This document shows, in pieces, positions 1-64,000 of a stretch of 64,000 bases of DNA. The stretch comes from an uncultured Solirubrobacteraceae bacterium. GTDB taxonomy: Bacteria > Actinomycetota > Thermoleophilia > Solirubrobacterales > Solirubrobacteraceae. Under the pieces are notes generated by a model. That model ran no database searches and was not told where the DNA came from. It saw nothing but the letters and a program-made list of their open reading frames with translations. Positions within the stretch are counted from its first letter, which is position 1. Each line of letters starts with the position of its first letter. The stretch covers positions 1 through 64,000 of the forward strand of contig CAZPQW010000006.1 in the NCBI GenBank assembly GCA_964588985.1. Reading direction: 5' to 3'. A program made the translations under genes and the position numbers.

Positions 1-6
1 CCGCAG

Positions 7-51
7 CGAGCCGGGGTGGAGGGGCTCCTCCCACTCCTCCACCTCGGCTCG
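7..51 (+). promoter_or_regulatory. Inverted repeat with GTGGAG/GTGGGA boxes upstream of mraZ (possible MraZ operator)
   Basis: CGAGCCGGGGTGGAGG (7-22) pairs with CCTCCACCTCGGCTCG (36-51). GTGG-type boxes on both strands resemble MraZ-binding repeats. Upstream context is cut off by the window edge. Confidence 0.4.
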
Positions 52-76
52 GTAATCAAGCTTTGGAGTTGCACAA

Positions 77-520
77 GTGGTTCCCTTCCGCGGCACGTTC
101 GACCACACGCTCGACGCCAAGAACCGCCTCACGATGCCGGCCCGCTACCGGGCCGCTCTGGCGGAGGGGGTGGTGCTCGCGATGCCTATAGACCTGAAGC
201 CGTGCGTGGGGGTGTGGCGCCCGGAGGACTACGAGCGCTACACCAAGCGCGCGCTCGCCGAGCTGCCGCCGCTCTCGCCGCGCCTGAACGAGCTCGAGCG
301 CTTCTTCTACGGCAGCTCCCACGACGCCGACCTCGACGCGGCGGGACGGGTGATGATCCCCGGGTTCCTCGGCGAGCACGCCGCGCTCGCGAAGGAGGTC
401 GTGGTGGTCGGCGTGGGCGATCGCCTGGAGCTGTGGGACAAGACCGCCTGGAACGAGCATCGACCGACGCTGCTGAGCGGCGTCGCGGAGGTCACCTCGC
501 GTGTCGACGACGCTGCTTGA
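77..520 (+). CDS. mraZ: Division/cell wall cluster transcriptional repressor MraZ
   Basis: Two AbrB-like repeats (LDAKNRLTMP, LDAAGRVMIP), VGVGDRLELWD; first gene of dcw. Confidence 0.95.
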   Translation: MVPFRGTFDHTLDAKNRLTMPARYRAALAEGVVLAMPIDLKPCVGVWRPEDYERYTKRALAELPPLSPRLNELERFFYGSSHDADLDAAGRVMIPGFLGEHAALAKEVVVVGVGDRLELWDKTAWNEHRPTLLSGVAEVTSRVDDAA

Positions 521-668
521 GCTGAGCGAGATCGACAGCGCGTGCGAGATCCGCGCGAGCTTTGGCTCCGCGCACGCTCCCGAGCTTGCGAAGCGACGCC
601 GCGGGGCGGGGGAGGGCGCGCGGGCTTCGCGTCGCGCGAATCGCGCCGCCGGTGGGCCGGACTGCGCC

Positions 669-1631
669 GTGACGCGATCGAGCGCCTCGCACACGCCCGT
701 GCTCGCGAGCGAGCTGTTGGAGATGCTCGGCCCTAAGCCGGGTCAGACGGCGATCGACTGCACGTTCGGCGACGGCGGTCACGCGCGCCTGCTCGCCGAG
801 CGGCTCGGCTCCGGCGGGACGCTGATCGCGATCGACCGCGACCCGCTCGCCGAAGAGCGCTTCCAGATGCTCGCCGCCGAGGCGCCATGCGCGGTGCGCT
901 TCATCCGCTCCGGTTACGCCGAGGCGCTCGAGCTGCTCGCGGAGGAGGGTGCGCGCGCGGACATGGTGTACTTCGACCTGGGCATGTCCTCGATGCAGGT
1001 GGACACCCGCGAGCGCGGCTTCTCCTACTCCTACGAGGCGCCGCTGGACATGCGGATGGACCCGGCTCAGGAGTTGAGCGCGCGCGAGATCGTCGCGGAG
1101 TGGGACGAGCGCCGGCTGGCGCACATCCTGCGCGACTACGGCGAGGAGCGCCACGCCGGCGCGATCGCCCGCGCGATCGTCCGTCGCCGCGCGCAGGCGC
1201 CGATCCGCACGACGCTCGAGCTGGTCGACACGATCAACGCCGCGATCCCAGCGCCCGCGCGCTTCGCCGGCGGCCATCCCGCGAAGCGCTCGTTCCAGGC
1301 GCTGCGGATCGCCGTGAACGACGAGCTCGGTCAGCTCGACCGGGCGCTGCCGCTCGCGTGGGGACTGTTGCGCGAGGGCGGCGTGCTCGCCGGCATCTCC
1401 TTCCACTCGCTCGAGGATCGCCGCGTGAAGCGCTTCCTCGTCGAGCGCGCCCGTGGGTGCATATGCCCGCCCGACCTGCCGGTGTGCGCGTGCGGACGCG
1501 AGCCGCAGGCGGCGCTGCTCAGCCGCCGCTCGATCGTTCCCTCCGCTGCGGAGGTCGAAAGCAACCCGCGTGCGGGATCGGCGCGCCTGCGCGCCGCGAG
1601 GAAGCTCACCGAGGAGGCCCCCGAGACATGA
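669..1631 (+). CDS. rsmH: 16S rRNA m4C1402 methyltransferase RsmH (ORF open from 501; GTG 669 preferred)
   Basis: HTPVL, DCTFGDGGHA, DLGMSSMQVD..ERGFS, PLDMRMD, ISFHSLEDRRVK motifs. Confidence 0.95.
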   Translation: MTRSSASHTPVLASELLEMLGPKPGQTAIDCTFGDGGHARLLAERLGSGGTLIAIDRDPLAEERFQMLAAEAPCAVRFIRSGYAEALELLAEEGARADMVYFDLGMSSMQVDTRERGFSYSYEAPLDMRMDPAQELSAREIVAEWDERRLAHILRDYGEERHAGAIARAIVRRRAQAPIRTTLELVDTINAAIPAPARFAGGHPAKRSFQALRIAVNDELGQLDRALPLAWGLLREGGVLAGISFHSLEDRRVKRFLVERARGCICPPDLPVCACGREPQAALLSRRSIVPSAAEVESNPRAGSARLRAARKLTEEAPET

Positions 1632-2431
1632 CGCCCCCAGCAGCAGCCGCGGCGCCCGCGGTTCGACGCGCGCGCACCACCGCTCCCGTCCGCGCTCGCA
1701 GCACGGCCCCCGCCCGTCCGCTTACGACCGCGCCGAGGCCGCGACGGGTCTCCGGCCCCGCGCGCCCCGCGCGACCGCGCACTCAACCCCAGCGCCCGGC
1801 GAAGGGGGAGGCTGGTCTCGCGGTCGGAGCTCTCGCCGCGCTGCGCAGCGTCGAGGACCACCCGCTGCTCGACCGCCTGATCGGCGGGCGCACGTGGATC
1901 GGCCTGGTCGCGTTCGCGTTGATCGGCATCGTGACGCTGCAGCTCGGTCTGCTCAAGCTGAACGCCGGCATCGGGCGTACGCTCGAGCAGATGGCTTCGC
2001 TACAGCAGGGGAACGCGGCCCTGAGCATCGAGAACTCCGAACTCGCGGCGGGCGACCGCGTCGAGTCGAGCGCAGCGCGACTGGGGATGACGATCGTCCC
2101 GGTCGGGGCGCTGAAGTCCCTCACGCCGCATCCCGGCCTGGACGCGGCACGTGCGGCGAGCGCGCTCACCACATCGGTCCACGTGACTCCCACGACCGAA
2201 GCGAGCCCCGAAGCCACCACCACTTCCACGTCGCCGCCCTCCGCGGAACAGACATCGACCGCCACAGGCACACCGCAGGCGAGCGAAGCGCCCGCGGCCA
2301 CCACGACCGGAGAAACGAGCAGCCGTGAATCCCAGCCGACCGCGAGCGAATCCAGCAGCCACGAATCTCCACCGGCCACCACCGAACCCAGATCCTCCGC
2401 CGGCGGCACGCAGGCCGCTCCCACGGGCTGA
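1628..2431 (+). CDS. ftsL: FtsL-like cell division protein with long S/T/P/E-rich C-terminal tail
   Basis: ATGA overlap with rsmH; single TM (WIGLVAFALIGIVTLQLGLL) then a coiled coil; lies between rsmH and ftsI. Confidence 0.7.
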   Translation: MTPPAAAAAPAVRRARTTAPVRARSTAPARPLTTAPRPRRVSGPARPARPRTQPQRPAKGEAGLAVGALAALRSVEDHPLLDRLIGGRTWIGLVAFALIGIVTLQLGLLKLNAGIGRTLEQMASLQQGNAALSIENSELAAGDRVESSAARLGMTIVPVGALKSLTPHPGLDAARAASALTTSVHVTPTTEASPEATTTSTSPPSAEQTSTATGTPQASEAPAATTTGETSSRESQPTASESSSHESPPATTEPRSSAGGTQAAPTG

Positions 2432-2434
2432 GCG

Positions 2435-4096
2435 GTGGCCGCCGTCCAGAACCGCATAGGCGCGATCTTCGGACTGTTCTTCATCCTGCTCGTGGTCGCG
2501 GCCGCCCGCACGGCTTACCTCGGCGTGCTGCGCGGCGGCACCCTGCGCAAGGCGGCGAGCAGCCAGCAGCTGACGAACGAGACGGTGATGGCGCAGCGCG
2601 GCACGATCACCGACCGCCTGGGGACGGACCTGGCGGTCTCCGAGCCCGCACAGGACCTCGCGGCCGATCCCTACCTGCTCACCGAGCCGCTCGTCGCCGC
2701 CCAGCAGCTCGCGCCGTTGCTCGGCCAGAGCCCGGACAGCGTGCTGCGCAAGCTCTCCGAGCGTTCCGGCTTCGTGTACCTCGCTAGGGCGATGCCGGAA
2801 CGTCAGGCGCAGAGGATCCTCGCGCTGAAGATCCCGGGCGTGACGGGCACGCCGGTGATGCGGCGCGTCTACCCGCGGGGCACGCTCGCCGCGCAGGTGC
2901 TCGGCGTGGTTGGCACCGAAGGCAAGGGGCTCGCGGGCATCGAGTACTCCCAGGAAGCGGCCCTGCGCGGACGCCCCGGCAAACGACGCGTGGTCAGCGA
3001 CGCGATCGGCCAGCCGGTGTCGATCACGGAAACGAGCCCCGTGGTCCCTGGGCAGTCCCTGACGCTGACGCTCGACTCGAACATCCAGCAGCGCACCGAA
3101 GACGTGCTCGGCGCGGTCGCCAAAGTGTTCAACCCGAAGGACGCCACCGCGATCGTGATGGATCCGCGCACGGGAGCGATCATGGCGCTGGCGAACTGGC
3201 CGCAGGTGAACGCCAACGACCCCGGCTCCTCCGCGCCCGAAGACATGCAGGATCGCGCGGTCGGCTTCAACTACGAACCCGGCTCGACGTTCAAGGCGTT
3301 CACGGTCTCCGGAGCGCTGCAGGGCGGCCTGATCAACCCGGACACCCCGTTCAGCATCCCCGACCAGATCCAGGTCGCCGACCGCACGATCCACGACGAC
3401 ACCGAACACCCCGAAGAGACGCTCACCACCGCGCAGATCCTCGCGCAGTCGAGCAACGTCGGCGCGATCAAGATCGGCGCGCTGGAGGGACGCAAGGCGT
3501 TCAACACCTGGGTGCACCGCTTCGGCTTCGGCACGCCCACGGGCGTCGAACTGCCGGGCGAGGAACGGGGTGTGACGCTGCCGCTGTCCCAATACTCCGG
3601 CTCCTCGATGGGCAACCTCCCGATCGGGCAGGGCGAGCTGGTGACGCCGATGCAGATGGCGACCGCGTACGCGGCGATCGCCAACGGCGGGATCATGCGC
3701 CGTCCGCACATCATCGACGCAGTAGGGGGTCACGCTCAGCCGATGCCGGTCGGACACCGGGTGATATCGAGCGAGACCGCGGCCTCGCTGCGGCACATGC
3801 TCGAAGGGGTCCTCGCCCCTGGCGGCACGGCGAGCGAGGTCGAAGTGCCCGGCTACAAGCTCGCGGGCAAGACCGGCACGGCGAGCAAGATCGACCACGA
3901 AACGGGCGAATACTCGAAGTCCGCTTACGTGGCGTCGTTCATCGGCTTCGCTCCCGCATCCGACCCCAGGCTGCTCGCGGCCATCGTCGTCGACGAACCC
4001 CAGACCGGGTCGATCTACGGAGGCAGGGTCGCCGCGCCCGCGTTCGGGCAGATCATGAGCTTCGCGCTGCCCTATCTCGGCATACCGCCCGGTTGA
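2435..4096 (+). CDS. ftsI: Class B penicillin-binding protein FtsI
   Basis: RGTITDR, RVYPRG, EPGSTFK (SxxK), SSN, KTG motifs. Confidence 0.93.
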   Translation: MAAVQNRIGAIFGLFFILLVVAAARTAYLGVLRGGTLRKAASSQQLTNETVMAQRGTITDRLGTDLAVSEPAQDLAADPYLLTEPLVAAQQLAPLLGQSPDSVLRKLSERSGFVYLARAMPERQAQRILALKIPGVTGTPVMRRVYPRGTLAAQVLGVVGTEGKGLAGIEYSQEAALRGRPGKRRVVSDAIGQPVSITETSPVVPGQSLTLTLDSNIQQRTEDVLGAVAKVFNPKDATAIVMDPRTGAIMALANWPQVNANDPGSSAPEDMQDRAVGFNYEPGSTFKAFTVSGALQGGLINPDTPFSIPDQIQVADRTIHDDTEHPEETLTTAQILAQSSNVGAIKIGALEGRKAFNTWVHRFGFGTPTGVELPGEERGVTLPLSQYSGSSMGNLPIGQGELVTPMQMATAYAAIANGGIMRRPHIIDAVGGHAQPMPVGHRVISSETAASLRHMLEGVLAPGGTASEVEVPGYKLAGKTGTASKIDHETGEYSKSAYVASFIGFAPASDPRLLAAIVVDEPQTGSIYGGRVAAPAFGQIMSFALPYLGIPPG

Positions 4097-4142
4097 GCCC
4101 TGCTCGGCGGCTCCGGCGGGGGCGGAAACTAGACTCAAGCGC

Positions 4143-4169
4143 ATGCCGACACGCGGGATCGACCGATGA
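4143..4169 (+). CDS. Candidate leaderless 8-aa uORF (MPTRGIDR) coupled to murE
   Basis: TAGACT at 4130-4135, 7 nt before ATG 4143; its TGA overlaps the murE ATG (ATGA). Confidence 0.35.
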   Translation: MPTRGIDR

Positions 4170-5683
4170 GGCTCGACGTTCTCACCCGCGGTCTCACGCC
4201 GGCCGGAGCCGCGGAGCCGGCGCCCGATAGCGCGGGCGTGGAGATCGGCGGGCTGGCGTATGACAGCCGCGCGGTCGCGCCCGGAGACCTGTTCTTCTGC
4301 GTCACCGGCTTCAGCAGCGACGGTCACGATTTCGCCCCCAAGGCGGTCGAGCGGGGCGCCGCGGCGCTCGTGGTGGAGCGTCCGCTCGGGCTCGGCGTGC
4401 CCGAGATCCTCGTGCACTCGGCGCGCGCCGCGATGGCGCCGATCGCGGCCCGCTTCTACGGCGAGCCGGCGCGCGAGCTGCGCGTGGTGGGCGTGACGGG
4501 CACGAACGGCAAGACGACCACCGCGTACCTGATCCGGGCGCTGCTCGAAGCGAGCGGCGAGCAGTGCGGGCTGCTGGGGACGGTGAAGTCGATCGTCGGC
4601 GGGCGGGACCGGGCGGTGCAGCGCACCACCCCGGAGGCGGTCGACCTGCAGCGCGACCTGCGCGCGATGCTCGACGGCGGCGACCGCGCGTGCGCGATCG
4701 AGGTCTCCTCGCACGCCCTGCTGCTGGGGCGCACCGATGCGATCCCGTTCGCGGCGGCCATCTTCACGAACCTGACCCAGGACCACCTCGACTTCCACAA
4801 GACGATGGAGGAGTACTTCCAGGCCAAGCGGCTGCTGTTCCTGCCCGAGAAGGGCGAGCCCCCAGCGGTGAGCGTGGTCAACGTCGGCGACCCCTATGGC
4901 CGGCGCCTCGCCCAGGAGATCGACGGCGTGCTGACGTTCGCGCTCGACGCGCCCGCCGACTACGCCGCCACCGACATCGCCACCGCGTTCGACGGCTGCC
5001 GGTTCACGCTGAGCACGCCGGAGGGCGAGCGCACGGTCGCGCTGCCGCTGCCGGGACGGTTCAACGTCGCGAACGCGCTCGGGGCGCTCGCGGCGGCTCA
5101 CGCGCTCGGCGGCGAGCTCGACGTGCTCGTGGCGGCGCTCGAAAGCGGCGTGCGCGTCCCCGGACGCTTCGAGCCGGTCGACGAGGGCCAGGACTTCGCG
5201 GTGCTGGTGGACTATGCGCATACCCCGGACTCGCTCGAGAACGTGCTGCTCGCGGCACGCGAACTGACAGACCCGCGCACGCGGGGGAGGGTGATCTGCG
5301 TGTTCGGAGCGGGTGGTGACCGCGATCGAGGCAAGCGGCCGCTGATGGGCGAGATCGCCGCGCGGCTGGCGGACGTCGTGCTCGTGACCTCCGACAATCC
5401 GCGCTCGGAGGACCCCGAGGCGATCGTCGCGGAGATCGTGGCCGGCGCCGAGCGCGCCGATGGCGAGCCCGCCGAGCTGCTCGCGCTCGTGGATCGACGC
5501 GCGGCGATCGAGCAGGCGATCGCTCGGGGGCGCGCGGGCGACGTGCTGGTGATCGCGGGCAAGGGCCACGAGCAGGGCCAGGAGTTCGCGAACGCGCGCA
5601 AGTTGCCGTTCGACGACGTGGAGGTCGCGCGCGAAGCCCTGCGCGCGCACACGCAGGCCGTCACCCGGGCTGGCGCCGCATGA
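4166..5683 (+). CDS. murE: UDP-MurNAc-L-Ala-D-Glu:meso-DAP ligase
   Basis: GVTGTNGKTTT, TTPE, EVSSH, DYAHTPD, DNPR (DAP-type), AGKGHE. Confidence 0.96.
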   Translation: MRLDVLTRGLTPAGAAEPAPDSAGVEIGGLAYDSRAVAPGDLFFCVTGFSSDGHDFAPKAVERGAAALVVERPLGLGVPEILVHSARAAMAPIAARFYGEPARELRVVGVTGTNGKTTTAYLIRALLEASGEQCGLLGTVKSIVGGRDRAVQRTTPEAVDLQRDLRAMLDGGDRACAIEVSSHALLLGRTDAIPFAAAIFTNLTQDHLDFHKTMEEYFQAKRLLFLPEKGEPPAVSVVNVGDPYGRRLAQEIDGVLTFALDAPADYAATDIATAFDGCRFTLSTPEGERTVALPLPGRFNVANALGALAAAHALGGELDVLVAALESGVRVPGRFEPVDEGQDFAVLVDYAHTPDSLENVLLAARELTDPRTRGRVICVFGAGGDRDRGKRPLMGEIAARLADVVLVTSDNPRSEDPEAIVAEIVAGAERADGEPAELLALVDRRAAIEQAIARGRAGDVLVIAGKGHEQGQEFANARKLPFDDVEVAREALRAHTQAVTRAGAA

Positions 5684-7053
5684 GGGACTGGGACGTGGAG
5701 CGGATCGCTCACGCCGCCGGAGCGAGCGTCGTGGCGGCGCCGACCGGCGCCGCGCAAGCGCCGGGCCCGGTTCGCGCGGGCATCGACTCCCGCGACGTGG
5801 CCGCGAGCGAGTTGTTCGTGGGGTTGCCGGGCGAGCGCACCGACGGTGGCAGCCACGCCGTGCAGGCCCTGCGCGAAGGCGCCTGGGGAGCGATGGTGAC
5901 GCCCGTGCACGCGCGCGCCGCAGCTGAGGCGCAGACGGGCGGCGCGGTACTCGCGCACGAGGATCCGCTCGCCGGGTTGCACGGGCTCGCGAACGCGTGG
6001 CGGGCGGAGCTGGGCGAGCGCGGCGCGAAGGTGGTGGCGATCACGGGCTCGACGGGCAAGACGTCTACGAAGGACATCCTCGCGGCGCTGCTGAGCGCCC
6101 ACATGCGTACGGTTGCGACCCCGGCGAACCTCAACACGGAGATCGGGCTGCCGCTGGTGCTGCTCGCCGCGCCCGCCGACACCGAGGCGGTGGTGCTGGA
6201 GATGGCTATGCGCGGTCCCGGGCAGATCGCGCAGCTGACGGAGATCGCCAGGCCGGACGTGGGTGTGATCGTGAACGTGGGTCACGCGCATCTCGAGCTG
6301 CTCGGCTCGCTGGAGGCGATCGCCGCGGCGAAGGCGGAGCTGATCGCGGGCGTCGCGCCCGGGACCACGGTGATCGTGCCCGCGCACGAGCCGCTGCTCG
6401 AGGCGCACCTGCGCGAGGACGTGCGCACGATCTCCTTCGGCGAGGGCGGCGACGTGTCGCTGCAGGGGAGGCGCCCCGATGGGACGGTGACGATCGCGGC
6501 GAGCGAGGAGCGGATCGTGCTGCGTCCCTCCTTCGGCCAGGCGCACAACCTGCGCAACCTGCTCGCGGCGGTGGCGGCGGCGAGGGCGCTCGGGGTGGCC
6601 CCCGACGGCTCGCTGGAGGTGAGCTTCTCGGCGATGCGCGGGCAGCGCGCGGAGCTGGCGAGCGGGGCGGTGCTGATCGACGACTGCTACAACGCCAACC
6701 CGATGTCCATGAGCGCCGCGATCGACGACCTTGCGGAGACCGCCCCCGCGCGCCGCGTGGCGGTGCTGGGCGACATGCTCGAGCTGGGCCCCGATGCGCG
6801 GCGGCTGCACCGCGAGCTGGGCGAGCACGCGAGCGCGCGCGGAGTCGAGCTGCTGATCGCGGTCGGGCCGCTGGCGGCGGAGACGGCGCGTGCGTTCGCG
6901 GGCGACGCCCACGCGGTGGCGGACGCGCGGAGCGCCGCGGAGCTGACGCCGACGCTGCTGCGGGCGGGCGACACGGTGCTCGTTAAGGGGTCGCGCGGGG
7001 TGGGCCTGGAGCTGGTGTCCGACGCGCTTCAGGCCGGGGCGGGGCGGCGCTGA
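5680..7053 (+). CDS. murF: UDP-MurNAc-tripeptide:D-Ala-D-Ala ligase
   Basis: ITGSTGKTSTK, NLNTEIGLP, DDCYNANPMSM, LGDMLELG, KGSRG. Confidence 0.95.
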   Translation: MRDWDVERIAHAAGASVVAAPTGAAQAPGPVRAGIDSRDVAASELFVGLPGERTDGGSHAVQALREGAWGAMVTPVHARAAAEAQTGGAVLAHEDPLAGLHGLANAWRAELGERGAKVVAITGSTGKTSTKDILAALLSAHMRTVATPANLNTEIGLPLVLLAAPADTEAVVLEMAMRGPGQIAQLTEIARPDVGVIVNVGHAHLELLGSLEAIAAAKAELIAGVAPGTTVIVPAHEPLLEAHLREDVRTISFGEGGDVSLQGRRPDGTVTIAASEERIVLRPSFGQAHNLRNLLAAVAAARALGVAPDGSLEVSFSAMRGQRAELASGAVLIDDCYNANPMSMSAAIDDLAETAPARRVAVLGDMLELGPDARRLHRELGEHASARGVELLIAVGPLAAETARAFAGDAHAVADARSAAELTPTLLRAGDTVLVKGSRGVGLELVSDALQAGAGRR

Positions 7054-8022
7054 ATGGGGCGGATTCTGTTCGGGGGAACGGCCGCGCTGCTGATCTGCAT
7101 CTTCCTCAGCCCCAAGTTCATCGAGTTCCTGCGCGAGCGCGAGTTCGGGCAGCACATCCGCGAGGACGGCCCGGAGGGCCATCATCAGAAGGCTGGCACG
7201 CCGACGATGGGCGGGGTGATCGTGTTCCTCGCGATCTCCGTGCCGTTCCTGATCCTTACGAACTACGACTGGCGCTCGGTGGGGGTGTTCGGCGCTGCGA
7301 TCGCGTGCGCGCTGCTCGGCTTCGCCGACGACTACACGAAGCTCGTGAGGCGCCGCTCGCTGGGGCTGCGCGGGCGGACGAAGCTCGGCGTGACGATCGC
7401 GATCTCGCTGGGGCTGTGGTACATCGCGAGCCACGAGGCGCACCTGCCGCCGACGCTGTGGCTGCGCTTCGTGGACTACCACATCGATCTCGGGCCGTTC
7501 TACCCGCTGCTGATCTACCTGGTGGTCGCGGGGACGACCAGCTCGGTGAACCTCACCGACGGCCTCGACGGCCTCGCCGCGGGCTGCGTGGCGATCGTCG
7601 GGCTGGCGTATATCGGGATCACGTTCCTCGCGGGCGACTACGACCTGGCGATGCTCGCCGGCTGCCTCGTGGGGGGGTGCATCGGCTTTCTGTGGTTCAA
7701 CGCGTTCCCCGCGACGATCTTCATGGGCGACACCGGCTCGCTCGGGCTCGGGGGCGCGATCGCGGGCCTCGCGGTGATGACCAAGACCGAGGTGCTGCTG
7801 ATCCTGCTCGGCGGCATCTTCGTTGTCGAGGCGCTGTCGGTGGTGATCCAGGTGATCTCCTTCCAGACGACGCGCAAACGGGTATTCCTGATGGCGCCGA
7901 TCCACCACCACTTCGAGCTGAAGGCGTGGTCTGAGACGAAGATAATCCTGCGCTTCTGGATCGTCGCGTCGATCTGCGCGGCGATCGGGTTCACGATCTA
8001 CAGGCAGAGTCGGGGGCTTTAG
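7054..8022 (+). CDS. mraY: Phospho-N-acetylmuramoyl-pentapeptide transferase
   Basis: KAGTPTMGG, GFADDYTK, NLTDGLDGL, FMGDTGS, MAPIHHHFE. Confidence 0.96.
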   Translation: MGRILFGGTAALLICIFLSPKFIEFLREREFGQHIREDGPEGHHQKAGTPTMGGVIVFLAISVPFLILTNYDWRSVGVFGAAIACALLGFADDYTKLVRRRSLGLRGRTKLGVTIAISLGLWYIASHEAHLPPTLWLRFVDYHIDLGPFYPLLIYLVVAGTTSSVNLTDGLDGLAAGCVAIVGLAYIGITFLAGDYDLAMLAGCLVGGCIGFLWFNAFPATIFMGDTGSLGLGGAIAGLAVMTKTEVLLILLGGIFVVEALSVVIQVISFQTTRKRVFLMAPIHHHFELKAWSETKIILRFWIVASICAAIGFTIYRQSRGL

Positions 8023-8071
8023 CCCGCCGGTGGTTGGAGGCATCGAGCCCCCGACGTCGAAGTGAGCCGGG

Positions 8072-9337
8072 ATGCGCGGAAAGCCGCTCGAGCAACGCAT
8101 CCTGTTGACGGCCACGATGTGTCTGCTGGCGTTTGGCGCGGTGATGGTCTACAGCGCGTCCTCGGCGACGACGCTGCTGGCGGGCCACGGCTACGGCAGC
8201 TCCTACCTGATCAAGTTCGTGGCGTACGGGGCGATCGGCCTGGTGACGATGCACCTGCTGGCGCGCGACGGGGTCGCGAAAGTCCAGGCGATCACGGCTC
8301 CGCTGCTGTGCGTGTCGTTCGCGCTGGTGGTCGCGGTGCACGTTCCGCACGTGGGGGTGAGCATCAACGGCGCGCGGCGCTGGCTCGGCCCCGGGATGTT
8401 CCAGTTCCAGCCGTCGGAGCTTTTGAAGATCGCGCTGGTGCTCTACACGGCGACGCTGCTCGCCCGCCGTCCCCAACGCGTGCACGACCTGCGCGAGCTG
8501 TCCAAACCGCTGTTGATGGTGGTCGGCGCGGCGTGCCTGCTGGTGTTCACCCAGCCGGACCTGGGCACGGCGATGGTGATCGTTTTCACGGTGAGCGCGA
8601 TGCTCGTGGCGGCGGGGATGCCGCTGGGGAAACTCGGGATGCTTGGCGGGTCGCTGCTGGGCCTGGTGTTCTTCTACGCGCTCGTGCGGCCGTATGCGCG
8701 GGCGCGGCTGACGTCGTTCCTCGATCCGTGGGCGCACGCCTCCTCGTCGGGCTTCCAGGCGGTGCAGGGCCAGATCGCGATCGGCTCCGGGGGCCTGCTC
8801 GGGGTCGGCCCGGGCCAGTCGGTGCAGAAGATCTTCTACCTGCCGGAGGCGCCGACGGACTTCATCCTCGCGGTGATCGCGGAGGAGCTGGGTGTGATCG
8901 GTGTGTTTGCTCTGCTTTTTCTTTATGGATTGATCGCGTATGCGGGTTTGCGCGCGGCGAAGGCGGCGCGCAGCCTCTACAGCGCCCTGCTCGCCGTGGG
9001 CGTTACGGCTTTGATCCTCTCCCAGGCGATTCTCAACACGTTCGCGGTGCTGGGTCTCGCGCCGCTGACGGGTGTGCCGCTGCCGTTCGTCTCCTACGGC
9101 TCGAGCAGCCTGATCGTGATGCTGGCGGCGATGGGGCTGCTGCTGAACGTCGCCTCCGGCGCGACCGGTCACGTGCGCGCGGTGCCGACGCCCAGAAGGC
9201 GCTCTGCCGACGCGCGCGCTCGCGAACCGGCACGATGGAGCGGTGAGCGCAGCAGCGAGGAGGATCGTGATCGCCGCCGGGGGGACCGCCGGGCACGTGG
9301 TGCCGGCGCTCGCGGTGGCGGACGCGCTGCGGGCTGA
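8072..9337 (+). CDS. ftsW: SEDS peptidoglycan glycosyltransferase FtsW
   Basis: MVYSAS, NGARRW, QPSELLK, QPDLGT, YLPEAPTDFI, TGVPLPFVSYG. Confidence 0.95.
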   Translation: MRGKPLEQRILLTATMCLLAFGAVMVYSASSATTLLAGHGYGSSYLIKFVAYGAIGLVTMHLLARDGVAKVQAITAPLLCVSFALVVAVHVPHVGVSINGARRWLGPGMFQFQPSELLKIALVLYTATLLARRPQRVHDLRELSKPLLMVVGAACLLVFTQPDLGTAMVIVFTVSAMLVAAGMPLGKLGMLGGSLLGLVFFYALVRPYARARLTSFLDPWAHASSSGFQAVQGQIAIGSGGLLGVGPGQSVQKIFYLPEAPTDFILAVIAEELGVIGVFALLFLYGLIAYAGLRAAKAARSLYSALLAVGVTALILSQAILNTFAVLGLAPLTGVPLPFVSYGSSSLIVMLAAMGLLLNVASGATGHVRAVPTPRRRSADARAREPARWSGERSSEEDRDRRRGDRRARGAGARGGGRAAG

Positions 9338-10310
9338 CGGCGCGCACGTCGAGTTCGTCGGCGGCGAGCGAGCCGAGGCGCAGCTGGTGCCGGCGGCGGG
9401 GTTCGAGCTGCACAGGATCTCGGTGGAAGGGCTGAGCCGCTCCAACCCGCTGCACGCGCTGCGCTCGCTCGTGCGCGCCGCCAGAGCGTTCGTGCGCGTG
9501 CGCCGGCTGCTGAGGTCGCTGGCGCCCGACGCGGTGATGGGCGGCGGCGGCTACGTGGCGGGCCCCGTGGGCCTGGCGGCGGTCACGCTGCGGATCCCGC
9601 TCGTGCTGACGGAGGCCGACAGCCACCTGGGGCTCACCAACCGGCTGCTCGCGCCGTTCGCGCGCCGCGTGTGCCTGGCGTTCCCGATCGCGGGGCGCGA
9701 TGGGTCTCGCTACCGCGTGACCGGCCGGCCGATCCCGCCGCCGGCGAGCGACCGCGCGGGGGCGCGCAGCCGCTTCGGCCTGGCGCCGGATGCTACGTGC
9801 GTGCTCGTGTTCGGCGGCTCGCTGGGGGCGCGCTCGATCAACCTCGCGGCGGTGGAGGCGTTCGCGGGCGCGCCGTTCCAGGTGCTGCACGTGAGCGGTC
9901 GGCGCGATCACCCGGAGCTGGCGGCGAGCAACCTCCCGGAGGGTTATGACCTGCGCGAGTACCTCGACCTACCCGACTTCGCCGACGCGCTCGCGGCGGC
10001 GGACCTCGTGGTGGCGCGCTCAGGGGGCTCGGTGTTCGAGATCGCGGCAAACGGCCTGCCGGCGATCCTCGTGCCCTACCCGCACGCGGCGGGCGACCAC
10101 CAGGCGGCGAACGCGCGCTGGATGACCGACGCGGGCGCGGCGGTCGCGATCCCGGACGGGGAGCTGACCGCGTCGCGTCTCGGCAACGAGGTCGCGACAC
10201 TGCTCGCCGACCGCCATCGCCTGGACGCAATGGCGGCCGCTTCGCGTGGTCTAGCGCGTCCCGACGCGGCACGCGACGTGGCGGCCGAGGTGCTGGGAGC
10301 GGCGGTCTAG
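9243..10310 (+). CDS. murG: Lipid II GlcNAc transferase MurG
   Basis: AGGTAGHVVP, GGGGYV, GGSLGA, ARSGG, HQAANA. Confidence 0.95.
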   Translation: MSAAARRIVIAAGGTAGHVVPALAVADALRADGAHVEFVGGERAEAQLVPAAGFELHRISVEGLSRSNPLHALRSLVRAARAFVRVRRLLRSLAPDAVMGGGGYVAGPVGLAAVTLRIPLVLTEADSHLGLTNRLLAPFARRVCLAFPIAGRDGSRYRVTGRPIPPPASDRAGARSRFGLAPDATCVLVFGGSLGARSINLAAVEAFAGAPFQVLHVSGRRDHPELAASNLPEGYDLREYLDLPDFADALAAADLVVARSGGSVFEIAANGLPAILVPYPHAAGDHQAANARWMTDAGAAVAIPDGELTASRLGNEVATLLADRHRLDAMAAASRGLARPDAARDVAAEVLGAAV

Positions 10311-11653
10311 TGACTTCAAAGCAGGGCTCCTGGAGCGGGCGTCGCGTGCACTTCCTCGGCGTGGGTGGCGCGGGGATGAGCGGCTACGCTCGTGCGGCGC
10401 ACGCGCTCGGCGCCGAGGTGAGCGGCTCAGACGGCGCAATGAGCCCCTACCTGCAGCGCCTTGCCGACGACGGCGTGCTCGTCGCGCACGTGGGGCACCG
10501 GGCGGAGAACGTGCCGGCGGGGGATGGGGTCGAGCTCGTGTACTCCTCCGCGGTGGGCGCGAAGAACGTGGAGCGCGTTGCGGCGCGCGAGCGGGGGATA
10601 CCGGAGCGCCCGCGCGCGGAGCTGCTCGGCGAGCTGAGCGCGCTGCGGCGGACGATCGCGGTGGCGGGCGCGCACGGCAAGACGACCACGTCCTCGATGC
10701 TCGTGCACGCGCTGCGCGGCGCGGGACTCGACCCCGGATGGCTGATCGGCGGCTCGGTGGGGGGAGGGCTGGCGAACGCGCACTGGAGCGACGGTGAGTG
10801 GCTGGTGGTGGAGGCGGACGAGTCGGACCGATCGATGCTGAGCCTGAGCGTGGAGATCGCGGTGGTGACGAACGTGGAGCTGGACCACCACGCGGCGTAT
10901 GCGTCGCTTGCGCAGCTGCGGGAGGTGTTCCGCGAGTTCCTCGCCGGTCCCCGCGAGGCGGTGATCTGGGATCGCCCGGAGCTGCTGGAGCTGCGCGAGG
11001 GACCGGTGGAGCCGTACGACGTGCACGACCTGGCGCTCACGGAGGGCGGCTCCCGCTTCGACTGGCGCGGGCACGAGGTGACGCTGGCGGTGCCGGGCGC
11101 TCACAACGCGCTCAACGCGACCGCCGCGCTCGAGGCGGCGCGGTTGGCGGGCGCGGATGCGAACGGCGCGATCGCCGGGCTCGGGGCCTTCCACGGGGCG
11201 GGCCGGCGCTTTCAGCTGGTCGGCTCGGTCAGCGGCGGCGCACGCGTCTATGAGGACTACGCCCACCATCCCACCGAGATAGCGGCGACGTTGGCGGCTG
11301 CTCGCACGCTCGAGCACGAGCGGCTCGTGGCGGTCTTCCAGCCCCACCTCTACTCGCGCACCGCGCTGCTGGCGAGGGAGTTTGGAGAAGCTCTCGCGCA
11401 TGCTGACGCTGTCGTCGTGCTCGACGTGTATCCCGCCCGCGAGCGCGCGGAGGATCATCCGGGCGTGAGCGGCCTGCTGATCGCGGAGGCGGCCGCCGAC
11501 GCGAGCGCGGGGCGGCCGGTCTACTGGCTGCCGACGTTCGCCGACGCGGAGCCAGTGCTGCGCGCGATGCTGGGCGAGGGAGATGTGTGCGTGGCGATGG
11601 GCGCGGGGGACGTGGACTCGCTGGCGCGCAAGCTGGTGGAGCACGCGTCATGA
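10310..11653 (+). CDS. murC: UDP-N-acetylmuramate:L-alanine ligase
   Basis: GVGGAGMSG, AGAHGKTTTS, EADESD, DYAHHPTEI, FQPHLYSRT. Confidence 0.96.
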   Translation: MTSKQGSWSGRRVHFLGVGGAGMSGYARAAHALGAEVSGSDGAMSPYLQRLADDGVLVAHVGHRAENVPAGDGVELVYSSAVGAKNVERVAARERGIPERPRAELLGELSALRRTIAVAGAHGKTTTSSMLVHALRGAGLDPGWLIGGSVGGGLANAHWSDGEWLVVEADESDRSMLSLSVEIAVVTNVELDHHAAYASLAQLREVFREFLAGPREAVIWDRPELLELREGPVEPYDVHDLALTEGGSRFDWRGHEVTLAVPGAHNALNATAALEAARLAGADANGAIAGLGAFHGAGRRFQLVGSVSGGARVYEDYAHHPTEIAATLAAARTLEHERLVAVFQPHLYSRTALLAREFGEALAHADAVVVLDVYPARERAEDHPGVSGLLIAEAAADASAGRPVYWLPTFADAEPVLRAMLGEGDVCVAMGAGDVDSLARKLVEHAS

Positions 11654-12561
11654 GTGTGCCGGAGCCGCCCGAGGGGGTGCAGCGCGACTATCCGCTCAGC
11701 CGCCTGACGACGGTGCGCACGGGCGGTAGCGGCGAGTTCTTCGCCCGCGTGGGCAGCGAGGCGCAGCTGACCGACCTGCTCGGCTGGGCGGCGGGCGCCG
11801 GACTGGAGGTCGCGGTGGTGGGCTCGGGTTCGAACCTGCTGATCGCGGACGAGGGCGTGACGGGCCTGGTGCTGAAGCTCGACCGTGAGCTGGCGAGGAT
11901 CGAGGTTGAAGGGCGGCGGATCCTGTGCGGCGGCGGCGCGCGATTGCCGGCGGTGGCGGCGCGCGCGGCGAGCGCGGGGCTGTCGGGCATCGAGTTCGGC
12001 GTGAACATTCCCGGCACGGTGGGGGGCGCGGTGCGGATGAACGCGAACGCCTACGGCGGCGAGCTCGGCAGGGCGCTCGAGTGGGTCGACGTGGCGACCG
12101 GCGCGGGGATCGACCGCCGCGAGCCGCGGGCGCTCGGCTTCTCCTACCGGCACTCGAACCTCACTGCGGGGGAGATCGTGGTGCGAGCGTCGCTGCTGCT
12201 CGACAAGGCGGACGTCGCGTCGGTGAAGGCGACGCTCGCGCAGATGCGCGCGCGCCGTCACGAGGCCCAGCCGCAGGGGATCAAGACGTTTGGCTCGACG
12301 TTCAAGAACCCCGACGATCCGCGTGCGCAGGGGCGCAGCGCGGGGCTGCTGCTGGCCGAGGCGAAGTGCAACGGTCTCGCGGTGGGCGGTGCGCGCTTCG
12401 CGCCGAAGCACGCCAACTTCATCGAGAACACCGGGATGGCGAGTACCGCGGACGTGCTCGCTGTGATGGCCGCGGGACGCGCGCGGGTGCTGGAGCGCTT
12501 CGGCGTGGAGCTCGAGCCGGAGGTGCAGACGCTCGGCGACGTGCGCATCCCGTGGCGGTGA
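11650..12561 (+). CDS. murB: UDP-N-acetylenolpyruvoylglucosamine reductase
   Basis: GSGSNLL, IPGTVGGAVRMNA, FSYRHS, GSTFKNP, KHANFIEN, LEPEV; ATGA overlap with murC. Confidence 0.95.
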   Translation: MSVPEPPEGVQRDYPLSRLTTVRTGGSGEFFARVGSEAQLTDLLGWAAGAGLEVAVVGSGSNLLIADEGVTGLVLKLDRELARIEVEGRRILCGGGARLPAVAARAASAGLSGIEFGVNIPGTVGGAVRMNANAYGGELGRALEWVDVATGAGIDRREPRALGFSYRHSNLTAGEIVVRASLLLDKADVASVKATLAQMRARRHEAQPQGIKTFGSTFKNPDDPRAQGRSAGLLLAEAKCNGLAVGGARFAPKHANFIENTGMASTADVLAVMAAGRARVLERFGVELEPEVQTLGDVRIPWR

Positions 12562-12601
12562 GCGGGTAGGGGTTGTGGGCGCGAGGTCGAAGACCGTGTG
12601 A

Positions 12602-13654
12602 ATGGATCGCTCGTTCGCAGGACGCTCGCCGATCGCTCTGCCGCTGCCACGACTGGGAGGCGTGGTCGGCTCGATCGGAGGGCTCGGGAGGCTCGTGGGG
12701 AGCCGCAGGCGCGCGCGCATCGCGCTGGTTGCGGCGCTGGCGGCGACTCCGCTGCTGGTCGGCGGCTGGCTGTGGCTGCGCCAGTCGCCGTTCGTGTCGG
12801 TCCAACAGGTCCAGATAACCGGCGTTCACGGCCCCGACGCGGGAGCGATCGACGCGGCGCTGGCGGGCGCGGCACGCCACATGAGCACGCTCGCGGTGAA
12901 TGCCGGCGCGCTGCGCCAGGCGACGTCTCAGTTCGTGGTGGTGCGCGAAGTGAAGGCCGTGCCGCGCTTCCCGCACGGCCTGCGCATCCACGTGGTCGAG
13001 CAGTTGCCGGTGGCGGCGCTCGCGGTCGACGGGGCGCGCACCGCGATCGCGGCCGACGGGGTGGTGCTCGGTCCGGCGTTGCTTTCGAGCTCGCTGCCGA
13101 CGGTCACCGGCTTCCACGACGCGCTCGCTGGTCAGCGCGTGCAGGGTCCGAACGTGCTCGCCGCGGTCACGGTCCTCGGCGCTGCCCCCTCGCCGCTGCG
13201 GCGCGTGGTCGACCACGTCTACACCGGCCCCGACGGCCTCACGGTGGCGTTCCGCAGTGGCCTGCTGGCGTACTTCGGCGACGCGACGCTGCCGCACGCG
13301 AAGTGGCTGTCGCTCGCCCGCGTGCTAGTCGACCCGAGCGCTCAGGGCGCCTCCTATGTGGACTTGCGCGTGCCGGGCAGGCCGGCGGCAGGGTTCCCCG
13401 CCGGCGTCGCTCCACCCGACGCCGCGACGGCCAACTCCACGATCGAAACGCCCGTCACGGGCGAATCGACGAACGCCTCCGAAGCGACGATCGCCTCGCT
13501 CGCCGCGAGCCTCGCTGACAGCGCGGGAGGCAGCGCGGCGTCCTCGACGAGCGCCACGGAAACCCCCGCCACGCCTACGGAAAGCTCGACCGAAGCTCCA
13601 TCCGCTTCAACCACCGAAACGCCCCAGAGCACCGAAACGCCGGGAGGAGGATGA
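12602..13654 (+). CDS. ftsQ: Cell division protein FtsQ/DivIB with S/T-rich tail
   Basis: TM then POTRA-like region (FVSVQQVQITG, FPHGLRIHVVEQLPVA), YVDLRVP; upstream of ftsZ. Confidence 0.85.
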   Translation: MDRSFAGRSPIALPLPRLGGVVGSIGGLGRLVGSRRRARIALVAALAATPLLVGGWLWLRQSPFVSVQQVQITGVHGPDAGAIDAALAGAARHMSTLAVNAGALRQATSQFVVVREVKAVPRFPHGLRIHVVEQLPVAALAVDGARTAIAADGVVLGPALLSSSLPTVTGFHDALAGQRVQGPNVLAAVTVLGAAPSPLRRVVDHVYTGPDGLTVAFRSGLLAYFGDATLPHAKWLSLARVLVDPSAQGASYVDLRVPGRPAAGFPAGVAPPDAATANSTIETPVTGESTNASEATIASLAASLADSAGGSAASSTSATETPATPTESSTEAPSASTTETPQSTETPGGG

Positions 13655-13657
13655 TCT

Positions 13658-13682
13658 AACCCTCAACCTGAGGTCTATGGCG
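13658..13682 (+). promoter_or_regulatory. FtsR-like (MerR-type) box 1 upstream of ftsZ
   Basis: AACCCTCAACCTGAGGTCTATGGCG resembles the actinobacterial ftsZ-upstream AACCCT...AGGGTT inverted repeat (from memory). Confidence 0.45.
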
Positions 13683-13757
13683 CTGGTGGGTGCTGTCTCA
13701 GGCATGGGTCGAGAGTCGGGCGTTCTGCAACGTACGTTGCGAGAGTGGCGCCTCGCG

Positions 13758-13786
13758 TTGACAGGGCGAAGTTCCCTGCATAACGT
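13758..13786 (+). promoter_or_regulatory. Housekeeping sigma promoter for ftsZ
   Basis: TTGACA-N17-TAACGT. Confidence 0.7.
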
Positions 13787-13821
13787 GCACATCCCGGCGG
13801 TTCCGCGAAGAGTATGCTGCG

Positions 13822-13846
13822 AACCCTAAATTCCTAGTGAAGGCTT
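13822..13846 (+). promoter_or_regulatory. FtsR-like box 2 upstream of ftsZ
   Basis: AACCCTAAATTCCTAGTGAAGGCTT, a 25-bp imperfect inverted repeat. Confidence 0.5.
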
Positions 13847-13860
13847 CGGACAGAACCATC

Positions 13861-14946
13861 ATGGAGAGCAGCGGAAGCTACCTGGCAGTGATCAAGGTCG
13901 TCGGAGTCGGCGGCGGTGGAACGAACGCGGTCAGTCGCATGGTCGACGCGGGTTTGCACGGCGTGGAGTTCATCGCCGCGAACACCGACGCCCAGGCGCT
14001 CGCGATGTGCGACGCCGACATCAAGCTGAACATCGGCCACGACTCGACCAAGGGTCTCGGCGCCGGCGCGAACCCCGACGTGGGTCTCGCCTCGGCGTCG
14101 GAGTCGCGCGACGACATCAAGGAGGCGCTGAAGGGCGCCGACATGGTGTTCGTGACCGCGGGCGAGGGCGGCGGCACCGGTACGGGAGCCGCCCCCGTGA
14201 TCGCGGAGATCGCGAAGAACGAGATCGGCGCGCTGACGGTGGGCGTGGTGACGCGCCCGTTCGACTTCGAGGGCTCGCAGCGCGGTCGCCAGGCGACCGA
14301 AGGCATCGAGCGCCTGCGCGAGGTCGTCGACACCCTGATCGTGATCCCGAACGAGAAGCTGCTCGCGGTGGTGGAGCGCCGCACCACCATGCTTGACGCG
14401 TTCCGCGAGGCCGACGACGTGCTGCGTCAGGGCGTGCAGGGCATCACCGACCTGATCACCATCCCGGGCCTGATCAACCTCGACTTCGCCGACGTCCGCA
14501 CGATCATGCAGGACGCCGGCTCGGCGCTGATGGGCATCGGCACCGCCAGCGGCGAGAGCCGTTGCGGCGACGCAGCGCGCGCCGCGATCTCCTCGCCGCT
14601 GCTCGAGGAGTCCGTGGACGGCGCGACGGGGATCCTCCTGAACATCACCGGCGGGAAAGACCTGGGCCTGTTCGAGGTCAACGACGCCGCGGAGATCATC
14701 CAGAACGCGGCCGACCCGAACGCGAACATCATCTTCGGCGCCGTGATCGACGAGAGCATGGCCGAGGACGTGCGCGTCACCGTCATCGGCACCGGCTTCG
14801 ACCACCGTCCGGGCCGCGGCGGCCGGCGTGAGTCCAGGGCGGCGCGTCCTGGGGCTCCTGATCGCGGACCCCAGCTCGGCGACCGGCAGCGCTCGACGCT
14901 CGAGATCTCGGACGACGATATAGACGTCCCGCCGTTCCTGCGTTAG
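13861..14946 (+). CDS. ftsZ: Cell division GTPase FtsZ (ORF open from GTG 13837)
   Basis: [30 protein letters not shown]-terminal DIDVPPFLR. Confidence 0.98.
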
Positions 14947-14987
14947 GAGCGAGCATCCGGCGCGCCAAACCGGCGCAGACAATAGAA

Positions 14988-15260
14988 CGAGCTGTTTCTC
15001 TTCCGCAGATGTCTTTGACGGGCATAAACGTCTGTATTCTCAGGCACTTCGCCTCCGTGGACTTTTGTAGATCGCACGTCTAGTCCACTCACACCTTGCA
15101 GCGCGGTCGACGTGGCTGCTAGACCTTGGACGCCCCGATGGTTGGGGTTGGGATGCACACGCAGGGATAACGGCGTCGGGCGACCCCCGGCGTCGTAGAG
15201 GCAGTACCAATGGCCCTAGCCAAACGGCTAGGGCACAAACCACAGGAGCATGACGATGCG
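14988..15260 (+). repeat. Diverged non-coding direct repeat, copy 1 (candidate promoter plus structured RNA)
   Basis: Colinear blocks CGAGCTGTTTC, GGACTTTTGTAGATC, CTCACACC, CCCGATGG, GGGATG and CACAGGAGCATGRCGATGCG are shared with 22925-23199. Confidence 0.8.
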
Positions 15261-15451
15261 TGAAGTGCTTCCAAGCGGAGGTCTCATGTCGGCTGGGCGT
15301 GGCTCAATAGTCGCCCGAAATTTGTTCCTCGAACGATTACCGGGGAATCAGAAACGGGGGTTGTGTCTTTGCAACGGCCCCAGCCAAAATGTCACCATGC
15401 AGCTGACAGCACGCGTATTGCCATGCTCCTCAAGACAAGGAGCGAGAATCA

Positions 15452-16018
15452 ATGTCACGTACTATCCGTCTACTGGGGATGACCCTGGTCGCCGTCCTGG
15501 CGTTCAGCGGTGTAGCATCGGCGCACAGCTTCGTCGCAGAAAAAGCCGGTGCTGTAACAAGGGTCAAAAACACAACGCAGGTCTTCAAAACCGGGAGCGG
15601 TCCTGCAGTGGAATGCACCGCAGACGCCGTCAGCAACGCTAACGCTGTGGCAGGGAAACAGTTAACACTGGCGGCTGACGTCAGCTACTCAAGCTGTACC
15701 GTCACGGAGATCTTGAAATTCGAAGCCACTGTGACTACCGCTAAATACACGTTCAACGCCGACGGGACTGCAAACCTAAACAACACGATCGTCATCAAAG
15801 TTCCGATCGCGGGCTGCAACATAACGGTGAAACCGCAGAACACTCTCAAAACGCTCACGTACAAAAACACTGGCAAAAATGTCATTGTGGAACCGAATGT
15901 CTCGGGCATCGTGTCCGAAGGGAGCGGCGGTGAATGCGGTACCGGCGTCACCAACAAAGGCACCTACACTGGTACCACGGAAGTCACATCGTCAGGCAAC
16001 ACCATTTCGTGGGAATAG
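15452..16018 (+). CDS. Small secreted beta-rich protein with 4 Cys (module subunit A1, putative fibre subunit)
   Basis: AAGGAG RBS; Sec signal ending VASA; T/V/N/K/G-rich; no TM anchor. Confidence 0.85.
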   Translation: MSRTIRLLGMTLVAVLAFSGVASAHSFVAEKAGAVTRVKNTTQVFKTGSGPAVECTADAVSNANAVAGKQLTLAADVSYSSCTVTEILKFEATVTTAKYTFNADGTANLNNTIVIKVPIAGCNITVKPQNTLKTLTYKNTGKNVIVEPNVSGIVSEGSGGECGTGVTNKGTYTGTTEVTSSGNTISWE

Positions 16019-16064
16019 CTGCAACGTAGGTAGGCGACGCCAAAGCTAGTCGCCGGTGTTTTAC

Positions 16065-16095
16065 TGCCGAGCGGGCCGCCTGAGCCCGCTCGGCA
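16065..16095 (+). terminator. 12-bp GC hairpin after A1 (partial terminator or mRNA stabiliser)
   Basis: TGCCGAGCGGGC-CGCCTGA-GCCCGCTCGGCA; no U-tract. Confidence 0.6.
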
Positions 16096-16125
16096 TCATC
16101 GCGGAGAACCGACGTTGGGGAGGGA

Positions 16126-18327
16126 ATGGAGCGTATGTTCAAAGTGCATCAACCGGCAACGCGCCGACTAACAGTCGCTTTGGGGCTGGTGGGCGTTATC
16201 GGTGTGATGTCCTATCTGCCCTCGTCGGCGCTGGCTGGGACGTGCGGTAACGAAGGTCTGCGAGCCCAGCAGGGCTCGTCGTTTCTTCCCGAATGCCGTG
16301 CGTATGAGCTCGTGAGCCCTCCCGGCGCAACGGCCTATGTGGCGCCGGGCGGAAGCGTGGATGGAGCCAGGGCCGCGGAAGGGCTCGCGGCGAGCGTTGG
16401 CGAGATCTCGTGGTTCTCCTACTACCCCCCGGCAGGTCTCAGCAATCCGAGCATGCATCTTCTATCGACGCGGACCGCGAGCGGCTGGGGAACGCGAGAC
16501 GTGATTCCTTCCCAGTCGACGTCTTCGGGAGCGTTCATCGAATGCGGCGGGTACACGTATTTCTCCGGAGATCTTGCGACGGAAATCCTCTCGGACGGGC
16601 AGGAACAGTGCCCTCACAACGATCCGCCCTTGACGGAAGACGAACCAGAAGGCTTCGAGAACCTCTTCCTTCGCGACGTTGACTCGGAATCGTACAGTCT
16701 TGTGAACCTGACGCCCGCGAATGAAGCGCCGGCTGACGCCCACCTTCAGGATGCGTCAACAGACTTCTCGCACATCGTATTCTCAGAGAACGCGAAGCTG
16801 ACCCCCTCCGCACCCGCAGGTGACGTCCTCTACGAGTGGGTGGGTGGGAGCGTGCACCTGGTAAGCATTCTTCCGGACGGGACCCCCGTGTCGGGTAGGT
16901 TGGTCGCGGAAGCGTCGCCTTCCAGTTCCTTCCTTGTTGGATTTGCGCCTCTCTTGCACAGCGTGTCGGCCGACGGAAGCCGCGTGATCTTCGAATCGGG
17001 GGGCGACCTGTACGAGCGAGAGAACGCGGAAATGGAACAGAGCCAGCTGAGCCCCGAAGGAGACTGTCTCGAAGCCGACATGGCCTGCACGGTCCAGGTC
17101 GACGCATCTGCTACCGGAGGCCTCGGCGGCGGCGGTCAATTCATAGCCGCGACGGCGCAGGGCACGGACGTCTTCTTCACGGATGGAGGGGTCAAGAAGC
17201 TGACGAGCGACACCGTCCCGAGTAGCGGGCAGAACCTCTACGAGTTCGACCTCGAAACCGGGCAGCTCAGCGATCTGACGCCGTTCGCATCCGCGCACGT
17301 GCTGGGACTCGCCGGACTCGGCGAAGAAGGGAGTGCGTGGCATCTGTACATCGCCGCGGAAGGCGCTTTCGGCGAAGTGAACGCCGAAGGTCACGAACCG
17401 CAGGAAGGCGCACCGAACCTGTATGAGCTCTCCCGGGAATCGTCCGTCGCGTTCCTCGCAACCCTGGCGCCCGGGGACTGGAAAGACTGGCAGGGCGAAA
17501 CACGCGAAGCGGCCGCGGCTCCCAACGGACGCTTCCTGGTGTTCGGCTCCGTCGCGGAATTGACCGGCTACGACAACCGCGATGCGGCAACCGCTCAGCC
17601 GGATTCCGAGCTGTTCGCATACGACGCGGTCGCTCAGCGCCTCGAATGCGTCTCCTGCGGTCCCGCGAATGTGCGGCCGATCGGCGCGACCGGCATCAGT
17701 GCGGTGGAGAGGTCGTCGGTCAACGGATGGGGACCCGGGTATCTCCGTCGCAATGTATTCAACGACGGCAGCGTCGTATTCGATACGCCGAACCCGCTCG
17801 TGGCGGGCGATGCAGACGGCCGCCGCGACGTCTATCTCTACAGCGGCGGCCAGGCGCATCTCATATCCAGCGGTACGAGCGCCGAAAACTCCTACTACTA
17901 CGAAGCGAGCGGATTGAACCCGGTGACCGGGGGCGAAGCCGAAGATGTGTTCTTCGCCACGAGCCAGCATCTGGCCGGAGCGGACGCAGGCAATGGGCCT
18001 GCACTGTATGACGCGCGGGTCGAAGGAGGTCTCTCCGAACCGGCGACGCAGGCGCCGGCATGCTCGGATGAAAGCTGCCGAGGGGGATCCCCAAGCGAGC
18101 CGTCTGCGAGCGCTCCCGCAAGCGCGACTTTTATGGGGCTCGGCAACATCACGCCGACGGTTGAAAAGCCCACGACGAGCCGTAAAAAGCCCAGGAGCTG
18201 CAGGAAGGGCACTGTGCGGCGGCACGGCAAGTGCGTGAAGAAGAAACGGGGACATGCGAAAGGGCGAGCCGGAAAGAGCCGAAAGGCGAGAAAGACGACG
18301 GCGACGGGAAGGGTCTCTCATGTATAG
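16126..18327 (+). CDS. Secreted beta-propeller (TolB/WD40-like) protein with Cys/Lys/Arg tail (B1)
   Basis: Signal peptide, LPECRAYELVSP, repeats ASTDFSHIVF / VSADGSRVIF / APNGRFLVF / FNDGSVVF, tail CRKGTVRRHGKCVKKK. Confidence 0.85.
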   Translation: MERMFKVHQPATRRLTVALGLVGVIGVMSYLPSSALAGTCGNEGLRAQQGSSFLPECRAYELVSPPGATAYVAPGGSVDGARAAEGLAASVGEISWFSYYPPAGLSNPSMHLLSTRTASGWGTRDVIPSQSTSSGAFIECGGYTYFSGDLATEILSDGQEQCPHNDPPLTEDEPEGFENLFLRDVDSESYSLVNLTPANEAPADAHLQDASTDFSHIVFSENAKLTPSAPAGDVLYEWVGGSVHLVSILPDGTPVSGRLVAEASPSSSFLVGFAPLLHSVSADGSRVIFESGGDLYERENAEMEQSQLSPEGDCLEADMACTVQVDASATGGLGGGGQFIAATAQGTDVFFTDGGVKKLTSDTVPSSGQNLYEFDLETGQLSDLTPFASAHVLGLAGLGEEGSAWHLYIAAEGAFGEVNAEGHEPQEGAPNLYELSRESSVAFLATLAPGDWKDWQGETREAAAAPNGRFLVFGSVAELTGYDNRDAATAQPDSELFAYDAVAQRLECVSCGPANVRPIGATGISAVERSSVNGWGPGYLRRNVFNDGSVVFDTPNPLVAGDADGRRDVYLYSGGQAHLISSGTSAENSYYYEASGLNPVTGGEAEDVFFATSQHLAGADAGNGPALYDARVEGGLSEPATQAPACSDESCRGGSPSEPSASAPASATFMGLGNITPTVEKPTTSRKKPRSCRKGTVRRHGKCVKKKRGHAKGRAGKSRKARKTTATGRVSHV

Positions 18328-21300
18328 GAAGGCAGCCGTTGCCCTGATCGTCCTGTTGATGATGGGAGCGCTGGCCGCATCGGCTTCCGCGACCCTGACG
18401 CACCCTCTCGTCTCCAGCTTCACGGGGAGCGAAACTCCAGAAGGGTCGATGTTTCCACTTGAGCTCGCGGTGGACAACTCCTCGAGTGCATCGGCCGGCC
18501 ATGTGTACGTCGGATCGTATGTACCTCGAGTCGTCAACGAGTTCTCGGCTGCAGGCAGCTACCTGTGCCAGATTACGGGTGCGGGCTCTGCGACGACGTC
18601 GCTGAGCGAGTGTGACAGCAGCGGCAGCGGTGTGCCGGAAGGCAGCTTCGGCTCCCCCGAAATTCAACTTGCGGTGACGGTGGATGGGAGCGGCGATTTG
18701 TATGTGGGAAACAGGGAACACCACGCGGTTGACGTGTTCAGTCCCTCGGGGACGTACATATCTGAAATTGCGCTGCCGAAAGAAGGGCAGCCTTCCGCGC
18801 TCGCGGTGGACGCCGCCGGCGACATACTCATAGCCGACTCCAGTAACGGCATCGTGTACAAGTTCGTCCCGGGCGTCGAAAAGCTCGAGATCTTCGCGAC
18901 GGAAGGGCCATCTCACCCACTGGGCTCGGTACAGGGGCTGGCTGGCGATACAGACCCGTCCAGCGCCTCCTACGGCGATGTGTACATGGTGGAAAACGGT
19001 GGCGAAGGCGTGGCCGTGTACGACGCGTCGGGAGAGTACGTCTCATCCATCACCGCTACGTCGAGCGGTCCGTTCGGGGAATCGCCCTACGCGTTGGCGG
19101 TCGATCCGGCCAGTGGCGAGCTGTACGTGGTGATGAGCGGCGGTGTCGACGAGTTTGCGCCTGGCGGCGCATTCCTGTCGCGTATCGAACTGCCGAATCA
19201 AGCGTCGCCGTACGCCGTCGCTGTCAACGGCTCCAGTCACGACGTGTACGTGTCGGCGCTGTTCGCGCGCACGGTGTACGTGCTTGGTCCCGCGGTTGTG
19301 GTGCCCACCGTCACGCCGGCGGCACCGGTGAGCGTGCTGCCCACGAGCGTCACTCTGCACGGTGCCGTGAATCCGGCCGGTGGCGGGGAAGTGACGGAAT
19401 GCGCATTCGAATGGGGTGAAACCCCGTCCTACGGCGAAACGGCCGCGTGCTCTCCGTCGCCGGGATACACGAGCACGACCGAAGTCGACAGCGCGGCGAT
19501 CACAGGTCTCACGCCTGGCACCGCGTATCACTTCAGGATGTCGGCGACGAACGCGAACGGAACCGGATACAGCGCTGACGGGACATTCGAAACGAGCGGC
19601 GCACCGACCCTCGAAGGCGAGACGACGACCGTCGTAGGGCAGACCGATGCCACGGTGCAGGCGGCGCTCGACCCGCACGGTCTGGCGACGACCTACCAGG
19701 TCGAATACGGGTTGTGCGAAGGCACGTGTCCGGCAACCTATGAAGCGACGGTGCCGGTGTCCGGAGCGAGCGCGGGCTCGGGCTTCGCCGCGGCCACGGT
19801 GAGCCAGGAACTCACGGGGCTGCAGCGAAACGCCGAATACCACTACAGGTTCGTCGCGACCAACTCGCAGGGCACGACCGAAGCGTCCGATCAGACCTTC
19901 AGAACAGCCGCGGGCGCCACGGTGGAAAACCGGTCCGCGACGGCCGGCCCTCACGGTGCTGAAATCGTTGGGAGCATCGATCCGGCCGGCGAAGCCGTGA
20001 GCTGTCGTCTGCAGTACGTGAGCGAAGCGGAATTCAAAGCCTCGCAATACGCGCACGCGCAGAGCTTGCCGTGCACGCCCGGCGAACTTGCCGCAAACAC
20101 GGGGGCCCGGACCGTCCACGTGAAGGTGGTGGGGCTCGCCATCGACTCGGTGTACGACTACCGCTTCCTCGTCACGGGCGCATCCGGCGAAGCGACGGGG
20201 CCGGAAGGCTCGGTGGCGACGTTCGGCATCGACGCGTTCGCCTTTGAAATGCAGGATGGCGCTGGAAGCCCGTACACGGAAGCGGGTGGGCACCCGGACA
20301 GCATGGTCACCAACATCGTCCTCGATCAGACCGACGAAGGCGGCCAGTTCACGCCGAGCGGCAACGTCAAGGACGTGCGCGTCGAACTGCCGGCGGGGAT
20401 CGTCGGGAACCCCTCGGCGACGGCGACGTGCACGAGACGCGAATCGGAAGCGAAGGAATGCAGCGGCGCGGCTCAGATCGGGACGCTGATAGTCCAGGCG
20501 GCGACCGAGGGAGAACTCAGGGCGCCGCTATTCAATCTGGCGCCGCCGAAGGGCGTGGCGGCGGAGCTCGGGGCGCGGTTCAACAACTTCGCCAACGCGT
20601 ACATCGAAGCGAGGGTGCGTACCGGCGGCGACTACGGGATCGACGCGGAAAGCCTGAACATCACGAATCTGGCCGGCGTTCAACAGGTCACCGTCAGGGT
20701 CTGGGGCGTGCCGAGTGCAAGAGACCACGACGGAGAACGAGCCTGTCCGGGCCCGGAACACAGCTATGAAGTTCCGTGCGCCACACCGGAACGCGGGCCG
20801 GCGAAGCCGTTCCTGACCGCGCCCGGCTACTGCCCGGGCACGGCCCTGCAGGCGACCGTGTTCGCCGACGCCTATCAGCAGCCGGGCGAATACGTGACGG
20901 GTCACGCCGAAGCGCCCGCGATGGAAGGCTGCGAAAAGCTGCGCTTCTCCCCGAGCGTCTCGATCGCCCCGAAAACCGGCAGTGCGGACTCTCCGACCGG
21001 GCTCGACGTGGGGCTGCACGTGCCGCAGGAAGAAGGCGTCAACGGCTTGGCGGAGGCAAACGTACGAAACGTGAGCGTCACATTGCCCGCGGGCCAGAGT
21101 GTCAATCCGGCGGCGGCCGGCGGCCTGGCGAGCTGCTCGGAAACAGAGATCGAACTGCACGGCCCTCAGCCGGCAGGGTGCCCTGAAGCGTCGAAGATCG
21201 GGTCGGTGGAACTGGAAACCCCGCTCTTCCCGCACCGTGTCTTCAGGGGCGGCGTGTACGTGGCGACGCAGACCGAAAACCCGTTCGGGTCGCTGTTGGC

Positions 21301-22894
21301 GATCTACGTGGCGATCCACGAACCGGAAACGGGTGTGGTGGTCAAGCTCGCCGGGCACGTCGAACTCGGAGAACCGCTCGTGAGCAACGGCCTGCTGCCC
21401 GGGCAGATCAGGACGACCTTCGAAAACAATCCGCAGCTCCCGTTCGAAGATCTGCGGCTCAGCTTCTTCGGCGGGCCGCGCGCGGCTCTGGTGACTCCGC
21501 CGACGTGCGGGTCGTATACGAGCAGCGCCTCGCTGACGCCCTGGTCGAGCAGCGTGCCCACCGAAAAGAGCTCGACGTTTCAGATCACGAGCGGACCCGG
21601 CGGATCGGCGTGCGCCGCGCCTGGGTTCGCCCCGTCGTTCACCGCTGGAACGCCCAACAACCAGGCCGGAGGCTACTCGCCGTTCAGCGTGACGATCTCC
21701 CGCCAGGATGGCGAAGATACGCTGGGGCGCGTGAGCGTCAAGACTCCGCCGGGGCTGTTGGGGATGCTGAGGAGCGTCGTCCGCTGCCCCGAACGGCAGG
21801 CCGGCAAAGGCGAATGCGGCCCGGAAAGCGAAATCGGCGGAGCGACCGTGGCGGTCGGCGCGGGAGCGGATCCGTACTGGGTGAAGGGCGGCAAGGTCTA
21901 CCTCACCGATGCATATGGCGGCGGTCCGTTCGGCCTGTCGATCGTGGTGCCCACGACAGCCGGTCCGTTCACGCTCGCTGGAAATGGCGGGCCTGGAAAG
22001 GAGGTCGTGCGCGCGGCGATCGAGGTTGACCCGACCACGGCGCAGATAACGGTCGTGAGTGATCAGCTACCGAGCATCTTGGAGGGCGTTCCGCTGCAGA
22101 TCAGGACGGTGAACGTCACGATCGACCGGCCGAACTTCATGTTCAACCCCACTAACTGCAGCAAACTGCAGGTCAACGGCGGCCTCGTGAGCAGCACCGG
22201 CACGACCGCGTCGGTCTCCTCGTCGTTCACGGCCGCAAACTGCTCGCGCCTTCCGTTCAAGCCGAGGTTCTCGGCGTCCACGCAGGGCAAGGCGAGCAAA
22301 GCGAGCGGGGCGTCCCTGCACGTCAAAGTGACCTCGGGGGCCGGACAGGCGAACATCGCGAAAGTCAAGGTCGACCTGCCGATCCAGCTGCCCTCGAGGC
22401 TCTCGACGCTTCAGAAAGCGTGCGTGGACGCCGTCTTCAAAGCGAACCCGGCGTCATGTCCGGCAGCCTCGGCGGTGGGCAGGGCGACGGCGGTAACGCC
22501 GGTGCTCGCGCACCCGCTGACTGGCCCGGCGTACCTGGTGTCCCACGCCGGGGCGGCGTTCCCGGACCTGGAGATCGTCCTGCAGGGCGAAGGGATCACG
22601 CTGATCCTCGACGGCAACACGAAGATCAAGAACGGGGTCACGTCGAGCATCTTCAAGGCGGTGCCGGATGCGCCGATCTCGAGCTTCGACATGGTGTTGC
22701 CGGAGGGCCCGCACTCGGTGTTGGCGACCAACCTGCCCGCAAGGTCGAAGTACAACCTGTGCGGACGGACTCTGAACATGCCGACCGTGATCACGGGCCA
22801 AAACGGGGCGGTCGTCAAACAGAACACCAAGATCCTCGCCACCGGCTGCCCTACCAAGCACAAGAAGGCCAAGGCGGGGCGCGCAAAGAGCTGA
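18320..22894 (+). CDS. Large secreted protein: NHL propeller, 3 FN3-like domains and four-fold Cys-repeat domain (C1)
   Basis: Signal MYRKAAVALIVLLMMGALAASASA; LAVD..G..YV NHL repeats; GLTPGTAYHFR, GLQRNAEYHYR and GLAIDSVYDYR FN3 signatures; start overlaps the end of B1. Confidence 0.88.
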   Translation: MYRKAAVALIVLLMMGALAASASATLTHPLVSSFTGSETPEGSMFPLELAVDNSSSASAGHVYVGSYVPRVVNEFSAAGSYLCQITGAGSATTSLSECDSSGSGVPEGSFGSPEIQLAVTVDGSGDLYVGNREHHAVDVFSPSGTYISEIALPKEGQPSALAVDAAGDILIADSSNGIVYKFVPGVEKLEIFATEGPSHPLGSVQGLAGDTDPSSASYGDVYMVENGGEGVAVYDASGEYVSSITATSSGPFGESPYALAVDPASGELYVVMSGGVDEFAPGGAFLSRIELPNQASPYAVAVNGSSHDVYVSALFARTVYVLGPAVVVPTVTPAAPVSVLPTSVTLHGAVNPAGGGEVTECAFEWGETPSYGETAACSPSPGYTSTTEVDSAAITGLTPGTAYHFRMSATNANGTGYSADGTFETSGAPTLEGETTTVVGQTDATVQAALDPHGLATTYQVEYGLCEGTCPATYEATVPVSGASAGSGFAAATVSQELTGLQRNAEYHYRFVATNSQGTTEASDQTFRTAAGATVENRSATAGPHGAEIVGSIDPAGEAVSCRLQYVSEAEFKASQYAHAQSLPCTPGELAANTGARTVHVKVVGLAIDSVYDYRFLVTGASGEATGPEGSVATFGIDAFAFEMQDGAGSPYTEAGGHPDSMVTNIVLDQTDEGGQFTPSGNVKDVRVELPAGIVGNPSATATCTRRESEAKECSGAAQIGTLIVQAATEGELRAPLFNLAPPKGVAAELGARFNNFANAYIEARVRTGGDYGIDAESLNITNLAGVQQVTVRVWGVPSARDHDGERACPGPEHSYEVPCATPERGPAKPFLTAPGYCPGTALQATVFADAYQQPGEYVTGHAEAPAMEGCEKLRFSPSVSIAPKTGSADSPTGLDVGLHVPQEEGVNGLAEANVRNVSVTLPAGQSVNPAAAGGLASCSETEIELHGPQPAGCPEASKIGSVELETPLFPHRVFRGGVYVATQTENPFGSLLAIYVAIHEPETGVVVKLAGHVELGEPLVSNGLLPGQIRTTFENNPQLPFEDLRLSFFGGPRAALVTPPTCGSYTSSASLTPWSSSVPTEKSSTFQITSGPGGSACAAPGFAPSFTAGTPNNQAGGYSPFSVTISRQDGEDTLGRVSVKTPPGLLGMLRSVVRCPERQAGKGECGPESEIGGATVAVGAGADPYWVKGGKVYLTDAYGGGPFGLSIVVPTTAGPFTLAGNGGPGKEVVRAAIEVDPTTAQITVVSDQLPSILEGVPLQIRTVNVTIDRPNFMFNPTNCSKLQVNGGLVSSTGTTASVSSSFTAANCSRLPFKPRFSASTQGKASKASGASLHVKVTSGAGQANIAKVKVDLPIQLPSRLSTLQKACVDAVFKANPASCPAASAVGRATAVTPVLAHPLTGPAYLVSHAGAAFPDLEIVLQGEGITLILDGNTKIKNGVTSSIFKAVPDAPISSFDMVLPEGPHSVLATNLPARSKYNLCGRTLNMPTVITGQNGAVVKQNTKILATGCPTKHKKAKAGRAKS

Positions 22895-22924
22895 CTCGGC
22901 TCGCACGAGATCGCGCGTATTCGG

Positions 22925-23199
22925 CGAGCTGTTTCCGTCACATGCGTGTTTTTTACTGGGCGAACTTACCCAGAAATACGGGATTTTGACTGTCAGGACT
23001 TTTGTAGATCCTGGATGTAAATTGCTCACACCCTTGTGGAGGCAGACGTTCGGCTGTTAGAACTTTGCTCGTCCCGATGGATGGACAAATGGGATGTCAC
23101 AGCGAAGGGACGAACGTCGCTGGCGAGCCAACGGCGTTGGTTAGGACCACTGCTCCTGTCGTGCGGCTGGGGCGGTGATCACAGGAGCATGGCGATGCG
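22925..23199 (+). repeat. Diverged non-coding direct repeat, copy 2
   Basis: Same blocks as 14988-15260 at near-identical spacing (71/71 nt and 182/184 nt between anchors). Confidence 0.8.
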
Positions 23200-23300
23200 C
23201 GGCAGGCCTTCGACGGGTTAGATTCGCTATGTCTGAACGTCGGCGGTACACGCGCGTCGTCATGCTCCGTGAATCGGGCGCTACGCTAGCCTGAGGCGCA

Positions 23301-24380
23301 ATGCCGCCCGCACCCTTGACCCTCCGCCGCACCGCCCTGTTCGACCGCCACGTCGAGGCCGGCGCGAAGATGGTCGACTTCGCCGGCTGGGAGATGCCGG
23401 TCCAATACCAGGGCGTGCGCGAGGAGCACATGGCGGTGCGCGAAGCGTGCGGGATCTTCGACGTGTCGCACATGGGCGAGATCGAGACGAGCGGGCCGCA
23501 GGCGCTCGAGCTGCTGCAGCGGCTGCTCTCCAACGACGTCGCGCAGATCCCGATCGACGGGGCGCAGTACAGCGTGCTCTGCCGCGAGGACGGCGGCGTG
23601 CTCGACGACCTCTTCACCTACCGACTCGACGTCGACCGCTACCTGACGGTCACGAACGCCTCCAACCACGCCAAGGACCTCGCATGGTTCCAGGCTCACG
23701 CCGAGGGTCTGCCCGACGTGCGGGTCGAGGACCGCATCGACGACTGGGCGATGCTCGCCGTGCAGGGGCATCTCGCGCGCGAGATCGTGCAGGCGATCTC
23801 CGACCACCCGCTGCCCGAGCGCATGAGCGCCGAGACCCGCAACCTGCTCGGGAGCGACGTGCTCGTGTGCGGCACGGGCTACACCGGCGAGGACGGCGTC
23901 GAGCTGCTCTGCCCGACCGAGAACGCCGTCGAGCTGTGGGACGAGCTCGTCAAGCGCGGCGCCACGCCCGCCGGGCTCGGCGCGCGCGACACGCTGCGCC
24001 TTGAGGTCTGCTTCCACCTCTACGGCAACGACCTCAGCGAAGCCCGAGGCCCGATCGAAGCTGGGCTCGGCTGGTGCTGCAAGGAGGACACGCGCTTCAT
24101 CGGCTCCGAGGCCGTGCGCGCCGTCCGGGCGAGCGGGCCCGCGGAGAAGCTCGTCGCGTTCGCGCTGGACGGCCCCGGGATCGCCCGCCAGGGCAACCCG
24201 ATCGTTGGCGGGGGAGAGGTCACGAGCGGCACGCTCTCGCCGTGCCTCGGCGTGGGCATCGGCATGGCCTACGTGCCCGTCGCGAACGCCGCCGTGGGCA
24301 CCCGTCTCGAGATAGACGTTCGTGGCAAGATGCGCGGCGCCGTTGTCAAGGACAAGCCGCTCTACAGAAAGGGCTCCTGA
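23301..24380 (+). CDS. gcvT: Glycine cleavage aminomethyltransferase T
   Basis: FAGWEMPVQY, FDVSHMG, TGYTGEDGVE, GLGARDTLRLE. Confidence 0.96.
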   Translation: MPPAPLTLRRTALFDRHVEAGAKMVDFAGWEMPVQYQGVREEHMAVREACGIFDVSHMGEIETSGPQALELLQRLLSNDVAQIPIDGAQYSVLCREDGGVLDDLFTYRLDVDRYLTVTNASNHAKDLAWFQAHAEGLPDVRVEDRIDDWAMLAVQGHLAREIVQAISDHPLPERMSAETRNLLGSDVLVCGTGYTGEDGVELLCPTENAVELWDELVKRGATPAGLGARDTLRLEVCFHLYGNDLSEARGPIEAGLGWCCKEDTRFIGSEAVRAVRASGPAEKLVAFALDGPGIARQGNPIVGGGEVTSGTLSPCLGVGIGMAYVPVANAAVGTRLEIDVRGKMRGAVVKDKPLYRKGS

Positions 24381-24796
24381 TGGCCCAGGCCAGCTACCCC
24401 GACGACCTGCTGTACCACGCGGAGCACGACTGGGCTCGCATCGACGCCGCTGATCCGACGCTGGGCGGCGCCGGCCCGGTCGCGACGCTGGGGATCACCT
24501 GGTACGCGCAGGACGCGCTCGGCGAGGTCGTGTTCTTCGAGGCGCCCGCCGTCGGCACCACGCTCACGAAGGACGCCTCCTACACCGAGGTCGAGTCCGT
24601 GAAGGCCGTCTCGGACGTGATCGCGCCGCTTTCGGGAGACATCGTGGAGGTCAACGAGGCGCTCTCCGAGAACCCCGCGACGATCAACGAAGACCCCTAC
24701 GGAGAGGGCTGGCTCGTGAAGATCCGCCTCAGCGACCCGTCCGAGCGCGACGCGCTGATGGACGCCGCCACCTACCGGGCTTCGCTCGCTGGCTAG
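24380..24796 (+). CDS. gcvH: Glycine cleavage H protein
   Basis: GITWYAQDALGEVVF, ESVKAVSD lipoyl-Lys, NEDPYGEGWL; TGATG overlap. Confidence 0.95.
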   Translation: MAQASYPDDLLYHAEHDWARIDAADPTLGGAGPVATLGITWYAQDALGEVVFFEAPAVGTTLTKDASYTEVESVKAVSDVIAPLSGDIVEVNEALSENPATINEDPYGEGWLVKIRLSDPSERDALMDAATYRASLAG

Positions 24797-24809
24797 GCTG
24801 ATTGTTTAG

Positions 24810-26234
24810 TTGAGCCGCTACACGTCCATCACCCCGCAGGATCTCGACGCGATGCTCGACGCGATCGGCGTCGGCTCGCTGCAGGAGATCTTCGACCGCC
24901 AGATCCCCGAGGCGGTGCGCCTCGACCGCGCCCTCGACCTCCCGCAGGGGCAGCCCGAGCAGGACGTGTACGAGCACCTGCGCGATCTGGCGGCGCGCAA
25001 CGTCTCGAGCGAGGACGAGCTGAGCTTCCTCGGGGCGGGCATGTACGACCACTACGTGCCGGCGCTGATCGACATGCTGATGGAGCGCTCGGAGTTCCTC
25101 ACCCCCTACACGCCCTACCAGCCGGAGATCTCCCAGGGCGGGCTGCAGGTGATGTTCGAGTACCAGACCGCGATCTGCGAGCTCACCGACCTCGCGGTGT
25201 CGAACGCCTCCGTCTACGAGGGCCCCTCGGCGGTCGCCGCGGCGGGCTATCTCGCGAAGCTCCACAGCGGCGGCAGCCGGTTCGTCGTGAGCGCGGGGCT
25301 CCACCCGCACACGATCGGGACGCTGCGCACGCTCGCCCACGGCTACGGCATGGACGTCGTCGAGGTTCCACTGCGCGACGGCGTCACCGACCCGGACGGA
25401 TGGGCGCAGGCGATCGACGCCGATACCAGCGCGGCGATCTTTGCCCAGCCCAACTTCTACGGCGCGGTCGAGGACGCGGAGGCGCTCAGCGCCGCCGCCA
25501 AGGCAGCCTCCCCGGAGCGTCCGCCCGTTGTGATCGCCCAGGTCGACGCGATCGCGCTCGGGATCCTCAAGCCCCCGGGGGCGTGCGGCGTGGACGTGGC
25601 TGTCGGCGAGGGGCAGCCGCTCGGTAACCGCCTCGACTTCGGCGGTCCGTCGTTCGGGTTCTTCGCGGCGCGCGAGGAGTACCTGCGGCGGATGCCCGGG
25701 CGGATCGCGGGCGAGACGCTCGACGTGGACGGCCGGCGCGGGTTCGTGCTGACGCTGCAGACGCGCGAGCAGCACATCCGCCGGGAGAAAGCCACATCCA
25801 ACATCTGCACCGCGCAGGCACTGAACGCGCTCGCGGGCGTCGTGTATCTCACGTGGCTCGGCCGGCGGGGGATCGTGGAGCTGGGGGAGCTGCTGCTGGC
25901 CCGCACCCACTACGCGCGCGAGAGGCTCGCCGGCCTCGACGGCGTGGAGAAGCTCCACGAGCAGCCCGTCGTGCGCGAGTTCGCGCTGCGCCTCGACGCG
26001 GACGTGGCCGCGGTCAAGCGCCGCTGCGCCGAGCAGGGCGTGAACCCCGGCGTGGACGTGCACGCGCTCACCGGCCGCCCCGAGGACGAGGGCGTGATGC
26101 TTGTGGCGATCACCGAGCGCCGCTCGCGCGCGGACATCGACCGGCTCGTGGAGGTGCTGGGCGAAGCTATCGCAGCCGAGCGCGCTACGCCGGCCGAGCG
26201 TCTCAAGGCAGCCGAAACGGCGGTGCCCGCGTGA
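24810..26234 (+). CDS. gcvPA: Glycine dehydrogenase subunit 1
   Basis: FLGAGMYDH, YTPYQPEISQG, TREQHIRREKATSNICT. Confidence 0.95.
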   Translation: MSRYTSITPQDLDAMLDAIGVGSLQEIFDRQIPEAVRLDRALDLPQGQPEQDVYEHLRDLAARNVSSEDELSFLGAGMYDHYVPALIDMLMERSEFLTPYTPYQPEISQGGLQVMFEYQTAICELTDLAVSNASVYEGPSAVAAAGYLAKLHSGGSRFVVSAGLHPHTIGTLRTLAHGYGMDVVEVPLRDGVTDPDGWAQAIDADTSAAIFAQPNFYGAVEDAEALSAAAKAASPERPPVVIAQVDAIALGILKPPGACGVDVAVGEGQPLGNRLDFGGPSFGFFAAREEYLRRMPGRIAGETLDVDGRRGFVLTLQTREQHIRREKATSNICTAQALNALAGVVYLTWLGRRGIVELGELLLARTHYARERLAGLDGVEKLHEQPVVREFALRLDADVAAVKRRCAEQGVNPGVDVHALTGRPEDEGVMLVAITERRSRADIDRLVEVLGEAIAAERATPAERLKAAETAVPA

Positions 26235-27790
26235 GCGCGAACTCGACCACCGAGATGCCGCTGCAGCGCCAGCGCGCGACGACGATCTTCCAGAAGGGCG
26301 CGCCGGGCCGCCGCGCATTCCTGTGCCCCGATCTGGACGTCCCCGCGGTCGACCCGCACGCGCTGCTCCCGGAGCGCTTCCGTCGCGCCGAGCCACCGCG
26401 GCTGCCGGAGGTGTCGGAGCCGGAGATCGTGCGCCACTACGTGGGCATCTCGAAGCGCAACTTCGACCTCGACTCGGGCTTCTACCCGCTGGGCTCGTGC
26501 ACGATGAAGCACAACCCGCGTCTGCACGAGCGTGCGGCGGCGCTGCCGGGCCACGCACGCCTGCACCCGCTGCAGGACCCCGAGCGCTCGCAGGGGGCGC
26601 TGGAGCTGATGTGGAACCTGCAGGAGGCGCTGGCGGAGATCTCGGGCCTGCCGCACGTGTCCCTTCAGCCCTCGGCGGGCTCCCACGGCGAGCTCGCGGG
26701 CGTGCTGCTGACACGCGCCTACCACGAGGATCGGGGAGAGACGCGCCACAAGGTGCTGACGCCCGACACGGCGCACGGGACGAACCCGGCGACGGTGACG
26801 ATGGCGGGCCTGGAGGTGGTGAAGGTCGCGACGAACGCGGACGGCGGCGTGGACATTGACGACCTGCGCGCGAAGGCGGACGAAGACGTGGCGTGCCTGA
26901 TGCTGACGAACCCCAACACGCTTGGCCTGTTCGACCCGAACATCGCGGAGATCGCGGAGATCGTGCACGGCGTGGGCGCGACGCTGTACTACGACGGCGC
27001 GAACCTGAACGCGGTGATGGGCATCTCGCGGCCAGGCGACATGGGCTTCGACATCGTGCACTTCAACCTGCACAAGTCCTTCACCCAGCCCCACGGCGGC
27101 GGCGGCCCGGGCTCCGGCCCGATCGCGGTGTCAGAGCGCGTGGCGCCGTTCCTGCCGGTGCCGGTGGTGAGCAAGCGCGAGGCGGCGGAGCCGACGGGGC
27201 GCGAGCGAGTGGTGGCGGATCGCGCGCCGACGTTCGACCTGGACTACGGCAGCGGCCGGGTGGGGTCGAAGACGATCGGCCGGCTGCGCGGCTTCCACGG
27301 CAACTACGGCTGCTTCGTGCGCTCCTACGCGTACATCCGCTCGCTCGGCGCGGACGGCCTGAAGGACGCCTCCGAGGTGGCGGTGCTGAACGCGAACTAC
27401 CTGCTGGCGCTGTTGAAGCGCAAAGGCGTGGCGGAGTACCTGCCGCTGGCGTATGGCGAGCTGTGCCTGCACGAGTTCGTGCTCTCCGGTGGGCCGATGA
27501 AGCGGGACCTCGAGATCAAGACGCTCGACCTCGCCAAGCGGCTGCTGGACTTCGGCTTTCACCCGCCGACGGTGTACTTCCCGCTGCTGGTGGAGGAGGC
27601 GCTGATGGTGGAGCCGACGGAGACCGAGACAAAGGAGACCCTCGACGCGTTCGCGGACGCGATCGCGGCGATCCTCGCGGAGGCGGTCGAGGACCCGGAG
27701 ATCGCGCGCAACGCCCCGTACACGACCCCGGTGCGTCGCCTGGACGAGGTGACCGCGGCCAAGCGCCCGATCATCCGCCAAGCGCTCTAG
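26231..27790 (+). CDS. gcvPB: Glycine dehydrogenase subunit 2
   Basis: YPLGSCTMK, AHGTNPA, HFNLHKSF, PHGGGGPG; GTGA overlap. Confidence 0.95.
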   Translation: MSANSTTEMPLQRQRATTIFQKGAPGRRAFLCPDLDVPAVDPHALLPERFRRAEPPRLPEVSEPEIVRHYVGISKRNFDLDSGFYPLGSCTMKHNPRLHERAAALPGHARLHPLQDPERSQGALELMWNLQEALAEISGLPHVSLQPSAGSHGELAGVLLTRAYHEDRGETRHKVLTPDTAHGTNPATVTMAGLEVVKVATNADGGVDIDDLRAKADEDVACLMLTNPNTLGLFDPNIAEIAEIVHGVGATLYYDGANLNAVMGISRPGDMGFDIVHFNLHKSFTQPHGGGGPGSGPIAVSERVAPFLPVPVVSKREAAEPTGRERVVADRAPTFDLDYGSGRVGSKTIGRLRGFHGNYGCFVRSYAYIRSLGADGLKDASEVAVLNANYLLALLKRKGVAEYLPLAYGELCLHEFVLSGGPMKRDLEIKTLDLAKRLLDFGFHPPTVYFPLLVEEALMVEPTETETKETLDAFADAIAAILAEAVEDPEIARNAPYTTPVRRLDEVTAAKRPIIRQAL

Positions 27791-27794
27791 GCCG

Positions 27795-28847
27795 ATGACG
27801 GCAGTGCGCATCTTCTCCGGCATCCAACCGACGGGCCGCAAGCACCTCGGCAACTACATCGGCGCGATCGCGCAGTACATCTCGAGCCAGGAGCGCGGCG
27901 AGGGGATCTTCTGCATCGTGGACCTGCACGCGATCACGGTCTCCTACGACCCGACGGAGCTACGCGAGCGCCTGTACGACACGACGGCGATCCTGCTCGC
28001 GGCGGGATTGGACCCCGGACGCTGCATCCTGTTCCGCCAGAGCGACGTGCACGAGCACACGGAGCTGACGTGGCTGTTGTGCAGCGTGACCGAGCTGGGG
28101 CGGCTGCAGCGGATGCACCAGTTCCGCGACAAGTCGATCGCCCAGCGCGAGCTGGTCTCGGCGGGCCTGCTGCTGTACCCGGTGCTGCAGGCGGCGGACG
28201 TGCTGGCCTACCGCGCACACGAGGTGCCGGTGGGGGAGGACCAGCGTGAGCATTTGGAGCTGATGCGCGACGTGGCGCGGCGCTTCAACAGCCGCTTCGG
28301 CGGCGAGGAGGAGGTGCTGGTCGTGCCCGAGCACCGCATCCCGGCGGTGGGCGCGCGGATCATGGACCTGCAGGACCCGACGAGCAAGATGTCGACCAGC
28401 GCCGGCAGCGAGCAGGGCCGGGTCTACGTCCTGGACGAGCCGAGGGCGATCGAAAAGAAGATCGCGAGCGCGGTGACGGACTCGGGCAGCGAGGTGCGCC
28501 GCGGGGCGGAGAAGCCGGGGATAAGCAATTTGATCGAGATCCTGGCCGCCGTGCGCGGCGTCGATCCCAAGGCGGTGGAGAACGACTTCGCGGAGTCGAG
28601 ATATGGCGACTTCAAGAAGGCCGTGGCAGCCGAGGTGGTGGCGTATCTGGCGCCGGTGCGCGAGCGCTACACGGATCTGCGCGAGGACGAGGCGGCGCTG
28701 GAGGCGATTCTCGCCCGCGGCGCCGAGCAGGCGCGCGAGATCGCCGCCCAGACGCTCGTGGACGTGCGCGAGCGCATGGGCGTGGGCGCCCCGTCGGGGG
28801 CCGGCGCGAGCGTTTCGTCGGGGGCGGCCGATACGGTGCGCGGATGA
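27795..28847 (+). CDS. trpS: Tryptophan-tRNA ligase
   Basis: FSGIQPTG, HLGNYIGA, YPVLQAAD, VPVGEDQ, KMST. Confidence 0.95.
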   Translation: MTAVRIFSGIQPTGRKHLGNYIGAIAQYISSQERGEGIFCIVDLHAITVSYDPTELRERLYDTTAILLAAGLDPGRCILFRQSDVHEHTELTWLLCSVTELGRLQRMHQFRDKSIAQRELVSAGLLLYPVLQAADVLAYRAHEVPVGEDQREHLELMRDVARRFNSRFGGEEEVLVVPEHRIPAVGARIMDLQDPTSKMSTSAGSEQGRVYVLDEPRAIEKKIASAVTDSGSEVRRGAEKPGISNLIEILAAVRGVDPKAVENDFAESRYGDFKKAVAAEVVAYLAPVRERYTDLREDEAALEAILARGAEQAREIAAQTLVDVRERMGVGAPSGAGASVSSGAADTVRG

Positions 28848-29620
28848 GTCTCGCGGCGCTCGAGCTGGATCTGGACGTGTTCAGCGGCCCGTTCGACCTG
28901 CTGCTGACGCTGGTGCTGCGCGAAGAGGTGGACCTGCTTGAGCTGCAGCTCGCGGAAGTGGTGCTCGCGTACCTGGACCACCTCGAACAGCGCGGCGAGC
29001 TGGACCTGGAGACGGCGACGGAGTTCATCGTGCTGATCGCGGCGCTGCTGGAGCTGAAGTCGCGGCTGATGCTGAGCGCCGAAGACGAGCAGCTGCTCGA
29101 CATCGAGCCCGAACAGGCCGCCGAGGAGCTGCTCGCGAGGATGCTCGACGCGCGTCGCTTCCGCTCCGCCTCGGCGCACCTCGCGGAGATGCTCGCGGCG
29201 GAGGACGGGGTGCGCTTCCGCGCGGCGCCGCTGCCGCCGAGCCTGCGCCGCACGATCGTCCCGCCGGCGGACGGCTCCCAGAACGCGGAGATGCTGGGCG
29301 CGGCGATCGGACGGCTGCTGACGATGCCGCCGGCGATCAGCCTGCGCCACATCGCGATCCCGCGCGTGACGGTCGCCGAGCGCCTCGCGCACCTGCGGGG
29401 GTTGTTGCGCCGTGGCGCGTTCAGCTTCGACGAGGCGGTGCGCGGGGCGGACCGGATGACCGTCGCGGTGACCCTGTTCGCGCTGCTGGAGCTTTACAAA
29501 CGCGGGGAAGCGGTGTGGGAGCAGCCGGAGAGCTTCGGTGAGATCGCGGTGCACGCGCTCGCCGCGGAGGAATCGAAGCCGCCGCTCGCACTGGCCGCTG
29601 TGGGAGTAGCTGCCGGGTGA
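28844..29620 (+). CDS. scpA: Segregation and condensation protein A
   Basis: FSGPFDLLL, LELKSRLML, FALLELYK. Confidence 0.92.
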   Translation: MSLAALELDLDVFSGPFDLLLTLVLREEVDLLELQLAEVVLAYLDHLEQRGELDLETATEFIVLIAALLELKSRLMLSAEDEQLLDIEPEQAAEELLARMLDARRFRSASAHLAEMLAAEDGVRFRAAPLPPSLRRTIVPPADGSQNAEMLGAAIGRLLTMPPAISLRHIAIPRVTVAERLAHLRGLLRRGAFSFDEAVRGADRMTVAVTLFALLELYKRGEAVWEQPESFGEIAVHALAAEESKPPLALAAVGVAAG

Positions 29621-30222
29621 GTGACCCGGTGGACGAGACACCCGCGGTCGCCCGCGCCGTCGAAGCCCTGCTGTTCCTCTCGGCCGACCCGCTGAGCGCG
29701 GCGGAGCTGGCGGACGCGACGCAGGTGGGGGAGGGTGCGATTCAGGCCGCGCTCGCGATGTTGGGGGAGCAGTATGCGCCGGGCGTGCGGGGGATCGTGC
29801 TGCGCGAGCTGGGGGGCGGTTGGACGTTCGCGAGCGACCCGTCGACGGAGGAGGCAGCGCGAAGGCTGTTCAGCCGCCCGCGTGTCTCGACGCTCACGCC
29901 GGCTCAGGCCGAGACGCTCGCGATCGTCGCCTACCTGCAGCCGATCTCGCGTCCGGAGATCACGCGGATTCGCGGGGTCAGTGCTGATTCTGCATCGGCG
30001 ACGCTGCTGGAGCGTGGGCTGGTCGAGGAGGCCGGCAACTCGCAGTTCGGCGCGATCCTCTACCGCACCACCACGCAGTTCCTCAAGCTGTTCGGGCTGC
30101 GCTCCCTGGAGGAGCTACCCGACATCGCCCGCTGGGATCCCACGCCGGAGGAACAGAGCGAGCTGCGCGAGCGGCTGCTACGGGCGGGCGAGGCCAGGGC
30201 CGGTGGAGGCCCGGAAGGCTGA
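29617..30222 (+). CDS. scpB: Segregation and condensation protein B
   Basis: EALLF, ETLAIVAYLQPISR..I..IRGV, FLKLFGL.SLEELP. Confidence 0.94.
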   Translation: MSDPVDETPAVARAVEALLFLSADPLSAAELADATQVGEGAIQAALAMLGEQYAPGVRGIVLRELGGGWTFASDPSTEEAARRLFSRPRVSTLTPAQAETLAIVAYLQPISRPEITRIRGVSADSASATLLERGLVEEAGNSQFGAILYRTTTQFLKLFGLRSLEELPDIARWDPTPEEQSELRERLLRAGEARAGGGPEG

Positions 30223-30391
30223 GTTCCCGTCCGTGGCTGAATTCGGGCCATCGGAAACAATTGGGGTGCATTCCTTGACTTCAGGGTTTTCTCCTGAGAT
30301 AGTGCACTTGCTCGCTCATCCGCACTTGGGATGAAATAGCGGCGGGCACTGGGTAAGAACGCGGCTCATTTTCTACAGTTCCGTTCCGAAA

Positions 30392-30961
30392 GTGCTAGGA
30401 GGCAATGTGGCAGGAGGACAGAGTCACTTACTTCGTCGTGCGCGCAAATACAGTGCGCTGGTTGGAGTGTTGATTGTGGCTGGGGTGGCTGGGTGTGGGG
30501 GCAATTCCTCTAACAGCACATCAGCCACTTCGGCAGCGGTTGCAACGACATCCAGTTCGACTGAAGCTACGCCGGCCCCGACTCATGCTTCGCTGTCTCC
30601 GATGGCCTCTGCCGCTGAGAAGATCTGTGGACGGCTCAATGCGAGGCTCGATGCGGAACCCAAAACGCTCAATGGGTTCGGAGCAGTGCCGGGTGCTCTC
30701 AGTCGCCGTGCTCGTGTCGAGAACGCTGCGCTGATCGAGCTCGCCACGCTTAAGCCGCCGGATGAAATCGCTAATGCCTGGGCGCAGATCCTCCGGTATC
30801 GACAGGCTCTCAAGCGAAATCTCTTGGATCTCGTCAAAAAAGCTCGCCGTAATGAGTTCAGCACGATGAACTCAGTGTATGCCGCAAATGTAAGCGTTGA
30901 ACGCAAATTGCTCGGGGTGAAGCTGGGAGCTAACTTTGAACCCTGCTTGCGGGTCGGCTGA
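30392..30961 (+). CDS. Predicted lipoprotein with S/T linker and helical domain (start may be GTG 30407)
   Basis: RRARK, hydrophobic stretch and VAGC lipobox; two Cys in the helical domain. Confidence 0.7.
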   Translation: MLGGNVAGGQSHLLRRARKYSALVGVLIVAGVAGCGGNSSNSTSATSAAVATTSSSTEATPAPTHASLSPMASAAEKICGRLNARLDAEPKTLNGFGAVPGALSRRARVENAALIELATLKPPDEIANAWAQILRYRQALKRNLLDLVKKARRNEFSTMNSVYAANVSVERKLLGVKLGANFEPCLRVG

Positions 30962-31092
30962 TGCTTTAGCGACGACGATGAGTGATCGCCAAGATGGCGT
31001 TTAGCTTGTGTCGTCGTCTTGATGTTGTCGTAGATTAAACGATCGACGATAAACTTTGTATAGCACCAATTCAAAAATATTACACAAAATCA

Positions 31093-31131
31093 CTTGACAT
31101 ACAGATATGGATATGTTGAACTTGACTTGCA
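31093..31131 (+). promoter_or_regulatory. Conserved upstream motif of A2
   Basis: CTTGAC-N12-ATATGTTGAACTT..TGCA, repeated at 40414-40453. Confidence 0.6.
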
Positions 31132-31261
31132 TTACCGGCTAGCCAGCATGGTCGAAAAAGATCGCCCTCTAGCTTGCCGGGTTCGACTCGGCGTTCTGGT
31201 ATCACTAGGTCGTTAGCAAGTGCTCTAGCGTCGAGTAAAACAGATCCAATAGGAGCAGACA

Positions 31262-31921
31262 ATGAAACGGATAAGAATCCTGGGGCTCACGGTGATCGCA
31301 GTATTTGCGACATCTGCCTTGGCGTCCTCGGTGGCTTCCGCCGCAGAATGGTTAGACAATGGAAAACCAATTACGAACCCAATATTAGTCTTATTGAAAG
31401 GAACCGGAGCGACTGGGCAGCTTGAACTCTCCGATTTAGCTGCTACCGGCGGCGCGACGGCCATCGTGTGTGAAAGCAAAGGCGACGGAACGATCGGGCC
31501 TGGAGCAAATGACACGATCAAAACAATAGCGGCACCAACCTGTAGCTTCGTAGCCGGGAAAAACGGATCTTGCGAAGCTAGCAAACCTGTTACTGCGACG
31601 CCGGTGAACCTGCCGTGGGCAACTCGACTCTTAACAGTTAATGGCGAGGTCCGGGACATGATCGAAAACTCGGGCCCCGGTGCTCCTGGCTGGCAAGTTG
31701 AATGCACAGTAGCGGGAATTTTCAAAGTGCAAGACAAATGTACTTCCGAAACAGGAGACCCGTTAATTGATAATAACCCTAGCGGCAACGATGTAATCGC
31801 ATTATTCGAAGCCTCCGAAACCGCTACCTGTAGTCTGGGCAATAGCACCTCAGGAATGGTAGTCGGTGCGGCCTTAGTCTTCTCTGACGTGCCCGGGTTA
31901 AAACTCTCGGTTGATCCGTAG
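31262..31921 (+). CDS. Small secreted beta-rich protein with 6 Cys (module subunit A2)
   Basis: AGGAG RBS; signal MKRIRILGLTVIAVFATSALASSVASA; close paralog of 40508..41149. Confidence 0.88.
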   Translation: MKRIRILGLTVIAVFATSALASSVASAAEWLDNGKPITNPILVLLKGTGATGQLELSDLAATGGATAIVCESKGDGTIGPGANDTIKTIAAPTCSFVAGKNGSCEASKPVTATPVNLPWATRLLTVNGEVRDMIENSGPGAPGWQVECTVAGIFKVQDKCTSETGDPLIDNNPSGNDVIALFEASETATCSLGNSTSGMVVGAALVFSDVPGLKLSVDP

Positions 31922-31951
31922 GCCAATAGACGTTTAGTTTGACGGCATGGT

Positions 31952-31979
31952 CGTGGGGCCGCTTGTTTGGGGCCCCACG
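31952..31979 (+). terminator. GC hairpin after A2
   Basis: CGTGGGGCC-N10-GGCCCCACG. Confidence 0.5.
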
Positions 31980-32210
31980 GCACGATGCACACTATCAGCA
32001 ATATCGAAAACTATGGCAATCGATATGCGCATATCCGGAAACGTGGCAATAAGGGTGTGATTGCACTCCTAAAAAAGAGTCGGAGACGCCTCTAGCATCT
32101 AGTTCTAGCGAAAGATATAAGTTATGAGATAGTGCCCTGCTAGCAGGCTGCCAGTAGGTGATGTTGTATCCACTGCCATGACTCGGGGAGATGATAAGTT
32201 GGAGGAGATT

Positions 32211-35200
32211 GTGCGATACGCAAAGCGTCCGACTCTGTGGTGTGTCGTGGCGTGTGTAGGTGCTTGTGTCGTGCTTGCGTTTGCGGCTGCTCCAGCATTT
32301 GCTGGCCGCAGCAAGCTCTCCCCGATTACCGAAGCCAACAGCAGGCCGTTCGGTGGACTGAGCTCGCTAGGGGTCGCAGGTGTCGCGGTCGATGACTCCG
32401 ATAATCTATGGATCGGGGAAACGGGAGGGCAGGTGATTGACGAGGTCAGTTCCTCCGGTGCCTTCGTTGGCGAAAGTACCGGCTCGTGGAGCGGCCTGTA
32501 CCCACAGACCGTTGCTTTCTCCGACGCCTCAAAACATCTTTATTTTACAGATTTCTTCAGCGGCGATATTTGGGGCTTGGAACCGAGCGGAGCTTATGCC
32601 GGCATCGATCTGACGGGTCCGTGGAGCGCGGGGTACCTCACTGTCGGGATCGCAGCTGATAACTCCAGCGGTCCGACCGGCGGAGATCTCTACCTCGCTG
32701 GCGAAGGCAGTTCGGTATATCGTATCGACGGTGCGGGTGGGGAAGTGCCCTTTTCCGCTAGCGAGCCATACATCGGCGGCAACCGGCTCACCGGCTTTGC
32801 GCCTGGCGAATCCTTCTACGCGCCGGTGGCTATCGCGGTCGCTTCTACCGGCGACTTCTATGTTGTTGATGCGGGTAGGGACGCAGTTTATGAGTTCAGT
32901 TCGTCCGGTGAATTCCTGCGGTCTTTCGCCGAAGCGGAAAATGGGCCCTTCGGCTCGGTCTCAGCTATCGCGGTCGACCCAACTAACGGTCATGTCCTCG
33001 TCGCAGACCAGGCTAACGGCTTTATAGACGAGTTTGACTCGACTGGAACCTATCTGGACAACCTCGAAGAAGTGAGCGGGCCCACGAGCCTTGCCGTTGA
33101 CTCCTCAGGCAAGCTATATGTCACAGAAAGCGCCGGAAATCAGATTGGAGTGTATGGGCCTTACAGTGCGCCGTTGCACCTACCCAAGATCGAAGGTCGC
33201 GCGGTCTCAAGCGTCGCCTCGACGTCCGCAACACTCAATGCAAGTGTCAAGCCAAAGGGTGGGGGTGAAGTCAGTGAATGTCGCTTTGAATACGGCAGTA
33301 GCGAAAGCTATGGCCAGAGTGTGCCGTGCGCTCCCGCCACATTTTCAAGCACGAGTGCCGTGTCAGCACAGTTGAGGGGGCTGCTGCCCGACAGGACGTA
33401 TCACTATCGTCTACGCGTCGTAGACACGTCGACCGGGTTTGCCGGATTGTCTGGGCTCGACCATGTCTTCGCAACAAACCCTGCCGCAGCTGGTTCGCCG
33501 ACTGCTGGTTGCTCCAATCCGGCCCGTACGGGTCCGTCTGTACGGCTTCCCGATTGCCGTGGCTATGAGCTTCTGACGCCGGCGGATAAGGGTGACGCTG
33601 AAGATATGTTCGGAGACACTGGCGAACAGTCGGTAAATGGTGGCAGTTATGAGGTTGGTTACCCGGATGAAAATCCGCTTGCGGAAGGTGGAAAGTTTTT
33701 TCTTAGCACGACTGCCGCTTTTGGTCCCGGCGCGACTGGCGGGCAGAATGGGTACGTGTTTTCACGTGATGCCGGTGGTTGGCAGCAGGATTCGCTTGCC
33801 GCTCCGATTCCGGGGGTTCAGAGCGTTGATGTTGAATCGCTCTTTAGTCCGAACTTTTCCCATGTCGCGAGCCTTCCGAAGCTCGGGTCGAATGCGAATG
33901 CGGGAGCAAAACAGTCTATGGGCCTTGTCGGCTTGCTCGGGGGCCCGTACGACACCATTTTTGAAGGCAACGAAGGGACTTTCACGGGTGCTTCGACAGA
34001 TTTCACGCGTGTCTTTTTCCAATCGGCAGATCATAGCTTCGCGGCTCCCGCGGGAGAACAGCTTGTGGGCAGTAAAGCTGTGTACGAATATTCTGGTGGG
34101 CGTTATACGCTTATCAACGTTGATGACGAAGGTAAGCTACTAAATGAATGTGGAGCTGTATCGCCAGCGGAAAACACGCAGATAGTCGGGGTCTACAGTC
34201 ATGCGGTGTCGGCGGACGGATCGCGCGTGTTCTTTTTGAGTCCCGACCCAACGGATCTTAGCTGCTTCCACGAAAGAGAAGAAGGGTTTACTGGTTCTCC
34301 TCCGCAGTTGTTTGTTCGTATGGGCCGGCGTACGGTTGAGATGTCGGCGCCAGTAGCAGGGGTGGTTGATCCAGCGGGACCGCAACCCGTGGCGTTTGCT
34401 GGTGCGGCTGCAGATGGTTCGCGTGTGTTCTTTATTACTCGCGAGGAGTTGACGGCCGACGATGCGGGTAATCATGCGCCTGAGTTGTATGAATACGATT
34501 TTGCAACGGAAGGATTGACGCGTATTTCACGCGGTGCTTCGAAGAGTGGCGTCGGTAATGTGAGTTGGGTTGTCCCAGCGGCGAGTGGGGCAGCGATCTA
34601 CTATACGACGGCTAATGGGCACCTGTATCGGTATGACACTCATACGGGGACTACGACGTACATCACGACGGTAAGCGGCGGCGACTGGAATGAAACGAAT
34701 GCGAGTGGCTATAAGACGCTAAATGTCCACCAGCCGTTGAATGTGCGTTCGTCGTGGGAGGCGACTCCGGATGGCCGGTTCTTGTTGTTTATTGCGAGGG
34801 AGAACGTGACGGGTTATGACTCCGCCGGACACAGTGAGGTTTATAGGTTTGACGCTGTGACGGGTGGCTTGTTGTGCATATCGTGTAATCCAGACGGGTC
34901 TGCGCCGTCTGCGGATGCGCAGTTTGATCGTACGACGCGCAATCGTGAGGTGCGGGGCATCTCGGACGACGGGGCTTTTGTATTTTTTGATACTCCTGAA
35001 TCCTTGGTGCCCGCTGATACGAATGGACGGTTGGATGTGTATGAGTGGCACGAAGGCGGCTTGTCGTTGATTAGTTCAGGTCAAGATGCAAGTAACTCAT
35101 ATTTCCTTGGTACTGATCCGTCGGGTGGTGATGTGTTTTTTGGTACTCATGCGCGCTTGGCTCCGCAGGATGTCGATGGCGCGGGAGATCTCTACGACGC

Positions 35201-35468
35201 GCGTATTAATGGTGGTTTTCCGGTGGTGCAGGGCGCGATGGGCTGTGAAGGCGATGGCTGCCGGAACCCTTCGCCAACGTCGTCTGGAGCGTCTGGTGAA
35301 GCAGGCCCGCTGTCGTTCTCGTTCACAGGCCCAGGGAATTGGGTTGCCCCAAAACCCCCTGCGGGGACTCAATGCAAAAAAGGCGTCAAGAAGCACGGTA
35401 AGTGCGTGAGAGTTCGGAAGAAGCGGGTGCGGGCTAGGAAAGCCGGCCACAACGGGAGGGCACGTTGA
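32211..35468 (+). CDS. Secreted NHL + FN3 + beta-propeller protein with Cys/Lys/Arg tail (B2; ORF open from 32178)
   Basis: GGAGG before GTG 32211; NHL repeats, GLLPDRTYHYR, LPDCRGYELLTP, VSADGSRVFF, tail CKKGVKKHGKCVR. Confidence 0.87.
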   Translation: MRYAKRPTLWCVVACVGACVVLAFAAAPAFAGRSKLSPITEANSRPFGGLSSLGVAGVAVDDSDNLWIGETGGQVIDEVSSSGAFVGESTGSWSGLYPQTVAFSDASKHLYFTDFFSGDIWGLEPSGAYAGIDLTGPWSAGYLTVGIAADNSSGPTGGDLYLAGEGSSVYRIDGAGGEVPFSASEPYIGGNRLTGFAPGESFYAPVAIAVASTGDFYVVDAGRDAVYEFSSSGEFLRSFAEAENGPFGSVSAIAVDPTNGHVLVADQANGFIDEFDSTGTYLDNLEEVSGPTSLAVDSSGKLYVTESAGNQIGVYGPYSAPLHLPKIEGRAVSSVASTSATLNASVKPKGGGEVSECRFEYGSSESYGQSVPCAPATFSSTSAVSAQLRGLLPDRTYHYRLRVVDTSTGFAGLSGLDHVFATNPAAAGSPTAGCSNPARTGPSVRLPDCRGYELLTPADKGDAEDMFGDTGEQSVNGGSYEVGYPDENPLAEGGKFFLSTTAAFGPGATGGQNGYVFSRDAGGWQQDSLAAPIPGVQSVDVESLFSPNFSHVASLPKLGSNANAGAKQSMGLVGLLGGPYDTIFEGNEGTFTGASTDFTRVFFQSADHSFAAPAGEQLVGSKAVYEYSGGRYTLINVDDEGKLLNECGAVSPAENTQIVGVYSHAVSADGSRVFFLSPDPTDLSCFHEREEGFTGSPPQLFVRMGRRTVEMSAPVAGVVDPAGPQPVAFAGAAADGSRVFFITREELTADDAGNHAPELYEYDFATEGLTRISRGASKSGVGNVSWVVPAASGAAIYYTTANGHLYRYDTHTGTTTYITTVSGGDWNETNASGYKTLNVHQPLNVRSSWEATPDGRFLLFIARENVTGYDSAGHSEVYRFDAVTGGLLCISCNPDGSAPSADAQFDRTTRNREVRGISDDGAFVFFDTPESLVPADTNGRLDVYEWHEGGLSLISSGQDASNSYFLGTDPSGGDVFFGTHARLAPQDVDGAGDLYDARINGGFPVVQGAMGCEGDGCRNPSPTSSGASGEAGPLSFSFTGPGNWVAPKPPAGTQCKKGVKKHGKCVRVRKKRVRARKAGHNGRAR

Positions 35469-38400
35469 TGAGGGTTCCTGCACGTTTGATGCTGGCTGTG
35501 GCCGTTGCGGTAGCTGGGTTTGGGGTGTTTTGTGTGCCAGGAGCACTTGCTGTGCAGGCTGGGGCGCAGTGGACAGTGACCGCAGTCTCCCTTCCGACGA
35601 ACTTCCCTCCGAATGCTTTGACGAGTGGCGCGAATGAGTATCGAGTGGTGGTCATCAATACGGGTGACACGCCAAGCAGCGGCACCGTGACGATCACGGA
35701 CGCGCTCCCGGCGGGTGTGTCTTTGGATCCGTTGGGTGCATCGGGAACGGAGCAGATCAGCGGTGCCCCGTTGAGCTGCTCGGGCCTTGAATGCACGTAC
35801 TCCGAACCTGTGCAGCCTGGTGATGCCTTGCAGGTCACGATCCCGGTTGATACGGGCGCGGCAGGTGTGGTTGAAAACCTAGTCACGGTGTCGGGTGGTG
35901 CGCCGGAAGTGTCTCAGACGACGCCGACTGTGATTGGGGTGCCAGCTCGATTTGGTGTTGCCCCTGGGTCGGCGCATACAACGCTTTCGAGCTTGCAGGC
36001 TGGTGCGCATGCGGATTTGACAAGCACGCTTGCGTTCAGCACGATCAACGACGAAGGGATCCTCGCTGGAGACCCTAAGGACACGACGTTCAACCTGCCC
36101 GCTGGGTTTGCCGGGGATGTGGTGGATGTGCCTGCGTGTGCAGTGTCGTATTTCGCGGCGCATAATGAATGCCCGATCGATACGCAGGTTGGTAGTGTGA
36201 CGCTATTTGTTGAAGCAGGGAACAACAGTGGTCGGATTAGTACCTCTCCGGTTTATAACCTTGCGGCGAGTCCGGGGGCGGTTGCAAAGCTAGGGTTCTT
36301 CGCGGGCCGGACCCTGGATATTCAGGGCAACGTGTTCGTGCGCCCTGGCGCGAACGGTCTTGAGCACCTGGAAACGACGTTCGAAAACATCGACGAGTCG
36401 CTCGCCGAGCTCGACAGCGTGGTTCTCACGATCTGGGGTGTCCCGAACGATCCGGCTCACAACGCTGTTCGAGGCTTGAACTGCCTAGCGGCGGGGAACT
36501 GCTTTCAGGTCAATGGTGGGATCCCGGACGGATTGTTGACTCCGTTTCTGACGAACCCCACGAGCTGCTCTGGGGCACCCCTGCATTCGGAATTCAAAGT
36601 CGACTCATGGCAGCATCCGAGCGAAGGCCCGCCTCCAACCCTGATGCAGTTCGGCACTCTCACGGGCTGCGAACAGCTAACGATGACGCCGAGCTTGATC
36701 GTCGAACCGTCCAACACATCCGCCTACTCCCCGACCGGGCTCAAGGTTGGCCTGGAAGTACCCCAGACCTTCGAAAACCCGTACGGCCTCGCGACCTCGC
36801 ACCTGAAGGACGCGGTCATCACGCTGCCCGAAGGGATGACTTTGAACCCATCGGCCGCTGCCGGCCTCGGCTCCTGTACCGAAGCGCAGGTCGAAGCAGA
36901 GACCGCCGCGTCGCTCCAGGACGAAGGCTGCCCGAACGCCTCGAAAATCGGCACCGTGCATGTCAAGAGCCCCGCGATCTCCGAGGAAGCGACCGGCTCC
37001 GTCTACGTAGCCACGCCATTCGCGAATCGCTTCGACTCGCTGCTCGCGCTGTACGTCGTGGCGAAGATCCCCGACCGCGGCATCGTCGTCCGCCTGGCGG
37101 GCAAGGTGGAACCGAACCCGCTGACAGGGCAGCTCACGACCACGTTCGACGAAAACCCACAGCTGCCGTTCAGCGACTTCACACTCAGTTTCAACCAGGG
37201 CGCCGGTGCGCCTCTGGTGACCCCCGCGACCTGCGGGGAATACACCACGAGCGGTGAAATGAGCCCGTGGTCGGAACCGAGCGCGTTCAGTCTGGTCTCC
37301 TCGGTCTTCTCGATCACGAGCGGCATCGGTGGGGCGCCCTGTCCGGCTGGTGCGGCGGCGTTTGCTCCGCAGCTCGTAGCAGGCACGCTCAACAACGTCG
37401 CCGGCTCCTACAGCCCGTTCGATCTCCACATCACGCGTGGCGATGGAGAACAGGAGATCACGGGCATCTCCGCGCAGCTGCCGCCGGGCCTGTCCGCGAA
37501 CCTGACGGGCGTCCCGTTCTGCCCCGAAGCGGACATTGCGCTTGCGCGGACCAAGACCGGTGCACAGGAGGAAGTCGAACCCTCGTGTCCGGCCGCGAGC
37601 CAGATCGGACACAGTCTCGCGGGCGCCGGCGTGGGATCGCAGCTGGTCTACGCGCCCGGCAAGCTCTACATGGCCGGGCCGTTCGAAGGCGCGCCGTTCT
37701 CGATCGTGTCGATCACCTCGGCGAAGGTCGGGCCGTATGACCTCGGCACGGTCGTCCTGCACCTGCCGCTGCAGATCAACCCCACGACAGCGATCGTGAC
37801 GGTCGGCGCCGGCAGCGCCGACCAGATACCGCACATAATCAAAGGAATCGTCATCCATCTGCGAGACATCCGCGTCTACGTGGATCGATCGAACTTCACG
37901 CTCAACCCAACCAGCTGCAACCCGATGAGCTTGACGGCCAGCGTCATCGGTTCGGGCCAGAGCTTCACCAGCTCAGCCGACGACGGAGCCGTGAGCGTGA
38001 GCAACCACTACCAGGCATCTGACTGCGCGAACCTGGCGTTCAAACCGAGCTTCAAGCTCTCCATCCCGGCAAGGGCCTCGAAAGTCGCCGGCATGGGGCT
38101 CACGACGAAGCTCACCTTCCCGGCCGGCACGCAGGGCACACAGGCGAACGTGAGGTACGTCAAAGTGGTCCTGCCGCGGGCGTTGCCTTCGCGCTTCTCT
38201 ACTTTGCAGAAAGCGTGCCTTGCCGGCGTCTTCGACGCCAATCCGGCAGCATGCCCGGCCGGCTCTGTCGTCGGCCACGCTCGTGCCGTCACGCCGATCC
38301 TGCCCGTTCCATTGACGGGACCGGCGTATTTCGTCTCACATGGTGGAGCGAAGTTCCCCGAACTCGTCCTCGTGCTCCAGGGCTACGGCGTCACGATCGA

Positions 38401-38764
38401 GCTGCACGGCGAAACAAACATAAAATCGGGGGTCACCAGCTCGACCTTCCGCACGGTGCCCGACCAGCCCGTCAGCAGCTTCGAACTGACGCTGCCGCAG
38501 GGCAAGGACTCAGCTCTGGCAGCCTTCCTGCCAGCCAAGGACAAAGGCGACTTCTGCGGCCAGAAGCTCACGGCCCCGACCAACATCATCGGGCAGAACG
38601 GCCTCGAAATCCGTCAGAGCACACCGATCACGGTCACCGGATGCTCCGGTAAGGCGCAGAAGCTCGCGGCGGCGCTCAAAGCGTGCCGGAAGAAGGCGCG
38701 GGCCAAGCGTGGGTCATGCGCCAGGGCAGCCCGCAGGAGGTATGGCTCCTCGAAGAAGGGTTAG
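35468..38764 (+). CDS. Large secreted protein: DUF11-like Ig domain and four-fold Cys-repeat domain (C2)
   Basis: TGATG overlap with B2; YRVVVINTG..VTITDALPAG; long colinear similarity to C1 (LPSR.STLQKAC, LTGPAY.VSH); tail KLAAALKACRKK. Confidence 0.88.
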   Translation: MRVPARLMLAVAVAVAGFGVFCVPGALAVQAGAQWTVTAVSLPTNFPPNALTSGANEYRVVVINTGDTPSSGTVTITDALPAGVSLDPLGASGTEQISGAPLSCSGLECTYSEPVQPGDALQVTIPVDTGAAGVVENLVTVSGGAPEVSQTTPTVIGVPARFGVAPGSAHTTLSSLQAGAHADLTSTLAFSTINDEGILAGDPKDTTFNLPAGFAGDVVDVPACAVSYFAAHNECPIDTQVGSVTLFVEAGNNSGRISTSPVYNLAASPGAVAKLGFFAGRTLDIQGNVFVRPGANGLEHLETTFENIDESLAELDSVVLTIWGVPNDPAHNAVRGLNCLAAGNCFQVNGGIPDGLLTPFLTNPTSCSGAPLHSEFKVDSWQHPSEGPPPTLMQFGTLTGCEQLTMTPSLIVEPSNTSAYSPTGLKVGLEVPQTFENPYGLATSHLKDAVITLPEGMTLNPSAAAGLGSCTEAQVEAETAASLQDEGCPNASKIGTVHVKSPAISEEATGSVYVATPFANRFDSLLALYVVAKIPDRGIVVRLAGKVEPNPLTGQLTTTFDENPQLPFSDFTLSFNQGAGAPLVTPATCGEYTTSGEMSPWSEPSAFSLVSSVFSITSGIGGAPCPAGAAAFAPQLVAGTLNNVAGSYSPFDLHITRGDGEQEITGISAQLPPGLSANLTGVPFCPEADIALARTKTGAQEEVEPSCPAASQIGHSLAGAGVGSQLVYAPGKLYMAGPFEGAPFSIVSITSAKVGPYDLGTVVLHLPLQINPTTAIVTVGAGSADQIPHIIKGIVIHLRDIRVYVDRSNFTLNPTSCNPMSLTASVIGSGQSFTSSADDGAVSVSNHYQASDCANLAFKPSFKLSIPARASKVAGMGLTTKLTFPAGTQGTQANVRYVKVVLPRALPSRFSTLQKACLAGVFDANPAACPAGSVVGHARAVTPILPVPLTGPAYFVSHGGAKFPELVLVLQGYGVTIELHGETNIKSGVTSSTFRTVPDQPVSSFELTLPQGKDSALAAFLPAKDKGDFCGQKLTAPTNIIGQNGLEIRQSTPITVTGCSGKAQKLAAALKACRKKARAKRGSCARAARRRYGSSKKG

Positions 38765-38768
38765 CAAG

Positions 38769-38783
38769 CTAGCCGCGTTGCAT
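38769..38783 (-). pseudogene. Four-codon stub (MQRG-stop) of a probable mazF/pemK toxin gene
   Basis: TGATG overlap with the upstream gene's MazE-like C-terminus; MazF-family proteins often start M(R/Q)RG. Confidence 0.45.
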
Positions 38784-39601
38784 CAGGGAGCGAGACCGTC
38801 GTCTGTCGCGGGCTCCCACGACGTGGCATCGCCGGAGGACTCCCAGGCATCCCAAGCATCCTCGTAGGCGCCGCCCAGCTCTGTTGCTCGCAGATCGCGG
38901 ATCAGCAGTCTGTACGCCAGCTCGGCACGACGCATCGCGTCGGCGTTCTGCACACTGGGGGTCGATAGGCGCAGACGCTGCTCGGCGACACGCAGCCACC
39001 TACGCTCGCTCTTGCGTAGGGAGGTCGCCATCTCGCGAGGATCCTCGATGAGCGACAGCAGCCGCAGGAGATCCTCGCGCTGCGATTCCGGGTCGCTGTG
39101 GACCATCAGGGATCTGGCCTTGATGAGCACCGCCCCGAGCAATGTCGGCCTGCGCAGCTCGAACGAAGATCCCTCGACAGTCACGGTGACCACCTCCGAT
39201 CGAGCGAGGGCCTGAGAGCCGCCTGGCGCGCTGATGGCTTTGAGTCCGGACCGGAGAATCGGCGGCGGCTGGATGCCATCCGGCGCCAGTACGTCGACGA
39301 TCAGCCCGTCGCGCTCGTAACGATGGGCATAGCCGTCCAGGTCTGGCGCCACGAGCTCGAAGCCCGCGTCGCGGAGCCCCGCGTCGATGGCGGCAAGTGC
39401 ACCCTGAGGGCGCGCTTGACCGAGCACGTCGATGTCGCCGGTAATCCGCACGTTGCCGACGCCGTGCTCGAGGGCATGCAACTGCACCATCAGGCCACCG
39501 ATGAGCACCCACTCGGCCGGGAGTCGTCTGGAGAGCTCGCCGACGGCTGCCCATAGCTCCAGGGCCGCTCGATCGTCGATGGCAATGTCGATCTCACTCA
39601 T
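38783..39601 (-). CDS. AbiEii/MenT-like nucleotidyltransferase with MazE-like C-terminal extension
   Basis: WVLIGGLMVQLHA..RITGDIDV pol-beta NTase motif; coupled to the upstream HTH gene. Confidence 0.7.
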   Translation of the reverse strand: MSEIDIAIDDRAALELWAAVGELSRRLPAEWVLIGGLMVQLHALEHGVGNVRITGDIDVLGQARPQGALAAIDAGLRDAGFELVAPDLDGYAHRYERDGLIVDVLAPDGIQPPPILRSGLKAISAPGGSQALARSEVVTVTVEGSSFELRRPTLLGAVLIKARSLMVHSDPESQREDLLRLLSLIEDPREMATSLRKSERRWLRVAEQRLRLSTPSVQNADAMRRAELAYRLLIRDLRATELGGAYEDAWDAWESSGDATSWEPATDDGLAP

Positions 39602-40284
39602 GGCTCAAGAGCGCGCGCGGCCTCACGGCGCGCGCGCGGCTCGTCGCTCTCGAGCAGGTCCACCAGGATCGCGGCGTGCGGCGCGCGGTGACTACCACGG
39701 CTATCCAATCGCAGCCAGATGTCGTCGGACACCCAGCGGATGCGAACCGGCCCCGTCCCCGGCAAGAGAGCGTGCTCGTCGACGATGAGGTTGCGATGGC
39801 TGGCCGGCGCATACACCTCCACTTCCGATGTCGGGCCGAGGACACCCACCACGTCGCCGGCTGAGATGCCGGTGGCCAGCACGTCTGGCCGGCCGAGGAT
39901 TCGTCTCAGCTCCGACGGATGGACATCGAATTCCTCCATCTCAGCGCGGGCTCGAAGTCGCGGCGCATAGTCCCGCAAGGGGTGCTCACGCAACCAGGCG
40001 CGCATACGTTGGGAGTAGCGCTCCCGGCCGGCCATCTCCTCGGCCGCGGTGTCCTCCCCGGATGCCAGCAGGAGGACAGCCCAAGCCATCGCCTGTGACA
40101 GGGGCCGTCCGCCACCGGGTCGCTGTCGGGCCAGTCGTTCCACGGCCCGCTCGTCCAGCCACCAGCTGCGCCCGCGCTTGACTGCGGGCAGGCGTCCCGA
40201 GGCGATGTGCTGGCGCACAGCGACCGGGCCGACTCCGAGCCGGTCGGCGGCCTCACGGACGCTGAGGAGCGAAGGATCAGGCAC
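39598..40284 (-). CDS. Excisionase-type HTH protein, AbiEi-like putative antitoxin
   Basis: LLSVREAADRLGV..VRQHIASGRLPAVKRGRSW; C-terminal ILVDLLE; leaderless GTG 6 nt after TAGGAT; ATGA overlap with the NTase. Confidence 0.72.
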   Translation of the reverse strand: MPDPSLLSVREAADRLGVGPVAVRQHIASGRLPAVKRGRSWWLDERAVERLARQRPGGGRPLSQAMAWAVLLLASGEDTAAEEMAGRERYSQRMRAWLREHPLRDYAPRLRARAEMEEFDVHPSELRRILGRPDVLATGISAGDVVGVLGPTSEVEVYAPASHRNLIVDEHALLPGTGPVRIRWVSDDIWLRLDSRGSHRAPHAAILVDLLESDEPRARREAARALEP

Positions 40285-40413
40285 GACAGAATCCTATCGC
40301 TAGCGCAGTGGTTCTGTCCACGTCATCGTTACGCTGCATACGCCGCGATCTGCTCACACGACATAGCGGGCTCCAATCGTCAGTCATGAGATGAGGAACA
40401 CTGCGACGAATTG

Positions 40414-40453
40414 CTTGACCGACAACGTTGAATATGTTGAACTTATGAGTGCA
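40414..40453 (+). promoter_or_regulatory. Conserved upstream motif of A3
   Basis: CTTGAC-N12-ATATGTTGAACTT, same spacing as at 31093. Confidence 0.6.
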
Positions 40454-40507
40454 ATGTTAATCAGTCGATCTATAGGCTGAGCAGGCAAACTCTATTAGGA
40501 GCAGAAA

Positions 40508-41149
40508 GTGAAACAGATAAGAAGTCTGGGGCTCATGGTTGTGGTGGTTTTCGCGATGCCCGCGGCAGCGTCTTCGACAGCTTCCGCTTTGGAATGGTTA
40601 GACAACGGGCATCCAATCACGAACCCGGTATTAGTCTTAGCGAAAACTATCGGGCAGCTCGAGCTAGCCGATTTAGCCGCTACGGGTGGTGCGGTGGTGC
40701 TCCTTTGCGAAGGTAGGGGTCATGGGACGGTGGGTCCGGGGGCCAACGACACGATCAAATCGATCGAGGTGACGAGTTGTAGTTTCGAAGCCGGGAAAAA
40801 CGGGTCTTGCGAAGCCAGTAAATCGGTTACCGGTAGCGCGCTGAATCTGCCGTGGGCCACGCGACTATTAACGGTCGGCGGCGTTACCCATGACATGATC
40901 GAAAACTCAGGTGTTGGAGTTCCCGGCTGGAGGTTCGAATGCGCCGTGGCTGGAATCTTCAAAGTTCAAGATGAATGCCATTCGGAAGCGAGAGATCCGC
41001 GGATAGATAATAACGCTTTCGACGTAACAGCCTTATTCGAAGCGTCCGAAACGGGAAGCTGTAGTCTCGGGACTAGCACCTCTGGCATGCTTGTGGGCTC
41101 GATCTTAATCTTCTCTAGCGGGCCGTTAAAAATCTCAGTCAGTCCCTAG
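40508..41149 (+). CDS. Small secreted 6-Cys protein, orphan paralog of A2 (A3)
   Basis: Shares EWLDNG.PITNP, DLAATGGA, AGKNGSCEASK, NLPWATRLLTV, VAGIFKVQD.C and ALFEASET with A2. Confidence 0.88.
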   Translation: MKQIRSLGLMVVVVFAMPAAASSTASALEWLDNGHPITNPVLVLAKTIGQLELADLAATGGAVVLLCEGRGHGTVGPGANDTIKSIEVTSCSFEAGKNGSCEASKSVTGSALNLPWATRLLTVGGVTHDMIENSGVGVPGWRFECAVAGIFKVQDECHSEARDPRIDNNAFDVTALFEASETGSCSLGTSTSGMLVGSILIFSSGPLKISVSP

Positions 41150-41162
41150 GCGGCTCGAATGC

Positions 41163-42230
41163 TTAGTTCGTAGTCACACTGCTGTGGGTCGCTATACCTA
41201 AGCGACCCACAGCACCACTCCCGAGTCCACCTGGGCCAGTCTGCGCCGCCAACTGCCCACAAGCCGCGGCAATATCCCTTCCCCGAGTCAACCGCACCGT
41301 CGCGGGTATGCCGTTCGCTTCGAGCGTCGTCCGGAACGCCGCGATCGACTCCCGGCTGGACCCCTCGAACTCCGAATCGGTGGGGTTATACGGGATCAGG
41401 TTGACCTTGAAGATCGACTGCTCCTCGTCCCGCCGTTTCAAAGCCCTCGTCAGCGCCACCGCCTGCTCGTAACGGTCGTTGACACCAGCGAGCATCACGT
41501 ACTCCACGAACACCCGCCTGCGCTTGCGCGCATAGAAAGCCCTACACGCCTCGATCACGTCCGCGAGCGGGTAGCGGTCGTTCACCGGCATCAGCTCCGA
41601 TCGCAGAGCTTCCTCGGCCGCGTGCAGCGACAGCGCCAGCCGTATCGGCATCTCGGACTCGGTCAGTCGTTCGATGCCGGGGATCCAGCCGACCGTGGAG
41701 ATCGTGGTGCGGCGGTGCGTGACGCCGATCTCAGGCAGCCGCTCGCATGCCTCCAGCACGTTGTCGAGGTTCAGCATCGGCTCGCCCATGCCCATGAACA
41801 CGCAGTGGTCGATCGCTTCGGTGCGGCGGAAGTGAAGCGCCTGCTCGAGGATCTCCGAGGCGGTGAGGTTGCGCGCGAACTTCATCTTGCCCGTCGCGCA
41901 GAACCTGCACGTCAGCGGACAGCCGGACTGCGAGGAGACGCAGATAGAGCGCCGCCCGTCGCGGAAGCGCATCAGCACCGCCTCCAGCGGCCGCCCGTCT
42001 GGCGTCGCGAACAGAGCCTTGACGGTGCCGTCGTCGGAGTGCGCTTCCTCGCGGAGCTGCAGCGCGCTGAACGGGAGCTCGCGCTGCAGCGTCTCGCGCA
42101 GTGCGGCAGGGATATTCGTCATCTCCTCATAGCCGTTCGCCCCGCGCGTCGCCCACGCCCAGATCTGGCGGGCGCGAAAGGCCGGCTCTCCGCGGTCGGC
42201 GAGGGTCTGGTCGAGCAGCTTCAGATCCAT
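41163..42230 (-). CDS. rlmN: 23S rRNA m2A2503 radical SAM methyltransferase
   Basis: CVSSQSGCPLTCRFCATG, FMGMGEP, SLHA, NLIPYNP, DIAAACGQL. Confidence 0.95.
   Translation of the reverse strand: MDLKLLDQTLADRGEPAFRARQIWAWATRGANGYEEMTNIPAALRETLQRELPFSALQLREEAHSDDGTVKALFATPDGRPLEAVLMRFRDGRRSICVSSQSGCPLTCRFCATGKMKFARNLTASEILEQALHFRRTEAIDHCVFMGMGEPMLNLDNVLEACERLPEIGVTHRRTTISTVGWIPGIERLTESEMPIRLALSLHAAEEALRSELMPVNDRYPLADVIEACRAFYARKRRRVFVEYVMLAGVNDRYEQAVALTRALKRRDEEQSIFKVNLIPYNPTDSEFEGSSRESIAAFRTTLEANGIPATVRLTRGRDIAAACGQLAAQTGPGGLGSGAVGRLGIATHSSVTTN
41180..41214. terminator. 14-bp perfect inverted repeat between converging transcripts, inside the rlmN 3' extension
   Basis: TGCTGTGGGTCGCT-ATACCTA-AGCGACCCACAGCA. 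Confidence 0.5.
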
Positions 42231-42250
42231 GGGGCCTATGGTGGCAGCAC

Positions 42251-42946
42251 ATGCGCCTCGCCAAGTACCTCGCCCACGCCGGCGTCGCCTCCCGGCGCGC
42301 CGCCGAGACGCTGATAGCGGACGGTCGAGTGAGCGTGGACGGGGCGCTCGTTACCGATCCCGCGCACGACGTCGGTGAGGACGCGCGCGTCGCACTCGAC
42401 GGGCGCCCGGTCGAAGGCGCCGAGCCCCGGGTGCTCTACGCCCTGCACAAGCCCGTCGGGGTGGTGTCCACCGCGCGCGACACGCACGGGCGCAAGACCG
42501 TGCTCGACCTCGTACCCGCGCGCGGGCTGCGCCTCTACCCGGTGGGGCGTCTCGACGCTGACAGCAGCGGCCTGATCCTGCTCACCAACGACGGCGAGCT
42601 CGCCAACCGCCTCACGCACCCGCGCTTCGAGGTCCCCAAGACCTACCGCGCGAAACTCGCAGGGCCGCCCGTCACCGACAGGGCTCTCCGTTCGCTGCGG
42701 GCAGGCGTGCAGCTCGAGGACGGCGTCACCGCGCCCGCGCGCGCACGACGCGTCAGCGAGCACGTGATCGAGCTGACGATCCACGAGGGGCGAAACCGCC
42801 AGGTGCGGCGCATGTGCAAGGCCGTCGGGCACTCCGTCGTCGAGCTCACCCGGATCGCCTTCGGCCCGCTGGAGCTGGGGGAGCTGAAGCCCGGCGCGCA
42901 CCGGCGCCTGAGCGAGGGGGAGCTGCAGCGGCTGCGCGACCTGTAG
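42251..42946 (+). CDS. rluB: rRNA pseudouridine synthase RluB/RsuA family
   Basis: MRLAKYLAHAGVASRR S4 domain, YPVGRLD..SSGLILLTNDG, EGRNRQVRRM. Confidence 0.9.
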   Translation: MRLAKYLAHAGVASRRAAETLIADGRVSVDGALVTDPAHDVGEDARVALDGRPVEGAEPRVLYALHKPVGVVSTARDTHGRKTVLDLVPARGLRLYPVGRLDADSSGLILLTNDGELANRLTHPRFEVPKTYRAKLAGPPVTDRALRSLRAGVQLEDGVTAPARARRVSEHVIELTIHEGRNRQVRRMCKAVGHSVVELTRIAFGPLELGELKPGAHRRLSEGELQRLRDL

Positions 42947-42988
42947 CTGTGACGCCTGTTTTTAGGGGTTCTGCCACAATCGCCGCCA

Positions 42989-43354
42989 ATGCGACTCTTC
43001 GCCCTGCGGGGGGCCATCAGCGTTGAGCGCAACGACGCGCAGGACATCCTCGGCGCCACCACCGAGCTGATGCAGACGATCATGGATCGCAACGCGCTCT
43101 CGCCCGCAAACGTCGTCAGCTGCATCTTCACCGCCACCCGCGACCTCAACGCCGAGTTCCCCGCGGTCGCCGCGCGCGCCCTCGGCTTCGAGCTCGTGCC
43201 GCTGCTGTGCGCCCAGGAGATACCCGTGCCGCGCTCGATGCCGCGCGTCATCAGGGTCCTGATCCACTACCACGCCCCCGAGCACCACATCCCCGCGCAC
43301 GTGTACCTCGGCGACGCGCGAGAGCTGCGCGCGGACCTGCACGCGGCACAATAG
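42989..43354 (+). CDS. aroH: Chorismate mutase, AroH class
   Basis: LRGAI, FTATRDLNAEFPA.AAR, HVYL..A..LR.DL. Confidence 0.92.
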   Translation: MRLFALRGAISVERNDAQDILGATTELMQTIMDRNALSPANVVSCIFTATRDLNAEFPAVAARALGFELVPLLCAQEIPVPRSMPRVIRVLIHYHAPEHHIPAHVYLGDARELRADLHAAQ

Positions 43355-43358
43355 GCGC

Positions 43359-44441
43359 GTGGCGATCGAGTTCTCACAGCGCATCCGGCGCATCCCCACC
43401 TACCCCGCCGCGGGCGGCTACGCCCAGCAGGAGCCGCTCGTTCGGCTTGCCTCCAACGAGGCGCCGTTCCCGCCGCTGCCCGAGGTGCGCGCCGCGATCG
43501 ACCGTGCGATGGGCACGCTCAACCGCTACCCCGACCCCTCCAACTCGCTGCTGCGCACGCGCATCGGCGAGCGCTACGGCCTGCCCAGCTCGCGGATCGC
43601 GATCGGCAACGGCTCCTGCGACATCCTGCTCGCCGCCGGCGAGGCGCTGCTCGAGCCCGGCGCGGAGATCGTCTACGCGTGGCCGTCGTTCTCCGTCTAC
43701 CCGCACCTCGCCGCCGCCTCCGGCGCGCGCGCGATCACCGTCCCGCTCGACGCCGATGAGCGCCACGACCTGCCCGCGATGCTCCGCGAGATCACCGTCG
43801 CGACGCGCCTCGTGATCGTTTGCAACCCCAACAACCCCACTAGCACCGCCCTGCCGCTCGCGGAGATCGCGGAGTTCGTCGCGGAGGTTCCGCCGCACGT
43901 GTGCGTGATCGTCGACGAGGCCTACTGCGAGTTCAACCTGCTCGACGACCCGGACGCGTCGATCGACCTGCTCGCCGCGCACCCCAACCTCGCGCTGCTG
44001 CGCACCTTCTCCAAGGTCCACGGGCTGTGCGGGCTGCGCGTCGGCTTCGCGCTATGCGGATCGGAGGAACTGCCGCGCGCCCTCGACCAGGTACGCCAGC
44101 CGTTCTTCTGCAACGCGCTTGCCCAGGCCGCCGCCGTCGAGGCGCTCGCACACCAGGACACGGTGATCGACCGCGTCACGCGCACCGTCGCCGAGCGCAT
44201 CTCCGTCGACGAGCGCCTGCAGGCGCTCGGGCTCACCGCCGCCGAGTCACAGGCGAACTTCTGTTGGGTGCACCTCGGAGACGATCGCGACGAGGCGCAG
44301 ATCATGCGAGGCCTGCAGGAACGCGGCGTGCTAGTGCGCGCCGGCGCGGCGCTCGGCAGCGACACGCCCGCGCTGCGCGTCACCTACGGGCTGCCCGAGG
44401 AGAACAGGCGCTTCCTCGACGCGCTCGCCGAAGTCCTCTGA
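43359..44441 (+). CDS. hisC: Histidinol-phosphate/aromatic aminotransferase
   Basis: LASNE, NRYPD, GNGS, CNPNNPT, DEAY, RTFSK..GL.GLRVG. Confidence 0.9.
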   Translation: MAIEFSQRIRRIPTYPAAGGYAQQEPLVRLASNEAPFPPLPEVRAAIDRAMGTLNRYPDPSNSLLRTRIGERYGLPSSRIAIGNGSCDILLAAGEALLEPGAEIVYAWPSFSVYPHLAAASGARAITVPLDADERHDLPAMLREITVATRLVIVCNPNNPTSTALPLAEIAEFVAEVPPHVCVIVDEAYCEFNLLDDPDASIDLLAAHPNLALLRTFSKVHGLCGLRVGFALCGSEELPRALDQVRQPFFCNALAQAAAVEALAHQDTVIDRVTRTVAERISVDERLQALGLTAAESQANFCWVHLGDDRDEAQIMRGLQERGVLVRAGAALGSDTPALRVTYGLPEENRRFLDALAEVL

Positions 44442-44508
44442 GCGTTATCGCCGTCTCTCATTCCTTTACCGCGGCGCGATTGTCTGCTACAACGCACTGA
44501 GGACGACC

Positions 44509-44592
44509 ATGAACACTTCGGCTCCCGCAACCTCACGCCCCACCCTCGCGTATGCCGCCTGGTCGCTCCGTCACGCCTGGCGATTTAGCTAG
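44509..44592 (+). CDS. Aromatic amino-acid attenuation leader peptide (MNTSAPATSRPTLAYAAWSLRHAWRFS)
   Basis: GAGG RBS; 27 codons with Y, W, W, F clustered at the 3' end; directly upstream of DAHP synthase. Confidence 0.75.
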   Translation: MNTSAPATSRPTLAYAAWSLRHAWRFS

Positions 44593-44775
44593 GCGCTTCG
44601 GCCCGCACCCGTTCGTGAGCGGATGCAGATGGGTCGCAGGGGTCCCGTCGGGGACCGAGCGCCACTCACGCGGGTGCGATTTGCGCCCTCCCTCACGGAG
44701 CCGGACGAGCGTCAGCTGAAGCGCGGATGCTCGGCACCTCTAACATCCCCCAGGCGTCAGTGAAAGGATGAATCG
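44593..44775 (+). promoter_or_regulatory. Structured leader RNA with alternative pairings near the aroF RBS
   Basis: GCGCTTCGG/CTGAAGCGC, CGCACCCG..CGTGAG/CTCACGCGGGTGCG and GGTCCC/GGGACC stems; CATCC (44744) can pair with GGATG at 44725 or at 44766 (RBS). Confidence 0.6.
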
Positions 44776-45810
44776 ATGATGATCGTCATGAAAGAGACCG
44801 CGACCGAGGAAGAGGTCGCCGCGGTCGTAGCCAAGATCGAGCGAGCCGGCGCGCGGGCGCACCGCAGCTCCGGCGCCCGCGTGACCGTGATCGGGGCGAT
44901 CGGCGACGTGGAGCAGGACGCGAACATCGAGAGCCTCGGCCTCGAGGGCCAGCCCGGCGTGGACAGGGTCGTGCCGATCCTCAAGCCCTACAAGCTCGCC
45001 TCCGCGCAGATCACCCACGGCGAGCGCACCGTGCTCGACATCGACGGACGCAAGGTGGGTGGAGAGAACTTCGCGCTGATCGCCGGGCCGTGCACGGTCG
45101 AGTCGCGCGATCAGATGCTCACCACCGCGCGGGTAGTGCGCGACGCCGGCGCGACGCTGCTTCGCGGCGGCGCCTACAAGCCGCGCACCTCTCCCTACGC
45201 CTTCCAGGGGCTCGGGCAGGAGGGGCTGCGGCTGCTCGCGGAGGCCAAGGCAGAGACAGGCCTGCCGATCGTCACGGAGCTGATGGACATCTCCGACCTC
45301 GACGCGGTGCTCGAGGTCGCCGACGTGATCCAGATCGGTGCGCGCAACATGCAGAACTACCCGCTGCTCGCCGAGATCGGCCGCTCCGGGCGCCCCGCGC
45401 TGCTCAAGCGCGGGCTGTCCGCCACACTCGACGAGCTGCTGATGGCCGCCGAGTACATCCTCAAGGAAGGCAACCCCAACGTGATGCTCTGCGAGCGGGG
45501 GATCCGCACGTTCGAGACCGCGTACCGCTTCACGCTCGACCTGATGGCGGTTCCCGTGTTGAAGGAGCTCACGCACCTGCCGATCATCGTCGACCCCAGC
45601 CACGCCGCCGGCCGGCGCGACCTCGTCGGCCCGCTGTCGCTCGCCGCTGCCGCCGTGGGCGCCGACGGGATAATCGTCGAGGTGCACCCCAACCCCGACG
45701 AGGCGATCTGCGACGGTCCCCAGGCGCTGAGGGCGGACGGCTTCGCGGAGTACGCGCAGACGGTCGAGCGCGCCGCCGCATTGGCTGGCAAGGCGCTCAG
45801 CGCCGTCTGA
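44776..45810 (+). CDS. aroF: DAHP synthase type I-beta with N-terminal regulatory domain
   Basis: [49 protein letters not shown]. Confidence 0.95.
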
Positions 45811-45835
45811 TGGGGCGCAGCACAGAAAGAGCTCG

Positions 45836-46927
45836 TTGAAGATCGCGGTCGTTGGCGTTGGCCTGATCGGAGGCTCGATCGGTCTCGCCGCGCGCGAGCG
45901 CGCTGGGGCCGAGGTGTGCGGGTTCGATCCCGACGAGCGGGTGCGTGCCCGTGCGCTGGAGCTCGGCGCGATCGACACGCAGGCCGCTGACATCGCCGGT
46001 GCGGTGGCAGGCGCGGACGTCGTGTTCGTGGCCGCGCCCGTCGGCGCGCTCGCCGAGACCGTGCGCCTCGCACTCGACGCCGCCGGCCCCGACTGCGTGG
46101 TCAGCGACGTGGGCTCCACCAAGCGCGTGCTCGCCGACGTGGGGGCGGACGAGCGCTTCATAGGCGGGCACCCGCTCGCCGGCGCCGAGACGGCCGGCGT
46201 GGAGCACGCGCGCGCCGACCTGTTCGACGGCGCCACCTGGTACCTCACGCCCGCCAAAGGCTCCACCGCGGGCGTCCTCTACGAGCGCCTGCATCGGCTG
46301 CTCGCCAGCTTCGGCGCGCACCCCACCGCGATCGACGCCGACACCCACGACCGGCTGATGGCGTGCGTGTCGCACCTGCCGCACGTGCTCGCCAACCTGC
46401 TGGTGACCCAGGCCGCGGGCGTGCTCGGCGGGGAGGAGTCCGAGCGCATGCCGGCCGTCGGGCCGAGCTTCCGCGACGCCACGCGCGTGGCCGGCGCCAA
46501 CAGCGCGATCTGGACCGACATCTACCTCTCCAACCGCGACGCGCTGATCGCGGCCATCGACGAGCTCACGGGGCGCCTCGGCGAGGTGCGCGGGCTGCTC
46601 TTGCAGGGCCAGGCCGCCGAGGTGACCTCGTGGAACGAGCGCGTGCGCGCCGAGCGCGACGCGCTGCTGCACACGGGCCTGCTCGACGGTGTGGACGACG
46701 GCGAGGCGCCGCGCGAGCTGCGCGCGTCGGTGCCCAACCGGCCGGGCGTGATCGCCGAGATCGCGCTCGCGCTCGGGCACGCGGGCGTGAACATCGCCGA
46801 CATGGCGCTCTCGCCCTCCGCCGACAACCGCCAGGGCGTCGTCGCGCTGTGGATCCGCGGCGAAGGGCAGGCGGCACGGGCCGGCGAGCTGATCTCCGGC
46901 CTCGGCTTCCCAGTCGTGCAAGCATGA
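45836..46927 (+). CDS. tyrA: Prephenate dehydrogenase with C-terminal ACT domain
   Basis: [39 protein letters not shown]. Confidence 0.92.
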
Positions 46928-46951
46928 GGGGTACGGCATGAGGGGCACGAG

Positions 46952-48265
46952 ATGAACATGCGCTTCGAGCCCGCCCGAGGACTGACCGGCAAGCTGCGCG
47001 TGCCCGGCGACAAGTCGATCTCCCATCGCGCCGCACTGCTCGGCGCGATGTCCTCGGAGCCCGTGCACATCGACGGCTACCTGCACGCCGCCGACACCAT
47101 CTCCACGCTCGACGCGGTGCGCGCGCTCGGCGCGCTCGTTGAGATCAACGGCAACCGGGTTGGCGCCGCCGAGGAGGTCGTTGTGCGCGGCACGGGCTTG
47201 CGCGAGGCGCGCGAACCGGACGGGCCGATCGACGTCGGCAACGCCGGCACCCTGCTGCGGCTGCTGCCAGGCTGGCTGGCCGCCCAGGACGGACGCACGT
47301 TCACGCTCGACGGCGACGAGTCGATTCGCCGCCGCCCGGTCGACAGGATCGCCGCGCCGCTGCGCCAGATGGGCGCGCAGCTGAGCGCGCGCGAGGACCG
47401 CTTCGCGCCGCTCGAGATCCGCGGCGCGCGCCTGCACGCGATCTCCTACGAGCTGGACGTGGCGAGCGCCCAGGTCAAGTCGTGCATCCTGCTCGCGGCG
47501 CTCGCCGCTGACGGCGCGACCACGGTAGGCGAGCCCGAGCGCAGCCGCGACCACACCGAGCGGATGCTGTTGCGCGCCGGCGCGGCGATCCACCGCAACG
47601 GCAAGCACGTGACGGTCGTCAACGCCGACGAGCTGCTGCTCGAGCGCGTGACAGTCCCCGGCGACCCCAGCTCCGCGGCGTTCATGATCGCCGCCGGCGT
47701 GCTCGTCCCCGGCTCGCGCCTGCTGCTACGCGATGTCGGCGTCAACTGGACCCGCACCGGCTTCATGCGCATCCTGCGCCGCATGGAGGGGATCGTGCTC
47801 GGCGACCTCGAGGACGAGACCGGCGAGTTGATCGCCGAGGAGCCGATCAGCGATCTCGATGTCGCCCACGGAGCGCTCGAGGGCACCGTCGTCGAGGCGG
47901 ACGAGGTGCCGCTCGCGATCGACGAGCTGCCGCTGGTCGCGCTGCTCGGCTGCTTCGCCGAGGGCGAGACGGTCGTGCACGGCGCCCAGGAGCTGCGCAT
48001 CAAGGAGTCCGACCGCATCGCCGTGGTGGTCGACGGCCTGCGCGGGCTCGGCGCCGACATCGAGGACAGCCACGACGGCTTCCTGGTGCGCGGCACCGGA
48101 GGATTGCGCGGTGGCACGATCGACGCGCACGGCGACCACCGCATGGCGATGCTGGGCGCCGTCGCGGGGCTCGCCTCCAAGGAGGGCGTCGAGGTGATCG
48201 GCATGGACGCCGCCGATGTGTCCTACCCGTCGTTCGTCGAGGACCTGAGCCGGCTTTGCTCATAG
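46952..48265 (+). CDS. aroA: EPSP synthase
   Basis: PGDKSISHR, GNAGT, ASAQVKS, SRDHTE, KESDRI, DHRMAM. Confidence 0.96.
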   Translation: MNMRFEPARGLTGKLRVPGDKSISHRAALLGAMSSEPVHIDGYLHAADTISTLDAVRALGALVEINGNRVGAAEEVVVRGTGLREAREPDGPIDVGNAGTLLRLLPGWLAAQDGRTFTLDGDESIRRRPVDRIAAPLRQMGAQLSAREDRFAPLEIRGARLHAISYELDVASAQVKSCILLAALAADGATTVGEPERSRDHTERMLLRAGAAIHRNGKHVTVVNADELLLERVTVPGDPSSAAFMIAAGVLVPGSRLLLRDVGVNWTRTGFMRILRRMEGIVLGDLEDETGELIAEEPISDLDVAHGALEGTVVEADEVPLAIDELPLVALLGCFAEGETVVHGAQELRIKESDRIAVVVDGLRGLGADIEDSHDGFLVRGTGGLRGGTIDAHGDHRMAMLGAVAGLASKEGVEVIGMDAADVSYPSFVEDLSRLCS

Positions 48266-48906
48266 CGATCGACGGCCCCGCCGGCGCCGGCAAGTCCACC
48301 GTCGCGAGGGCGCTCGCTCGCGAGCTCGGGTTCACCTACCTCGACAGCGGGGCGATGTATCGGTGCGTGGCGTTGTTGGGACTGGATCAGGGGGGAGGAG
48401 CATTGCCTGAGCGGCCCGGAGCACTGGGGGAGCTGGCGCGGGCCGCGGCGATCGATTTCGTCCCTGGCGACAGCGATGACGCGCCGAGCCGCGTGCTGCT
48501 CGCCGGGCGCGACGTGAGCGATCAGATCCGCACGCCCGCGGTGTCCGAGGCGGCATCGGTGGTCGCCGCCGATCCGGACGTGCGCGCCGCGCTAGTCGCC
48601 AAGCAGCGCGAGCTGATCGGCGCGGGCGACTGGGTGGCCGAGGGTCGCGACATCGGCACGGTCGTCGCGCCCGACGCGGAGCTGAAGATCTTCCTCACCG
48701 CCGACTCGAGCGAGCGCGCACGGCGGCGGGCAGCCGAGCTTGGCGCCGACGTCGCCACCGTGCTCGCCGAGCAGACGATGCGCGACGAGCGCGACAGCAG
48801 CCGCGAGCACAGCCCGCTGCAATCTGCCCCCGATGCGGTCACGCTCGACACGACGGGGCTGGGGATCGATGAGGTGGTGGAGCGGATCGCCATACTGGCC
48901 AGATGA
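48256..48906 (+). CDS. cmk: Cytidylate kinase
   Basis: [28 protein letters not shown]. Confidence 0.95.
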
Positions 48907-50255
48907 AGGTCGCCATCGTCGGGTACCCAAACGTGGGGAAGTCCTCGCTGATCAACCGCCTCACGGGCACCCGCGAGGCGGTCGTGCACGAGCGCCCGGG
49001 GGTGACGCGCGACCGCAAGGAGCTGGACTGCGAGTGGAACGGGCGACGTTTCACGCTGATCGACACCGGCGGCATCGACTTCGAAGACGAGGACCCGCTC
49101 GCGGGCTCGATCCGCGACCAGGCGCGCGCCGGCCTGGCGGACGCGCAGGTGGCCGTGCTCGTGGTGGACGCACGCGCCGGCATGCGGCCCGGTGATCAGG
49201 AGATGGCTGACCTGCTGCGCCGCTCCAAGCTGCCGACGATCGTCGCGGCGAACAAGTGCGACAGCGTCAACGAGCTGACCCTCGCCTCGGAGTTCCACGG
49301 CCTCGGCCTCGGCGACCCGCTGGCTGTCTCCGCCGCCCAGGGCCTCGGTACGGGCGATCTGCTCGACCGGATCGTCGAGCTGCTGCCCGAGGGGGAAAGC
49401 GCGGAGGCGGACGACACGGTCCGCCTGGCCGTGATCGGCAGGCCGAACGTGGGGAAGTCCTCGCTCGTGAACCGCTTCCTAGGCGAGGAGCGCGTGATCG
49501 TCTCCGATCTCGCCGGCACCACCCGCGACGCGATCGACATGCCGCTGATGGTCGGTGATCGCAAGATGATCCTCGTGGACACCGCGGGGATGCGCCGGCA
49601 GTCCAAGGTGGCCGACTCGGTCGAGTACTACACCGCCCTGCGCTCGCAGCGCGCGGCCGAGCGCGCGGACGTGGCGCTGGTCGTATGCGACGCCGCCGAC
49701 GGCATCACCGCGCAGGATCTGCGGATCGCGGAGCTCGCGATGAAGGCCGGCTGCGCGACGGCGATCGTGCTCAACAAGTGGGACGTGCAGGAGCCGGTCG
49801 ACAGCGAGACCGGCGGGCACCTGGACCTCGAGCACGAGCGCGCGCGGGTCGCCGCGAAGCTGCGCCTGCGCCCGCGGGTGCTGACCGTCAGCGCGAAGAC
49901 CGGCCGGCACGTGGCGCGGCTGCTGAACGAAGCGATCGCGCTCGGCGACCGCATGTCGGGGCGCATCCCCACGCCGGAGCTGAACCGCTTCCTGTCCGAG
50001 GCCGTGCAGGCGCGCCAGCCTCCGATCGGCACCCGCCGGGGCTCGAGCGGGCACCGCCTGAAGCTGATCTACATGGCTCAGATCGACGAGCGCCCGCCGC
50101 GCTTCGCGATCCAGGTCAACTCGCGCACTCGCGTGACCCGCGACTACGCGTATTTCATCGAGAACCGGCTGCGGGCCCGCTACGCGCTCGACGGGGTGCC
50201 GCTGATCATCGACTTCGTGGAGCGCGGCCAGCGCGGACGCGCTCGCGCCGCATAG
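48903..50255 (+). CDS. der: Ribosome biogenesis double GTPase Der/EngA
   Basis: Two [10 protein letters not shown] G-domains with DTGG and DTAG. Confidence 0.96.
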
Positions 50256-50360
50256 ACTTCTGCGATCTTCGCTCGCGGGACTCGAGAGTCCCGCCGACCC
50301 TAGTCCCGTCCCGCACGTGTTTCCGCCCACCACGAATAGCTGGAGCTAATCGACCAAGTC

Positions 50361-51578
50361 ATGACTGAGCTAACCGAGAACGAGTTCCTGTTCACCTCCG
50401 AGTCGGTGACGGAGGGCCACCCCGACAAGATCGCCGACCAGATCTCCGACGGGGTGCTCGACGCCGTGCTGAAAGACGACCCCTACGGCCGTGTCGCGTG
50501 CGAGACGCTCGTGAACACCGGCCTGGTCGTCGTCTCCGGCGAGATCTCGACGAACACGTACGTCGACATCCAGGAGATCGCGCGCGAGACGATCCGCAAG
50601 ATCGGCTACACCGACGCCGACCTCGGGTTCTCGGCCGACTCCTGCGCGGTGCTCAACGCGATCGACAAGCAGTCTCCCGACATCGCGCAGGGCGTCGACA
50701 AGGCCTACGAGGCGCGCACCGACGCGAACGACGAGGACGAGCTCGACGTCGCCGGCGCGGGCGACCAGGGAATGATGTTCGGCTACGCCACAAGCGAGAC
50801 AGACACACTGATGCCGCTGCCGATCTCGCTCGCCCACCGTCTCGCCGAGCGTCTCGCGGCGGTACGCAAGTCCGGCACGCTCGACTACCTGCGCCCCGAC
50901 GGCAAGACGCAGGTCAGCGTGCGCTACCAGGACGGCAGGCCGGTCGAGGTCGAGAAGCTCCTGATCTCCACCCAGCACGCCGAAGGCGCCGAGGCGCTGA
51001 TCCCCGACGACCTCTGGGAGCACGTCGTCGAGCCGATCCTGCCGGAACACCTCTACGACGCGGCGAAGCTGCGCAAGAACTTCCTCGTCAACCCCACCGG
51101 CCGCTTCGTGATCGGCGGCCCCGTCGGCGACGCGGGCCTCACGGGGCGCAAGATCATCGTCGACACCTACGGCGGCATGGCGCGCCACGGCGGCGGCGCG
51201 TTCTCCGGCAAGGACCCCTCCAAGGTCGACCGCTCGGCCGCCTACGCCGCGCGCTGGGTCGCCAAGAACATCGTCGCCGCGGGTCTCGCCGACCGCGCCG
51301 AAGTCCAGGTCGCCTACGCGATCGGCGTCGCGCACCCCGTCTCGGTGATGGTCGAGACGTTCGGCACCGAGAAGGAGGGCCGCACGCGCGGGCAGATCGC
51401 ACGCGCGGTCGACGAGGTGTTCGACCTGCGCCCGGGGGCGTTCCGGGAGGAGCTCAACCTGCACCGCCCGATCTACCAGAAGACCGCCGCGTACGGGCAC
51501 TTCGGTCGCGACGACCACGACTTCACGTGGGAGCGGACCGACAAGGCGGACGCCCTGCGCGCAGCCGTGGGGCTCTGA
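50361..51578 (+). CDS. metK: S-adenosylmethionine synthetase
   Basis: [28 protein letters not shown]. Confidence 0.97.
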
Positions 51579-51604
51579 CCGCAGAGCCCCATAACCTCAG
51601 GGCG

Positions 51605-53566
51605 ATGCCAGTCTTCGCCCAGGTAGAGCCGATGACGACGGCCCGCTCGCTTCAGGGGCCGTTCGACTACCGGCTGCCGGAGGAGCTGCGGGGGGGAGTG
51701 GACGTCGGCTCGATGCTGGTCGTCCCGTTCGGCAGGCGCGAGGTGCTGGGCGTCGTCGTCGGGCTCGCCGACAGCAGCGAGGTCGCCGAGGAGAAGCTGC
51801 TCGCGCCGCTGAGGGCCCTCGAGCTGGGCGTTCCGGTCGACCTGGTCGCGCTGGCCGAATGGATCGCGGCTGAGTACTGCTCGACGATCGCCCGTGCGCT
51901 GAACCTGGTGCTCCCGCCCGGTGCGGCGAAGCGCCTGAGCGGGCGCAAGCGCCGCGCGGTCGCGCGGCCGCGGCACCTCGCGGTCGGCGCGCGCAGCCCG
52001 ACCCCGCCCGCGCTGACCGCCGAACAGCAGGCCGTGCTCGAGCCGATCGTTGAGGCGTTGCGCGCGCGGCGCTCCGAGCAGCGGCTTCTGCACGGTGTCA
52101 CCGGCTCGGGCAAGACCGAGGTGTACCTGCGCGCCGCGGCCGCCGCGCTCGAGCAGGGGAGAGGAGCGATCGTGCTCGTGCCCGAGATCGCGCTCACCCC
52201 GCAGATTGTGGGGCGCTTCATCGAACGCTTCGGCGACACCGTCGCGGTCCTGCACTCCCAGATGCGCCCCGCAGCGCGCTACGCGGAGTGGCGCCGCCTG
52301 CGCGAGGGCGAGGCGCGGGTGTGCGTGGGTCCGCGCTCGGCGGTGTTCGCGCCGATCGAAGATCTCGGGCTGATCGTGATCGACGAGGAGCACGACTCCT
52401 CCTACAAGCACGAGGGCGATCCCCGCTACGACGCCCGTGACGTCGCCGCCGAGCGCGCCGTGCGCTGCGGCGCGGTGCTGGTCGCGGGCACGGCCACGCC
52501 ACGCCCGGAGACCGTCCACCGACTCCCGGCCTCGGTGCTCGCCAACCGCGTCGACGGACGACCACTGCCCGCGGTGGAGGTGCTCGACATGCGCGGGCAG
52601 ACCCAGGGCCTTCACCCCGTCACCGCACAGGCGCTCGCGGAAGTCCGCGCCGCTCGCGGGAAGGCGATCGTGTTGCTCAACCGCCGCGGCTGGTCGAACT
52701 TCCTCTCCTGCCGCTCGTGTGGACGCGTGTGGAGCTGCCCCGAATGCGACGTCGCGCTCGTGCTGCACCGTGGCGGCGGATACGTGGCCTGCCACCACTG
52801 CGGCCATCGCGAGTCGGCGCCCGCGCGCTGCGAGGACTGCGGCTCCACGTCGGTCGCCCGTCACGGCGCCGGCACCGAGCGCCTCCAGCACGACCTCTCG
52901 AGTGTGTTCGACGATGGCGGCTTCCCCGTGTTCCGTCTCGACGCGGACGTCGGCGAGAGCGCCGGCGAGCTGCTGCGCAGCTTCGAGGGGGCCGACTGCG
53001 GCGTGCTGATCGGCACGCAGATGGTCGCCAAGGGGCACGACTTCCCCGACGTGACGCTCGGCGTGGTGCTCGACGCGGACGCCACGCTGCGCTTCCCCGA
53101 CTTCCGGGCGGAGGAGCGCACGTTCGCGCTGATCGCACAGCTCGCCGGCCGCGCCGGCCGCGGTGGAGATGGCCGCGTGCTCGTCCAGACGATCGCCCCC
53201 GAAGCACGCGCGATCGTGCACGCCGCCCAGCACGACAGCGATGGGTTCCTGGCAGACGAGCTCGAGCGCCGCCAGGCGCTCAACTACCCGCCGTTCTCAC
53301 ACCTCATCAGAATCACCTGCTCGGCCGTGGACGCACACGACGCGCAGGACGCCGCCGTCGCGGTGCGCGAAGCGCTCGCCGAGGGCCCCAACGTGCTCGG
53401 TCCCGCGACGCTGTTTCGCCTGCGAGGGAGAGAACGTCGAGTGCTGGTGGTGAAGGCCTCCGAGCGTCGCCCCGCGGTGAAGGCCGTGGGAGACGCGGTG
53501 CGACGTGTGACGGCCACGCGCGCGCACGCCGGTGTGAACTTCAGTGTGGACGTCGATCCGCAGTAG
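51605..53566 (+). CDS. priA: Primosomal protein N'
   Basis: FDY, GVTGSGKTEVY, DEEH, two CxxC-pair zinc motifs, MVAKGHDFP; probable leaderless start 7 nt after TAACCT. Confidence 0.93.
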   Translation: MPVFAQVEPMTTARSLQGPFDYRLPEELRGGVDVGSMLVVPFGRREVLGVVVGLADSSEVAEEKLLAPLRALELGVPVDLVALAEWIAAEYCSTIARALNLVLPPGAAKRLSGRKRRAVARPRHLAVGARSPTPPALTAEQQAVLEPIVEALRARRSEQRLLHGVTGSGKTEVYLRAAAAALEQGRGAIVLVPEIALTPQIVGRFIERFGDTVAVLHSQMRPAARYAEWRRLREGEARVCVGPRSAVFAPIEDLGLIVIDEEHDSSYKHEGDPRYDARDVAAERAVRCGAVLVAGTATPRPETVHRLPASVLANRVDGRPLPAVEVLDMRGQTQGLHPVTAQALAEVRAARGKAIVLLNRRGWSNFLSCRSCGRVWSCPECDVALVLHRGGGYVACHHCGHRESAPARCEDCGSTSVARHGAGTERLQHDLSSVFDDGGFPVFRLDADVGESAGELLRSFEGADCGVLIGTQMVAKGHDFPDVTLGVVLDADATLRFPDFRAEERTFALIAQLAGRAGRGGDGRVLVQTIAPEARAIVHAAQHDSDGFLADELERRQALNYPPFSHLIRITCSAVDAHDAQDAAVAVREALAEGPNVLGPATLFRLRGRERRVLVVKASERRPAVKAVGDAVRRVTATRAHAGVNFSVDVDPQ

Positions 53567-53625
53567 TGGAGCTCCGCTAGACTCCGCGTCCCGATAATTG
53601 AGAAATTACGGATGGGGGCGCAAGA

Positions 53626-56001
53626 ATGGGCGCAAGCTGCGCGTTTGCATCTTTGGTGAGACCATGGGCCATAGCCGCGGTGCTCCTCGGGAGCCTGTTG
53701 ATCGCACCGGCAGCTTCGGCCAGTCCGCCGCGCTCGCCGGCGAAGACGCGCTACGCGCAGACGCGTCGGGCGTGTCAGTCGCCCACGGTCCGGCGTGCCA
53801 GCTGCTTTGCGCTGGTGCGCGTGCCGGTCGCGGCTAGCTCTGCCGCTCGTGCCGGCGCGCTGCCCTACACCGTCAACGACGGCGCGTCCTCATCCGGCCC
53901 CGCCGGCGGGCTGACTCCTCAGCAGATCGCCACCGCCTACGGCTATACCCCGAGTCCCGGCGGAGTCGGGCAGACCGTCGCGATCGTGGACGCATACGAC
54001 GATCCGCAGATCGAAGCGGATCTCGCGACGTTCGACAGTCACTACGCGCTCCCCGCCTGCACCGAAGCGAACGGCTGCTTCGAAAAGGTCGGGCAGACCG
54101 GCAGCAGGAGCGCGCTTCCCGCCGCGGACACGAGCGGCTGGTCGGTCGAGATAGCGCTTGATGTGGAGACGGTCCACAGCTCGTGCGAGAAGTGCAAGGT
54201 ACTGCTGGTCGAGGCAAACGAACCAACCTACGAAGATCTCGCCATAGCGGTGAACAGGGCCGTCGCAAAGGGTGCGACGGAGGTATCCAACTCATACGGT
54301 GGCCCCGAGGCGGGACTGCACGCGACCGAACGCGCCGCGTACAACCACCCTGGGGTCGTGATCACGGCCTCCACGGGAGACGACGGCTACTACGACTGGG
54401 ACGAGGTCGACGAACTCGTGTTCTTCGAAGGAGAACTGTATTTCGGACCGAGCCCGGAAATGCCGAACGTCCCTGCAACCCCGCCGTCCGTCGTGGCGGT
54501 CGGCGGTACCACGCTCGAACTGAACGAAGCGGGCGAACGCGCCAGCGAGACCGTCTGGAACAACAACGGTCCCGGCGATTCCGTCGGACTCGAATATGGC
54601 TACGCGCAGGGTGCCACCGGCGGCGGCTGCAGCAAACTGTTCTCGGCCCAGCCGTGGCAGCAGAGCGCACCGAGCTTCTCCGCGGCCGGCTGCGGCGGTA
54701 AACGCCTCGCGGCCGATGTCGCGGCCGTCGCCAACCCCAATACGGGCTTCGACATATACGACAGCTACAACTGTGGTTCCTACTGCAAAGAAACCGGCCT
54801 CGGCAAAGGCTGGCTCACGATCGGCGGCACCTCGTTGTCGGCGCCCCTCGTCACCGCGCTCTACGCGCTCGCCGGGGGCAGCGACGGGGTTCAATATCCG
54901 GCGCTCACGCTATACGGGCACCTCGGTAGCTCCTCCGCCCTGTACGACGTCACACAAGGCGCCAACGGCTTTTGCGGGGGCGAATCGGTCCCCTCGTGCC
55001 GAAACCCGAACGGGTTCTTCGGCTTGGTGGATTGCGAAGGCACCACCGCGTGCAACGCTCAGCCCGGGTTCGACGGCCCGTCCGGCGTGGGTACGCCAGT
55101 TGGGCTGAGCGCATTTCAACCGCTCCTCCCAACCGCCGCGATCGCTCCCTCGGGCTCGCTGAGAGAAGGCGTCGCCGCCGGCTTCGATGGATCCGGGTCG
55201 ACCGATCCATATCCAGGCGGGTCCATAGCCAGTTACTCCTGGGACTGGGGCGATGGCACACCCACGAGCAGCGGCATCTCACCCAAACACACTTATGCGG
55301 CTGCAGGCGAATACTCCGTAACGCTCACCGTCACCGACAGCTACGGGCTTGTCGGCAAAACGACCCACTCGGTCACCGTCGAAGAAAAGTCGCTGGCGGA
55401 AAGGGAAGCAGAAGCGAAGAAGAGTGAAGAAGAAGAAGCCAAGAAGAAGGCCGAAGAAGCAGAAGCGAAGAAGAAAGCTGAAGAAGAAGCGACGAAGAAG
55501 ACTGAAGAAGAAGAAGCGAAGCGGAAAGCTGAAGAGGAAGCAGCAAACAAGAAGGCTGAAGAACAGGCACACACTGGGCTGGGCAATCAGGGCGTCGGTG
55601 GGTTCCAGATCGTGAAAGCCGCAGCGGTTCCCGACGCAGTCTTGGCGAGCGCCGCGCTGCATGCGAGCTCGGCGGGTTACGTCACCTTGGCGATCAGCTG
55701 CCCGACCGGTGAGAGCAGTTGCGCAGGCACCGTGACGCTGCGTACGCAGGGCGCCGTGGTCACCTCGGCGCTGGCGCGGAAGAGCGTGGTGTCGCTCGCC
55801 GCCGGGGCCTTCGACATCCCCGGCGGCCAGACGAAGGTCGTGAAGCTGCGCCTCTCCCGCAGGGCGCGTGTCCTGCTCGCTCGTATGCACGTGCTGAAGG
55901 CGAGAGTGACGATCCTCGCTCACGATCAGGCGGGCGCGACGCACACGACCGAGGTCGTGGTGCCGTTGCGCGCGGTCCAAGCTCACCGCGGCAGGCACTA
56001 G
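53626..56001 (+). CDS. Secreted S53 (sedolisin-like) peptidase with PKD domain, E/K-rich helix and basic C-terminal beta domain
   Basis: EIALD, ASTGDDG and GGTSLSAP catalytic motifs; YSWDWGDG..HTY PKD signature; EEEAKKKAEE repeats. Confidence 0.85.
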   Translation: MGASCAFASLVRPWAIAAVLLGSLLIAPAASASPPRSPAKTRYAQTRRACQSPTVRRASCFALVRVPVAASSAARAGALPYTVNDGASSSGPAGGLTPQQIATAYGYTPSPGGVGQTVAIVDAYDDPQIEADLATFDSHYALPACTEANGCFEKVGQTGSRSALPAADTSGWSVEIALDVETVHSSCEKCKVLLVEANEPTYEDLAIAVNRAVAKGATEVSNSYGGPEAGLHATERAAYNHPGVVITASTGDDGYYDWDEVDELVFFEGELYFGPSPEMPNVPATPPSVVAVGGTTLELNEAGERASETVWNNNGPGDSVGLEYGYAQGATGGGCSKLFSAQPWQQSAPSFSAAGCGGKRLAADVAAVANPNTGFDIYDSYNCGSYCKETGLGKGWLTIGGTSLSAPLVTALYALAGGSDGVQYPALTLYGHLGSSSALYDVTQGANGFCGGESVPSCRNPNGFFGLVDCEGTTACNAQPGFDGPSGVGTPVGLSAFQPLLPTAAIAPSGSLREGVAAGFDGSGSTDPYPGGSIASYSWDWGDGTPTSSGISPKHTYAAAGEYSVTLTVTDSYGLVGKTTHSVTVEEKSLAEREAEAKKSEEEEAKKKAEEAEAKKKAEEEATKKTEEEEAKRKAEEEAANKKAEEQAHTGLGNQGVGGFQIVKAAAVPDAVLASAALHASSAGYVTLAISCPTGESSCAGTVTLRTQGAVVTSALARKSVVSLAAGAFDIPGGQTKVVKLRLSRRARVLLARMHVLKARVTILAHDQAGATHTTEVVVPLRAVQAHRGRH
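55381..55563 (+). repeat. Purine-rich tandem repeat encoding (EEEAKKKA)n
   Basis: GAAGAAGAAGC..AAGAAG units, about 27-30 nt apart. Confidence 0.8.
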
Positions 56002-56055
56002 GTCGAAGACCAAACGCTAGCCACGTATCGGCCGCTCCTCATACACTCAATGCCC

Positions 56056-56706
56056 ATGGCTGAAGAGGACACAAGGGCCGAGCTCCAGACGCCGACCTCC
56101 GAGGAGGCCGACGTGGAGGTCGAGCGCGAGCAGGACGCGCCGGAGCCTGCGGAGCTCGATCCGGAGACGCGGGCGCGCCGCGATGCGGCGCTGCGCCACG
56201 TGCGCAAGTTCGGCGACCCGGTGCTGCGCGCGACAGCGCTCCCGGTGGAGCGCTTCGACGCGGAGCTGGCCACCGAGATCGAGCGCATGGGGGAGTTGAT
56301 GCACGACGCCCTCGGCGTCGGGCTCGCAGCCACGCAGATCGGCGTTCTGCACCGTGTGCTCGTCTACCGCGCCTACACCGACGACCCCCTCACCGCGCTG
56401 GTCAACCCGCGTCTGACGTGGTCGAGCGACGAGCGCGAGCTCGGCGAAGAGGGGTGCCTGAGCCTGCCGACCGTGCACGTCGAGGTGGAGCGCGCCGTGC
56501 GGGTGCGCGTCCAGGCTCAGGATGAGACCGGCGCGGAGATCGAGGTCGAGGCGGAGGGTCTCGAGGCGCGGATCATCCAGCACGAGCTCGACCATCTCGA
56601 AGGCATCCTGATCCTCGACCGCATCTCGCGCCAGGACCGCAAGGAGGCGATGCGCACGATGCGCGAAGCGCAGATGCCGGTCAAAGAGCCGGCGAGCCTC
56701 GCCTAG
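56056..56706 (+). CDS. def: Peptide deformylase (ORF open from 56050)
   Basis: GVGLAATQIG, EGCLS, QHELDHLEG. Confidence 0.95.
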   Translation: MAEEDTRAELQTPTSEEADVEVEREQDAPEPAELDPETRARRDAALRHVRKFGDPVLRATALPVERFDAELATEIERMGELMHDALGVGLAATQIGVLHRVLVYRAYTDDPLTALVNPRLTWSSDERELGEEGCLSLPTVHVEVERAVRVRVQAQDETGAEIEVEAEGLEARIIQHELDHLEGILILDRISRQDRKEAMRTMREAQMPVKEPASLA

Positions 56707-56730
56707 CCACGCCGAACGGGTAGATCAGCC

Positions 56731-57675
56731 TTGAGCATCGTCTACCTCGGCACGTCCGAGTTCGCCGCACACATCCTCGAGCGTCTCGCGCGCAGCGAGG
56801 AGCACCGCCCGGCGCTAGTCGTCACACGCCCGGACCGGCCGAGCGGCCGCGGCCGTCGGGTCACCTCCCCGCCGGTGGCCGAGGCCGCGCGCGCGCTCGG
56901 TCTCGCGCTCGAGCAACCCGAGAGAGTCAACGACGAGGCCGCCCGGGAGTCGATCGCGCGGGCGGGGCTCTCCGCGCCGTCGCGCCAGACGGTGATCGTG
57001 TGCGCGTTCGGCGCCCTGATCAAGGAGCCGCTGCTCTCCGAGCACGAGATCCTCAACGTCCATCCCTCGCTGCTGCCTCGCTGGCGCGGCGCCGCCCCGG
57101 TCGAGCGGGCGATCATGGCCGGCGACGAGACCACGGGCGTGTCGATCATGCGCCTCACCGCCGGTCTCGACAGCGGCCCCGTGTGTCTCGCCGAGCGGGA
57201 GCCGATCCGTCCCGAGGACACCTACGGCTCGCTCGCGCAGCGGCTGCGGGAGCTCGGCGCGGATCTGCTCCTGCGCGCCCTGCGCGACTCGCCGCCATTC
57301 AAAGAGCAGCCCGAGGACGGCGTCACCTACGCCGAGAAGATCACGGGCGAGGACCGCCAGCTGGACCCGAACCGGCCGGCCGTCGAGTTGGAGCGCACGG
57401 TGCGCGCCCTGCAGCCGCAGGTGGGGGCGCGGGTCGCGCTCGCCGACGGGACGCTGATCGGAGTTCATCGCGCCGTGCTCCTGGAGGGCGAGCAGTCCGA
57501 GCTTGCGGTGAGCGCCGGCGCGCATACGGCCCCGGGCGTCTTCGCGCACGAGGGGCGGCTGCTGCTCGGCTGCTCGCCAGGGCTGCTCGAGCTGCTCGTC
57601 GTGCAGCCGCCGGGCGGGCGCGCGATGGACGCCGCGGCGTATCTACGCGGTCACGGGGCGCCCGGGCGCGCGTAG
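56731..57675 (+). CDS. fmt: Methionyl-tRNA formyltransferase
   Basis: YLGTSEFA, VVTRPDRP.GRG, NVHPSLLPRWRGAAP, LDSGP. Confidence 0.95.
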   Translation: MSIVYLGTSEFAAHILERLARSEEHRPALVVTRPDRPSGRGRRVTSPPVAEAARALGLALEQPERVNDEAARESIARAGLSAPSRQTVIVCAFGALIKEPLLSEHEILNVHPSLLPRWRGAAPVERAIMAGDETTGVSIMRLTAGLDSGPVCLAEREPIRPEDTYGSLAQRLRELGADLLLRALRDSPPFKEQPEDGVTYAEKITGEDRQLDPNRPAVELERTVRALQPQVGARVALADGTLIGVHRAVLLEGEQSELAVSAGAHTAPGVFAHEGRLLLGCSPGLLELLVVQPPGGRAMDAAAYLRGHGAPGRA

Positions 57676-58343
57676 GCGGACGCGTGCGGCGGAGGCTCGA
57701 TCCCGGCGCGCAGCCGCGGGTCGGCCTGGAGCGCGCCGATGCGCGTGACGAGCGGGATCACGCCGGCCCACGCGTCCAGCGCGTAGTCCTCCTCGTCATC
57801 CATCGGCGGACCCGTGCGGATCTTCGCGGAGGCCTGCTCGATTCCCAGCTCCAGCACGGCGGTCGCCTTCAGCTCGTTCGCGCTCGGAGGGCGCACGTGC
57901 GCCCAGCGCCCGGGCACGATGTGCTCGACGACCGCCTCGAGCGCCGTGAGCTTCTCCTCGGGGTCATCCAGCACGCGCGCGGAGCCCATCACGACCACCG
58001 AGCGGTAGTTGGCCGAGTGGTGCATCGCCGAGCGGGCGAGCACGAGCCCGTCGATCAGCGACACGGTCAGGCACGCCGGCGCGCCCGTCGCGAGCGCCTT
58101 CAGCGTGCGGCTGGCGACCGCGCCGTGGCAATAGAGGACGTCGCCGCGGCGCGCGTGCAGGGTGGGGGTCACGATCGGCTGTCCGTCCGGCTCGACGATG
58201 CCGAGGTGCGCGATCAGCGCCTCGTCGAGGATCGCGTCGATCGTGGCGCGGTCGTAGCTGCCGCGTTCGCGCTTGCGCCGCAGACGCACGCGATCGGATG
58301 GTGGCTCGGTCGTGGCGCGGGGCTCGGATGCGGAGGAGGACAC
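57651..58343 (-). CDS. Pyridoxamine 5'-phosphate oxidase-family (NimA-like) flavin-binding protein
   Basis: RGSYDR..IDAILDE, DGLVLARSAMHHSANYRS, SAKIRTGPP, WAGVIPL. Confidence 0.88.
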   Translation of the reverse strand: MSSSASEPRATTEPPSDRVRLRRKRERGSYDRATIDAILDEALIAHLGIVEPDGQPIVTPTLHARRGDVLYCHGAVASRTLKALATGAPACLTVSLIDGLVLARSAMHHSANYRSVVVMGSARVLDDPEEKLTALEAVVEHIVPGRWAHVRPPSANELKATAVLELGIEQASAKIRTGPPMDDEEDYALDAWAGVIPLVTRIGALQADPRLRAGIEPPPHASAYARPGAP

Positions 58344-58357
58344 AACGCTCCCTTCAA

Positions 58358-58373
58358 TCTGTAATAGTACAGA
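58358..58373. promoter_or_regulatory. Palindromic operator between the divergent PNPOx-like and MocR genes
   Basis: TCTGTA-ATAG-TACAGA in a 33-bp intergenic region. Confidence 0.55.
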
Positions 58374-58376
58374 ATT

Positions 58377-59708
58377 ATGTCTGCACTGACACAGTATCGA
58401 ATCACGGCGAGCAGCGCTTCGGAGCTGGCGAACAGCATCGAGGCGGCGGTCGCCAGCGGCGAGTTCTCCCCCGGAGAGCGTCTTCCTTCTGTGAGGCGCC
58501 TGGCCGCCGAGGTCGGTCTCAGCCCCGTCACCGTCGCCGCCGGGCTCGCCGAGCTGCGCCGGCGCGGGGTGGTGGTGAGCGAACCGCGACGCGGAACGCG
58601 GATCGGCGACGCGCCTCCGATCGGCTCCTCACTGAGGCCGCTGCCGGTGCCGGTGGGCGCCCGCGACCTCTCGCGTGGCAACCCGGACCCGGCGCTGCTG
58701 CCGAACCTCGAGCGTGCGCTTGCTCACACGCGTCTTCCAGTTCACCTGTACGGCGATCCCGCGGATCTCCCCGAGCTGGTTGCGCATGCCCGCGAGCGGC
58801 TGCGGGCGGACGGCCTGCCGAGCGAGGAGCTGTGCGTCACGAGCGGCGCCCTCGACGCGATCGAGCGCGTGCTCCAAGCACACCTTCGCACCGGCGACAG
58901 GGTGGCCGTAGAGAGCCCCGGATACGCGGCGCTGTTCGACGTGCTGCGCGCTCACGGGCTCGTCACGGAGCCGGTCGAGGTGGACGACCGTGGGATGCTG
59001 CCCGAGAGGCTGCGCGACGCGCTGGCGAGAGGCGCGGACGCCGTGATCATCGTTCCTCGCGGACAGAACCCCACCGGGGCGGCGCTCGACCAAGCGCGCG
59101 CGCGGGAGCTGCGCGACGTGCTCGACGAGTTCCCGCGAGCGCTCGTCGTCGAGGACGACCATCTTGGCCCGGTGGCGGGCTGCGAGCTGCACACCACGCT
59201 CGGCGACCGCGAGCGCTGGGCCGCGACGCGCTCGGTGGCAAAGGCGCTCGGACCCGACCTGCGTCTGGCGATCCTGACCGGAGACCCCCAGACGATCGCG
59301 CGAGTGCAGGGACGTCAGCGGTGCGGGCCCGGATGGGTCAGCCACATCCTGCAGGCGCTCGTGCTCAGGCTGTGGACCGACCCGGTGGTGACCGAGCAGA
59401 TCGCCCGCGCGAGCGACACCTACGCGCGACGGCGAATGCTGCTGCTGGAGCGCCTCGGCGCGCGCGGCGTGCGCGCGCACGGCGCCTCGGGCCTGAACGT
59501 CTGGGTGCCTGTGGAGGACGAAGCGGTGGCGGTTGCGGCGCTGCTGCAACGAGGCTGGGTGGCGGCGCCCGGAGCGCCCTACAGGCTCACCGACGACGCC
59601 CCGGCGATCCGTGTGACCACGGCCACTCTCACGGAGCCCGAGGCCGAGCGGCTGTCGCTCGACATCGCCGAGATACTGCTCGCAGCCGGCCCCACCCGCA
59701 GCGGATAG
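58377..59708 (+). CDS. MocR/GabR family GntR-HTH plus PLP aminotransferase-domain regulator
   Basis: PGERLPSVRRLA, GNPDPALLP, QNPTG, EDDH, SVAKALGPDLR. Confidence 0.92.
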   Translation: MSALTQYRITASSASELANSIEAAVASGEFSPGERLPSVRRLAAEVGLSPVTVAAGLAELRRRGVVVSEPRRGTRIGDAPPIGSSLRPLPVPVGARDLSRGNPDPALLPNLERALAHTRLPVHLYGDPADLPELVAHARERLRADGLPSEELCVTSGALDAIERVLQAHLRTGDRVAVESPGYAALFDVLRAHGLVTEPVEVDDRGMLPERLRDALARGADAVIIVPRGQNPTGAALDQARARELRDVLDEFPRALVVEDDHLGPVAGCELHTTLGDRERWAATRSVAKALGPDLRLAILTGDPQTIARVQGRQRCGPGWVSHILQALVLRLWTDPVVTEQIARASDTYARRRMLLLERLGARGVRAHGASGLNVWVPVEDEAVAVAALLQRGWVAAPGAPYRLTDDAPAIRVTTATLTEPEAERLSLDIAEILLAAGPTRSG

Positions 59709-59710
59709 CC

Positions 59711-61018
59711 ATGATGAGCGCCATGACGACGACCTCCCCAGCCAAGATCGCGCCCGCCCGCAGCTGCGCGTACACGGTGCTGCGCCGCGTGTTCGAGCGC
59801 GGCGCGTACACCGACGAGGCGCTGAACGCGGAGTCCAGAGAGCTCGAGGCGCGCGACCGTGCGCTCGCGATGCGCCTCGCCTACGGCGCGGTTCAGCGCA
59901 GGGGCACGCTCGACCACCTGATCGAGGGGCTTGCCGGCCGTCCCGCCGCGCGACTGGACCCGCCGCTGCTGGCCGCGCTGCGACTCGGCATGTACGAGCT
60001 GCTGTACCTGCGCGGCTCGCCCGACTACGCGGTCGTCGGCGACGCCGTCGAGCTGGCCAAGCGCGACGCGCGCGCGGGGCACGGCCTCGTCAACGCGGTG
60101 CTGCGCCGCGCGGCGCGCGAGGGCGCGGAGGCGCTCCTCGGCGGGCTCGGCGAGGACACGCCCGAGCGCGCGGCGGTCAAGCACTCCCACCCGGAGTGGA
60201 TCGCGCGCCTGTGGTGGCAGGAGCTCGGCCCCGAGGACGCGCTCGCACTGATGGTCGCCGACAACGAGCCCGGCGAGGTCGCGCTGCGCGCCAACACGCT
60301 GCGCACCGACGCGAGCACGCTCGCCGCGGAGATCCCCGTGCGCACCCACCCGGACCCCGCGATCCCCGAGGCGCTCGTGCTCGAGGAGCCCTTCGACGTG
60401 CACGGCTCGCCGCTGTGGAAGACGGGCGCGTTCCACGCGCAGTCGCGCGCCGCGATGCTCGTAGCGCGCACGCTCGACCCGCAGCCGGGCCAGCGCGTGC
60501 TCGACCTGTGCGCCGCCCCGGGCGGCAAGACCACGCACCTCGCGGCGCTGATGGGAGGCAGCGGCGAGGTGCTCGCCGTCGAGAGCAACCGTCGCCGCGC
60601 CGGCTCGCTCGCGCGCACCGCCGAGCGACTCGGCGCGGGCAACGTGCGCGTAGAGGTCGCCGACGCGACGCTCGCGAGGCCCGAGGGCCCGGTCTTCGAC
60701 CGTGTGCTCGTCGACCCGCCGTGCTCGGGACTTGGGACGCTGCAGGCACGTCCCGACCTGCGCTGGCGCGTAACGCCCGAGGCGATCGCGGAGATGTCTC
60801 TCGTCCAGGCGAAGATCCTCGCCGTCGGCGCCGATGCGCTCTGTCCGGGAGGCGTGCTTGTCTACTCTACCTGCACGATCTCAACCGTTGAGAACGAGCG
60901 CCAGATCGCCGCCTTCCTGGATTCCCACCCCGACTTCGTCCTGGATGAGATGCTTAGCACGCTGCCGCACCGCGACCACACAGCCGGTTTCTTCATCGCC
61001 CGGCTGAGCCGGAGCTGA
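59711..61018 (+). CDS. rsmB: 16S rRNA m5C967 methyltransferase RsmB/Sun
   Basis: NusB-like N-terminus, SHPEW, DLCAAPGGKT, DPPCSG.G, YSTCT, GFFIARL; exact start uncertain. Confidence 0.93.
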   Translation: MMSAMTTTSPAKIAPARSCAYTVLRRVFERGAYTDEALNAESRELEARDRALAMRLAYGAVQRRGTLDHLIEGLAGRPAARLDPPLLAALRLGMYELLYLRGSPDYAVVGDAVELAKRDARAGHGLVNAVLRRAAREGAEALLGGLGEDTPERAAVKHSHPEWIARLWWQELGPEDALALMVADNEPGEVALRANTLRTDASTLAAEIPVRTHPDPAIPEALVLEEPFDVHGSPLWKTGAFHAQSRAAMLVARTLDPQPGQRVLDLCAAPGGKTTHLAALMGGSGEVLAVESNRRRAGSLARTAERLGAGNVRVEVADATLARPEGPVFDRVLVDPPCSGLGTLQARPDLRWRVTPEAIAEMSLVQAKILAVGADALCPGGVLVYSTCTISTVENERQIAAFLDSHPDFVLDEMLSTLPHRDHTAGFFIARLSRS

Positions 61019-61022
61019 CGCC

Positions 61023-61271
61023 ATGGATCCCGAGCAGGAGACGCCGCCCAAGACCTCGATCGACCTCGGGCCGCAGTGCCCGAACTGCGGCGAGCCGTGG
61101 CTGCGCCCCACGAACCTCCCCGGCCGCTACCGCTGCGTGTACTGCCTGCACCGCTTCGAGCTGACCTCCGTCTGCCCGAACTGCGGCGAGCACTCCACAA
61201 TCGTGCGGATGTCATCGACGGCGATCCTGAAGTGCAACAACTGCGGCGACTCCATGCTCCAGGCCGTATGA
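61023..61271 (+). CDS. Small double zinc-ribbon protein
   Basis: CPNC, CVYC, CPNC and CNNC in 82 aa; GGAG RBS; ATGA overlap with rpe. Confidence 0.8.
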   Translation: MDPEQETPPKTSIDLGPQCPNCGEPWLRPTNLPGRYRCVYCLHRFELTSVCPNCGEHSTIVRMSSTAILKCNNCGDSMLQAV

Positions 61272-61960
61272 GCCAGAGCACGCCTCGGGAGCTGCTGCGC
61301 GAGGTGCGCGTGGCGCCGTCGATCCTGTCGGCGGACTTCGGTCGGCTGCGAGAGCAGGTCGTCGACGTGCTCGCGGCGGGCGCTCGGGTGATCCACGTGG
61401 ACATCATGGACGGGCACTTCGTGCCGTCGCTGACGGTCGGGCCGCTCGTGGTGCAGGCGCTCTCGGAGACGGTGCGCGAGGTGGGAGCGATCCTCGACGT
61501 GCACCTGATGGTCGAACGCCCCGAGCGCCACGTCGCCGAGTTCGTCCGCGCCGGCGCGCACTCGATCACGTTCCACACCGAGGCCACCCCGCACATCGCC
61601 TACACCGCGAACCTGATCCGCGAGAGCGGCGCGTGCGTGGGCGTGGCGATCAACCCCGGCACGCCCGTGGAAGCGCTGATGGAGGTCGTCGGCCTGCTCG
61701 ACATGGCGCTGTGCATGACCGTCAACCCCGGCTGGGGCGGTCAGCCCTTCATCGCGCACTCGCTCGTCAAGCTGCCGCGCCTACGCAAGCTCGTCGGAGA
61801 GGACGTGGCGGTCGAGGTGGACGGCGGGATCGACGCGGAGAAGGCGCCGACGGTGCGTCGCGCGGGCGCGAACCTGTTCGTGGCTGGCTCGGCGATCTTC
61901 GGCGCCGCTAACCCCGGCGAGGCCTACAGCGCGATCGTCAACTCGCTCGCGCCGGCCTGA
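61268..61960 (+). CDS. rpe: Ribulose-phosphate 3-epimerase
   Basis: APSILSADF, HVDIMDGHFVP, DVHLM, MTVNPGWGGQ, EVDGGI, VAGSAIF. Confidence 0.96.
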   Translation: MSQSTPRELLREVRVAPSILSADFGRLREQVVDVLAAGARVIHVDIMDGHFVPSLTVGPLVVQALSETVREVGAILDVHLMVERPERHVAEFVRAGAHSITFHTEATPHIAYTANLIRESGACVGVAINPGTPVEALMEVVGLLDMALCMTVNPGWGGQPFIAHSLVKLPRLRKLVGEDVAVEVDGGIDAEKAPTVRRAGANLFVAGSAIFGAANPGEAYSAIVNSLAPA

Positions 61961-63371
61961 GCGTCTCCAGGCGTCTGCTGCCCTGCCGGTAGAGCGTGGC
62001 GAGGCTCAGCGCGAGCACGCCGGTCGCGCCCGCGTAGCCGATCTCCGCGCGCAGCAGCTGATCCGACACCGCCGGGATCAGCATCCAGGCGAGGAACACG
62101 ACCGCCGCCGCCATCCAGCAGCCCGCGGCCGCGCGCGCCCGGTCGCGCGCTAGCGCCGCCTGGTTGAGCGCGCCGGAGGCCAGGTGCAGCCCCATCCCGA
62201 CGCCGATCAGCGCGAGGCCGAAGCGGTTGTACTCATACGCCTGCCCGAAGAACACGTGGCGCAGGGCAAACGGGCCGACCACGAGCAGGCCGACCGCGAC
62301 CGCGGCCGCGAACGCTGCGATCGCGAGGACCGTGGTGCGGATCGCGCGCGCGAACGCGTCGTGCCCAGCGGTCGCCTCGAGGCCCGTGAGGTGCGGCAGC
62401 AGCGAGGTCTGGATCGCCTGGAACAGCTGCAGTGGGGCGCGCGCGATCAGCAGCACGTTGAACACGATCCCCGCGAGCGCCTTGTCCGGGGATGTCGCGT
62501 CGACCGTCAGCACCGCCGCGTTCAGCAACGTCTGCTCGGAGAGCATGATGCTCGACACCCACACCGCGAAGCCGCCCCCGCGGCGCAGCGAGAGCTCCTC
62601 GTGCGCGCTCACCTCCTGGACGCCCTCCGCGCCCGGGCCCGCGAGCGCCGCGTCGGCCTCGTCGACGGTGATCGGTGCGGCGAGCGCTTCGTCGCTGTGG
62701 GAGATGTGGTCGACGGAGCGCTCGGAGCCCTGACGGGCAAACGCCGCGGGCACGACCACGAGCGACACGAACGGCGCCGCCGCGATGCCGAGCGCCACCG
62801 CGGTCTGGCCGCTGGCGATGCCGACCGCGACCGCGACCGCGAAGCTGATCCGCGAGACCGACTCCATCAACACGAGGCCGCCGAACAGCGCGAAGCGCTC
62901 GTGCCCAGCCAGCCAGCCGCGCGCGAAGTAGCTGGCCGCGTAGGCGAGCGTGCCCACCACCAGCACGTCATACAGCGCGCCCTCGCCTTCGAATACGTGG
63001 TTCACCAGCTCGTCGTGCAGCGCGAGCGCCACCGCGAGGAAGACGAGCGCGAAGCTCCCCTGGATCAGCATCGGCACGCGCAGCTTGTGCGCAGCGTGCC
63101 CGCGTGCGCGGCGTTCGGCGATCGTGCGCGAGAGCAGCTGTTCGATCGGCCGGTAGATCACCGAGATGATCACGAACATCACCGACCACAGCAGGTCGAT
63201 CCGCTTCGCGGAGGCTTCCCCGAGGACGTGGCTCGCGATCGAGAAGTACGCGAACGTCAACAGGCCCGTCGAGGCGATCCCGATCGAGAGGATCCTTGCG
63301 CCGCTGCCGTATGAGCGCTTCGCCGGCGCGGGGGAGACCGCGGGGACCGACGGGCTCTTAGAGGCGGACAA
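61938..63371 (-). CDS. Multi-TM Wzx/MATE-like polysaccharide flippase (start approximate)
   Basis: About 12 hydrophobic segments in two halves with a central loop; follows the methyltransferase. Confidence 0.7.
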   Translation of the reverse strand: MSASKSPSVPAVSPAPAKRSYGSGARILSIGIASTGLLTFAYFSIASHVLGEASAKRIDLLWSVMFVIISVIYRPIEQLLSRTIAERRARGHAAHKLRVPMLIQGSFALVFLAVALALHDELVNHVFEGEGALYDVLVVGTLAYAASYFARGWLAGHERFALFGGLVLMESVSRISFAVAVAVGIASGQTAVALGIAAAPFVSLVVVPAAFARQGSERSVDHISHSDEALAAPITVDEADAALAGPGAEGVQEVSAHEELSLRRGGGFAVWVSSIMLSEQTLLNAAVLTVDATSPDKALAGIVFNVLLIARAPLQLFQAIQTSLLPHLTGLEATAGHDAFARAIRTTVLAIAAFAAAVAVGLLVVGPFALRHVFFGQAYEYNRFGLALIGVGMGLHLASGALNQAALARDRARAAAGCWMAAAVVFLAWMLIPAVSDQLLRAEIGYAGATGVLALSLATLYRQGSRRLETLRPARAS

Positions 63372-63981
63372 GCAACATCGTCCAGGGGAACGGCGAGCGG
63401 ACCTCGACGACCTCGCCGTGACGCGAGAGCAGCTCCACGAACGACCGCCGCGACCAGTGGTTGAGATGGCCCGGGGTGTTGCCCAGGTCCGACCAGTAGG
63501 CGCCGCGGGCCATGTTGAGCATCCGCCACAGCGGCTCGTGGGGCACCGACACGAGCAGGTGCCGGGCGGCGCAGCGCGCCATCTCGCCGACCGTGTGTTC
63601 CGGGTTGGGCACGTGCTCGAGGACCTCGATCGCGCACGCCAGGTCGAACTCGCCGTCCGCGAACGGCAAATTCTCCGCCTCCATAACGCGGTATTCGAGG
63701 TTCGGCGCTTGGCGCTCGCGCCAGCCGGCCTGGATCGACTCCTCCTCGAGGTCGATGCCGACGACGCGCGCGGAGCCCAGCCGCTGCGCCCACTGGTGCA
63801 CGAGCACACCCTCGCCGCAGCCGACGTCGAGCAGCGAGGTGGGTGCGGCCTTCGTGAACAGCTCCTCGAGGTTGCGCTCGAAGCCCGCCATCAGCCGTCG
63901 CACGACGGGGTTGCCCGAGCCGTACTTGTCGTAGGTGTTGCCCGTGACGACGCCGTCCTTGGAGACGGTCACCCCGCTCAC
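63358..63981 (-). CDS. Class I SAM-dependent methyltransferase
   Basis: LLDVGCGEG, LPFADGEFD, EVLEHV, SVP.EP. Confidence 0.9.
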   Translation of the reverse strand: MSGVTVSKDGVVTGNTYDKYGSGNPVVRRLMAGFERNLEELFTKAAPTSLLDVGCGEGVLVHQWAQRLGSARVVGIDLEEESIQAGWRERQAPNLEYRVMEAENLPFADGEFDLACAIEVLEHVPNPEHTVGEMARCAARHLLVSVPHEPLWRMLNMARGAYWSDLGNTPGHLNHWSRRSFVELLSRHGEVVEVRSPFPWTMLLVRL

Positions 63982-64000
63982 AGCCGGCCCGCCTCGATCG

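Follow-up and report, generated by a model that had tools for sequence, protein, structure and literature searches.

Known systems

In the leader-peptide attenuators of the ermC and cat type, a short upstream frame carries its own ribosome-binding site (RBS) and the Shine-Dalgarno (SD) sequence of the gene is locked in a hairpin. The partner strand of that hairpin has an alternative upstream, and the position of the ribosome decides which pairing forms. The hag leader of Bacillus is repressed by CsrA, with FliW as the antagonist. According to PMC4347634, FliW antagonises CsrA, whose SELEX consensus is quoted there as RUACARGGAUGU, with ACA and GGA invariant. In the Streptomyces adpA leader, as outlined in PMC10732093, a translated upstream open reading frame (uORF) holds a conserved UUA and its stop overlaps the main start (AUGA).

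The leader described here lies in a window of 64,000 nucleotides from an uncultured Solirubrobacteraceae bacterium (assembly GCA_964588985.1, contig CAZPQW010000006.1, positions 1–64,000, forward strand). Like the ermC and cat leaders, it has an upstream frame with its own RBS, an SD hairpin and an alternative upstream partner, all as predicted. It differs from them in being far longer (about 335 nt), in a uORF of about 60–70 codons rather than 8–20, in an alternative partner that is the uORF's own RBS and AUG, and in having neither a drug-resistance gene nor a conserved arrest peptide beyond R-L-(P/S). As in the bldA-type rare-codon control of adpA, insofar as that source sets it out, a high-GC actinobacterium carries a conserved UUA in a putative uORF before the gene; AUGA or UAAUG overlaps are present in four copies (C3_68, L054, L090, L051) and are deduced from the frame in others. 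The UUA of adpA is, however, placed by the same outline 5–6 nt before the main AUG, whereas here the distance is about 115–119 nt and the codon occupies the tip of a folded domain; moreover, the host is a Solirubrobacteraceae-type MAG, not Streptomyces, and the genes encode secreted proteins. With CsrA-repressed leaders it shares GGA sites, one of them over the SD, in a genome with FliW-CsrA and a second CsrA, but the sites are about 200 nt apart and the GGA of the SD is base-paired, not looped. It also resembles riboswitch expression platforms (SD, anti-SD, anti-anti-SD) in having three mutually exclusive strands with folds predicted to be nearly equal in energy, but it has no conserved aptamer architecture, Rfam family or known ligand.

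Two repeats flank an island between ftsZ and gcvT

The sequence-only reading had listed ordered blocks shared by two diverged repeats, and all of them were found at the positions claimed: CGAGCTGTTTC at 14988–14998 (copy 1) and 22925–22935 (copy 2), GGACTTTTGTAGATC 71 nt later in both (15059–15073 and 22996–23010), and CACAGGAGCATGRCGATGCG at 15241–15260 and 23180–23199, another 182 and 184 nt later. The right-hand limits it gave were too short; the copies extend as far as 15451 (copy 1) and about 23270 (copy 2). When one copy was used as a BLASTN query against the whole 3.41-Mb assembly, the other was matched at 68.2% identity over 211 nt (E 3.5e-16), and apart from it no match below E 0.1 was obtained. 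A repeat search gave 81% for a 36-nt core (15225–15260 and 23164–23199). The island that the repeats were said to bracket is 14947–23300 (8354 nt), from the ftsZ stop to the gcvT start. Both of its junctions are spanned, with 0–1 differences, by contigs from other samples: X6 covers 14778–18413 and 22584–23908, X10 covers 14704–15087 and 22844–23330, and X8 covers the right junction only (22697–23136).

The repeats belong to a module that precedes secreted-protein cassettes

Both repeats are the 5′ part of a regulatory module of about 0.5 kb. They are paralogous copies of this module, which precedes the first gene of a cassette for secreted proteins.

15452–22894, + strand: cassette of copy 1, encoding secreted proteins of 188 aa, 733 aa and about 1525 aa

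The cassette has three genes and is opened by a signal-peptide gene; its protein of about 1525 aa contains NHL/FN3-like parts, and the source genome holds many paralogous cassettes.

Iterative nhmmer found 8 copies of the module (plus one 3′ fragment) in the source genome; about 14 further copies or fragments were found in two related genomes and metagenome contigs. Each of the five full copies in the source genome stops where a signal-peptide gene begins, at its start codon, and full copies elsewhere likewise stop at the start codon of the first cassette gene, of the same type. This agrees with the proposal of an unannotated cis-regulatory leader or promoter tied to a gene family. In the five, the N terminus of the first gene reads M.RI.L.GLAL.AVFAF, and 196–207 nt separate the uORF AUG from the first-gene start. 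Scanning genome and metagenome contigs for the pattern gave 99 loci, 10 of which were true homologs by nhmmer, and all 10 precede the same kind of gene. Model R1 added two copies in genome G289 (3 in all), and three full copies and one partial copy in G417 (5 matches in all). Among 401 genus genomes the strict pattern matched 3, of which nhmmer left one unconfirmed, and R1 found the module in none of five near relatives. The module family is narrow, and its host lineage is Solirubrobacteraceae-type. The recommended Rfam comparison gave no match among 4227 families, with E values as high as 10 allowed. The suggestion of a free-standing sRNA is not supported: no terminator-like site was found, and the element runs about 200 nt further, into the RBS of the gene.

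It might be argued that the repeats are functionless MITE or IS ends, or decayed coding sequence. Copy 2 is clearly decayed, and long frames arise spuriously in high-GC DNA, that of 130 aa at 15250–15642 being one. But conservation of the blocks extends over three genomes and about 8 metagenome contigs, where they invariably precede the same gene family in a single orientation, inverted terminal repeats are absent, and the substitutions show no codon periodicity; we give this explanation almost no credence.

Promoter-like part

The module consists of a TGTYTC box, a promoter-like TTGY-N14/15-TGYTAGAM element and a leader of about 335 nt from the presumed start.

14993–14998, + strand: TGTYTC box (TGTTTC) of copy 1, a candidate transcription-factor site by its putative function
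15059–15073, + strand: GGACTTTTGTAGATC block of copy 1, between the box and the −35
15096–15125, + strand: promoter-like TTGCAG-N15-TGC-TAGACC of copy 1, −35 and extended −10, conserved in the family
22925–23063, + strand: 5′ part of copy 2, with TGTTTC box (22930–22935), GGACTTTTGTAGATC (22996–23010) and TTGTGG-N15-TGT-TAGAAC (23034–23063)

The box block is visible in the family alignments. Sixteen sequences have a promoter match, and 13 of them carry a TGTYTC-like box 95–107 nt ahead of the −35-like TTG. The GGACTTTTGTAGATC block is partly kept (GGACTTT / CGAGCTTC) in an alignment of 19 sequences. TTG stands at −35 spacing in 10 of 43 genomic TG[CT]TAGA[ACT] sites; eight of these are family copies and two precede other signal-peptide genes. 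A canonical sigma-70 scan of the module found nothing, because the −10-like hexamer has no T at position 6. Transcription of copy 1 would start at about 15131–15134.

Folding of the leader

For the leader as a whole, folding gave z-scores of −4.1 (copy 1) and −4.8 (copy 2). The features of the folded part are as follows.

15212–15234, + strand: hairpin P0 of copy 1, GGCCCUAGCC-AAAC-GGCUAGGGC, in the MFE structure, followed by a CA-rich linker
23152–23173, + strand: hairpin P0 of copy 2, in the MFE structure
15245–15266, + strand: P1 5′ strand of copy 1, SD-like GGAGCAUG and CGAUGCG(UG), also the uORF RBS and AUG (15256–15258)
15256–15454, + strand: uORF region of copy 1, a frame from AUG 15256 that is open beyond the main start
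15334–15342, + strand: invariant CGAUUACCG of copy 1, CGA-UUA being uORF codons 27–28, in an apical hairpin loop of the MFE structure
15351–15363, + strand: conserved GAAACGGGGGUUG block of copy 1
15410–15429, + strand: P1 3′ strand of copy 1, CACGCGU...CAUGCUCC, the last 8 nt being the anti-SD
15437–15454, + strand: main RBS AAGGAGC (15437–15443) and start codon (15452–15454) of the 188-aa signal-peptide gene of copy 1

Two hairpins had been proposed from the letters. The second, P0 (GGCCCTAGCC-AAAC-GGCTAGGGC at 15212–15234 and GCTCCTGTC-GTGC-GGCTGGGGC at 23152–23173), is present in both MFE structures; the first, ACGC...GCGT, is absent from that of copy 1, which has an 11-bp hairpin ACGGCGUCGGG/CCCGGCGUCGU instead. 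A P0-equivalent hairpin with another stem sequence occurs in most of the 19 sequences (mean window z −1.8). On the CM-fitted alignment, 60% of the P0 cells pair, a value that is reached by 10 of 500 shuffles and equalled by a +1 slide. RNAalifold on MAFFT alignments returned neither P0 nor P1, and formal covariation for the leader is weak.

In the MFE structure of copy 1, strand 15245–15266 pairs with 15410–15429 to form P1, and P1 was present in the MFE structures of all 13 domains tested. The z-score of the P1 duplex against shuffled 3′ strands was −2.54 for copy 1 and −1.9 on average, with values of −2 or below in 10 of 19 and near 0 in L149, L152 and L155. Cross-copy complementarity I5 and I17 concern the P1 5′ strand. 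When 5′ and 3′ domain halves were exchanged, the cognate halves were among the two best of 13 in 8 rows out of 13, while in the other 5 foreign halves paired at least as well; the register of the inner part of P1 varies between subfamilies.

The GCUCC-N9-GGAGC hairpin at the SD is invariant across the family alignments, and it was the sole helix that RNAalifold returned on the whole-leader alignment. The anti-SD CRUGCUCC is complementary to the SD of the gene and also to the upstream GGAGCAUG..CGAUGCG. Folds forced to contain P1 or the SD hairpin were within 2 kcal/mol of each other in 10 of 18 copies (range −8.0 to +4.0).

The GGA of the SD raises the matter of CsrA. CsrA dimers could bind two conserved ACA(R)GGAGC sites (upstream and at the SD), perhaps with a purine-rich AAGGRA near the 5′ end, and block the RBS. 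Two CsrA homologs are encoded (contig C1, 253513–253668; contig C5, 91712–91870), and the latter adjoins FliW and a flagellin-family gene. Copy 1 shares the main putative site, ACAAGGAGC, with several other copies, and the upstream one is ACAGGAGC; both resemble the ACA-R-GGA core as that consensus is quoted. Yet GGA is present in any strong SD, only about half of the copies have, by eye, an ACA ahead of the SD, and the GGA of the SD lies in a stem instead of a loop. We regard control by CsrA, called speculative in the sequence-only reading, as improbable but not negligible.

The uORF and its CGA-UUA

The AGGAG-N7-ATG-CG motif, noted at the end of both repeats, is kept across the whole family. 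In copy 1 the listed ORF runs from an in-frame ATG at 15250 to 15642, and the uORF passes the main AUG out of frame. In 11 of 18 copies (partly by eye), the uORF stop either overlaps the main AUG or is 0–20 nt away. Its end position is variable, and in 3 of 18 copies it is shortened (12, 38 and 43 codons).

Of 13 sequences compared, 12 retain CGATTA, as do L055, L149, L152 and L155. AUG and CGAUUA are spaced by a multiple of three nucleotides in 15 of 18 copies; R-L-(P/S), encoded by CGA UUA YCN, stands in the AUG frame in 15 of 18, and UUA itself in 14 of 18. With 96 of 669,905 codons (0.14 per 1000), TTA is used less than any other Leu codon in this genome, which encodes a tRNA-Leu(UAA). Within −260 to +60 of 16 family first-gene starts, CGATTA was observed 9 times against 0.15 expected, an excess of about 60-fold. 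Four of these lie inside main ORFs, all in frame, with CGA-UUA forming codons 2–3 or 5–6 of leader-less paralogs.

In four close pairs, changes in the uORF fell 23, 26 and 20 times on codon positions 1, 2 and 3, so no third-position excess was seen among these substitutions, nor was a conserved uORF peptide. A rough count of length changes gave 8 in-frame and 3 out-of-frame. The in-frame spacing of AUG and CGAUUA could partly reflect shared ancestry, and CGAUUAYCG could be conserved as RNA, given that the MFE structures place it in a hairpin loop.

These results bear on a second reading, in which the 3′ domain of the leader is a riboswitch-like sensor of a ligand or protein, with P1 as the anti-anti-SD and CGAUUAYCG plus GAAACGGGGGNUUG as its core. 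The uORF would then be a by-product, since a strand that mimics an RBS must resemble one. The conserved blocks are enclosed in the P1-closed domain, CGAUUAYCG is in an apical loop in 13 MFE folds, the two states are of near-equal energy within strong overall folding, the uORF shows no amino-acid-level conservation, and the invariant nucleotides include third codon positions. Against a sensor stand an interior architecture that differs between copies, from rod-like to multi-hairpin, the failure of all 4227 Rfam families to match at E up to 10, and two features unexpected for a pure aptamer, namely the multiple-of-three spacing in 15 of 18 copies and the CGA-UUA codons of leader-less paralogs. 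A sensor domain is a minority possibility that deserves some weight.

Copy 2 and the history of the ftsZ-gcvT site

23184–23268, + strand: P1 of copy 2, GGAGCAUGGCGAUGCGCG / CGCGCGUCGUCAUGCUCC kept around a shrunken interior
23275–23303, + strand: ancestral gcvT-proximal sequence, CGCTAGCCTGAGGCGCAATG, with the gcvT start at 23301

The P1 duplex of copy 2 has −40.9 kcal/mol (z −2.54), and about 95 nt are deleted internally, CGAUUAYCG and GAAACGGGG included. Its small frame reads MAMRGRPSTG-stop, as had been reported (10 codons, stop 23219–23221). Copy 2 lacks an SD and start of its own, so that the junction of the relic lies about 30 nt ahead of gcvT, which starts at 23301. The sequence CGCTAGCCTG(R)GG precedes gcvT in two relatives too, and ftsZ adjoins gcvT in 18 of 23 loci of relatives. 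On a relative's contig, L040/L062, an intact leader and then a cassette gene come after ftsZ (96% aa identity); this leader and copy 2 share 73% identity over 351 nt, and the cassettes at the ftsZ-gcvT site differ between that contig and the source genome. From these comparisons, copy 2 is what remains of a leader whose cassette once occupied this site and has since been lost.

Cassette-exchange recombination had been offered as an alternative role for the repeats. Cassette turnover at this exact site, of which copy 2 is the scar, bears it out in part; a recombinant joint of copies 1 and 2 was absent among the joints listed, in four other samples. That the repeats matter mainly as DNA, as homology for unequal crossing-over or as exchange sites, fits the tandem leader-bearing cassettes of G417, where three copies are spaced by about 10 kb, the solo leader pieces elsewhere in the source genome (C3 46351–46694, a 5′ half; C3 44356–44485, a 3′ half; C22 24000–23735) and the different occupants of the ftsZ-gcvT site. 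But the copies are only about 68% alike and therefore a poor substrate for homologous recombination, no recombinase or transposase domain was found in the ORFs of the island, its ends have no terminal inverted repeats, and the joint just mentioned is absent from those listed. The fixed place before a start codon, together with the RBS logic, indicates a role in expression, and a primarily DNA-level role seems very unlikely.

Discussion

Our account, which we hold to be somewhat better than an even bet, is that of a promoter-leader module, intact in copy 1 and a relic in copy 2, whose leader is a translational switch, with a putative signal and two states nearly equal in energy. In the off state, the anti-SD CRUGCUCC would close a hairpin on the SD (AAGGAGC) of the gene. 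In the alternative state it would pair about 190 nt upstream with GGAGCAUG..CGAUGCG, forming P1 and leaving the SD free. Since the upstream strand of P1 is the RBS and AUG of the uORF, ribosome loading on the uORF and formation of P1 would be mutually exclusive. Ribosomes reading the uORF would pass through the anti-SD/SD hairpin and, in many copies, stop at or beside the main AUG; the invariant, in-frame and very rare CGA-UUA may gate this read-through.

The predicted leader family is new, and its kind, the translational leader, is already known. Copy 2, which now lies in front of the glycine-cleavage genes, may still feed transcripts into gcvT.

The repeats and their gene context

Reading and aligning the two repeats bore out the ordered blocks and spacing of the sequence-only reading. 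The block CGAGCTGTTTC begins at 14988 (copy 1) and at 22925 (copy 2), GGACTTTTGTAGATC lies 71 nt 3′ of it in both copies, and CACAGGAGCATGRCGATGCG follows GGACTTTTGTAGATC after 182 nt in copy 1 and 184 nt in copy 2. When the whole assembly (3.41 Mb, 48 contigs, 68% G+C) was searched by BLASTN, the copies matched each other with 68.2% identity over 211 nt (E 3.5e-16) and neither gave a further match below E 0.1; their likeness is therefore far beyond chance. The genes around them are as follows.

Genes and repeats around the island (window coordinates)
12602-13654, ftsQ
13837-14946, ftsZ, 5′ of copy 1
14988-15451, copy 1
15452-16018, 188-aa signal-peptide protein, first gene of the cassette, directly after copy 1
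16126-18327, 733-aa secreted protein
ending at 22894, ~1525-aa secreted protein with NHL/FN3-like parts, before copy 2
22925 to ~23270, copy 2
23301-24380, gcvT, after copy 2
from 24810, gcvP

Protein family searches placed none of the three secreted proteins in a named family, and paralogs of the cassette are many in the host genome (contigs C3, C5, C8, C19, C20, C23 and elsewhere). A second cassette in the window (~32800-38700, with a paralog of the 733-aa protein at 33990-35405 and one of the 1546-aa protein at 35996-38710) has no leader copy. On C8, first-gene paralogs at 34087-34635 and 45138-45686, ~11 kb apart, agree in their tblastn statistics and in the ~120 nt of 5′ sequence printed for each, which suggests a recent tandem duplication of the whole cassette.

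Contigs from other samples bridged both island junctions with 0-1 differences (X6 and X10; X8 for the right junction), which rules out misassembly as the source of the arrangement. Among 21 runs listed, no RNA run carrying this DNA appeared. No terminal inverted repeats were found at the ends of the island or of the repeats, and no transposase domain in the island ORFs; that the repeats are junk or the end of a mobile element is extremely unlikely.

A family of leaders

An HMM built from copies 1 and 2 gave weak matches adjoining other cassettes. The further copies that had been looked for were recovered by iterative nhmmer, which located eight in the host genome, the two window copies included.

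Module copies in the host genome (iterated HMM) and a further fragment
C6 14959-15302, copy 1
C6 22899-23242, copy 2
C3 46351-46694, module copy
C3 68144-68490, module copy
C3 104122-104469, module copy
C5 42687-42310, minus strand, module copy
C22 24000-23735, minus strand, module copy
C24 15602-15343, minus strand, module copy
C3 44356-44485, 3′ fragment of the module

Five of these copies are complete and run up to the start codon of a first gene that encodes a signal peptide. They extend ~200 nt beyond the right-hand limits first assigned to the repeats, which were too short, and the added part carries conserved GCGATTAYCG, GAAACGGGGGNTTG and CRTGCTCC-N9-AAGGAGC-N4-8-ATG. The repeats are very probably copies of a promoter-plus-leader module belonging to the cassette gene family, with copy 2 as a relic. 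A leader upstream of every cassette was rejected, most paralogs of the 188-aa first gene having none.

The C3 halves at 44356-44485 (3′) and 46351-46694 (5′) lie 1.9 kb apart in the wrong order, and between them a fragment (45337-46290) resembles the C-terminal part of the large protein; C3 44356-46694 is a scrambled cassette remnant. The cassette after the C24 leader (C24 13879, minus strand) appears truncated, with a frame starting MAVLWFVLYALLRRLL after the first gene that we guess to be a candidate transposase. This leader is also the copy whose uORF stops after 12 codons.

The family is narrow beyond the host genome. Of 401 genus genomes, three matched a strict pattern, the host included; the match in G282 was not confirmed by nhmmer. 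A looser scan gave 60 metagenome-contig and 39 species-genome loci, 10 of the 99 being true homologs by nhmmer. All 10 have the same kind of gene downstream, and two are MAGs labelled Solirubrobacteraceae and Solirubrobacterales. Since these metagenome and genome-contig scans used exact patterns, diverged members were missed. The sequence-only family model R1 matched three copies in G289 (where the ortholog was located with the gene plus 120 nt of leader as query) and five in G417, and gave no match in five near relatives; BLAST of copy 2 against 40 relatives returned only short chance matches within coding regions. The positions of three G417 copies, 278.9, 289.6 and 299.0 kb, show that the cassettes there stand in tandem, each with its own leader. 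This stretch (G417 C6 278883-299220; L152, L149, L146) has three leader-and-cassette units at ~10-kb spacing and a partial fourth leader at 288087-288171, and a uORF frameshift separates the neighbours L149 and L152. Leaders were compared in a set of 19 plus copy 2.

A likely promoter

Common to the family is (C)TTGY-N14/15-TGY-TAGAM followed by GTCCC. A canonical sigma-70 scan found no match, because position 6 of the hexamer is not T. The sequence TG[CT]TAGA[ACT] occurs at only 43 sites in the host genome. Ten have TTG at -35 spacing: eight family copies, and two sites located 94 and 82 nt ahead of other signal-peptide genes. In 13 of the 16 sequences that match the promoter, a TGTYTC box, often doubled, is found 95-107 nt 5′ of the -35. 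From these motifs we predict a promoter and a factor site.

Of the remaining sites, many are 11-45 nt ahead of a start codon, where the -10 of leaderless or short-leader mRNAs would be expected. TGCTAGAY is so placed at, for example, C9 71434, C16 63678, C18 10957 and C26 6674, and is a candidate extended -10 of leaderless genes in this organism. CTAG is otherwise depleted; TG[CT]TAGAC occurs 21 times in the host genome against 86 expected from base composition.

Folding of the leader

Whole-leader folds gave z values of -4.1 (copy 1) and -4.8 (copy 2). The supposition that the element is unannotated held against Rfam 15 (riboswitches, T-box, leaders, sRNAs), with no match at gathering thresholds in the 64-kb window. 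At E up to 10, searches of 14800-15500 and 22800-23400 gave five chance-level matches (U4atac, MicL, mir-433, MAT2A_F and HDV-F; best E 0.79), none on the conserved blocks. A glycine riboswitch is expected before gcvT in many bacteria; its Rfam model had no match between 22800 and 23400.

CRUGCUCC-N8-11-(A)AGGAGC-N4-12-AUG was present in all 19 leaders, L150 having the variant GCUCU. There is thus a conserved anti-SD, CRUGCUCC, which can pair with the gene's SD nine bases 3′ of it and directly before the start codon, as in an SD-sequestering leader. This SD hairpin was the only helix kept by RNAalifold on the full alignment.

The same strand has a second potential partner. Upstream, GGAGCAUG..CGAUGCG can pair with ..CGCAU..CAUGCUCC, the CGAUGCG that adjoins GGAGCAUG pairing with the bases just 5′ of the anti-SD; such a helix (P1) would provide the anti-anti-SD of an SD-sequestering leader. 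P1 was in the minimum free energy (MFE) structure of all 13 domains tested and in the copy 1 fold, and was also seen as the cross-copy inverted repeats I5 and I17. Against shuffled 3′ strands with the last 8 nt kept, the P1 duplex had a mean z of -1.9, with -2 or lower in 10 of 19. In L094 the inner helix, read by eye, covaries: it is AGUGAUACG / CGUGUCACU as against CGAUGCG / CGCAUCG elsewhere, both strands being changed. Between folds forced into P1 and into the SD hairpin the energy difference ranged from -8.0 to +4.0 kcal/mol and did not exceed 2 in 10 of 18 leaders; the free MFE was the P1 state in 10 of the 18 and the SD-hairpin state in six.

A further hairpin, P0, recurs 8-12 nt 5′ of GGAGC, with a CA-rich linker after it and stems whose sequences are unrelated between leaders (mean window z -1.8). 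On the CM-fitted alignment 60% of its cells were paired, a count reached by 10 of 500 shuffles and equalled by a slide of +1. On MAFFT L-INS-i alignments P1 could not be placed in one register, and all that RNAalifold gave on the whole-leader and P0 alignments was the SD hairpin or a GCAU/AUGC stem of 4 bp. The domain interior varies between subfamilies; of 13 rows, eight had the cognate halves pairing best or second best, and in the other five foreign halves paired at least as well.

The leader GGA sites, one of them at the SD, resemble ACA-R-GGA, the CsrA consensus given in PMC4347634. Two CsrA homologs are encoded in the host genome (C1 253513-253668 and C5 91712-91870; L159 and L160). CsrA control of the leader, which the sequence-only reading had called speculative, has both encoded homologs and candidate sites in its favour; we rate it as quite unlikely. 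A flagellin leader was sought for comparison of CsrA sites, and the gene adjoining fliW proved to be directly preceded by another coding gene. One homolog in this actinobacterial-type MAG sits in a flagellin-family / FliW / CsrA cluster, and the other is a lone 105-aa form.

The uORF and the rare CGA-UUA pair

The upstream strand of P1 doubles as a good ribosome-binding site (RBS), with a CA-rich linker, GGAGC, 2-8 nt and AUG or GUG. GGAGC-N2-8-(A/G)UG was found in all 18 full leaders, conserved in position at 173-211 nt before the main AUG. An invariant CGA-UUA-YCN lies in the uORF frame as Arg-Leu-(Pro/Ser) in 15 of 18, with UUA itself in frame in 14; the three exceptions to the 15 (C24, L076 and L149) stop after 12, 38 and 43 codons. 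By eye, in 11 of 18 the uORF stop either overlaps the main AUG (AUGA/UAAUG) or is no more than 20 nt away; in copy 1 the frame instead continues past the main AUG. Four close pairs had 23, 26 and 20 substitutions at codon positions 1, 2 and 3; with no third-position excess, the uORF frame and nucleotides are conserved and a peptide sequence is not. A conserved small protein was rejected on this ground, together with the differing frames after RL(P/S) and the three truncated copies.

That the leader is a sensor RNA, and the uORF its by-product, we consider unlikely.

TTA is the rarest Leu codon of the host (96 of 669,905 codons, 0.14 per 1000, in 1356 long high-GC3 ORFs), and a tRNA-Leu(taa) gene is present at C1 258520-258606, so that a rare UUA and its cognate tRNA occur together, as in bldA-type control. 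ARAGORN also called a short 73-nt second tRNA-Leu(taa) at C5 104171-104243 and, at C27 31243-31339, a tRNA-like gene of 97 nt whose anticodon has four bases (ggag).

CGATTA occurs 197 times in the host genome. Within -260 to +60 of 16 family first-gene starts it was found nine times, against 0.15 expected. Five of the nine are in leaders at -115 to -119. The other four belong to the first gene itself and are all in frame, at codons 2-3 (ATG CGA TTA) in three cases and at codons 5-6 in one. Recurrence in two different contexts, the leader uORF and the start of the first gene, argues for a role of the pair as codons; AT-rich gene starts or shared ancestry could explain it instead. A published parallel is the Streptomyces adpA uORF, for which PMC10732093 describes a conserved UUA and an AUGA overlap.

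History of the ftsZ-gcvT site and of copy 2

ftsZ adjoins gcvT in 18 of 23 gcvT loci of relatives (L119-L141). Read by eye, the spacer is ~12-105 nt in about ten, 190-270 nt in three and ~800-1200 nt with unrelated small ORFs in four, compared with 8354 nt here (14947-23300). A leader before gcvT in relatives was rejected, no HMM match being found in the 23 loci. As these loci have no leader homolog and ftsZ is adjoining in 18 of 23, the 8354-nt island is an insertion at a recurrent insertion site.

The metagenome contigs L040 and L062 have an ftsZ end 96% identical to that of the host (69 aa), then an intact leader, then the cassette first gene. Over 351 nt this leader and copy 2 share 73% identity; relative to the leader, copy 2 is missing ~95 nt, from CGAUUAYCG through GAAACGGGG, and everything 3′ of the anti-SD. 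Copy 2 is joined to a gcvT-proximal CGCTAGCCTG(R)GG that is present in relatives too, lying 8-12 nt before the gcvT start in the host (23275-23303) and in two relatives (L119, L120); it looks like the -10 element of a gcvT mRNA with no leader or a very short one. Still present in copy 2 are the promoter-like motif, the P0 hairpin and P1, the last very strong at -40.9 kcal/mol. No terminator-like site was found 3′ of it, so transcripts from copy 2 could still feed into gcvT.

The repeats had also been proposed as recombination substrates. They do bracket the cassette; among the joints listed for contigs of four DNA runs, none connected copy 1 to copy 2. The joint 14753->23370 (25-nt sides) is among those listed and probably comes from relatives with ftsZ adjoining gcvT. 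A mainly recombinational role appears very unlikely.

Discussion

The module is an undescribed cis-regulatory element that combines a likely promoter with a structured leader and a uORF. As its mechanism we prefer a three-strand translational switch, and regard this explanation as a whole as rather likely. The anti-SD on the gene's SD would be the locked state, and the same strand on the upstream GGAGCAUG the alternative. The design is compact and lends itself to testing, since the strand proposed as anti-anti-SD looks like a working RBS and AUG in its own right.

More tentatively, and as something possible rather than probable, decoding of the rarest codon, UUA, may gate the whole secreted-protein cassette family as a bldA-like tRNA-supply signal in an actinobacterial lineage other than Streptomyces. 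Such a gate would have two interchangeable designs: either the first gene carries CGA-UUA as its codons 2-3 or 5-6, or a uORF of ~65 codons carries it in frame, where the folded leader has its tip. Ribosomes stalled or queued at UUA would cover the uORF RBS strand, leaving the anti-SD on the gene's SD; unhindered passage through the uORF would unzip the SD hairpin and couple translation to the main AUG.

A literature search for Solirubrobacterales and riboswitch found no papers, and the Solirubrobacteraceae are a group with almost no known regulatory RNA. Judged from its sequence context, the module would control a large family of secreted proteins that turns over fast in uncultured Solirubrobacteraceae of soil and rhizosphere. 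The link of CGA-UUA to the cassette family suggests that Streptomyces may not be alone in rare-codon gating. A leftover leader can also come to precede a housekeeping operon (gcvT-gcvP), a case that matters for annotation and for the reading of repeats around genomic islands.

Follow-up and report, generated by a model that had tools for sequence, protein, structure and literature searches.

A secreted cassette of a small protein, a propeller-like protein and an Ig-repeat protein, amplified in uncultured soil actinobacteria, as a candidate wall-tethered surface platform

A Gram-positive donor-strand pilus is known, and WxL proteins, as described in a preprint (bioRxiv 10.64898/2026.10.17.759780), combine an incomplete Ig fold with polymerisation through an N-terminal donor strand, a membrane-anchored DUF916 chaperone and anchoring by sortase. 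The locus analysed here, a unit of genes for a small secreted protein (A), a propeller-like protein (B) and a large repeat protein (C) within a stretch of 64,000 nucleotides (the window), resembles the Csc/WxL (Elr) pilus of Enterococcus/Lactobacillales in being a Gram-positive cassette of many copies that encodes large accessory proteins next to a small abundant subunit, and in reusing one domain as a C-terminal attachment module behind variable N-terminal payloads. It differs in that A1, the small protein of the first operon, models as a closed barrel, that the genome lacks WxL and DUF916, and that B and C end in basic tails with no transmembrane segment. L-ENA of Bacillus paranthracis (PMC11362473), encoded by a three-gene unit, is found on spores, where stacked heptameric rings are anchored to the exosporium. 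A self-contained three-gene unit, a disulfide-containing subunit and an anchor protein are points of likeness, and the trimeric BclA-like tip protein of L-ENA recalls the collagen-like protein that occupies the A slot of some cassettes; however, no link in sequence or fold was found, the cassette proteins are exported by Sec, and the collagen-like gene stands in for A instead of being added to it. The Tat-fimbriae of the archaeon Haloarcula hispanica, Tat-exported and of donor-strand type (PMC11821415), place major subunit, tip, adapter and anchor in one operon and involve no sortase or usher, neither of which was found in the window scan, but no dedicated peptidase gene is seen at the cassette.

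Two further comparisons concern the folds of the individual proteins. The modelled barrel of A1, which is small and secreted, is shaped like the soluble eight-stranded up-and-down barrels of the YceI/Bcn type, and a weak Atlas lead points to PraA/PraB, but A1 has no Pfam match. None of these carriers is known to occur in an operon with a propeller and Ig-like domains. The domains of C belong to the fold class of CnaA/DEv-IgG domains (MSCRAMMs, sortase pilins, antigen I/II) and cohesins, with Z values of 6-10, which is the range of a common fold, and 4-15% identity; C differs from them in its four fixed, position-specific, disulfide-stapled domains and in having no wall-sorting signal. No paper on the A-B-C cassette was found in the open-access literature, searched in main texts only (supplements could hold gene lists), and the cassette appears to be undescribed; none of its three core families has a name or a sequence-level solved relative.

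All features of the window discussed here lie on the forward strand. A1 (15452..16018) encodes 188 aa, with a signal peptide at 15452-15523, a 164-aa segment modelled as an eight-stranded beta-barrel that is predicted to self-associate, four Cys and no basic tail, and is followed by a GC-rich hairpin lacking a U-tract at 16065..16095 (z -3.0, 0/200 shuffles equally stable). B1 (16126..18327) comprises a signal peptide, a propeller-like core of ~620 aa (16234-18105), a Cys-stapled linker and a polybasic tail, with no passenger domain. The likeliest start of C1 is the ATG at 18320 (1524 aa), which gives an overlap of 8 nt with the B1 stop and is also the start in the Atlas record. Its N-terminal part (18320..20218) holds a signal peptide, an NHL-repeat propeller and three FN3-like domains, together a variable passenger region, and its core (20219..22858) is made of four homologous disulfide-stapled Ig-like (CnaA/YcnI/cohesin-like) domains at about 20219-20929, 20939-21613, 21617-22249 and 22253-22849, ahead of a short, Lys-rich tail and the stop codon (22859..22894). 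A second operon consists of A2 (31262..31921), whose product is a small, secreted beta protein rich in Cys that belongs to a subfamily of its own, a GC-rich hairpin (31950..31981; z -2.4, 3/200 shuffles equally stable), B2 (32178..35468), with an NHL propeller and FN3 passenger, the B core and a polybasic tail, and C2 (35468..38764), whose start overlaps the B2 stop and which combines a DUF11-like passenger, the four-domain C core and a polybasic tail. The earlier note had read the first operon as a small four-Cys protein with a signal peptide, then a hairpin, B1 and C1, and had seen the same order again at 31262-38764; all six reading frames were recovered, and tblastn shows the two operons to be homologous in the B core (E 4.5e-34) and in the C core (E 2e-153). 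Overlapping or adjoining B stop and C start codons are found in this genome. The hairpin behind A1 may act as an mRNA-stabilising or attenuating element, and its placement would favour A in excess; a scan for promoters and terminators gave no signal above chance.

Across genomes, the pairing of B with C is close to obligate. In this genome, 11/11 B genes are preceded by a gene for a small secreted Cys protein of A type and 10/11 are followed by C, while in the survey of relatives C follows B in 140/141 cases (84/87 in a separate count), so the co-location of a secreted multi-gene module devoid of sortase signals extends to other genomes as had been anticipated. For A the expectation was only partly borne out: an A-type gene lies ahead of B in only 42/141 cases in the relatives, and a collagen-like gene takes the A slot in 20. 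Of 140 B genes, 43 had an A-type gene and 21 a collagen-like gene in the 2.5 kb upstream, 0 had both and 76 had neither, and among the B-C pairs of another family (n=12) an A-type gene was detected before 0/12. The core of the cassette is thus B-C, and A is not obligatory, standing ahead of about one third to one half of B genes. The carriers are a group of uncultured soil actinobacteria, in one genus of which a genome carries some 10-20 copies of the amplified cassette or more, and the named loci come from metagenome-assembled genomes in 75/75 cases. The trees of A, B and C co-vary over 74 triplets (r 0.69 for A-B, 0.72 for A-C and 0.88 for B-C; the A-B and A-C values were reached in 0/500 permutations), for which co-duplication alone could be a sufficient explanation. 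Covariation between B and C (216 pairs) placed 22 of the 30 top pairs in C domain 1, with a top z of 9.8 against at most 7.0 under shuffled pairing; this is a lead only, because it involves just 9 columns without a control for relatedness. One locus, L099, appeared to be a B-C fusion, but was rejected as such because the B basic tail and the C signal peptide both persist inside it.

B looks from its sequence like a TolB-type propeller, TolB being its only match among PDB sequences (E 0.13-0.67). The C profile matched no PDB sequence, and neither the B core nor the C core found a family in Pfam or NCBIfam. At the level of fold, C domains compare with pilin/adhesin Ig domains at modest Z, for instance with YcnI (Z 9.8, rmsd 2.6 over 118) and ACE19 (Z 8.6, rmsd 3.6 over 134). 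An enzymatic role for secreted B or C, with A as accessory factor, could draw on a few conserved polar residues of B (Arg, Glu and Trp near the N-terminus), but conserved columns are chiefly Gly, Pro, Cys and aromatic, and together with the lack of a family match for either core this leaves the idea with hardly any probability.

A polybasic C-terminal tail is present in 216/216 B and 211/216 C proteins but in only 0/74 A-types of operons and 1/276 A-type proteins in the database, compared with 35/231 other secreted-like ORFs of the genome. A C-terminal transmembrane segment was found in 0/216 B and 0/216 C proteins (1/74 A-types has one), which upholds that part of the earlier claim, and an LPxTG-like string occurs in 0/216 B, 4/216 C and 1/74 A-type proteins. 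As claimed, the window has no sortase, none being found by Pfam scan among its 26 other ORFs, and the sole sortase of the genome is on contig C13, where neither B nor C genes occur. Inspection of the six window proteins by eye showed no lipobox or prepilin site, nor was an usher seen among the window ORFs scanned with Pfam. WxL (PF13731) and the DUF916 chaperone (PF06030) had 0 matches each in the genome, which is 96% complete, and the WxL positive control matched in Lactococcus. The polybasic tails of B and C were not mentioned in the earlier note.

The A1 monomer is confidently modelled as a closed eight-stranded beta-barrel (pLDDT 96.4, pTM 0.90), OmpA/YceI-like in shape with a polar exterior. 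Closed eight-stranded barrels are likewise the best fold matches of the model (OmpA Z 10.4, rmsd 2.8 over 123), and BcnB aligns with Z 8.7 and rmsd 3.3 over 133 at 13% identity; Foldseek of the model against PDB and viral libraries gave no match at E 0.001, and the best 50 matches listed included no chain of Csu, TasA, a bundling pilin or ENA. A1-type proteins matched no family in Pfam or NCBIfam and no PDB sequence, and the YceI Pfam signature was found in 0/16 members at E up to 1. With inward and outward residues assigned by strand alternation, the outward positions across 129 A1-type sequences are Thr, Glu, Lys, Ser or Asn, and the hydrophobic outward belt of the OmpA/OmpW type is not present in these sequences; the modelled inward positions are hydrophobic, with a conserved Phe at the barrel mouth. 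The likeness to Csu/spore-coat-U pilin ends that the earlier note saw in GTYTGTTEVT is not supported by this model, in which the motif is the eighth strand of a complete barrel and is followed by one more short lid strand.

Modelling of four A1 copies gave a self-binding score of 0.73 against 0.02 for the best control, the mark in this test being reached by 20/30 solved dimers and 1/23 solved monomers and serving only as a rough guide for four copies and a custom alignment. Contacts agreed between runs by at least 87%, with partner pLDDT of at least 74. The predicted interface is a closed one of two chains only, a reciprocal dimer exchanging strands beta1-beta3. Its best contacts (75-52, 73-55 and 154-13) have the same registers as strand pairs within the monomer, and because of this the swap may be an artefact of chain assignment in modelling. 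The turn Gly in the swap hinge, found in 117/129 relatives, is missing from A1, although a paralogue on contig C3 (114768-115319) retains it. Self-assembly by strand exchange, as proposed in the earlier note, is therefore retained as a predicted A1-A1 interface, but the exchange involves three N-terminal strands in place of a terminal donor strand and closes a dimer with no open chain; A1 is modelled as a complete monomer, which the earlier note had named as counting against assembly if a self-interface were lacking, but such an interface is predicted. No half-barrel caps or permuted A forms were found in B, C or elsewhere.

A-type proteins form, at the level of sequence profiles, at least three weakly related subfamilies. 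Profiles built on mature sequences only, in a recount that dropped one false hit, assign 17 genes of this genome to the A1-type, 13 to a long-type and 2 to the A2-type, with 4 unassigned; a single A family of 35 members was discarded, as the earlier iteration had taken in signal peptides and mature-only profiles split the set. Homology of A1-type to A2-type is not established (HHalign probability 1%; held-out score 8.1 bits, with 2/200 shuffles higher), and the signal between A1-type and long-type is weak (28/60 exceed the 99th percentile of shuffles; HHalign 21%). A plasmid search with A2 gave no match.

Taken together, two large basic-tailed proteins probably grip the cell wall, and a small barrel predicted to bind itself probably builds a surface structure on them. 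The fuller reading, a wall-tethered B-C platform that holds either an A associating with itself or a trimer of collagen-like protein and bears swappable passenger domains, has in our view an even chance of being right. B and C would be Sec-exported in equal amounts, pair with each other and hold the anionic wall by their polybasic tails, and the small upstream protein, made in excess if the hairpin acts as supposed and having no anchor of its own, would be retained at the surface through self-association plus contact with its cognate B-C pair. In some operons this partner would be a barrel of the A1 kind, in others a collagen-like trimer. The passengers found on B, C and A-type proteins (NHL, FN3, DUF11, RCC1 and proteases) are exchangeable, and therefore the many paralogous operons would present binding modules that vary from one to the next. 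On such a platform A might form a coat, short oligomers or a long fibre. A new kind of bacterial surface fibre can also be pictured, with barrels polymerising by an open-ended swap of the three N-terminal strands, each half stapled by its own disulfide, the heterodimer of propeller and four-Ig protein nucleating the fibre and tethering it to the wall by the polybasic tails, passenger-bearing A fusions placed along it and the collagen-like trimer as an alternative shaft on the same base; this version we consider unlikely. A pilus of Csu/TasA/WxL kind, in which an incomplete Ig fold of A is completed by a terminal donor strand, would suit the operon layout with its hairpin, the strand exchange in the complex model and the Gram-positive precedent, but is very improbable in view of the confident closed barrel and its barrel matches, the genome without WxL or DUF916, and A-type domains that are fused at either terminus and also in tandem.

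The closed barrel also suits a quite different role, in which secreted A, possibly as a dimer, would carry hydrophobic molecules in the manner of YceI/Bcn or PraA, and B-C would be a cooperating surface receptor or adhesin, with no polymer formed. The hydrophobic interior, polar exterior and Phe at the mouth of the model argue for it, as do the resemblance to lipid carriers such as BcnB, the 11/17 A1-type genes of this genome that are not directly upstream of B, and a weak Atlas lead, to be taken as a lead only, to a cluster in which 13% of the members carry PraA_PraB (score 0.88); PraA/PraB are described as alkane-solubilising (PMC4542665). No transporter family recurs among the cassette neighbours, bar one ABC ATPase cluster in 5 genomes, so that consistent linkage to uptake is missing, and such a carrier would leave unexplained both the collagen-like protein in the A slot and the four passenger proteins of this genome that end with an A-type domain in place of the basic tail; we regard it as a possible but rather doubtful alternative. 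If B-C were instead a self-sufficient two-chain adhesin, and the upstream small genes encoded co-regulated matrix or surface-active proteins without contact to it, it would be understandable that more than half of the operons have no recognised small partner, that certain genomes have no A-type gene in cis (0/14 and 0/13 operons) and that many A-type genes of this genome are orphans. This separation appears decidedly unlikely, as A subfamilies follow B/C clades, a single genome has A ahead of 18/18 operons, and orphan A genes could work in trans.

Should the platform reading be true, it would mean that monoderm bacteria display variable proteins free of sortase, usher and chaperone, and that a barrel can serve as a building block of surface structures. 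What is new lies in the composition of the cassette, its function being inferred, and it offers testable parts in an easily expressed 164-residue protein, a defined hinge and two alternative partners for a single platform. A third small gene of the window, absent from the earlier note, lies at 40508..41149 (+) as an orphan paralogue of A2 with 68% identity to it.

The core of the cassette is the pair B-C, encoding a propeller-like protein and a protein with four predicted Ig-like domains, and the small secreted Cys protein of the A slot is a frequent, co-inherited, yet exchangeable partner. This follows from the linkage counts, with co-inheritance leaning on tree correlations. Full B cores number 11 and full C cores 12 in the source genome. 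Each of the 11 B genes has a gene for a small Cys-containing secreted protein directly 5' of it, 10 have C directly 3', and in most of these operons the stop and start codons of B and C overlap or are adjacent. Among 75 related loci selected on C (all metagenome-assembled; 74 labelled Solirubrobacterales or Solirubrobacteraceae, one only Actinobacteria), B is followed by C in 84/87 cases and a full C is preceded by B in 72/76, while profiles place an A-type gene before 29/79 B genes, with 11 more at weaker scores. In 140 regions from the best B matches in 30 genomes of the source's genus (146 of the 150 matches listed gave 144 merged regions, 140 of which were used), B precedes C in 140/141 cases and an A-type gene precedes B in 42/141, ranging per genome from 18/18 to 0/14; some operons may be in both sets, and related genomes make these counts non-independent. 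C was matched in 54/61 genomes sampled from the order and, with two candidates scored per genome, in 5/401 sampled from the phylum, all five inside the order. A-type profiles matched in 30/36 genomes of the genus and in 0/24 of other families, where divergence may conceal A-types, and an upstream A-type gene was detected for 0/12 B-C pairs from a genus of another family. A recent near-identical duplication of A and B was also seen in the source genome (contig C8, 34015-37483 and 45066-48534), the first copy having no C behind it.

The slot ahead of B can be occupied differently. Within 2.5 kb 5' of 140 B genes, 43 have an A-type gene, 21 a collagen-like gene, none both and 76 neither; a secreted collagen-like gene stands before 20/141 B genes. 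This unnamed family (L231:2097-2936 and L183:2432-3211 in other genomes, and 28 further ORFs) has a conserved N-terminal motif, a Gly-X-Y stretch and a two-Cys C-terminal domain; in at least 10 genomes it lies ahead of B or behind C. It was not found in the source genome, and the one member scanned had no Pfam match. The commonest neighbour of B-C, in 19 genomes, is a regulator family with TetR-N and a C-terminal HTH (L264:9931-10965 with 136 related ORFs, of which some come from regions that overlap), lying within 2.5 kb 5' of 53/140 B genes; the source genome has seven copies, one just behind a C gene on contig C23. Another secreted family without a name (L146:10144-11181; G000:C16:22933-24444) precedes A in 13/140 operons, and in the source genome it is fused to an A-type domain.

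The ORFs of operon 1 (15452-22894, +) and operon 2 (31262-38764, +) are as the earlier note described them. Operon 1 is flanked on one side by what we take, from its translation, to be an ftsZ-like gene and on the other by glycine-cleavage genes, and operon 2 lies in a region of 55-57% GC, compared with ~70% around it. The hairpin after A1 folds more stably than 200/200 shuffles. By eye, a long stem is found 3' of the small gene in 11/11 source-genome operons, with a z-score against shuffles of -2.5 or lower in only 5/11.

The A1-type family, which has no name, comprises 1907 representatives at E 0.001. The AlphaFold2 model of A1 (129 sequences; pLDDT 96.4, pTM 0.90) has eight long strands and short N- and C-terminal strands, and the folds it matches best are closed barrels of eight strands: OmpA (Z 10.4, rmsd 2.8, 123 aligned), NspA (Z 9.9), OmpW (Z 9.7) and BcnB (Z 8.7, 13% identity). 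Such Z values show likeness in shape and not kinship. As every second strand position is polar, A1 is predicted to be a soluble barrel. In mature numbering, strand registers suggest disulfides 31-58 and 98-138, neither crossing from one half of the chain to the other. The Phe-Gly tip of the loop that joins strands 3 and 4 is conserved and exposed. The mature N-terminal residue (codon 15524-15526 in A1) is His in 53% of the 129 sequences; A1 lacks a second His, so that a copper His-brace inside one A1 chain is unlikely.

A1 is also predicted to bind itself. Four copies scored 0.73, compared with 0.02 for the best control; the mark applied, reached by 20/30 proteins solved as pairs and 1/23 solved as single chains, holds only roughly for A1, for which four copies and a custom alignment were used. 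Contact agreement between runs was at least 87% and partner pLDDT at least 74. In the symmetric two-copy interface, strand 4 pairs with strand 3 of the other chain and strand 8 with strand 1, which may be read as strands 1-3 being swapped reciprocally about a hinge at residues 61-65 and fits the inferred disulfide layout. Alternatively, contacts could be mis-assigned between chains, as those of the swap are those of the A1 monomer itself. Against the swap also count the hinge Gly, missing in 12/129 members including A1, half-barrel caps, which were looked for and not found, and the complex model, which reports no contact of a filament kind.

A-type domains can stand two to four in a row, joined by short linkers; they are also found behind S1 proteases, ahead of Ig-like domains and in fusion with other A subfamilies. 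In the source genome, the long-type domain ends four passenger proteins, carrying NHL plus FN3, RCC1, glycine-rich plus FN3, and an unnamed domain. An NHL and FN3 passenger sits on C in operon 1 and on B in operon 2. Sequence links among the A subfamilies are weak, and comparison of A1 with A2 did not show homology.

The C core model (pLDDT 92.1, pTM 0.81) has four homologous domains (HHalign 82-99%), predicted to be Ig-like, with YcnI, ACE/Cna and sortase pilins as nearest folds (Z 6-10); Foldseek matches were tandem-Ig adhesins at low TM-scores. B has repeats and matches TolB weakly (E 0.13-0.67), which points to a propeller. Both proteins end in polybasic tails and have no TM segment; such tails occur in 35/231 other secreted-like ORFs (a heuristic set). 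Tails of this charge would be expected to bind the anionic polymers of the wall. In the source genome, a similar C-terminal domain, basic and apparently Ig-like, is shared by many unrelated secreted proteins (contigs C1, C7, C13, C21, C22, C28 and others), possibly a general wall-attachment module of the lineage. C-type domains are also found beyond the cassette (L141:190-7428; G000:C18:61293-61985) in families without a full B, in proteins from a single domain up to 2412 aa with about ten repeats.

It is an even call whether B-C is a platform for a self-associating subunit. A would be made in excess, B would pair with C, B-C would be bound to the wall, A or a collagen-like trimer would dock on B-C, and a fibre of some kind may form. 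The systems most alike in working are the WxL/Elr cassette, with a small subunit whose domain also serves to attach payloads (bioRxiv 10.64898/2026.10.17.759780), and the L-ENA cluster (PMC11362473). WxL and DUF916 domains were looked for in the source genome and sorting signals in the cassette proteins, and none was found; the cassette does not belong to the WxL or sortase systems. Searches of the open-access literature yielded no description of the A-B-C cassette.

The predicted soluble barrel could instead make A a lipid carrier; we regard this as a lesser, still appreciable possibility. That the small protein and B-C serve unlinked functions is improbable. A classical donor-strand pilus is very unlikely. 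The terminal strand flagged in the earlier note is strand 8 of the modelled barrel, and the note's strand-exchange idea is revived in altered form by the predicted swap. An enzyme is hardly to be expected, no enzyme signature being present in B or C.

The low-GC surroundings of operon 2 hold further genes. A low-GC, small-lipoprotein-like ORF without a Pfam match lies 5' of A2 (30392-30961). Within the low-GC island, C2 is separated from the orphan A2 paralogue (40508-41149, +) by an HTH_17 protein and a putative nucleotidyltransferase-like ORF without a Pfam match (38783-40284, -); the two recall a toxin-antitoxin system of type IV or a mobile pair. Another GC dip coincides with a secreted subtilase-family protease (53626-56001) that has a charged repeat besides its PKD and basic C-terminal domains.

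Follow-up and report, generated by a model that had tools for sequence, protein, structure and literature searches.

Paired propeller and sandwich-repeat genes with a re-allocated NHL-FN3 head in Solirubrobacterales point to a two-part cell-surface device

Fibrillar adhesins and adhesin-like proteins have been characterized as a stalk of tandem domains combined with an adhesive head and an anchor (Monzon et al. 2021, PMC8286594), and Bap1 and RbmC of Vibrio cholerae as secreted, modular matrix adhesins based on beta-propellers (PMC10102183). Here we describe a gene cassette of an uncultured soil actinobacterium of the Solirubrobacteraceae that shares features with both descriptions and departs from each. 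It occurs in two islands of the window, the whole 64,000-nucleotide stretch of DNA that was analyzed, and each island holds a small secreted protein (A), a propeller protein (B) and a repeat protein (C):

15452-16018, + strand: A1, small secreted protein of island 1, from a family separate from A2
16126-18327, + strand: B1, 733 aa; consists of the B core and a polybasic tail
18320-22894, + strand: C1, 1524 aa (first ATG of the open reading frame at 18254)
Within C1, + strand: signal peptide; NHL and three FN3 domains (nt ~18410-20227); C core (20261-22852); short basic tail
18320-18327, + strand: ATGTATAG, C1 start (ATG 18320) over B1 stop (TAG 18325-18327), 8-nt overlap
30392-30961, + strand: short gene with a lipoprotein-like product (N-terminal VAGC read by eye as a lipobox), left edge of island 2, which is low in GC
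31262-31921, + strand: A2, 219 aa, small, secreted, Cys-containing; signal peptide by eye
32178-35468, + strand: B2, 1096 aa; signal peptide, NHL and one FN3-like domain, B core, polybasic two-Cys tail
32313-33497, + strand: NHL-FN3 head block of B2, residues 46-440 (from NHL match, BLASTP to C1 and HMM envelope)
33504-35282, + strand: B core of B2, residues 443-1035, predicted large single beta-propeller
35466-35470, + strand: TGATG, B2 stop (TGA 35466-35468) over C2 start (ATG 35468), 1-nt overlap; GGGAGGG 7-8 nt upstream
35468-38764, + strand: C2, 1098 aa from the ATG (TTG at 35465)
Within C2, + strand: signal peptide; ~170 aa N-terminal domain, weakly DUF11-like; four-repeat core; polybasic two-Cys tail
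35978-38647, + strand: C core of C2, four homologous repeats of ~220 aa, predicted beta-sandwiches with invariant Cys pairs
38648-38761, + strand: C2 tail, contains KLAAALKACRKKARAKRGSCARAARRRYG; net charge +14 over the last 35 residues
38783-40284, - strand: two overlapping genes (a 272-aa protein and an HTH_17 protein), GC 0.66-0.70, between C2 and A2'
40508-41149, + strand: A2', another A2-type gene, located after C2 (phmmer against A2, E 6.6e-91)

The stalk of tandem repeated domains that marks fibrillar adhesins in the published outline is present in the C core, where the repeats are predicted beta-sandwiches. C would thus be a secreted Ig-like sandwich stalk and the NHL domain a globular N-terminus on FN3 spacers, and the cassette's possible C-terminal anchoring feature, rapid diversification and many paralogs are further likenesses to that outline. 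Unlike fibrillar adhesins so described, in which head and stalk are one polypeptide, the cassette spreads its parts over two translationally coupled genes and adds B as a second large propeller subunit, and its head is found on either chain or on a third; island 1 conforms to the one-polypeptide plan, but island 2 places the head on B, apart from the rod on C. The outline is also departed from in that stalk, B core and tail match no library family, no known anchor is found, and the stalk has only four repeats. The counterpart of the adhesive domain would be the NHL propeller, a candidate binding head on either chain, although 42 of 104 pairs from other genomes are head-less. Bap1 and RbmC are likewise secreted and modular, joining a beta-propeller to other binding modules for surface attachment, but their description sets them apart as single polypeptides with a propeller of another family and no rod partner.

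Islands 1 (A1, B1 and C1 at 15452-22894) and 2 are diverged paralogs, and about a dozen diverged copies of the cassette are found in this genome. Pairwise BLASTP among B1, C1, B2 and C2, for which the first-pass annotation had proposed dot-plots, matched B1 with B2 (33% identity, 533 columns, E 8e-43; B1 ~20-703 to B2 residues ~440-1076), C1 with C2 (41% identity, 903 columns, E 0) and the head of C1 with that of B2. The B and C cores are therefore paralogous, and the annotation's claim of a second module copy stands for these two genes; it needs correcting for the A genes, A1 and A2 having no detectable BLASTP likeness (a profile comparison joined them at 89% probability over just 40 C-terminal columns). 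Sec-type signal peptides were read by eye on the A, B and C products. HMMs built on this genome's ORFs place the C1 core (674-1532) after NHL and three FN3 domains and the C2 core (172-1061) after an N-terminus of ~170 aa. The DUF11-like label given earlier to that N-terminus falls below the gathering scores (PF01345 20.0 bits and TIGR01451 18.9, against 24.6 and 24), and PF01345 is listed for some close C2 homologs in precomputed annotation; the repeat core named with it was recovered.

Neither core has a sequence match in Pfam, NCBIfam or the PDB. As in DPP-IV, prolyl oligopeptidase, TolB and eIF3b (Z 13.8-11.4), the B core is modeled as one large propeller: the model of B1 (pLDDT 93.3, pTM 0.93), which covers the propeller only (residues ~20-599), found DPP-IV and eIF3b propellers as best matches (Z 13.8-12.6, 353-367 residues aligned), with TolB chains weaker (Z 9.2-9.7). 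Our best reading of this model is a single large DPP-IV-like beta-propeller with 8 or 9 blades. Unlike the proteins of the DPP-IV/TolB group, B has neither a peptidase domain nor a TolB N-terminal domain, is secreted by a monoderm bacterium and is fused to a polybasic tail. No Pfam family matched B1 even at E 0.1, and PD40 (PF07676), which precomputed annotation gives for some longer B homologs, was absent from both B1 and B2 at that threshold.

The C core consists of four homologous repeats of ~215-245 aa each, joined by hhalign at 97.5-99% probability (R1-R2, R1-R3, R2-R3, R2-R4) and with invariant Cys columns in their alignment. For the whole model (pLDDT 86.7), the best Foldseek matches were the C-terminal Ig-like arrays of PrgB, the top match at E 9e-13, and of antigen I/II (SpaP, SspB; E 9e-13 to 4e-7 over both), but with a TM of only 0.14-0.23, no sequence similarity, and a different architecture and anchoring. 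In PrgB and antigen I/II these arrays are cell-surface adhesin stalks. Single repeats matched ACE19, PitA, RrgA, SpaD and BcpA (Z 7-8.4), and repeats 2 and 4 gave tentative superpositions on CnaA/DEv-IgG-type domains, as found in sortase-assembled pilins and MSCRAMMs (SpaA/SpaD, RrgA/RrgB, BcpA, ACE, Cnm, SdrD), at Z 7-8.4 and rmsd 3.3-4.2 over 120-147 residues, with Z below 8 being common. Since per-repeat values of Z 7-9 are in the range that the tool calls common, “pilin/adhesin-like” denotes fold resemblance only. The isopeptide-bond residues of pilin and MSCRAMM domains are Lys, Asn and Glu; the C repeats conserve Cys pairs instead, and although the host is monoderm, the cassette differs from these systems in having no sorting signal, no adjacent sortase and no sequence similarity. 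C is best read, from the model, as a rod of four disulfide-bearing, pilin/MSCRAMM-like sandwich repeats of ~220 residues each.

The NHL-FN3 block belongs to C in island 1 but to B in island 2, as first proposed. C1 238-452 and B2 222-442 share 37% identity over 228 columns (BLASTP E 4e-30) spanning the NHL/FN3 junction; the FN3 starts previously noted as alike, GGGEVTECAFEWGETPSYG and GGGEVSECRFEYGSSESYG, lie inside this alignment, which sets the FN3-like domain of B2 against the first FN3 of C1. At Pfam gathering scores of 20 for NHL, 25 for fn3 and 30 for both PhoD_N and Pur_ac_phosph_N, NHL (PF01436) is above cut-off on B2 (44.2 bits, E 1.4e-11) and C1 (29.4 bits, E 7.2e-7), as are fn3 (PF00041, 31.6), PhoD_N (36.5) and Pur_ac_phosph_N (35.5) on C1; the FN3-like matches on B2 are under it (18.2 and 15.2 bits versus 30). 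The best non-orthologous matches of B2 in the genome were the three C-borne heads (104-115 bits, best domain), compared with 44-76 bits for stand-alone NHL/FN3 proteins.

The head is present on 28 of the 150 top B representatives and on 117 of 120 long B homologs, and on the C tree at least 17 changes of head state are counted, compared with a mean of 37.5 and a minimum of 30 after shuffling. The head tree groups C-borne heads in a clade of their own (support 99) and places B2 among B-borne heads (support 90), with 19 of 40 inner branches open and the deep nodes unresolved. The head has been attached many times to the N-terminus of B and at least once to that of C, and its history, to judge by the sequences, is one of repeated re-allocation, with the chains drawing on a common pool of head modules. 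The earlier proposal of N-terminal cargo exchangeable between partners is thus borne out among the best 120 matches to the C1 head (a C core follows in 29, a B core in 36), but not as a direct exchange between the islands: a recent swap from C1 to B2 or back is excluded, their heads not being mutual nearest relatives. Cassettes may have the head on either B or C, encode it in a gene of its own behind C, or lack it, the last two states not having been foreseen. Of the 104 pairs in other genomes, 62 are B-headed and the remainder head-less; a separate NHL/FN3 gene adjoins 5 of the 42 head-less and 2 of the 62 B-headed pairs, overlapping the C stop in two loci (L017, L082) and starting within a few nt of it in a third (L063).

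B and C nearly always occur together. Their coupling is kept in both islands, as the first-pass annotation had it, by the 8-nt overlap and the TGATG junction. In this genome, 10 of 12 C paralogs have a B gene directly upstream, and in other Solirubrobacterales MAGs (102 loci) the same holds for 104 of 125 C genes; of the 21 exceptions, 8 lie at a locus edge and about 10 do not. The nearest candidate C start overlaps the B stop in 70 of these 104 pairs (4 nt, 42 pairs; 1 nt, 25; 8 nt, 2; 14 nt, 1), and in the remaining 34 it is no more than 30 nt away. B and C trees are correlated (Mantel r 0.70, 110 pairs; maximum of 500 permutations 0.098), with the same nearest neighbor on both sides in 53 of 110 pairs. 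The sole C-less B of this genome is a near-identical A-B duplicate severed by IS-like genes, and of 151 genomes sampled from the class, only two had a B core, both of them also with multi-copy C. Thus, B and C are passed on and duplicated together and translated as a unit, and the data support their behaving as a linked unit. “Obligate pair”, the term used before, is nonetheless too strong: C without B forms a subfamily (2 of 12 C genes here, both without the usual tail, and about 10 elsewhere), and C can therefore function alone.

The homolog survey also turned up four natural fusions that join B core, FN3 and C core in one protein: P0191, from the 150 top B representatives, and P0392, P0393 and P0397, from the 120 longer B homologs. 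The latter three are mutually 66-68% identical over both halves and therefore represent a conserved lineage rather than an assembly error. Their order, propeller, two FN3 and four sandwich domains, recalls integrin alpha (propeller head, Ig-like legs) by analogy only; integrin alpha chains appear among the fold matches of B (Z 9.1, 8.7) and of C, but these are weak generic matches from which no homology is claimed, and the cassette is bacterial and has no membrane anchor.

Both chains end in strongly basic, often two-cysteine tails, with a net charge of +5 to +18 over the last 35-45 residues in all 12 C and 11 B proteins. The C2-tail motif KALKxC...C..ARxRYG closes 11 real ORFs in the genome, each a B, C or FN3-array protein, and is matched elsewhere 4 times in 2.27 million non-tail residues. 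No hydrophobic C-terminal segment is found in the tails of B or C, and Pfam and NCBIfam detected no known anchor family (LPXTG, SLH, LysM or similar).

These observations bear on whether B and C touch at all. They could be separate envelope proteins with only an operon, a regulator and an anchoring tail in common and no contact, the NHL-FN3 module being promiscuous among all secreted proteins of these bacteria. The FN3-array proteins with the same tail, the subfamily in which C is alone, the several stand-alone NHL/FN3 proteins of this genome and the 55 of the best 120 head matches with neither core speak for such independence, and gene linkage alone can give mirrored trees and stop/start overlaps. 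Yet the conserved fusion lineage, the overlap in 70 of 104 pairs and the single, IS-truncated instance of B without C argue against it, and we consider independence unlikely.

The genes around the pair bear on another possibility, that of a fiber or pilus with A as the polymerizing subunit, C as a tip or stalk subunit and B as an assembly factor or tip propeller. A genes are numerous: A1-type ORFs number 16 (phmmer) to ~22 (iterated search) in this genome, and the B-C pair can have A genes to one side or to both, in some cases as tandem A2-A2 fusions. In 25 C2-type loci, A2-type genes are found upstream of B (16 loci) and downstream of C (6 loci); A2 itself matches no Pfam family. Such a fiber would also agree with the resemblance of Gram-positive pilin domains to the C repeats and with a donor-strand-complemented Saf pilus among the C-core fold matches. 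However, A, B and C all lack LPXTG, the single sortase gene of the genome is on another contig (C13:19329-19694) and none adjoins a cassette, the conserved neighbors include no usher, chaperone or secretion ATPase, and 4 of the 10 pairs here have no adjoining A1- or A2-type gene by these models. A fiber is thus quite improbable. The only widespread neighbor of the cassette is a TetR-like regulator.

The setting is that of an accessory element. GC drops from 0.71 to 0.57 at ~30300, and GC3 is 0.73-0.81 in B1, C1 and C2 versus 0.85-0.95 in flanking housekeeping genes. The island junctions ftsZ|gcvT and scpB|rlmN are closed in several genomes of the family, and sampling of the same family gave a C core in 0 of 12 and in 3 of 14 genomes; as far as searched, the A-B-C cassette is accessory and confined to Solirubrobacterales. 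The lipoprotein-like gene at 30392-30961 has no Pfam family, and its sole homolog in another genome (E 1.8e-25) adjoins the closest island-2 ortholog (L011). The minus-strand gene pair at 38783-40284 has no homologs in any of the 102 loci and is probably a later insertion.

An extracellular enzyme system, in which a lactonase/lyase-like NHL domain or a B propeller acting as an S9-peptidase-like gate would work on a polymer or signal molecule with C as the tether, appears very doubtful. The head does give NHL, SGL and Vgb_lyase-type matches, relatives bear names such as “sugar lactone lactonase YvrE” and “streptogramin lyase”, and the B propeller is closest to those of DPP-IV and prolyl oligopeptidase. 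But the SGL, Phytase-like and Vgb_lyase matches are below Pfam cut-offs, no peptidase family or alpha/beta-hydrolase catalytic domain was found on B1 or B2 (Pfam, NCBIfam), and ~40% of pairs have no head. Finally, we give almost no credence to the C1-B2 similarity being that of NHL/FN3 repeats in general and the second module copy a coincidence, since, despite the open deep nodes of the head tree and a poor alignment of the N-terminal half of the NHL regions (27%, 203 columns, E 1e-5), the junction-spanning match, the C-borne head scores and the clear paralogy of both cores contradict it.

Our combined findings point to an undescribed two-part cell-surface device encoded by the gene pair. We give an even chance to its being an adhesin-like complex of two chains that is held at the envelope and has a re-allocatable head, with B and C physically associated. 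In such a complex, B and C would associate outside the cell in a fixed ratio, their basic tails would hold them on the anionic envelope, and the C rod and FN3 spacers would project the head, the B propeller or both as ligand-binding surfaces, which would make the cassette a two-chain, adhesin-like surface device. The head may be fusible to either chain because the chains work as one assembly; if they do, a head on either chain matches the two islands of the window. The expansion of paralogs may then provide a repertoire of specificities for soil and rhizosphere life.

The GC content of the window, about 0.71, is interrupted by two lower-GC stretches. They carry islands 1 and 2, each a cassette of genes for a small secreted protein (A), a propeller protein (B) and a rod protein with a four-repeat core (C).

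Genes of the two islands
15452-16018: A1, island 1, ORF
16126-18327: B1, island 1, ORF, 733 aa
18320-22894: C1, island 1, ORF
31262-31921: A2, island 2, ORF
32178-35468: B2, island 2, ORF, 1096 aa
35468-38764: C2, island 2, ORF
38783-40284, minus strand: two overlapping genes of higher GC, between C2 and A2', for an HTH_17/excisionase-type protein and an unnamed 272-aa protein
40508-41149, plus strand: A2', a second A2-type gene downstream of C2

Pairwise BLASTP aligned B1 with B2 over 533 columns at 33% identity (E 8e-43) and C1 with C2 over 903 columns at 41%. The first-pass annotation had read an NHL-FN3 block, here called the head, on C in island 1 and on B in island 2. Pfam confirmed NHL on both C1 and B2 and FN3-type domains on C1. 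The likeness claimed for the FN3 starts of these two proteins was also borne out, with the peptide quoted for it lying inside a BLASTP match (C1 238-452 versus B2 222-442; 37%, E 4e-30) that runs from the final NHL blades through the first FN3. The N-terminus described as DUF11-like in C2 gave a weak match to that Pfam family, under the cut-off. Both B/C junctions are as described, with the 8-nt overlap ATGTATAG at 18320-18327 in island 1 and TGATG at 35466-35470 in island 2, and a purine-rich stretch lies a few bases upstream of each.

We assessed how regularly B and C occur together. In the genome of the window, a same-strand B-core gene is found directly upstream of 10 of the 12 full-length C-core genes, and only one B lacks a C, a near-identical A-B duplicate with IS-like genes after it. 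On its contig (C8:34015-58875) this duplicate (34015-37483) is separated from a full A-B-C-FN3x7-A module (45066-54735) by the IS-like genes at about 38.7-43.4 kb, and resembles a recent segmental duplication associated with IS elements. Outside this genome we analyzed 102 loci, a non-random set made up of the best 25 and the best 77 matches from two scans of species-representative genomes, the second of which contained at least 609 C-bearing stretches; all 102 are from Solirubrobacterales or Actinomycetota MAGs. A B-core gene sits immediately upstream of 104 of their 125 C-core genes. Among the 21 C genes lacking one, eight are at a locus edge, three have less than 800 nt of upstream sequence, two are the second C of a B-C-C arrangement and two are affected by a gap or frameshift, while the rest seem to be genuinely lone. 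Thus, the proposal that B and C are an obligate pair stands with regard to their pairing, in this genome and in the foreign loci, but lone C genes exist and "obligate" is too strong.

In all 104 foreign pairs a candidate start codon in the C frame overlaps the stop of B or lies no more than 30 nt away, with overlaps of 4 nt in 42 pairs, 1 nt in 25, 8 nt in two and 14 nt in one, and a short gap in 34. The C start was taken as the one nearest to the stop of B, a choice that biases toward short distances. Overlaps of exactly 4 or 1 nt, present in 67 of 104 pairs, are far above chance. B and C are a conserved, translationally coupled gene pair.

The likeliest rival explanation is that B and C are independent neighbours. 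For 110 pairs, the B-core tree correlates with the C-core tree (Mantel r 0.70, against a maximum of 0.098 in 500 permutations), with an identical nearest neighbour on both trees in 53 pairs, but linkage alone would produce the same. Natural fusions argue against independence. One protein among the best 150 B-core representatives (P0191, 1744 aa) consists of a B core, FN3 and a C core, and three further B-C fusions (P0392, P0393 and P0397) were found among the best 120 B homologs longer than 1283 aa. The three derive from separate sources and are 66-68% identical to one another across both halves, and therefore represent a conserved lineage rather than a mis-assembly; a basic C-terminal tail is retained, as is a basic stretch where the halves join. 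Of the indirect evidence for B and C working as one assembly, the fusions are the strongest. The first-pass annotation had proposed looking among homologs for B-C fusions and variable N-termini, and both occur, as these four fusions and as B proteins with and without the head.

The head was placed differently from module to module. In the genome of the window three modules carry it on C (island 1, C3:52192 and C20:3497), all with a core-only B, two carry it on B (island 2 and C19:55654) and five have it on neither chain, in agreement with the earlier suggestion that this cargo can ride on either partner. A C core forms the C-terminal part of 29 of the 120 proteins closest to the C1 head region and a B core that of 36, while the remaining 55 end in neither. 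The 150 best-ranked B representatives comprise 118 core-only proteins, 28 with an N-terminal NHL/FN3 extension, three with short NHL/FN3 matches and one fusion. In the fetched loci no C gene among the 125 has the head, which is present on B in 62 of the 104 pairs; the 42 head-less pairs are an upper bound, because a few B proteins scored as head-less have long, more divergent N-termini. At least 17 changes in head state were required on the C tree (mean after shuffling 37.5, minimum 30). A stand-alone NHL/FN3 gene adjoins five of the 42 head-less pairs and two of the 62 B-headed pairs; it overlaps the stop of C in loci L017 and L082 and starts within a few nucleotides of it in L063. On contig C8 of the window's genome, a 7-FN3 protein with a KALKxC...C..ARxRYG tail comes after the C of an A-B-C module. 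The head module is thus attached to B, to C or to neither, or is separately encoded.

A tree built on the segment spanning the NHL/FN3 junction (44 rows: 37 B-borne, three C-borne and four stand-alone), with its deep nodes open, placed the three C-borne heads in a single clade (support 99) and B2 with its ortholog in locus L011 within a B-borne clade (support 90). This rules out a recent direct swap of heads between C1 and B2. The heads of C1 and B2 had been expected to be closer than generic NHL/FN3 proteins, and they are: the B2 head scores 104-115 bits to the C-borne heads of this genome versus 44-76 bits to stand-alone NHL/FN3 proteins. It is not closer to the C-borne heads than to some B-borne heads elsewhere (L012, 121 bits). 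The tree and the scores therefore indicate that both islands draw on one pool of head modules, with no direct swap.

An A-based fibre is a second rival explanation. An A gene accompanies B and C in both islands. No relationship between A1 and A2 was detectable by BLASTP, and a profile comparison reached only 89% probability over 40 columns, so homology is not claimed. A search of 21 A-family members against Pfam returned nothing meaningful.

No Pfam or NCBIfam model matched the B core or the C core, and neither has a sequence relative in the PDB by single-protein or profile search. An Atlas search with the C core brought back only unnamed Actinomycetota clusters. Both families are large, with more than 7,100 clusters for C and 1,925 representatives at E 1e-30 or better for B. 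The B1 core is modelled (pLDDT 93.3, pTM 0.93) as a single large beta-propeller spanning residues ~20-599. Its best fold matches are the propellers of DPP-IV and eIF3b (Z 13.8-12.6, 353-367 residues aligned), which are 8-bladed and 9-bladed, respectively. An enzyme system, the third rival, might be suspected from the DPP-IV match, but a catalytic domain is absent from the B1 core model. The C2 core (pLDDT 86.7) is built from four repeats that are homologous to one another (hhalign 97.5-99%), and invariant cysteine pairs occur in every one. Ig-like arrays of PrgB and antigen I/II hold the top Foldseek ranks for the whole C model, and single repeats resemble the sandwich domains of pilins and MSCRAMMs (ACE19, PitA, Cnm, RrgA, SpaD and BcpA; Z 7-8.4) and YcnI (Z 9.2). 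The pilin/MSCRAMM likeness is one of fold only, since this Z range is ordinary by the tool's own account.

Conserved residues offer some candidates for chemistry. B cores (window 16126-18327 and 32178-35468) share an invariant CxxC (C473/C476 of the B1 core), an invariant C-x4-C directly after the propeller (C611/C616) and an invariant R..E within the N-terminal CRAYELVSP motif; disulfides or, for CxxC, metal binding are candidate roles for the cysteines. Repeat 1 of every C core (window 35978-36010 and 20261-20300) starts with a nearly invariant Q-A-G-(A/G)-H motif, with thioester or isopeptide chemistry a candidate.

The B and C proteins of this genome all end in strongly basic tails. The usual tail is missing from the two C genes that have no B (contig C1, 311812-314991, and contig C4, 49031-51961). 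The motif KALKxC...C..ARxRYG terminates 11 real ORFs genome-wide, seven of them B, two C (including C2) and two FN3-array proteins with 6-7 FN3 repeats each (C12:76114-78297, minus strand; C8:50866-53928, plus strand), and elsewhere gives only four matches in 2.27 million non-tail residues. The basic tails are thus specific to the B, C and FN3-array set. None of these proteins carries an LPXTG motif, and the sole sortase gene of the genome is on a different contig from the window. Signal peptides, recognized by eye (as was the lipobox of a small lipoprotein-like gene at 30392-30961), and the conserved cysteine pairs give the cassette proteins extracellular-type features.

Island 1 is flanked by gcvT and by the ftsZ that closes a complete dcw cluster, and island 2 by scpB and rlmN. 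With G152, a genome flagged as unpublished, excluded from both counts, the ftsZ-gcvT gap in the 11 sampled family genomes that have both genes on one contig is 132-296 nt in four, 1.1-3.3 kb in five, 6.5 kb in one and 20.4 kb in one, versus 8.4 kb here; scpB and rlmN overlap or are 129 nt apart in three of the 10 sampled family genomes with both on one contig and 0.7-4.2 kb apart in seven, versus 10.9 kb here. Both sites (window 14946-23301 and 30222-41163) are variable-content spots, below 300 nt in some family genomes and 1-20 kb in others, and each is occupied by an A-B-C cassette in this genome. Sampling of other family genomes turned up the C core in 0 of 12 and in 3 of 14, one with about 13 copies. 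Across 151 genomes sampled from the class, only three had strong full-length C-core matches, and at least two of these have a B core, the filter applied there being stricter. GC3 of the module genes is 0.73-0.81 versus 0.85-0.95 in flanking housekeeping genes, in a comparison without B2 and the A genes, which failed the 0.70 filter. Thus, the cassette is accessory, patchy and prone to lineage-specific expansion. Its GC3 is 0.1-0.2 below that of housekeeping genes (window 15452-22894 and 30300-41150) despite the age of its paralogs (35-48% identity). The window contains no tRNA gene that could mark an island border. In a search of sequencing runs, island 2 was present in rhizosphere DNA runs only, and no RNA run containing it was listed.

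Several other features were observed. The only other conserved neighbour is a TetR-like regulator family, at 62 of the 102 loci, frequently just upstream of B and often with two tandem domain copies per protein; about nine strong paralogs occur in this genome (e.g., C23:48527-49918, minus strand, and C10:81105-82088), none next to the window's two islands. The gene pair at 38783-40284, with a weak AbiEi_4 hint, lacks homologs both in the rest of the genome and at the 102 related loci, and is possibly toxin-antitoxin-like or a mobile remnant. A 791-aa protein with subtilase-type S8 and PKD domains and an atypically low GC3 of 0.77 is encoded among housekeeping genes at 53626-56001 (plus strand). 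A second, longer FtsZ-like gene (C7:6175-7245, minus strand), 56% identical to the dcw-cluster FtsZ, has a similar copy in sampled family genomes.

We infer, at roughly even odds, that B and C associate into an assembly whose basic tails would hold it on the anionic envelope and which would bind external ligands; physical association by itself is somewhat easier to accept. A bolder and rather doubtful extension is that B and C form a hitherto unrecognised receptor of two chains on the surface of monoderm soil actinobacteria. One chain would be the large propeller and the other a rod of four disulfide-stapled domains; polybasic two-cysteine hairpin tails would keep both on the wall, and a ligand-binding NHL/FN3 head would move freely between the chains or to a third one. 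Such a receptor would be the bacterial equivalent of heterodimeric receptors. It would have expanded to ten or more specificities in each genome and would make up a major part of the Solirubrobacterales surface.

Solirubrobacterales are abundant in soil and rhizosphere and, to our knowledge, almost unstudied at the molecular level. The cassette takes up about 7.5 kb per copy, in ten or more copies, of a 3.4-Mb genome. Full-text search outside subscription journals returned no description of the B or C family in print. The new elements are the B propeller partner, the near-constant pairing and coupling of B and C, their fusions and the re-allocation of the head. Viewing propeller and rod as one functional unit, with a head carried by B, by C or by a separate chain, or merged into an all-in-one fusion, makes two large families of "hypothetical proteins" a testable system, for which the natural fusions and head variants offer constructs ready for structural study. 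Should the basic tails prove to be envelope anchors, they would constitute a new route of protein display in monoderm bacteria.
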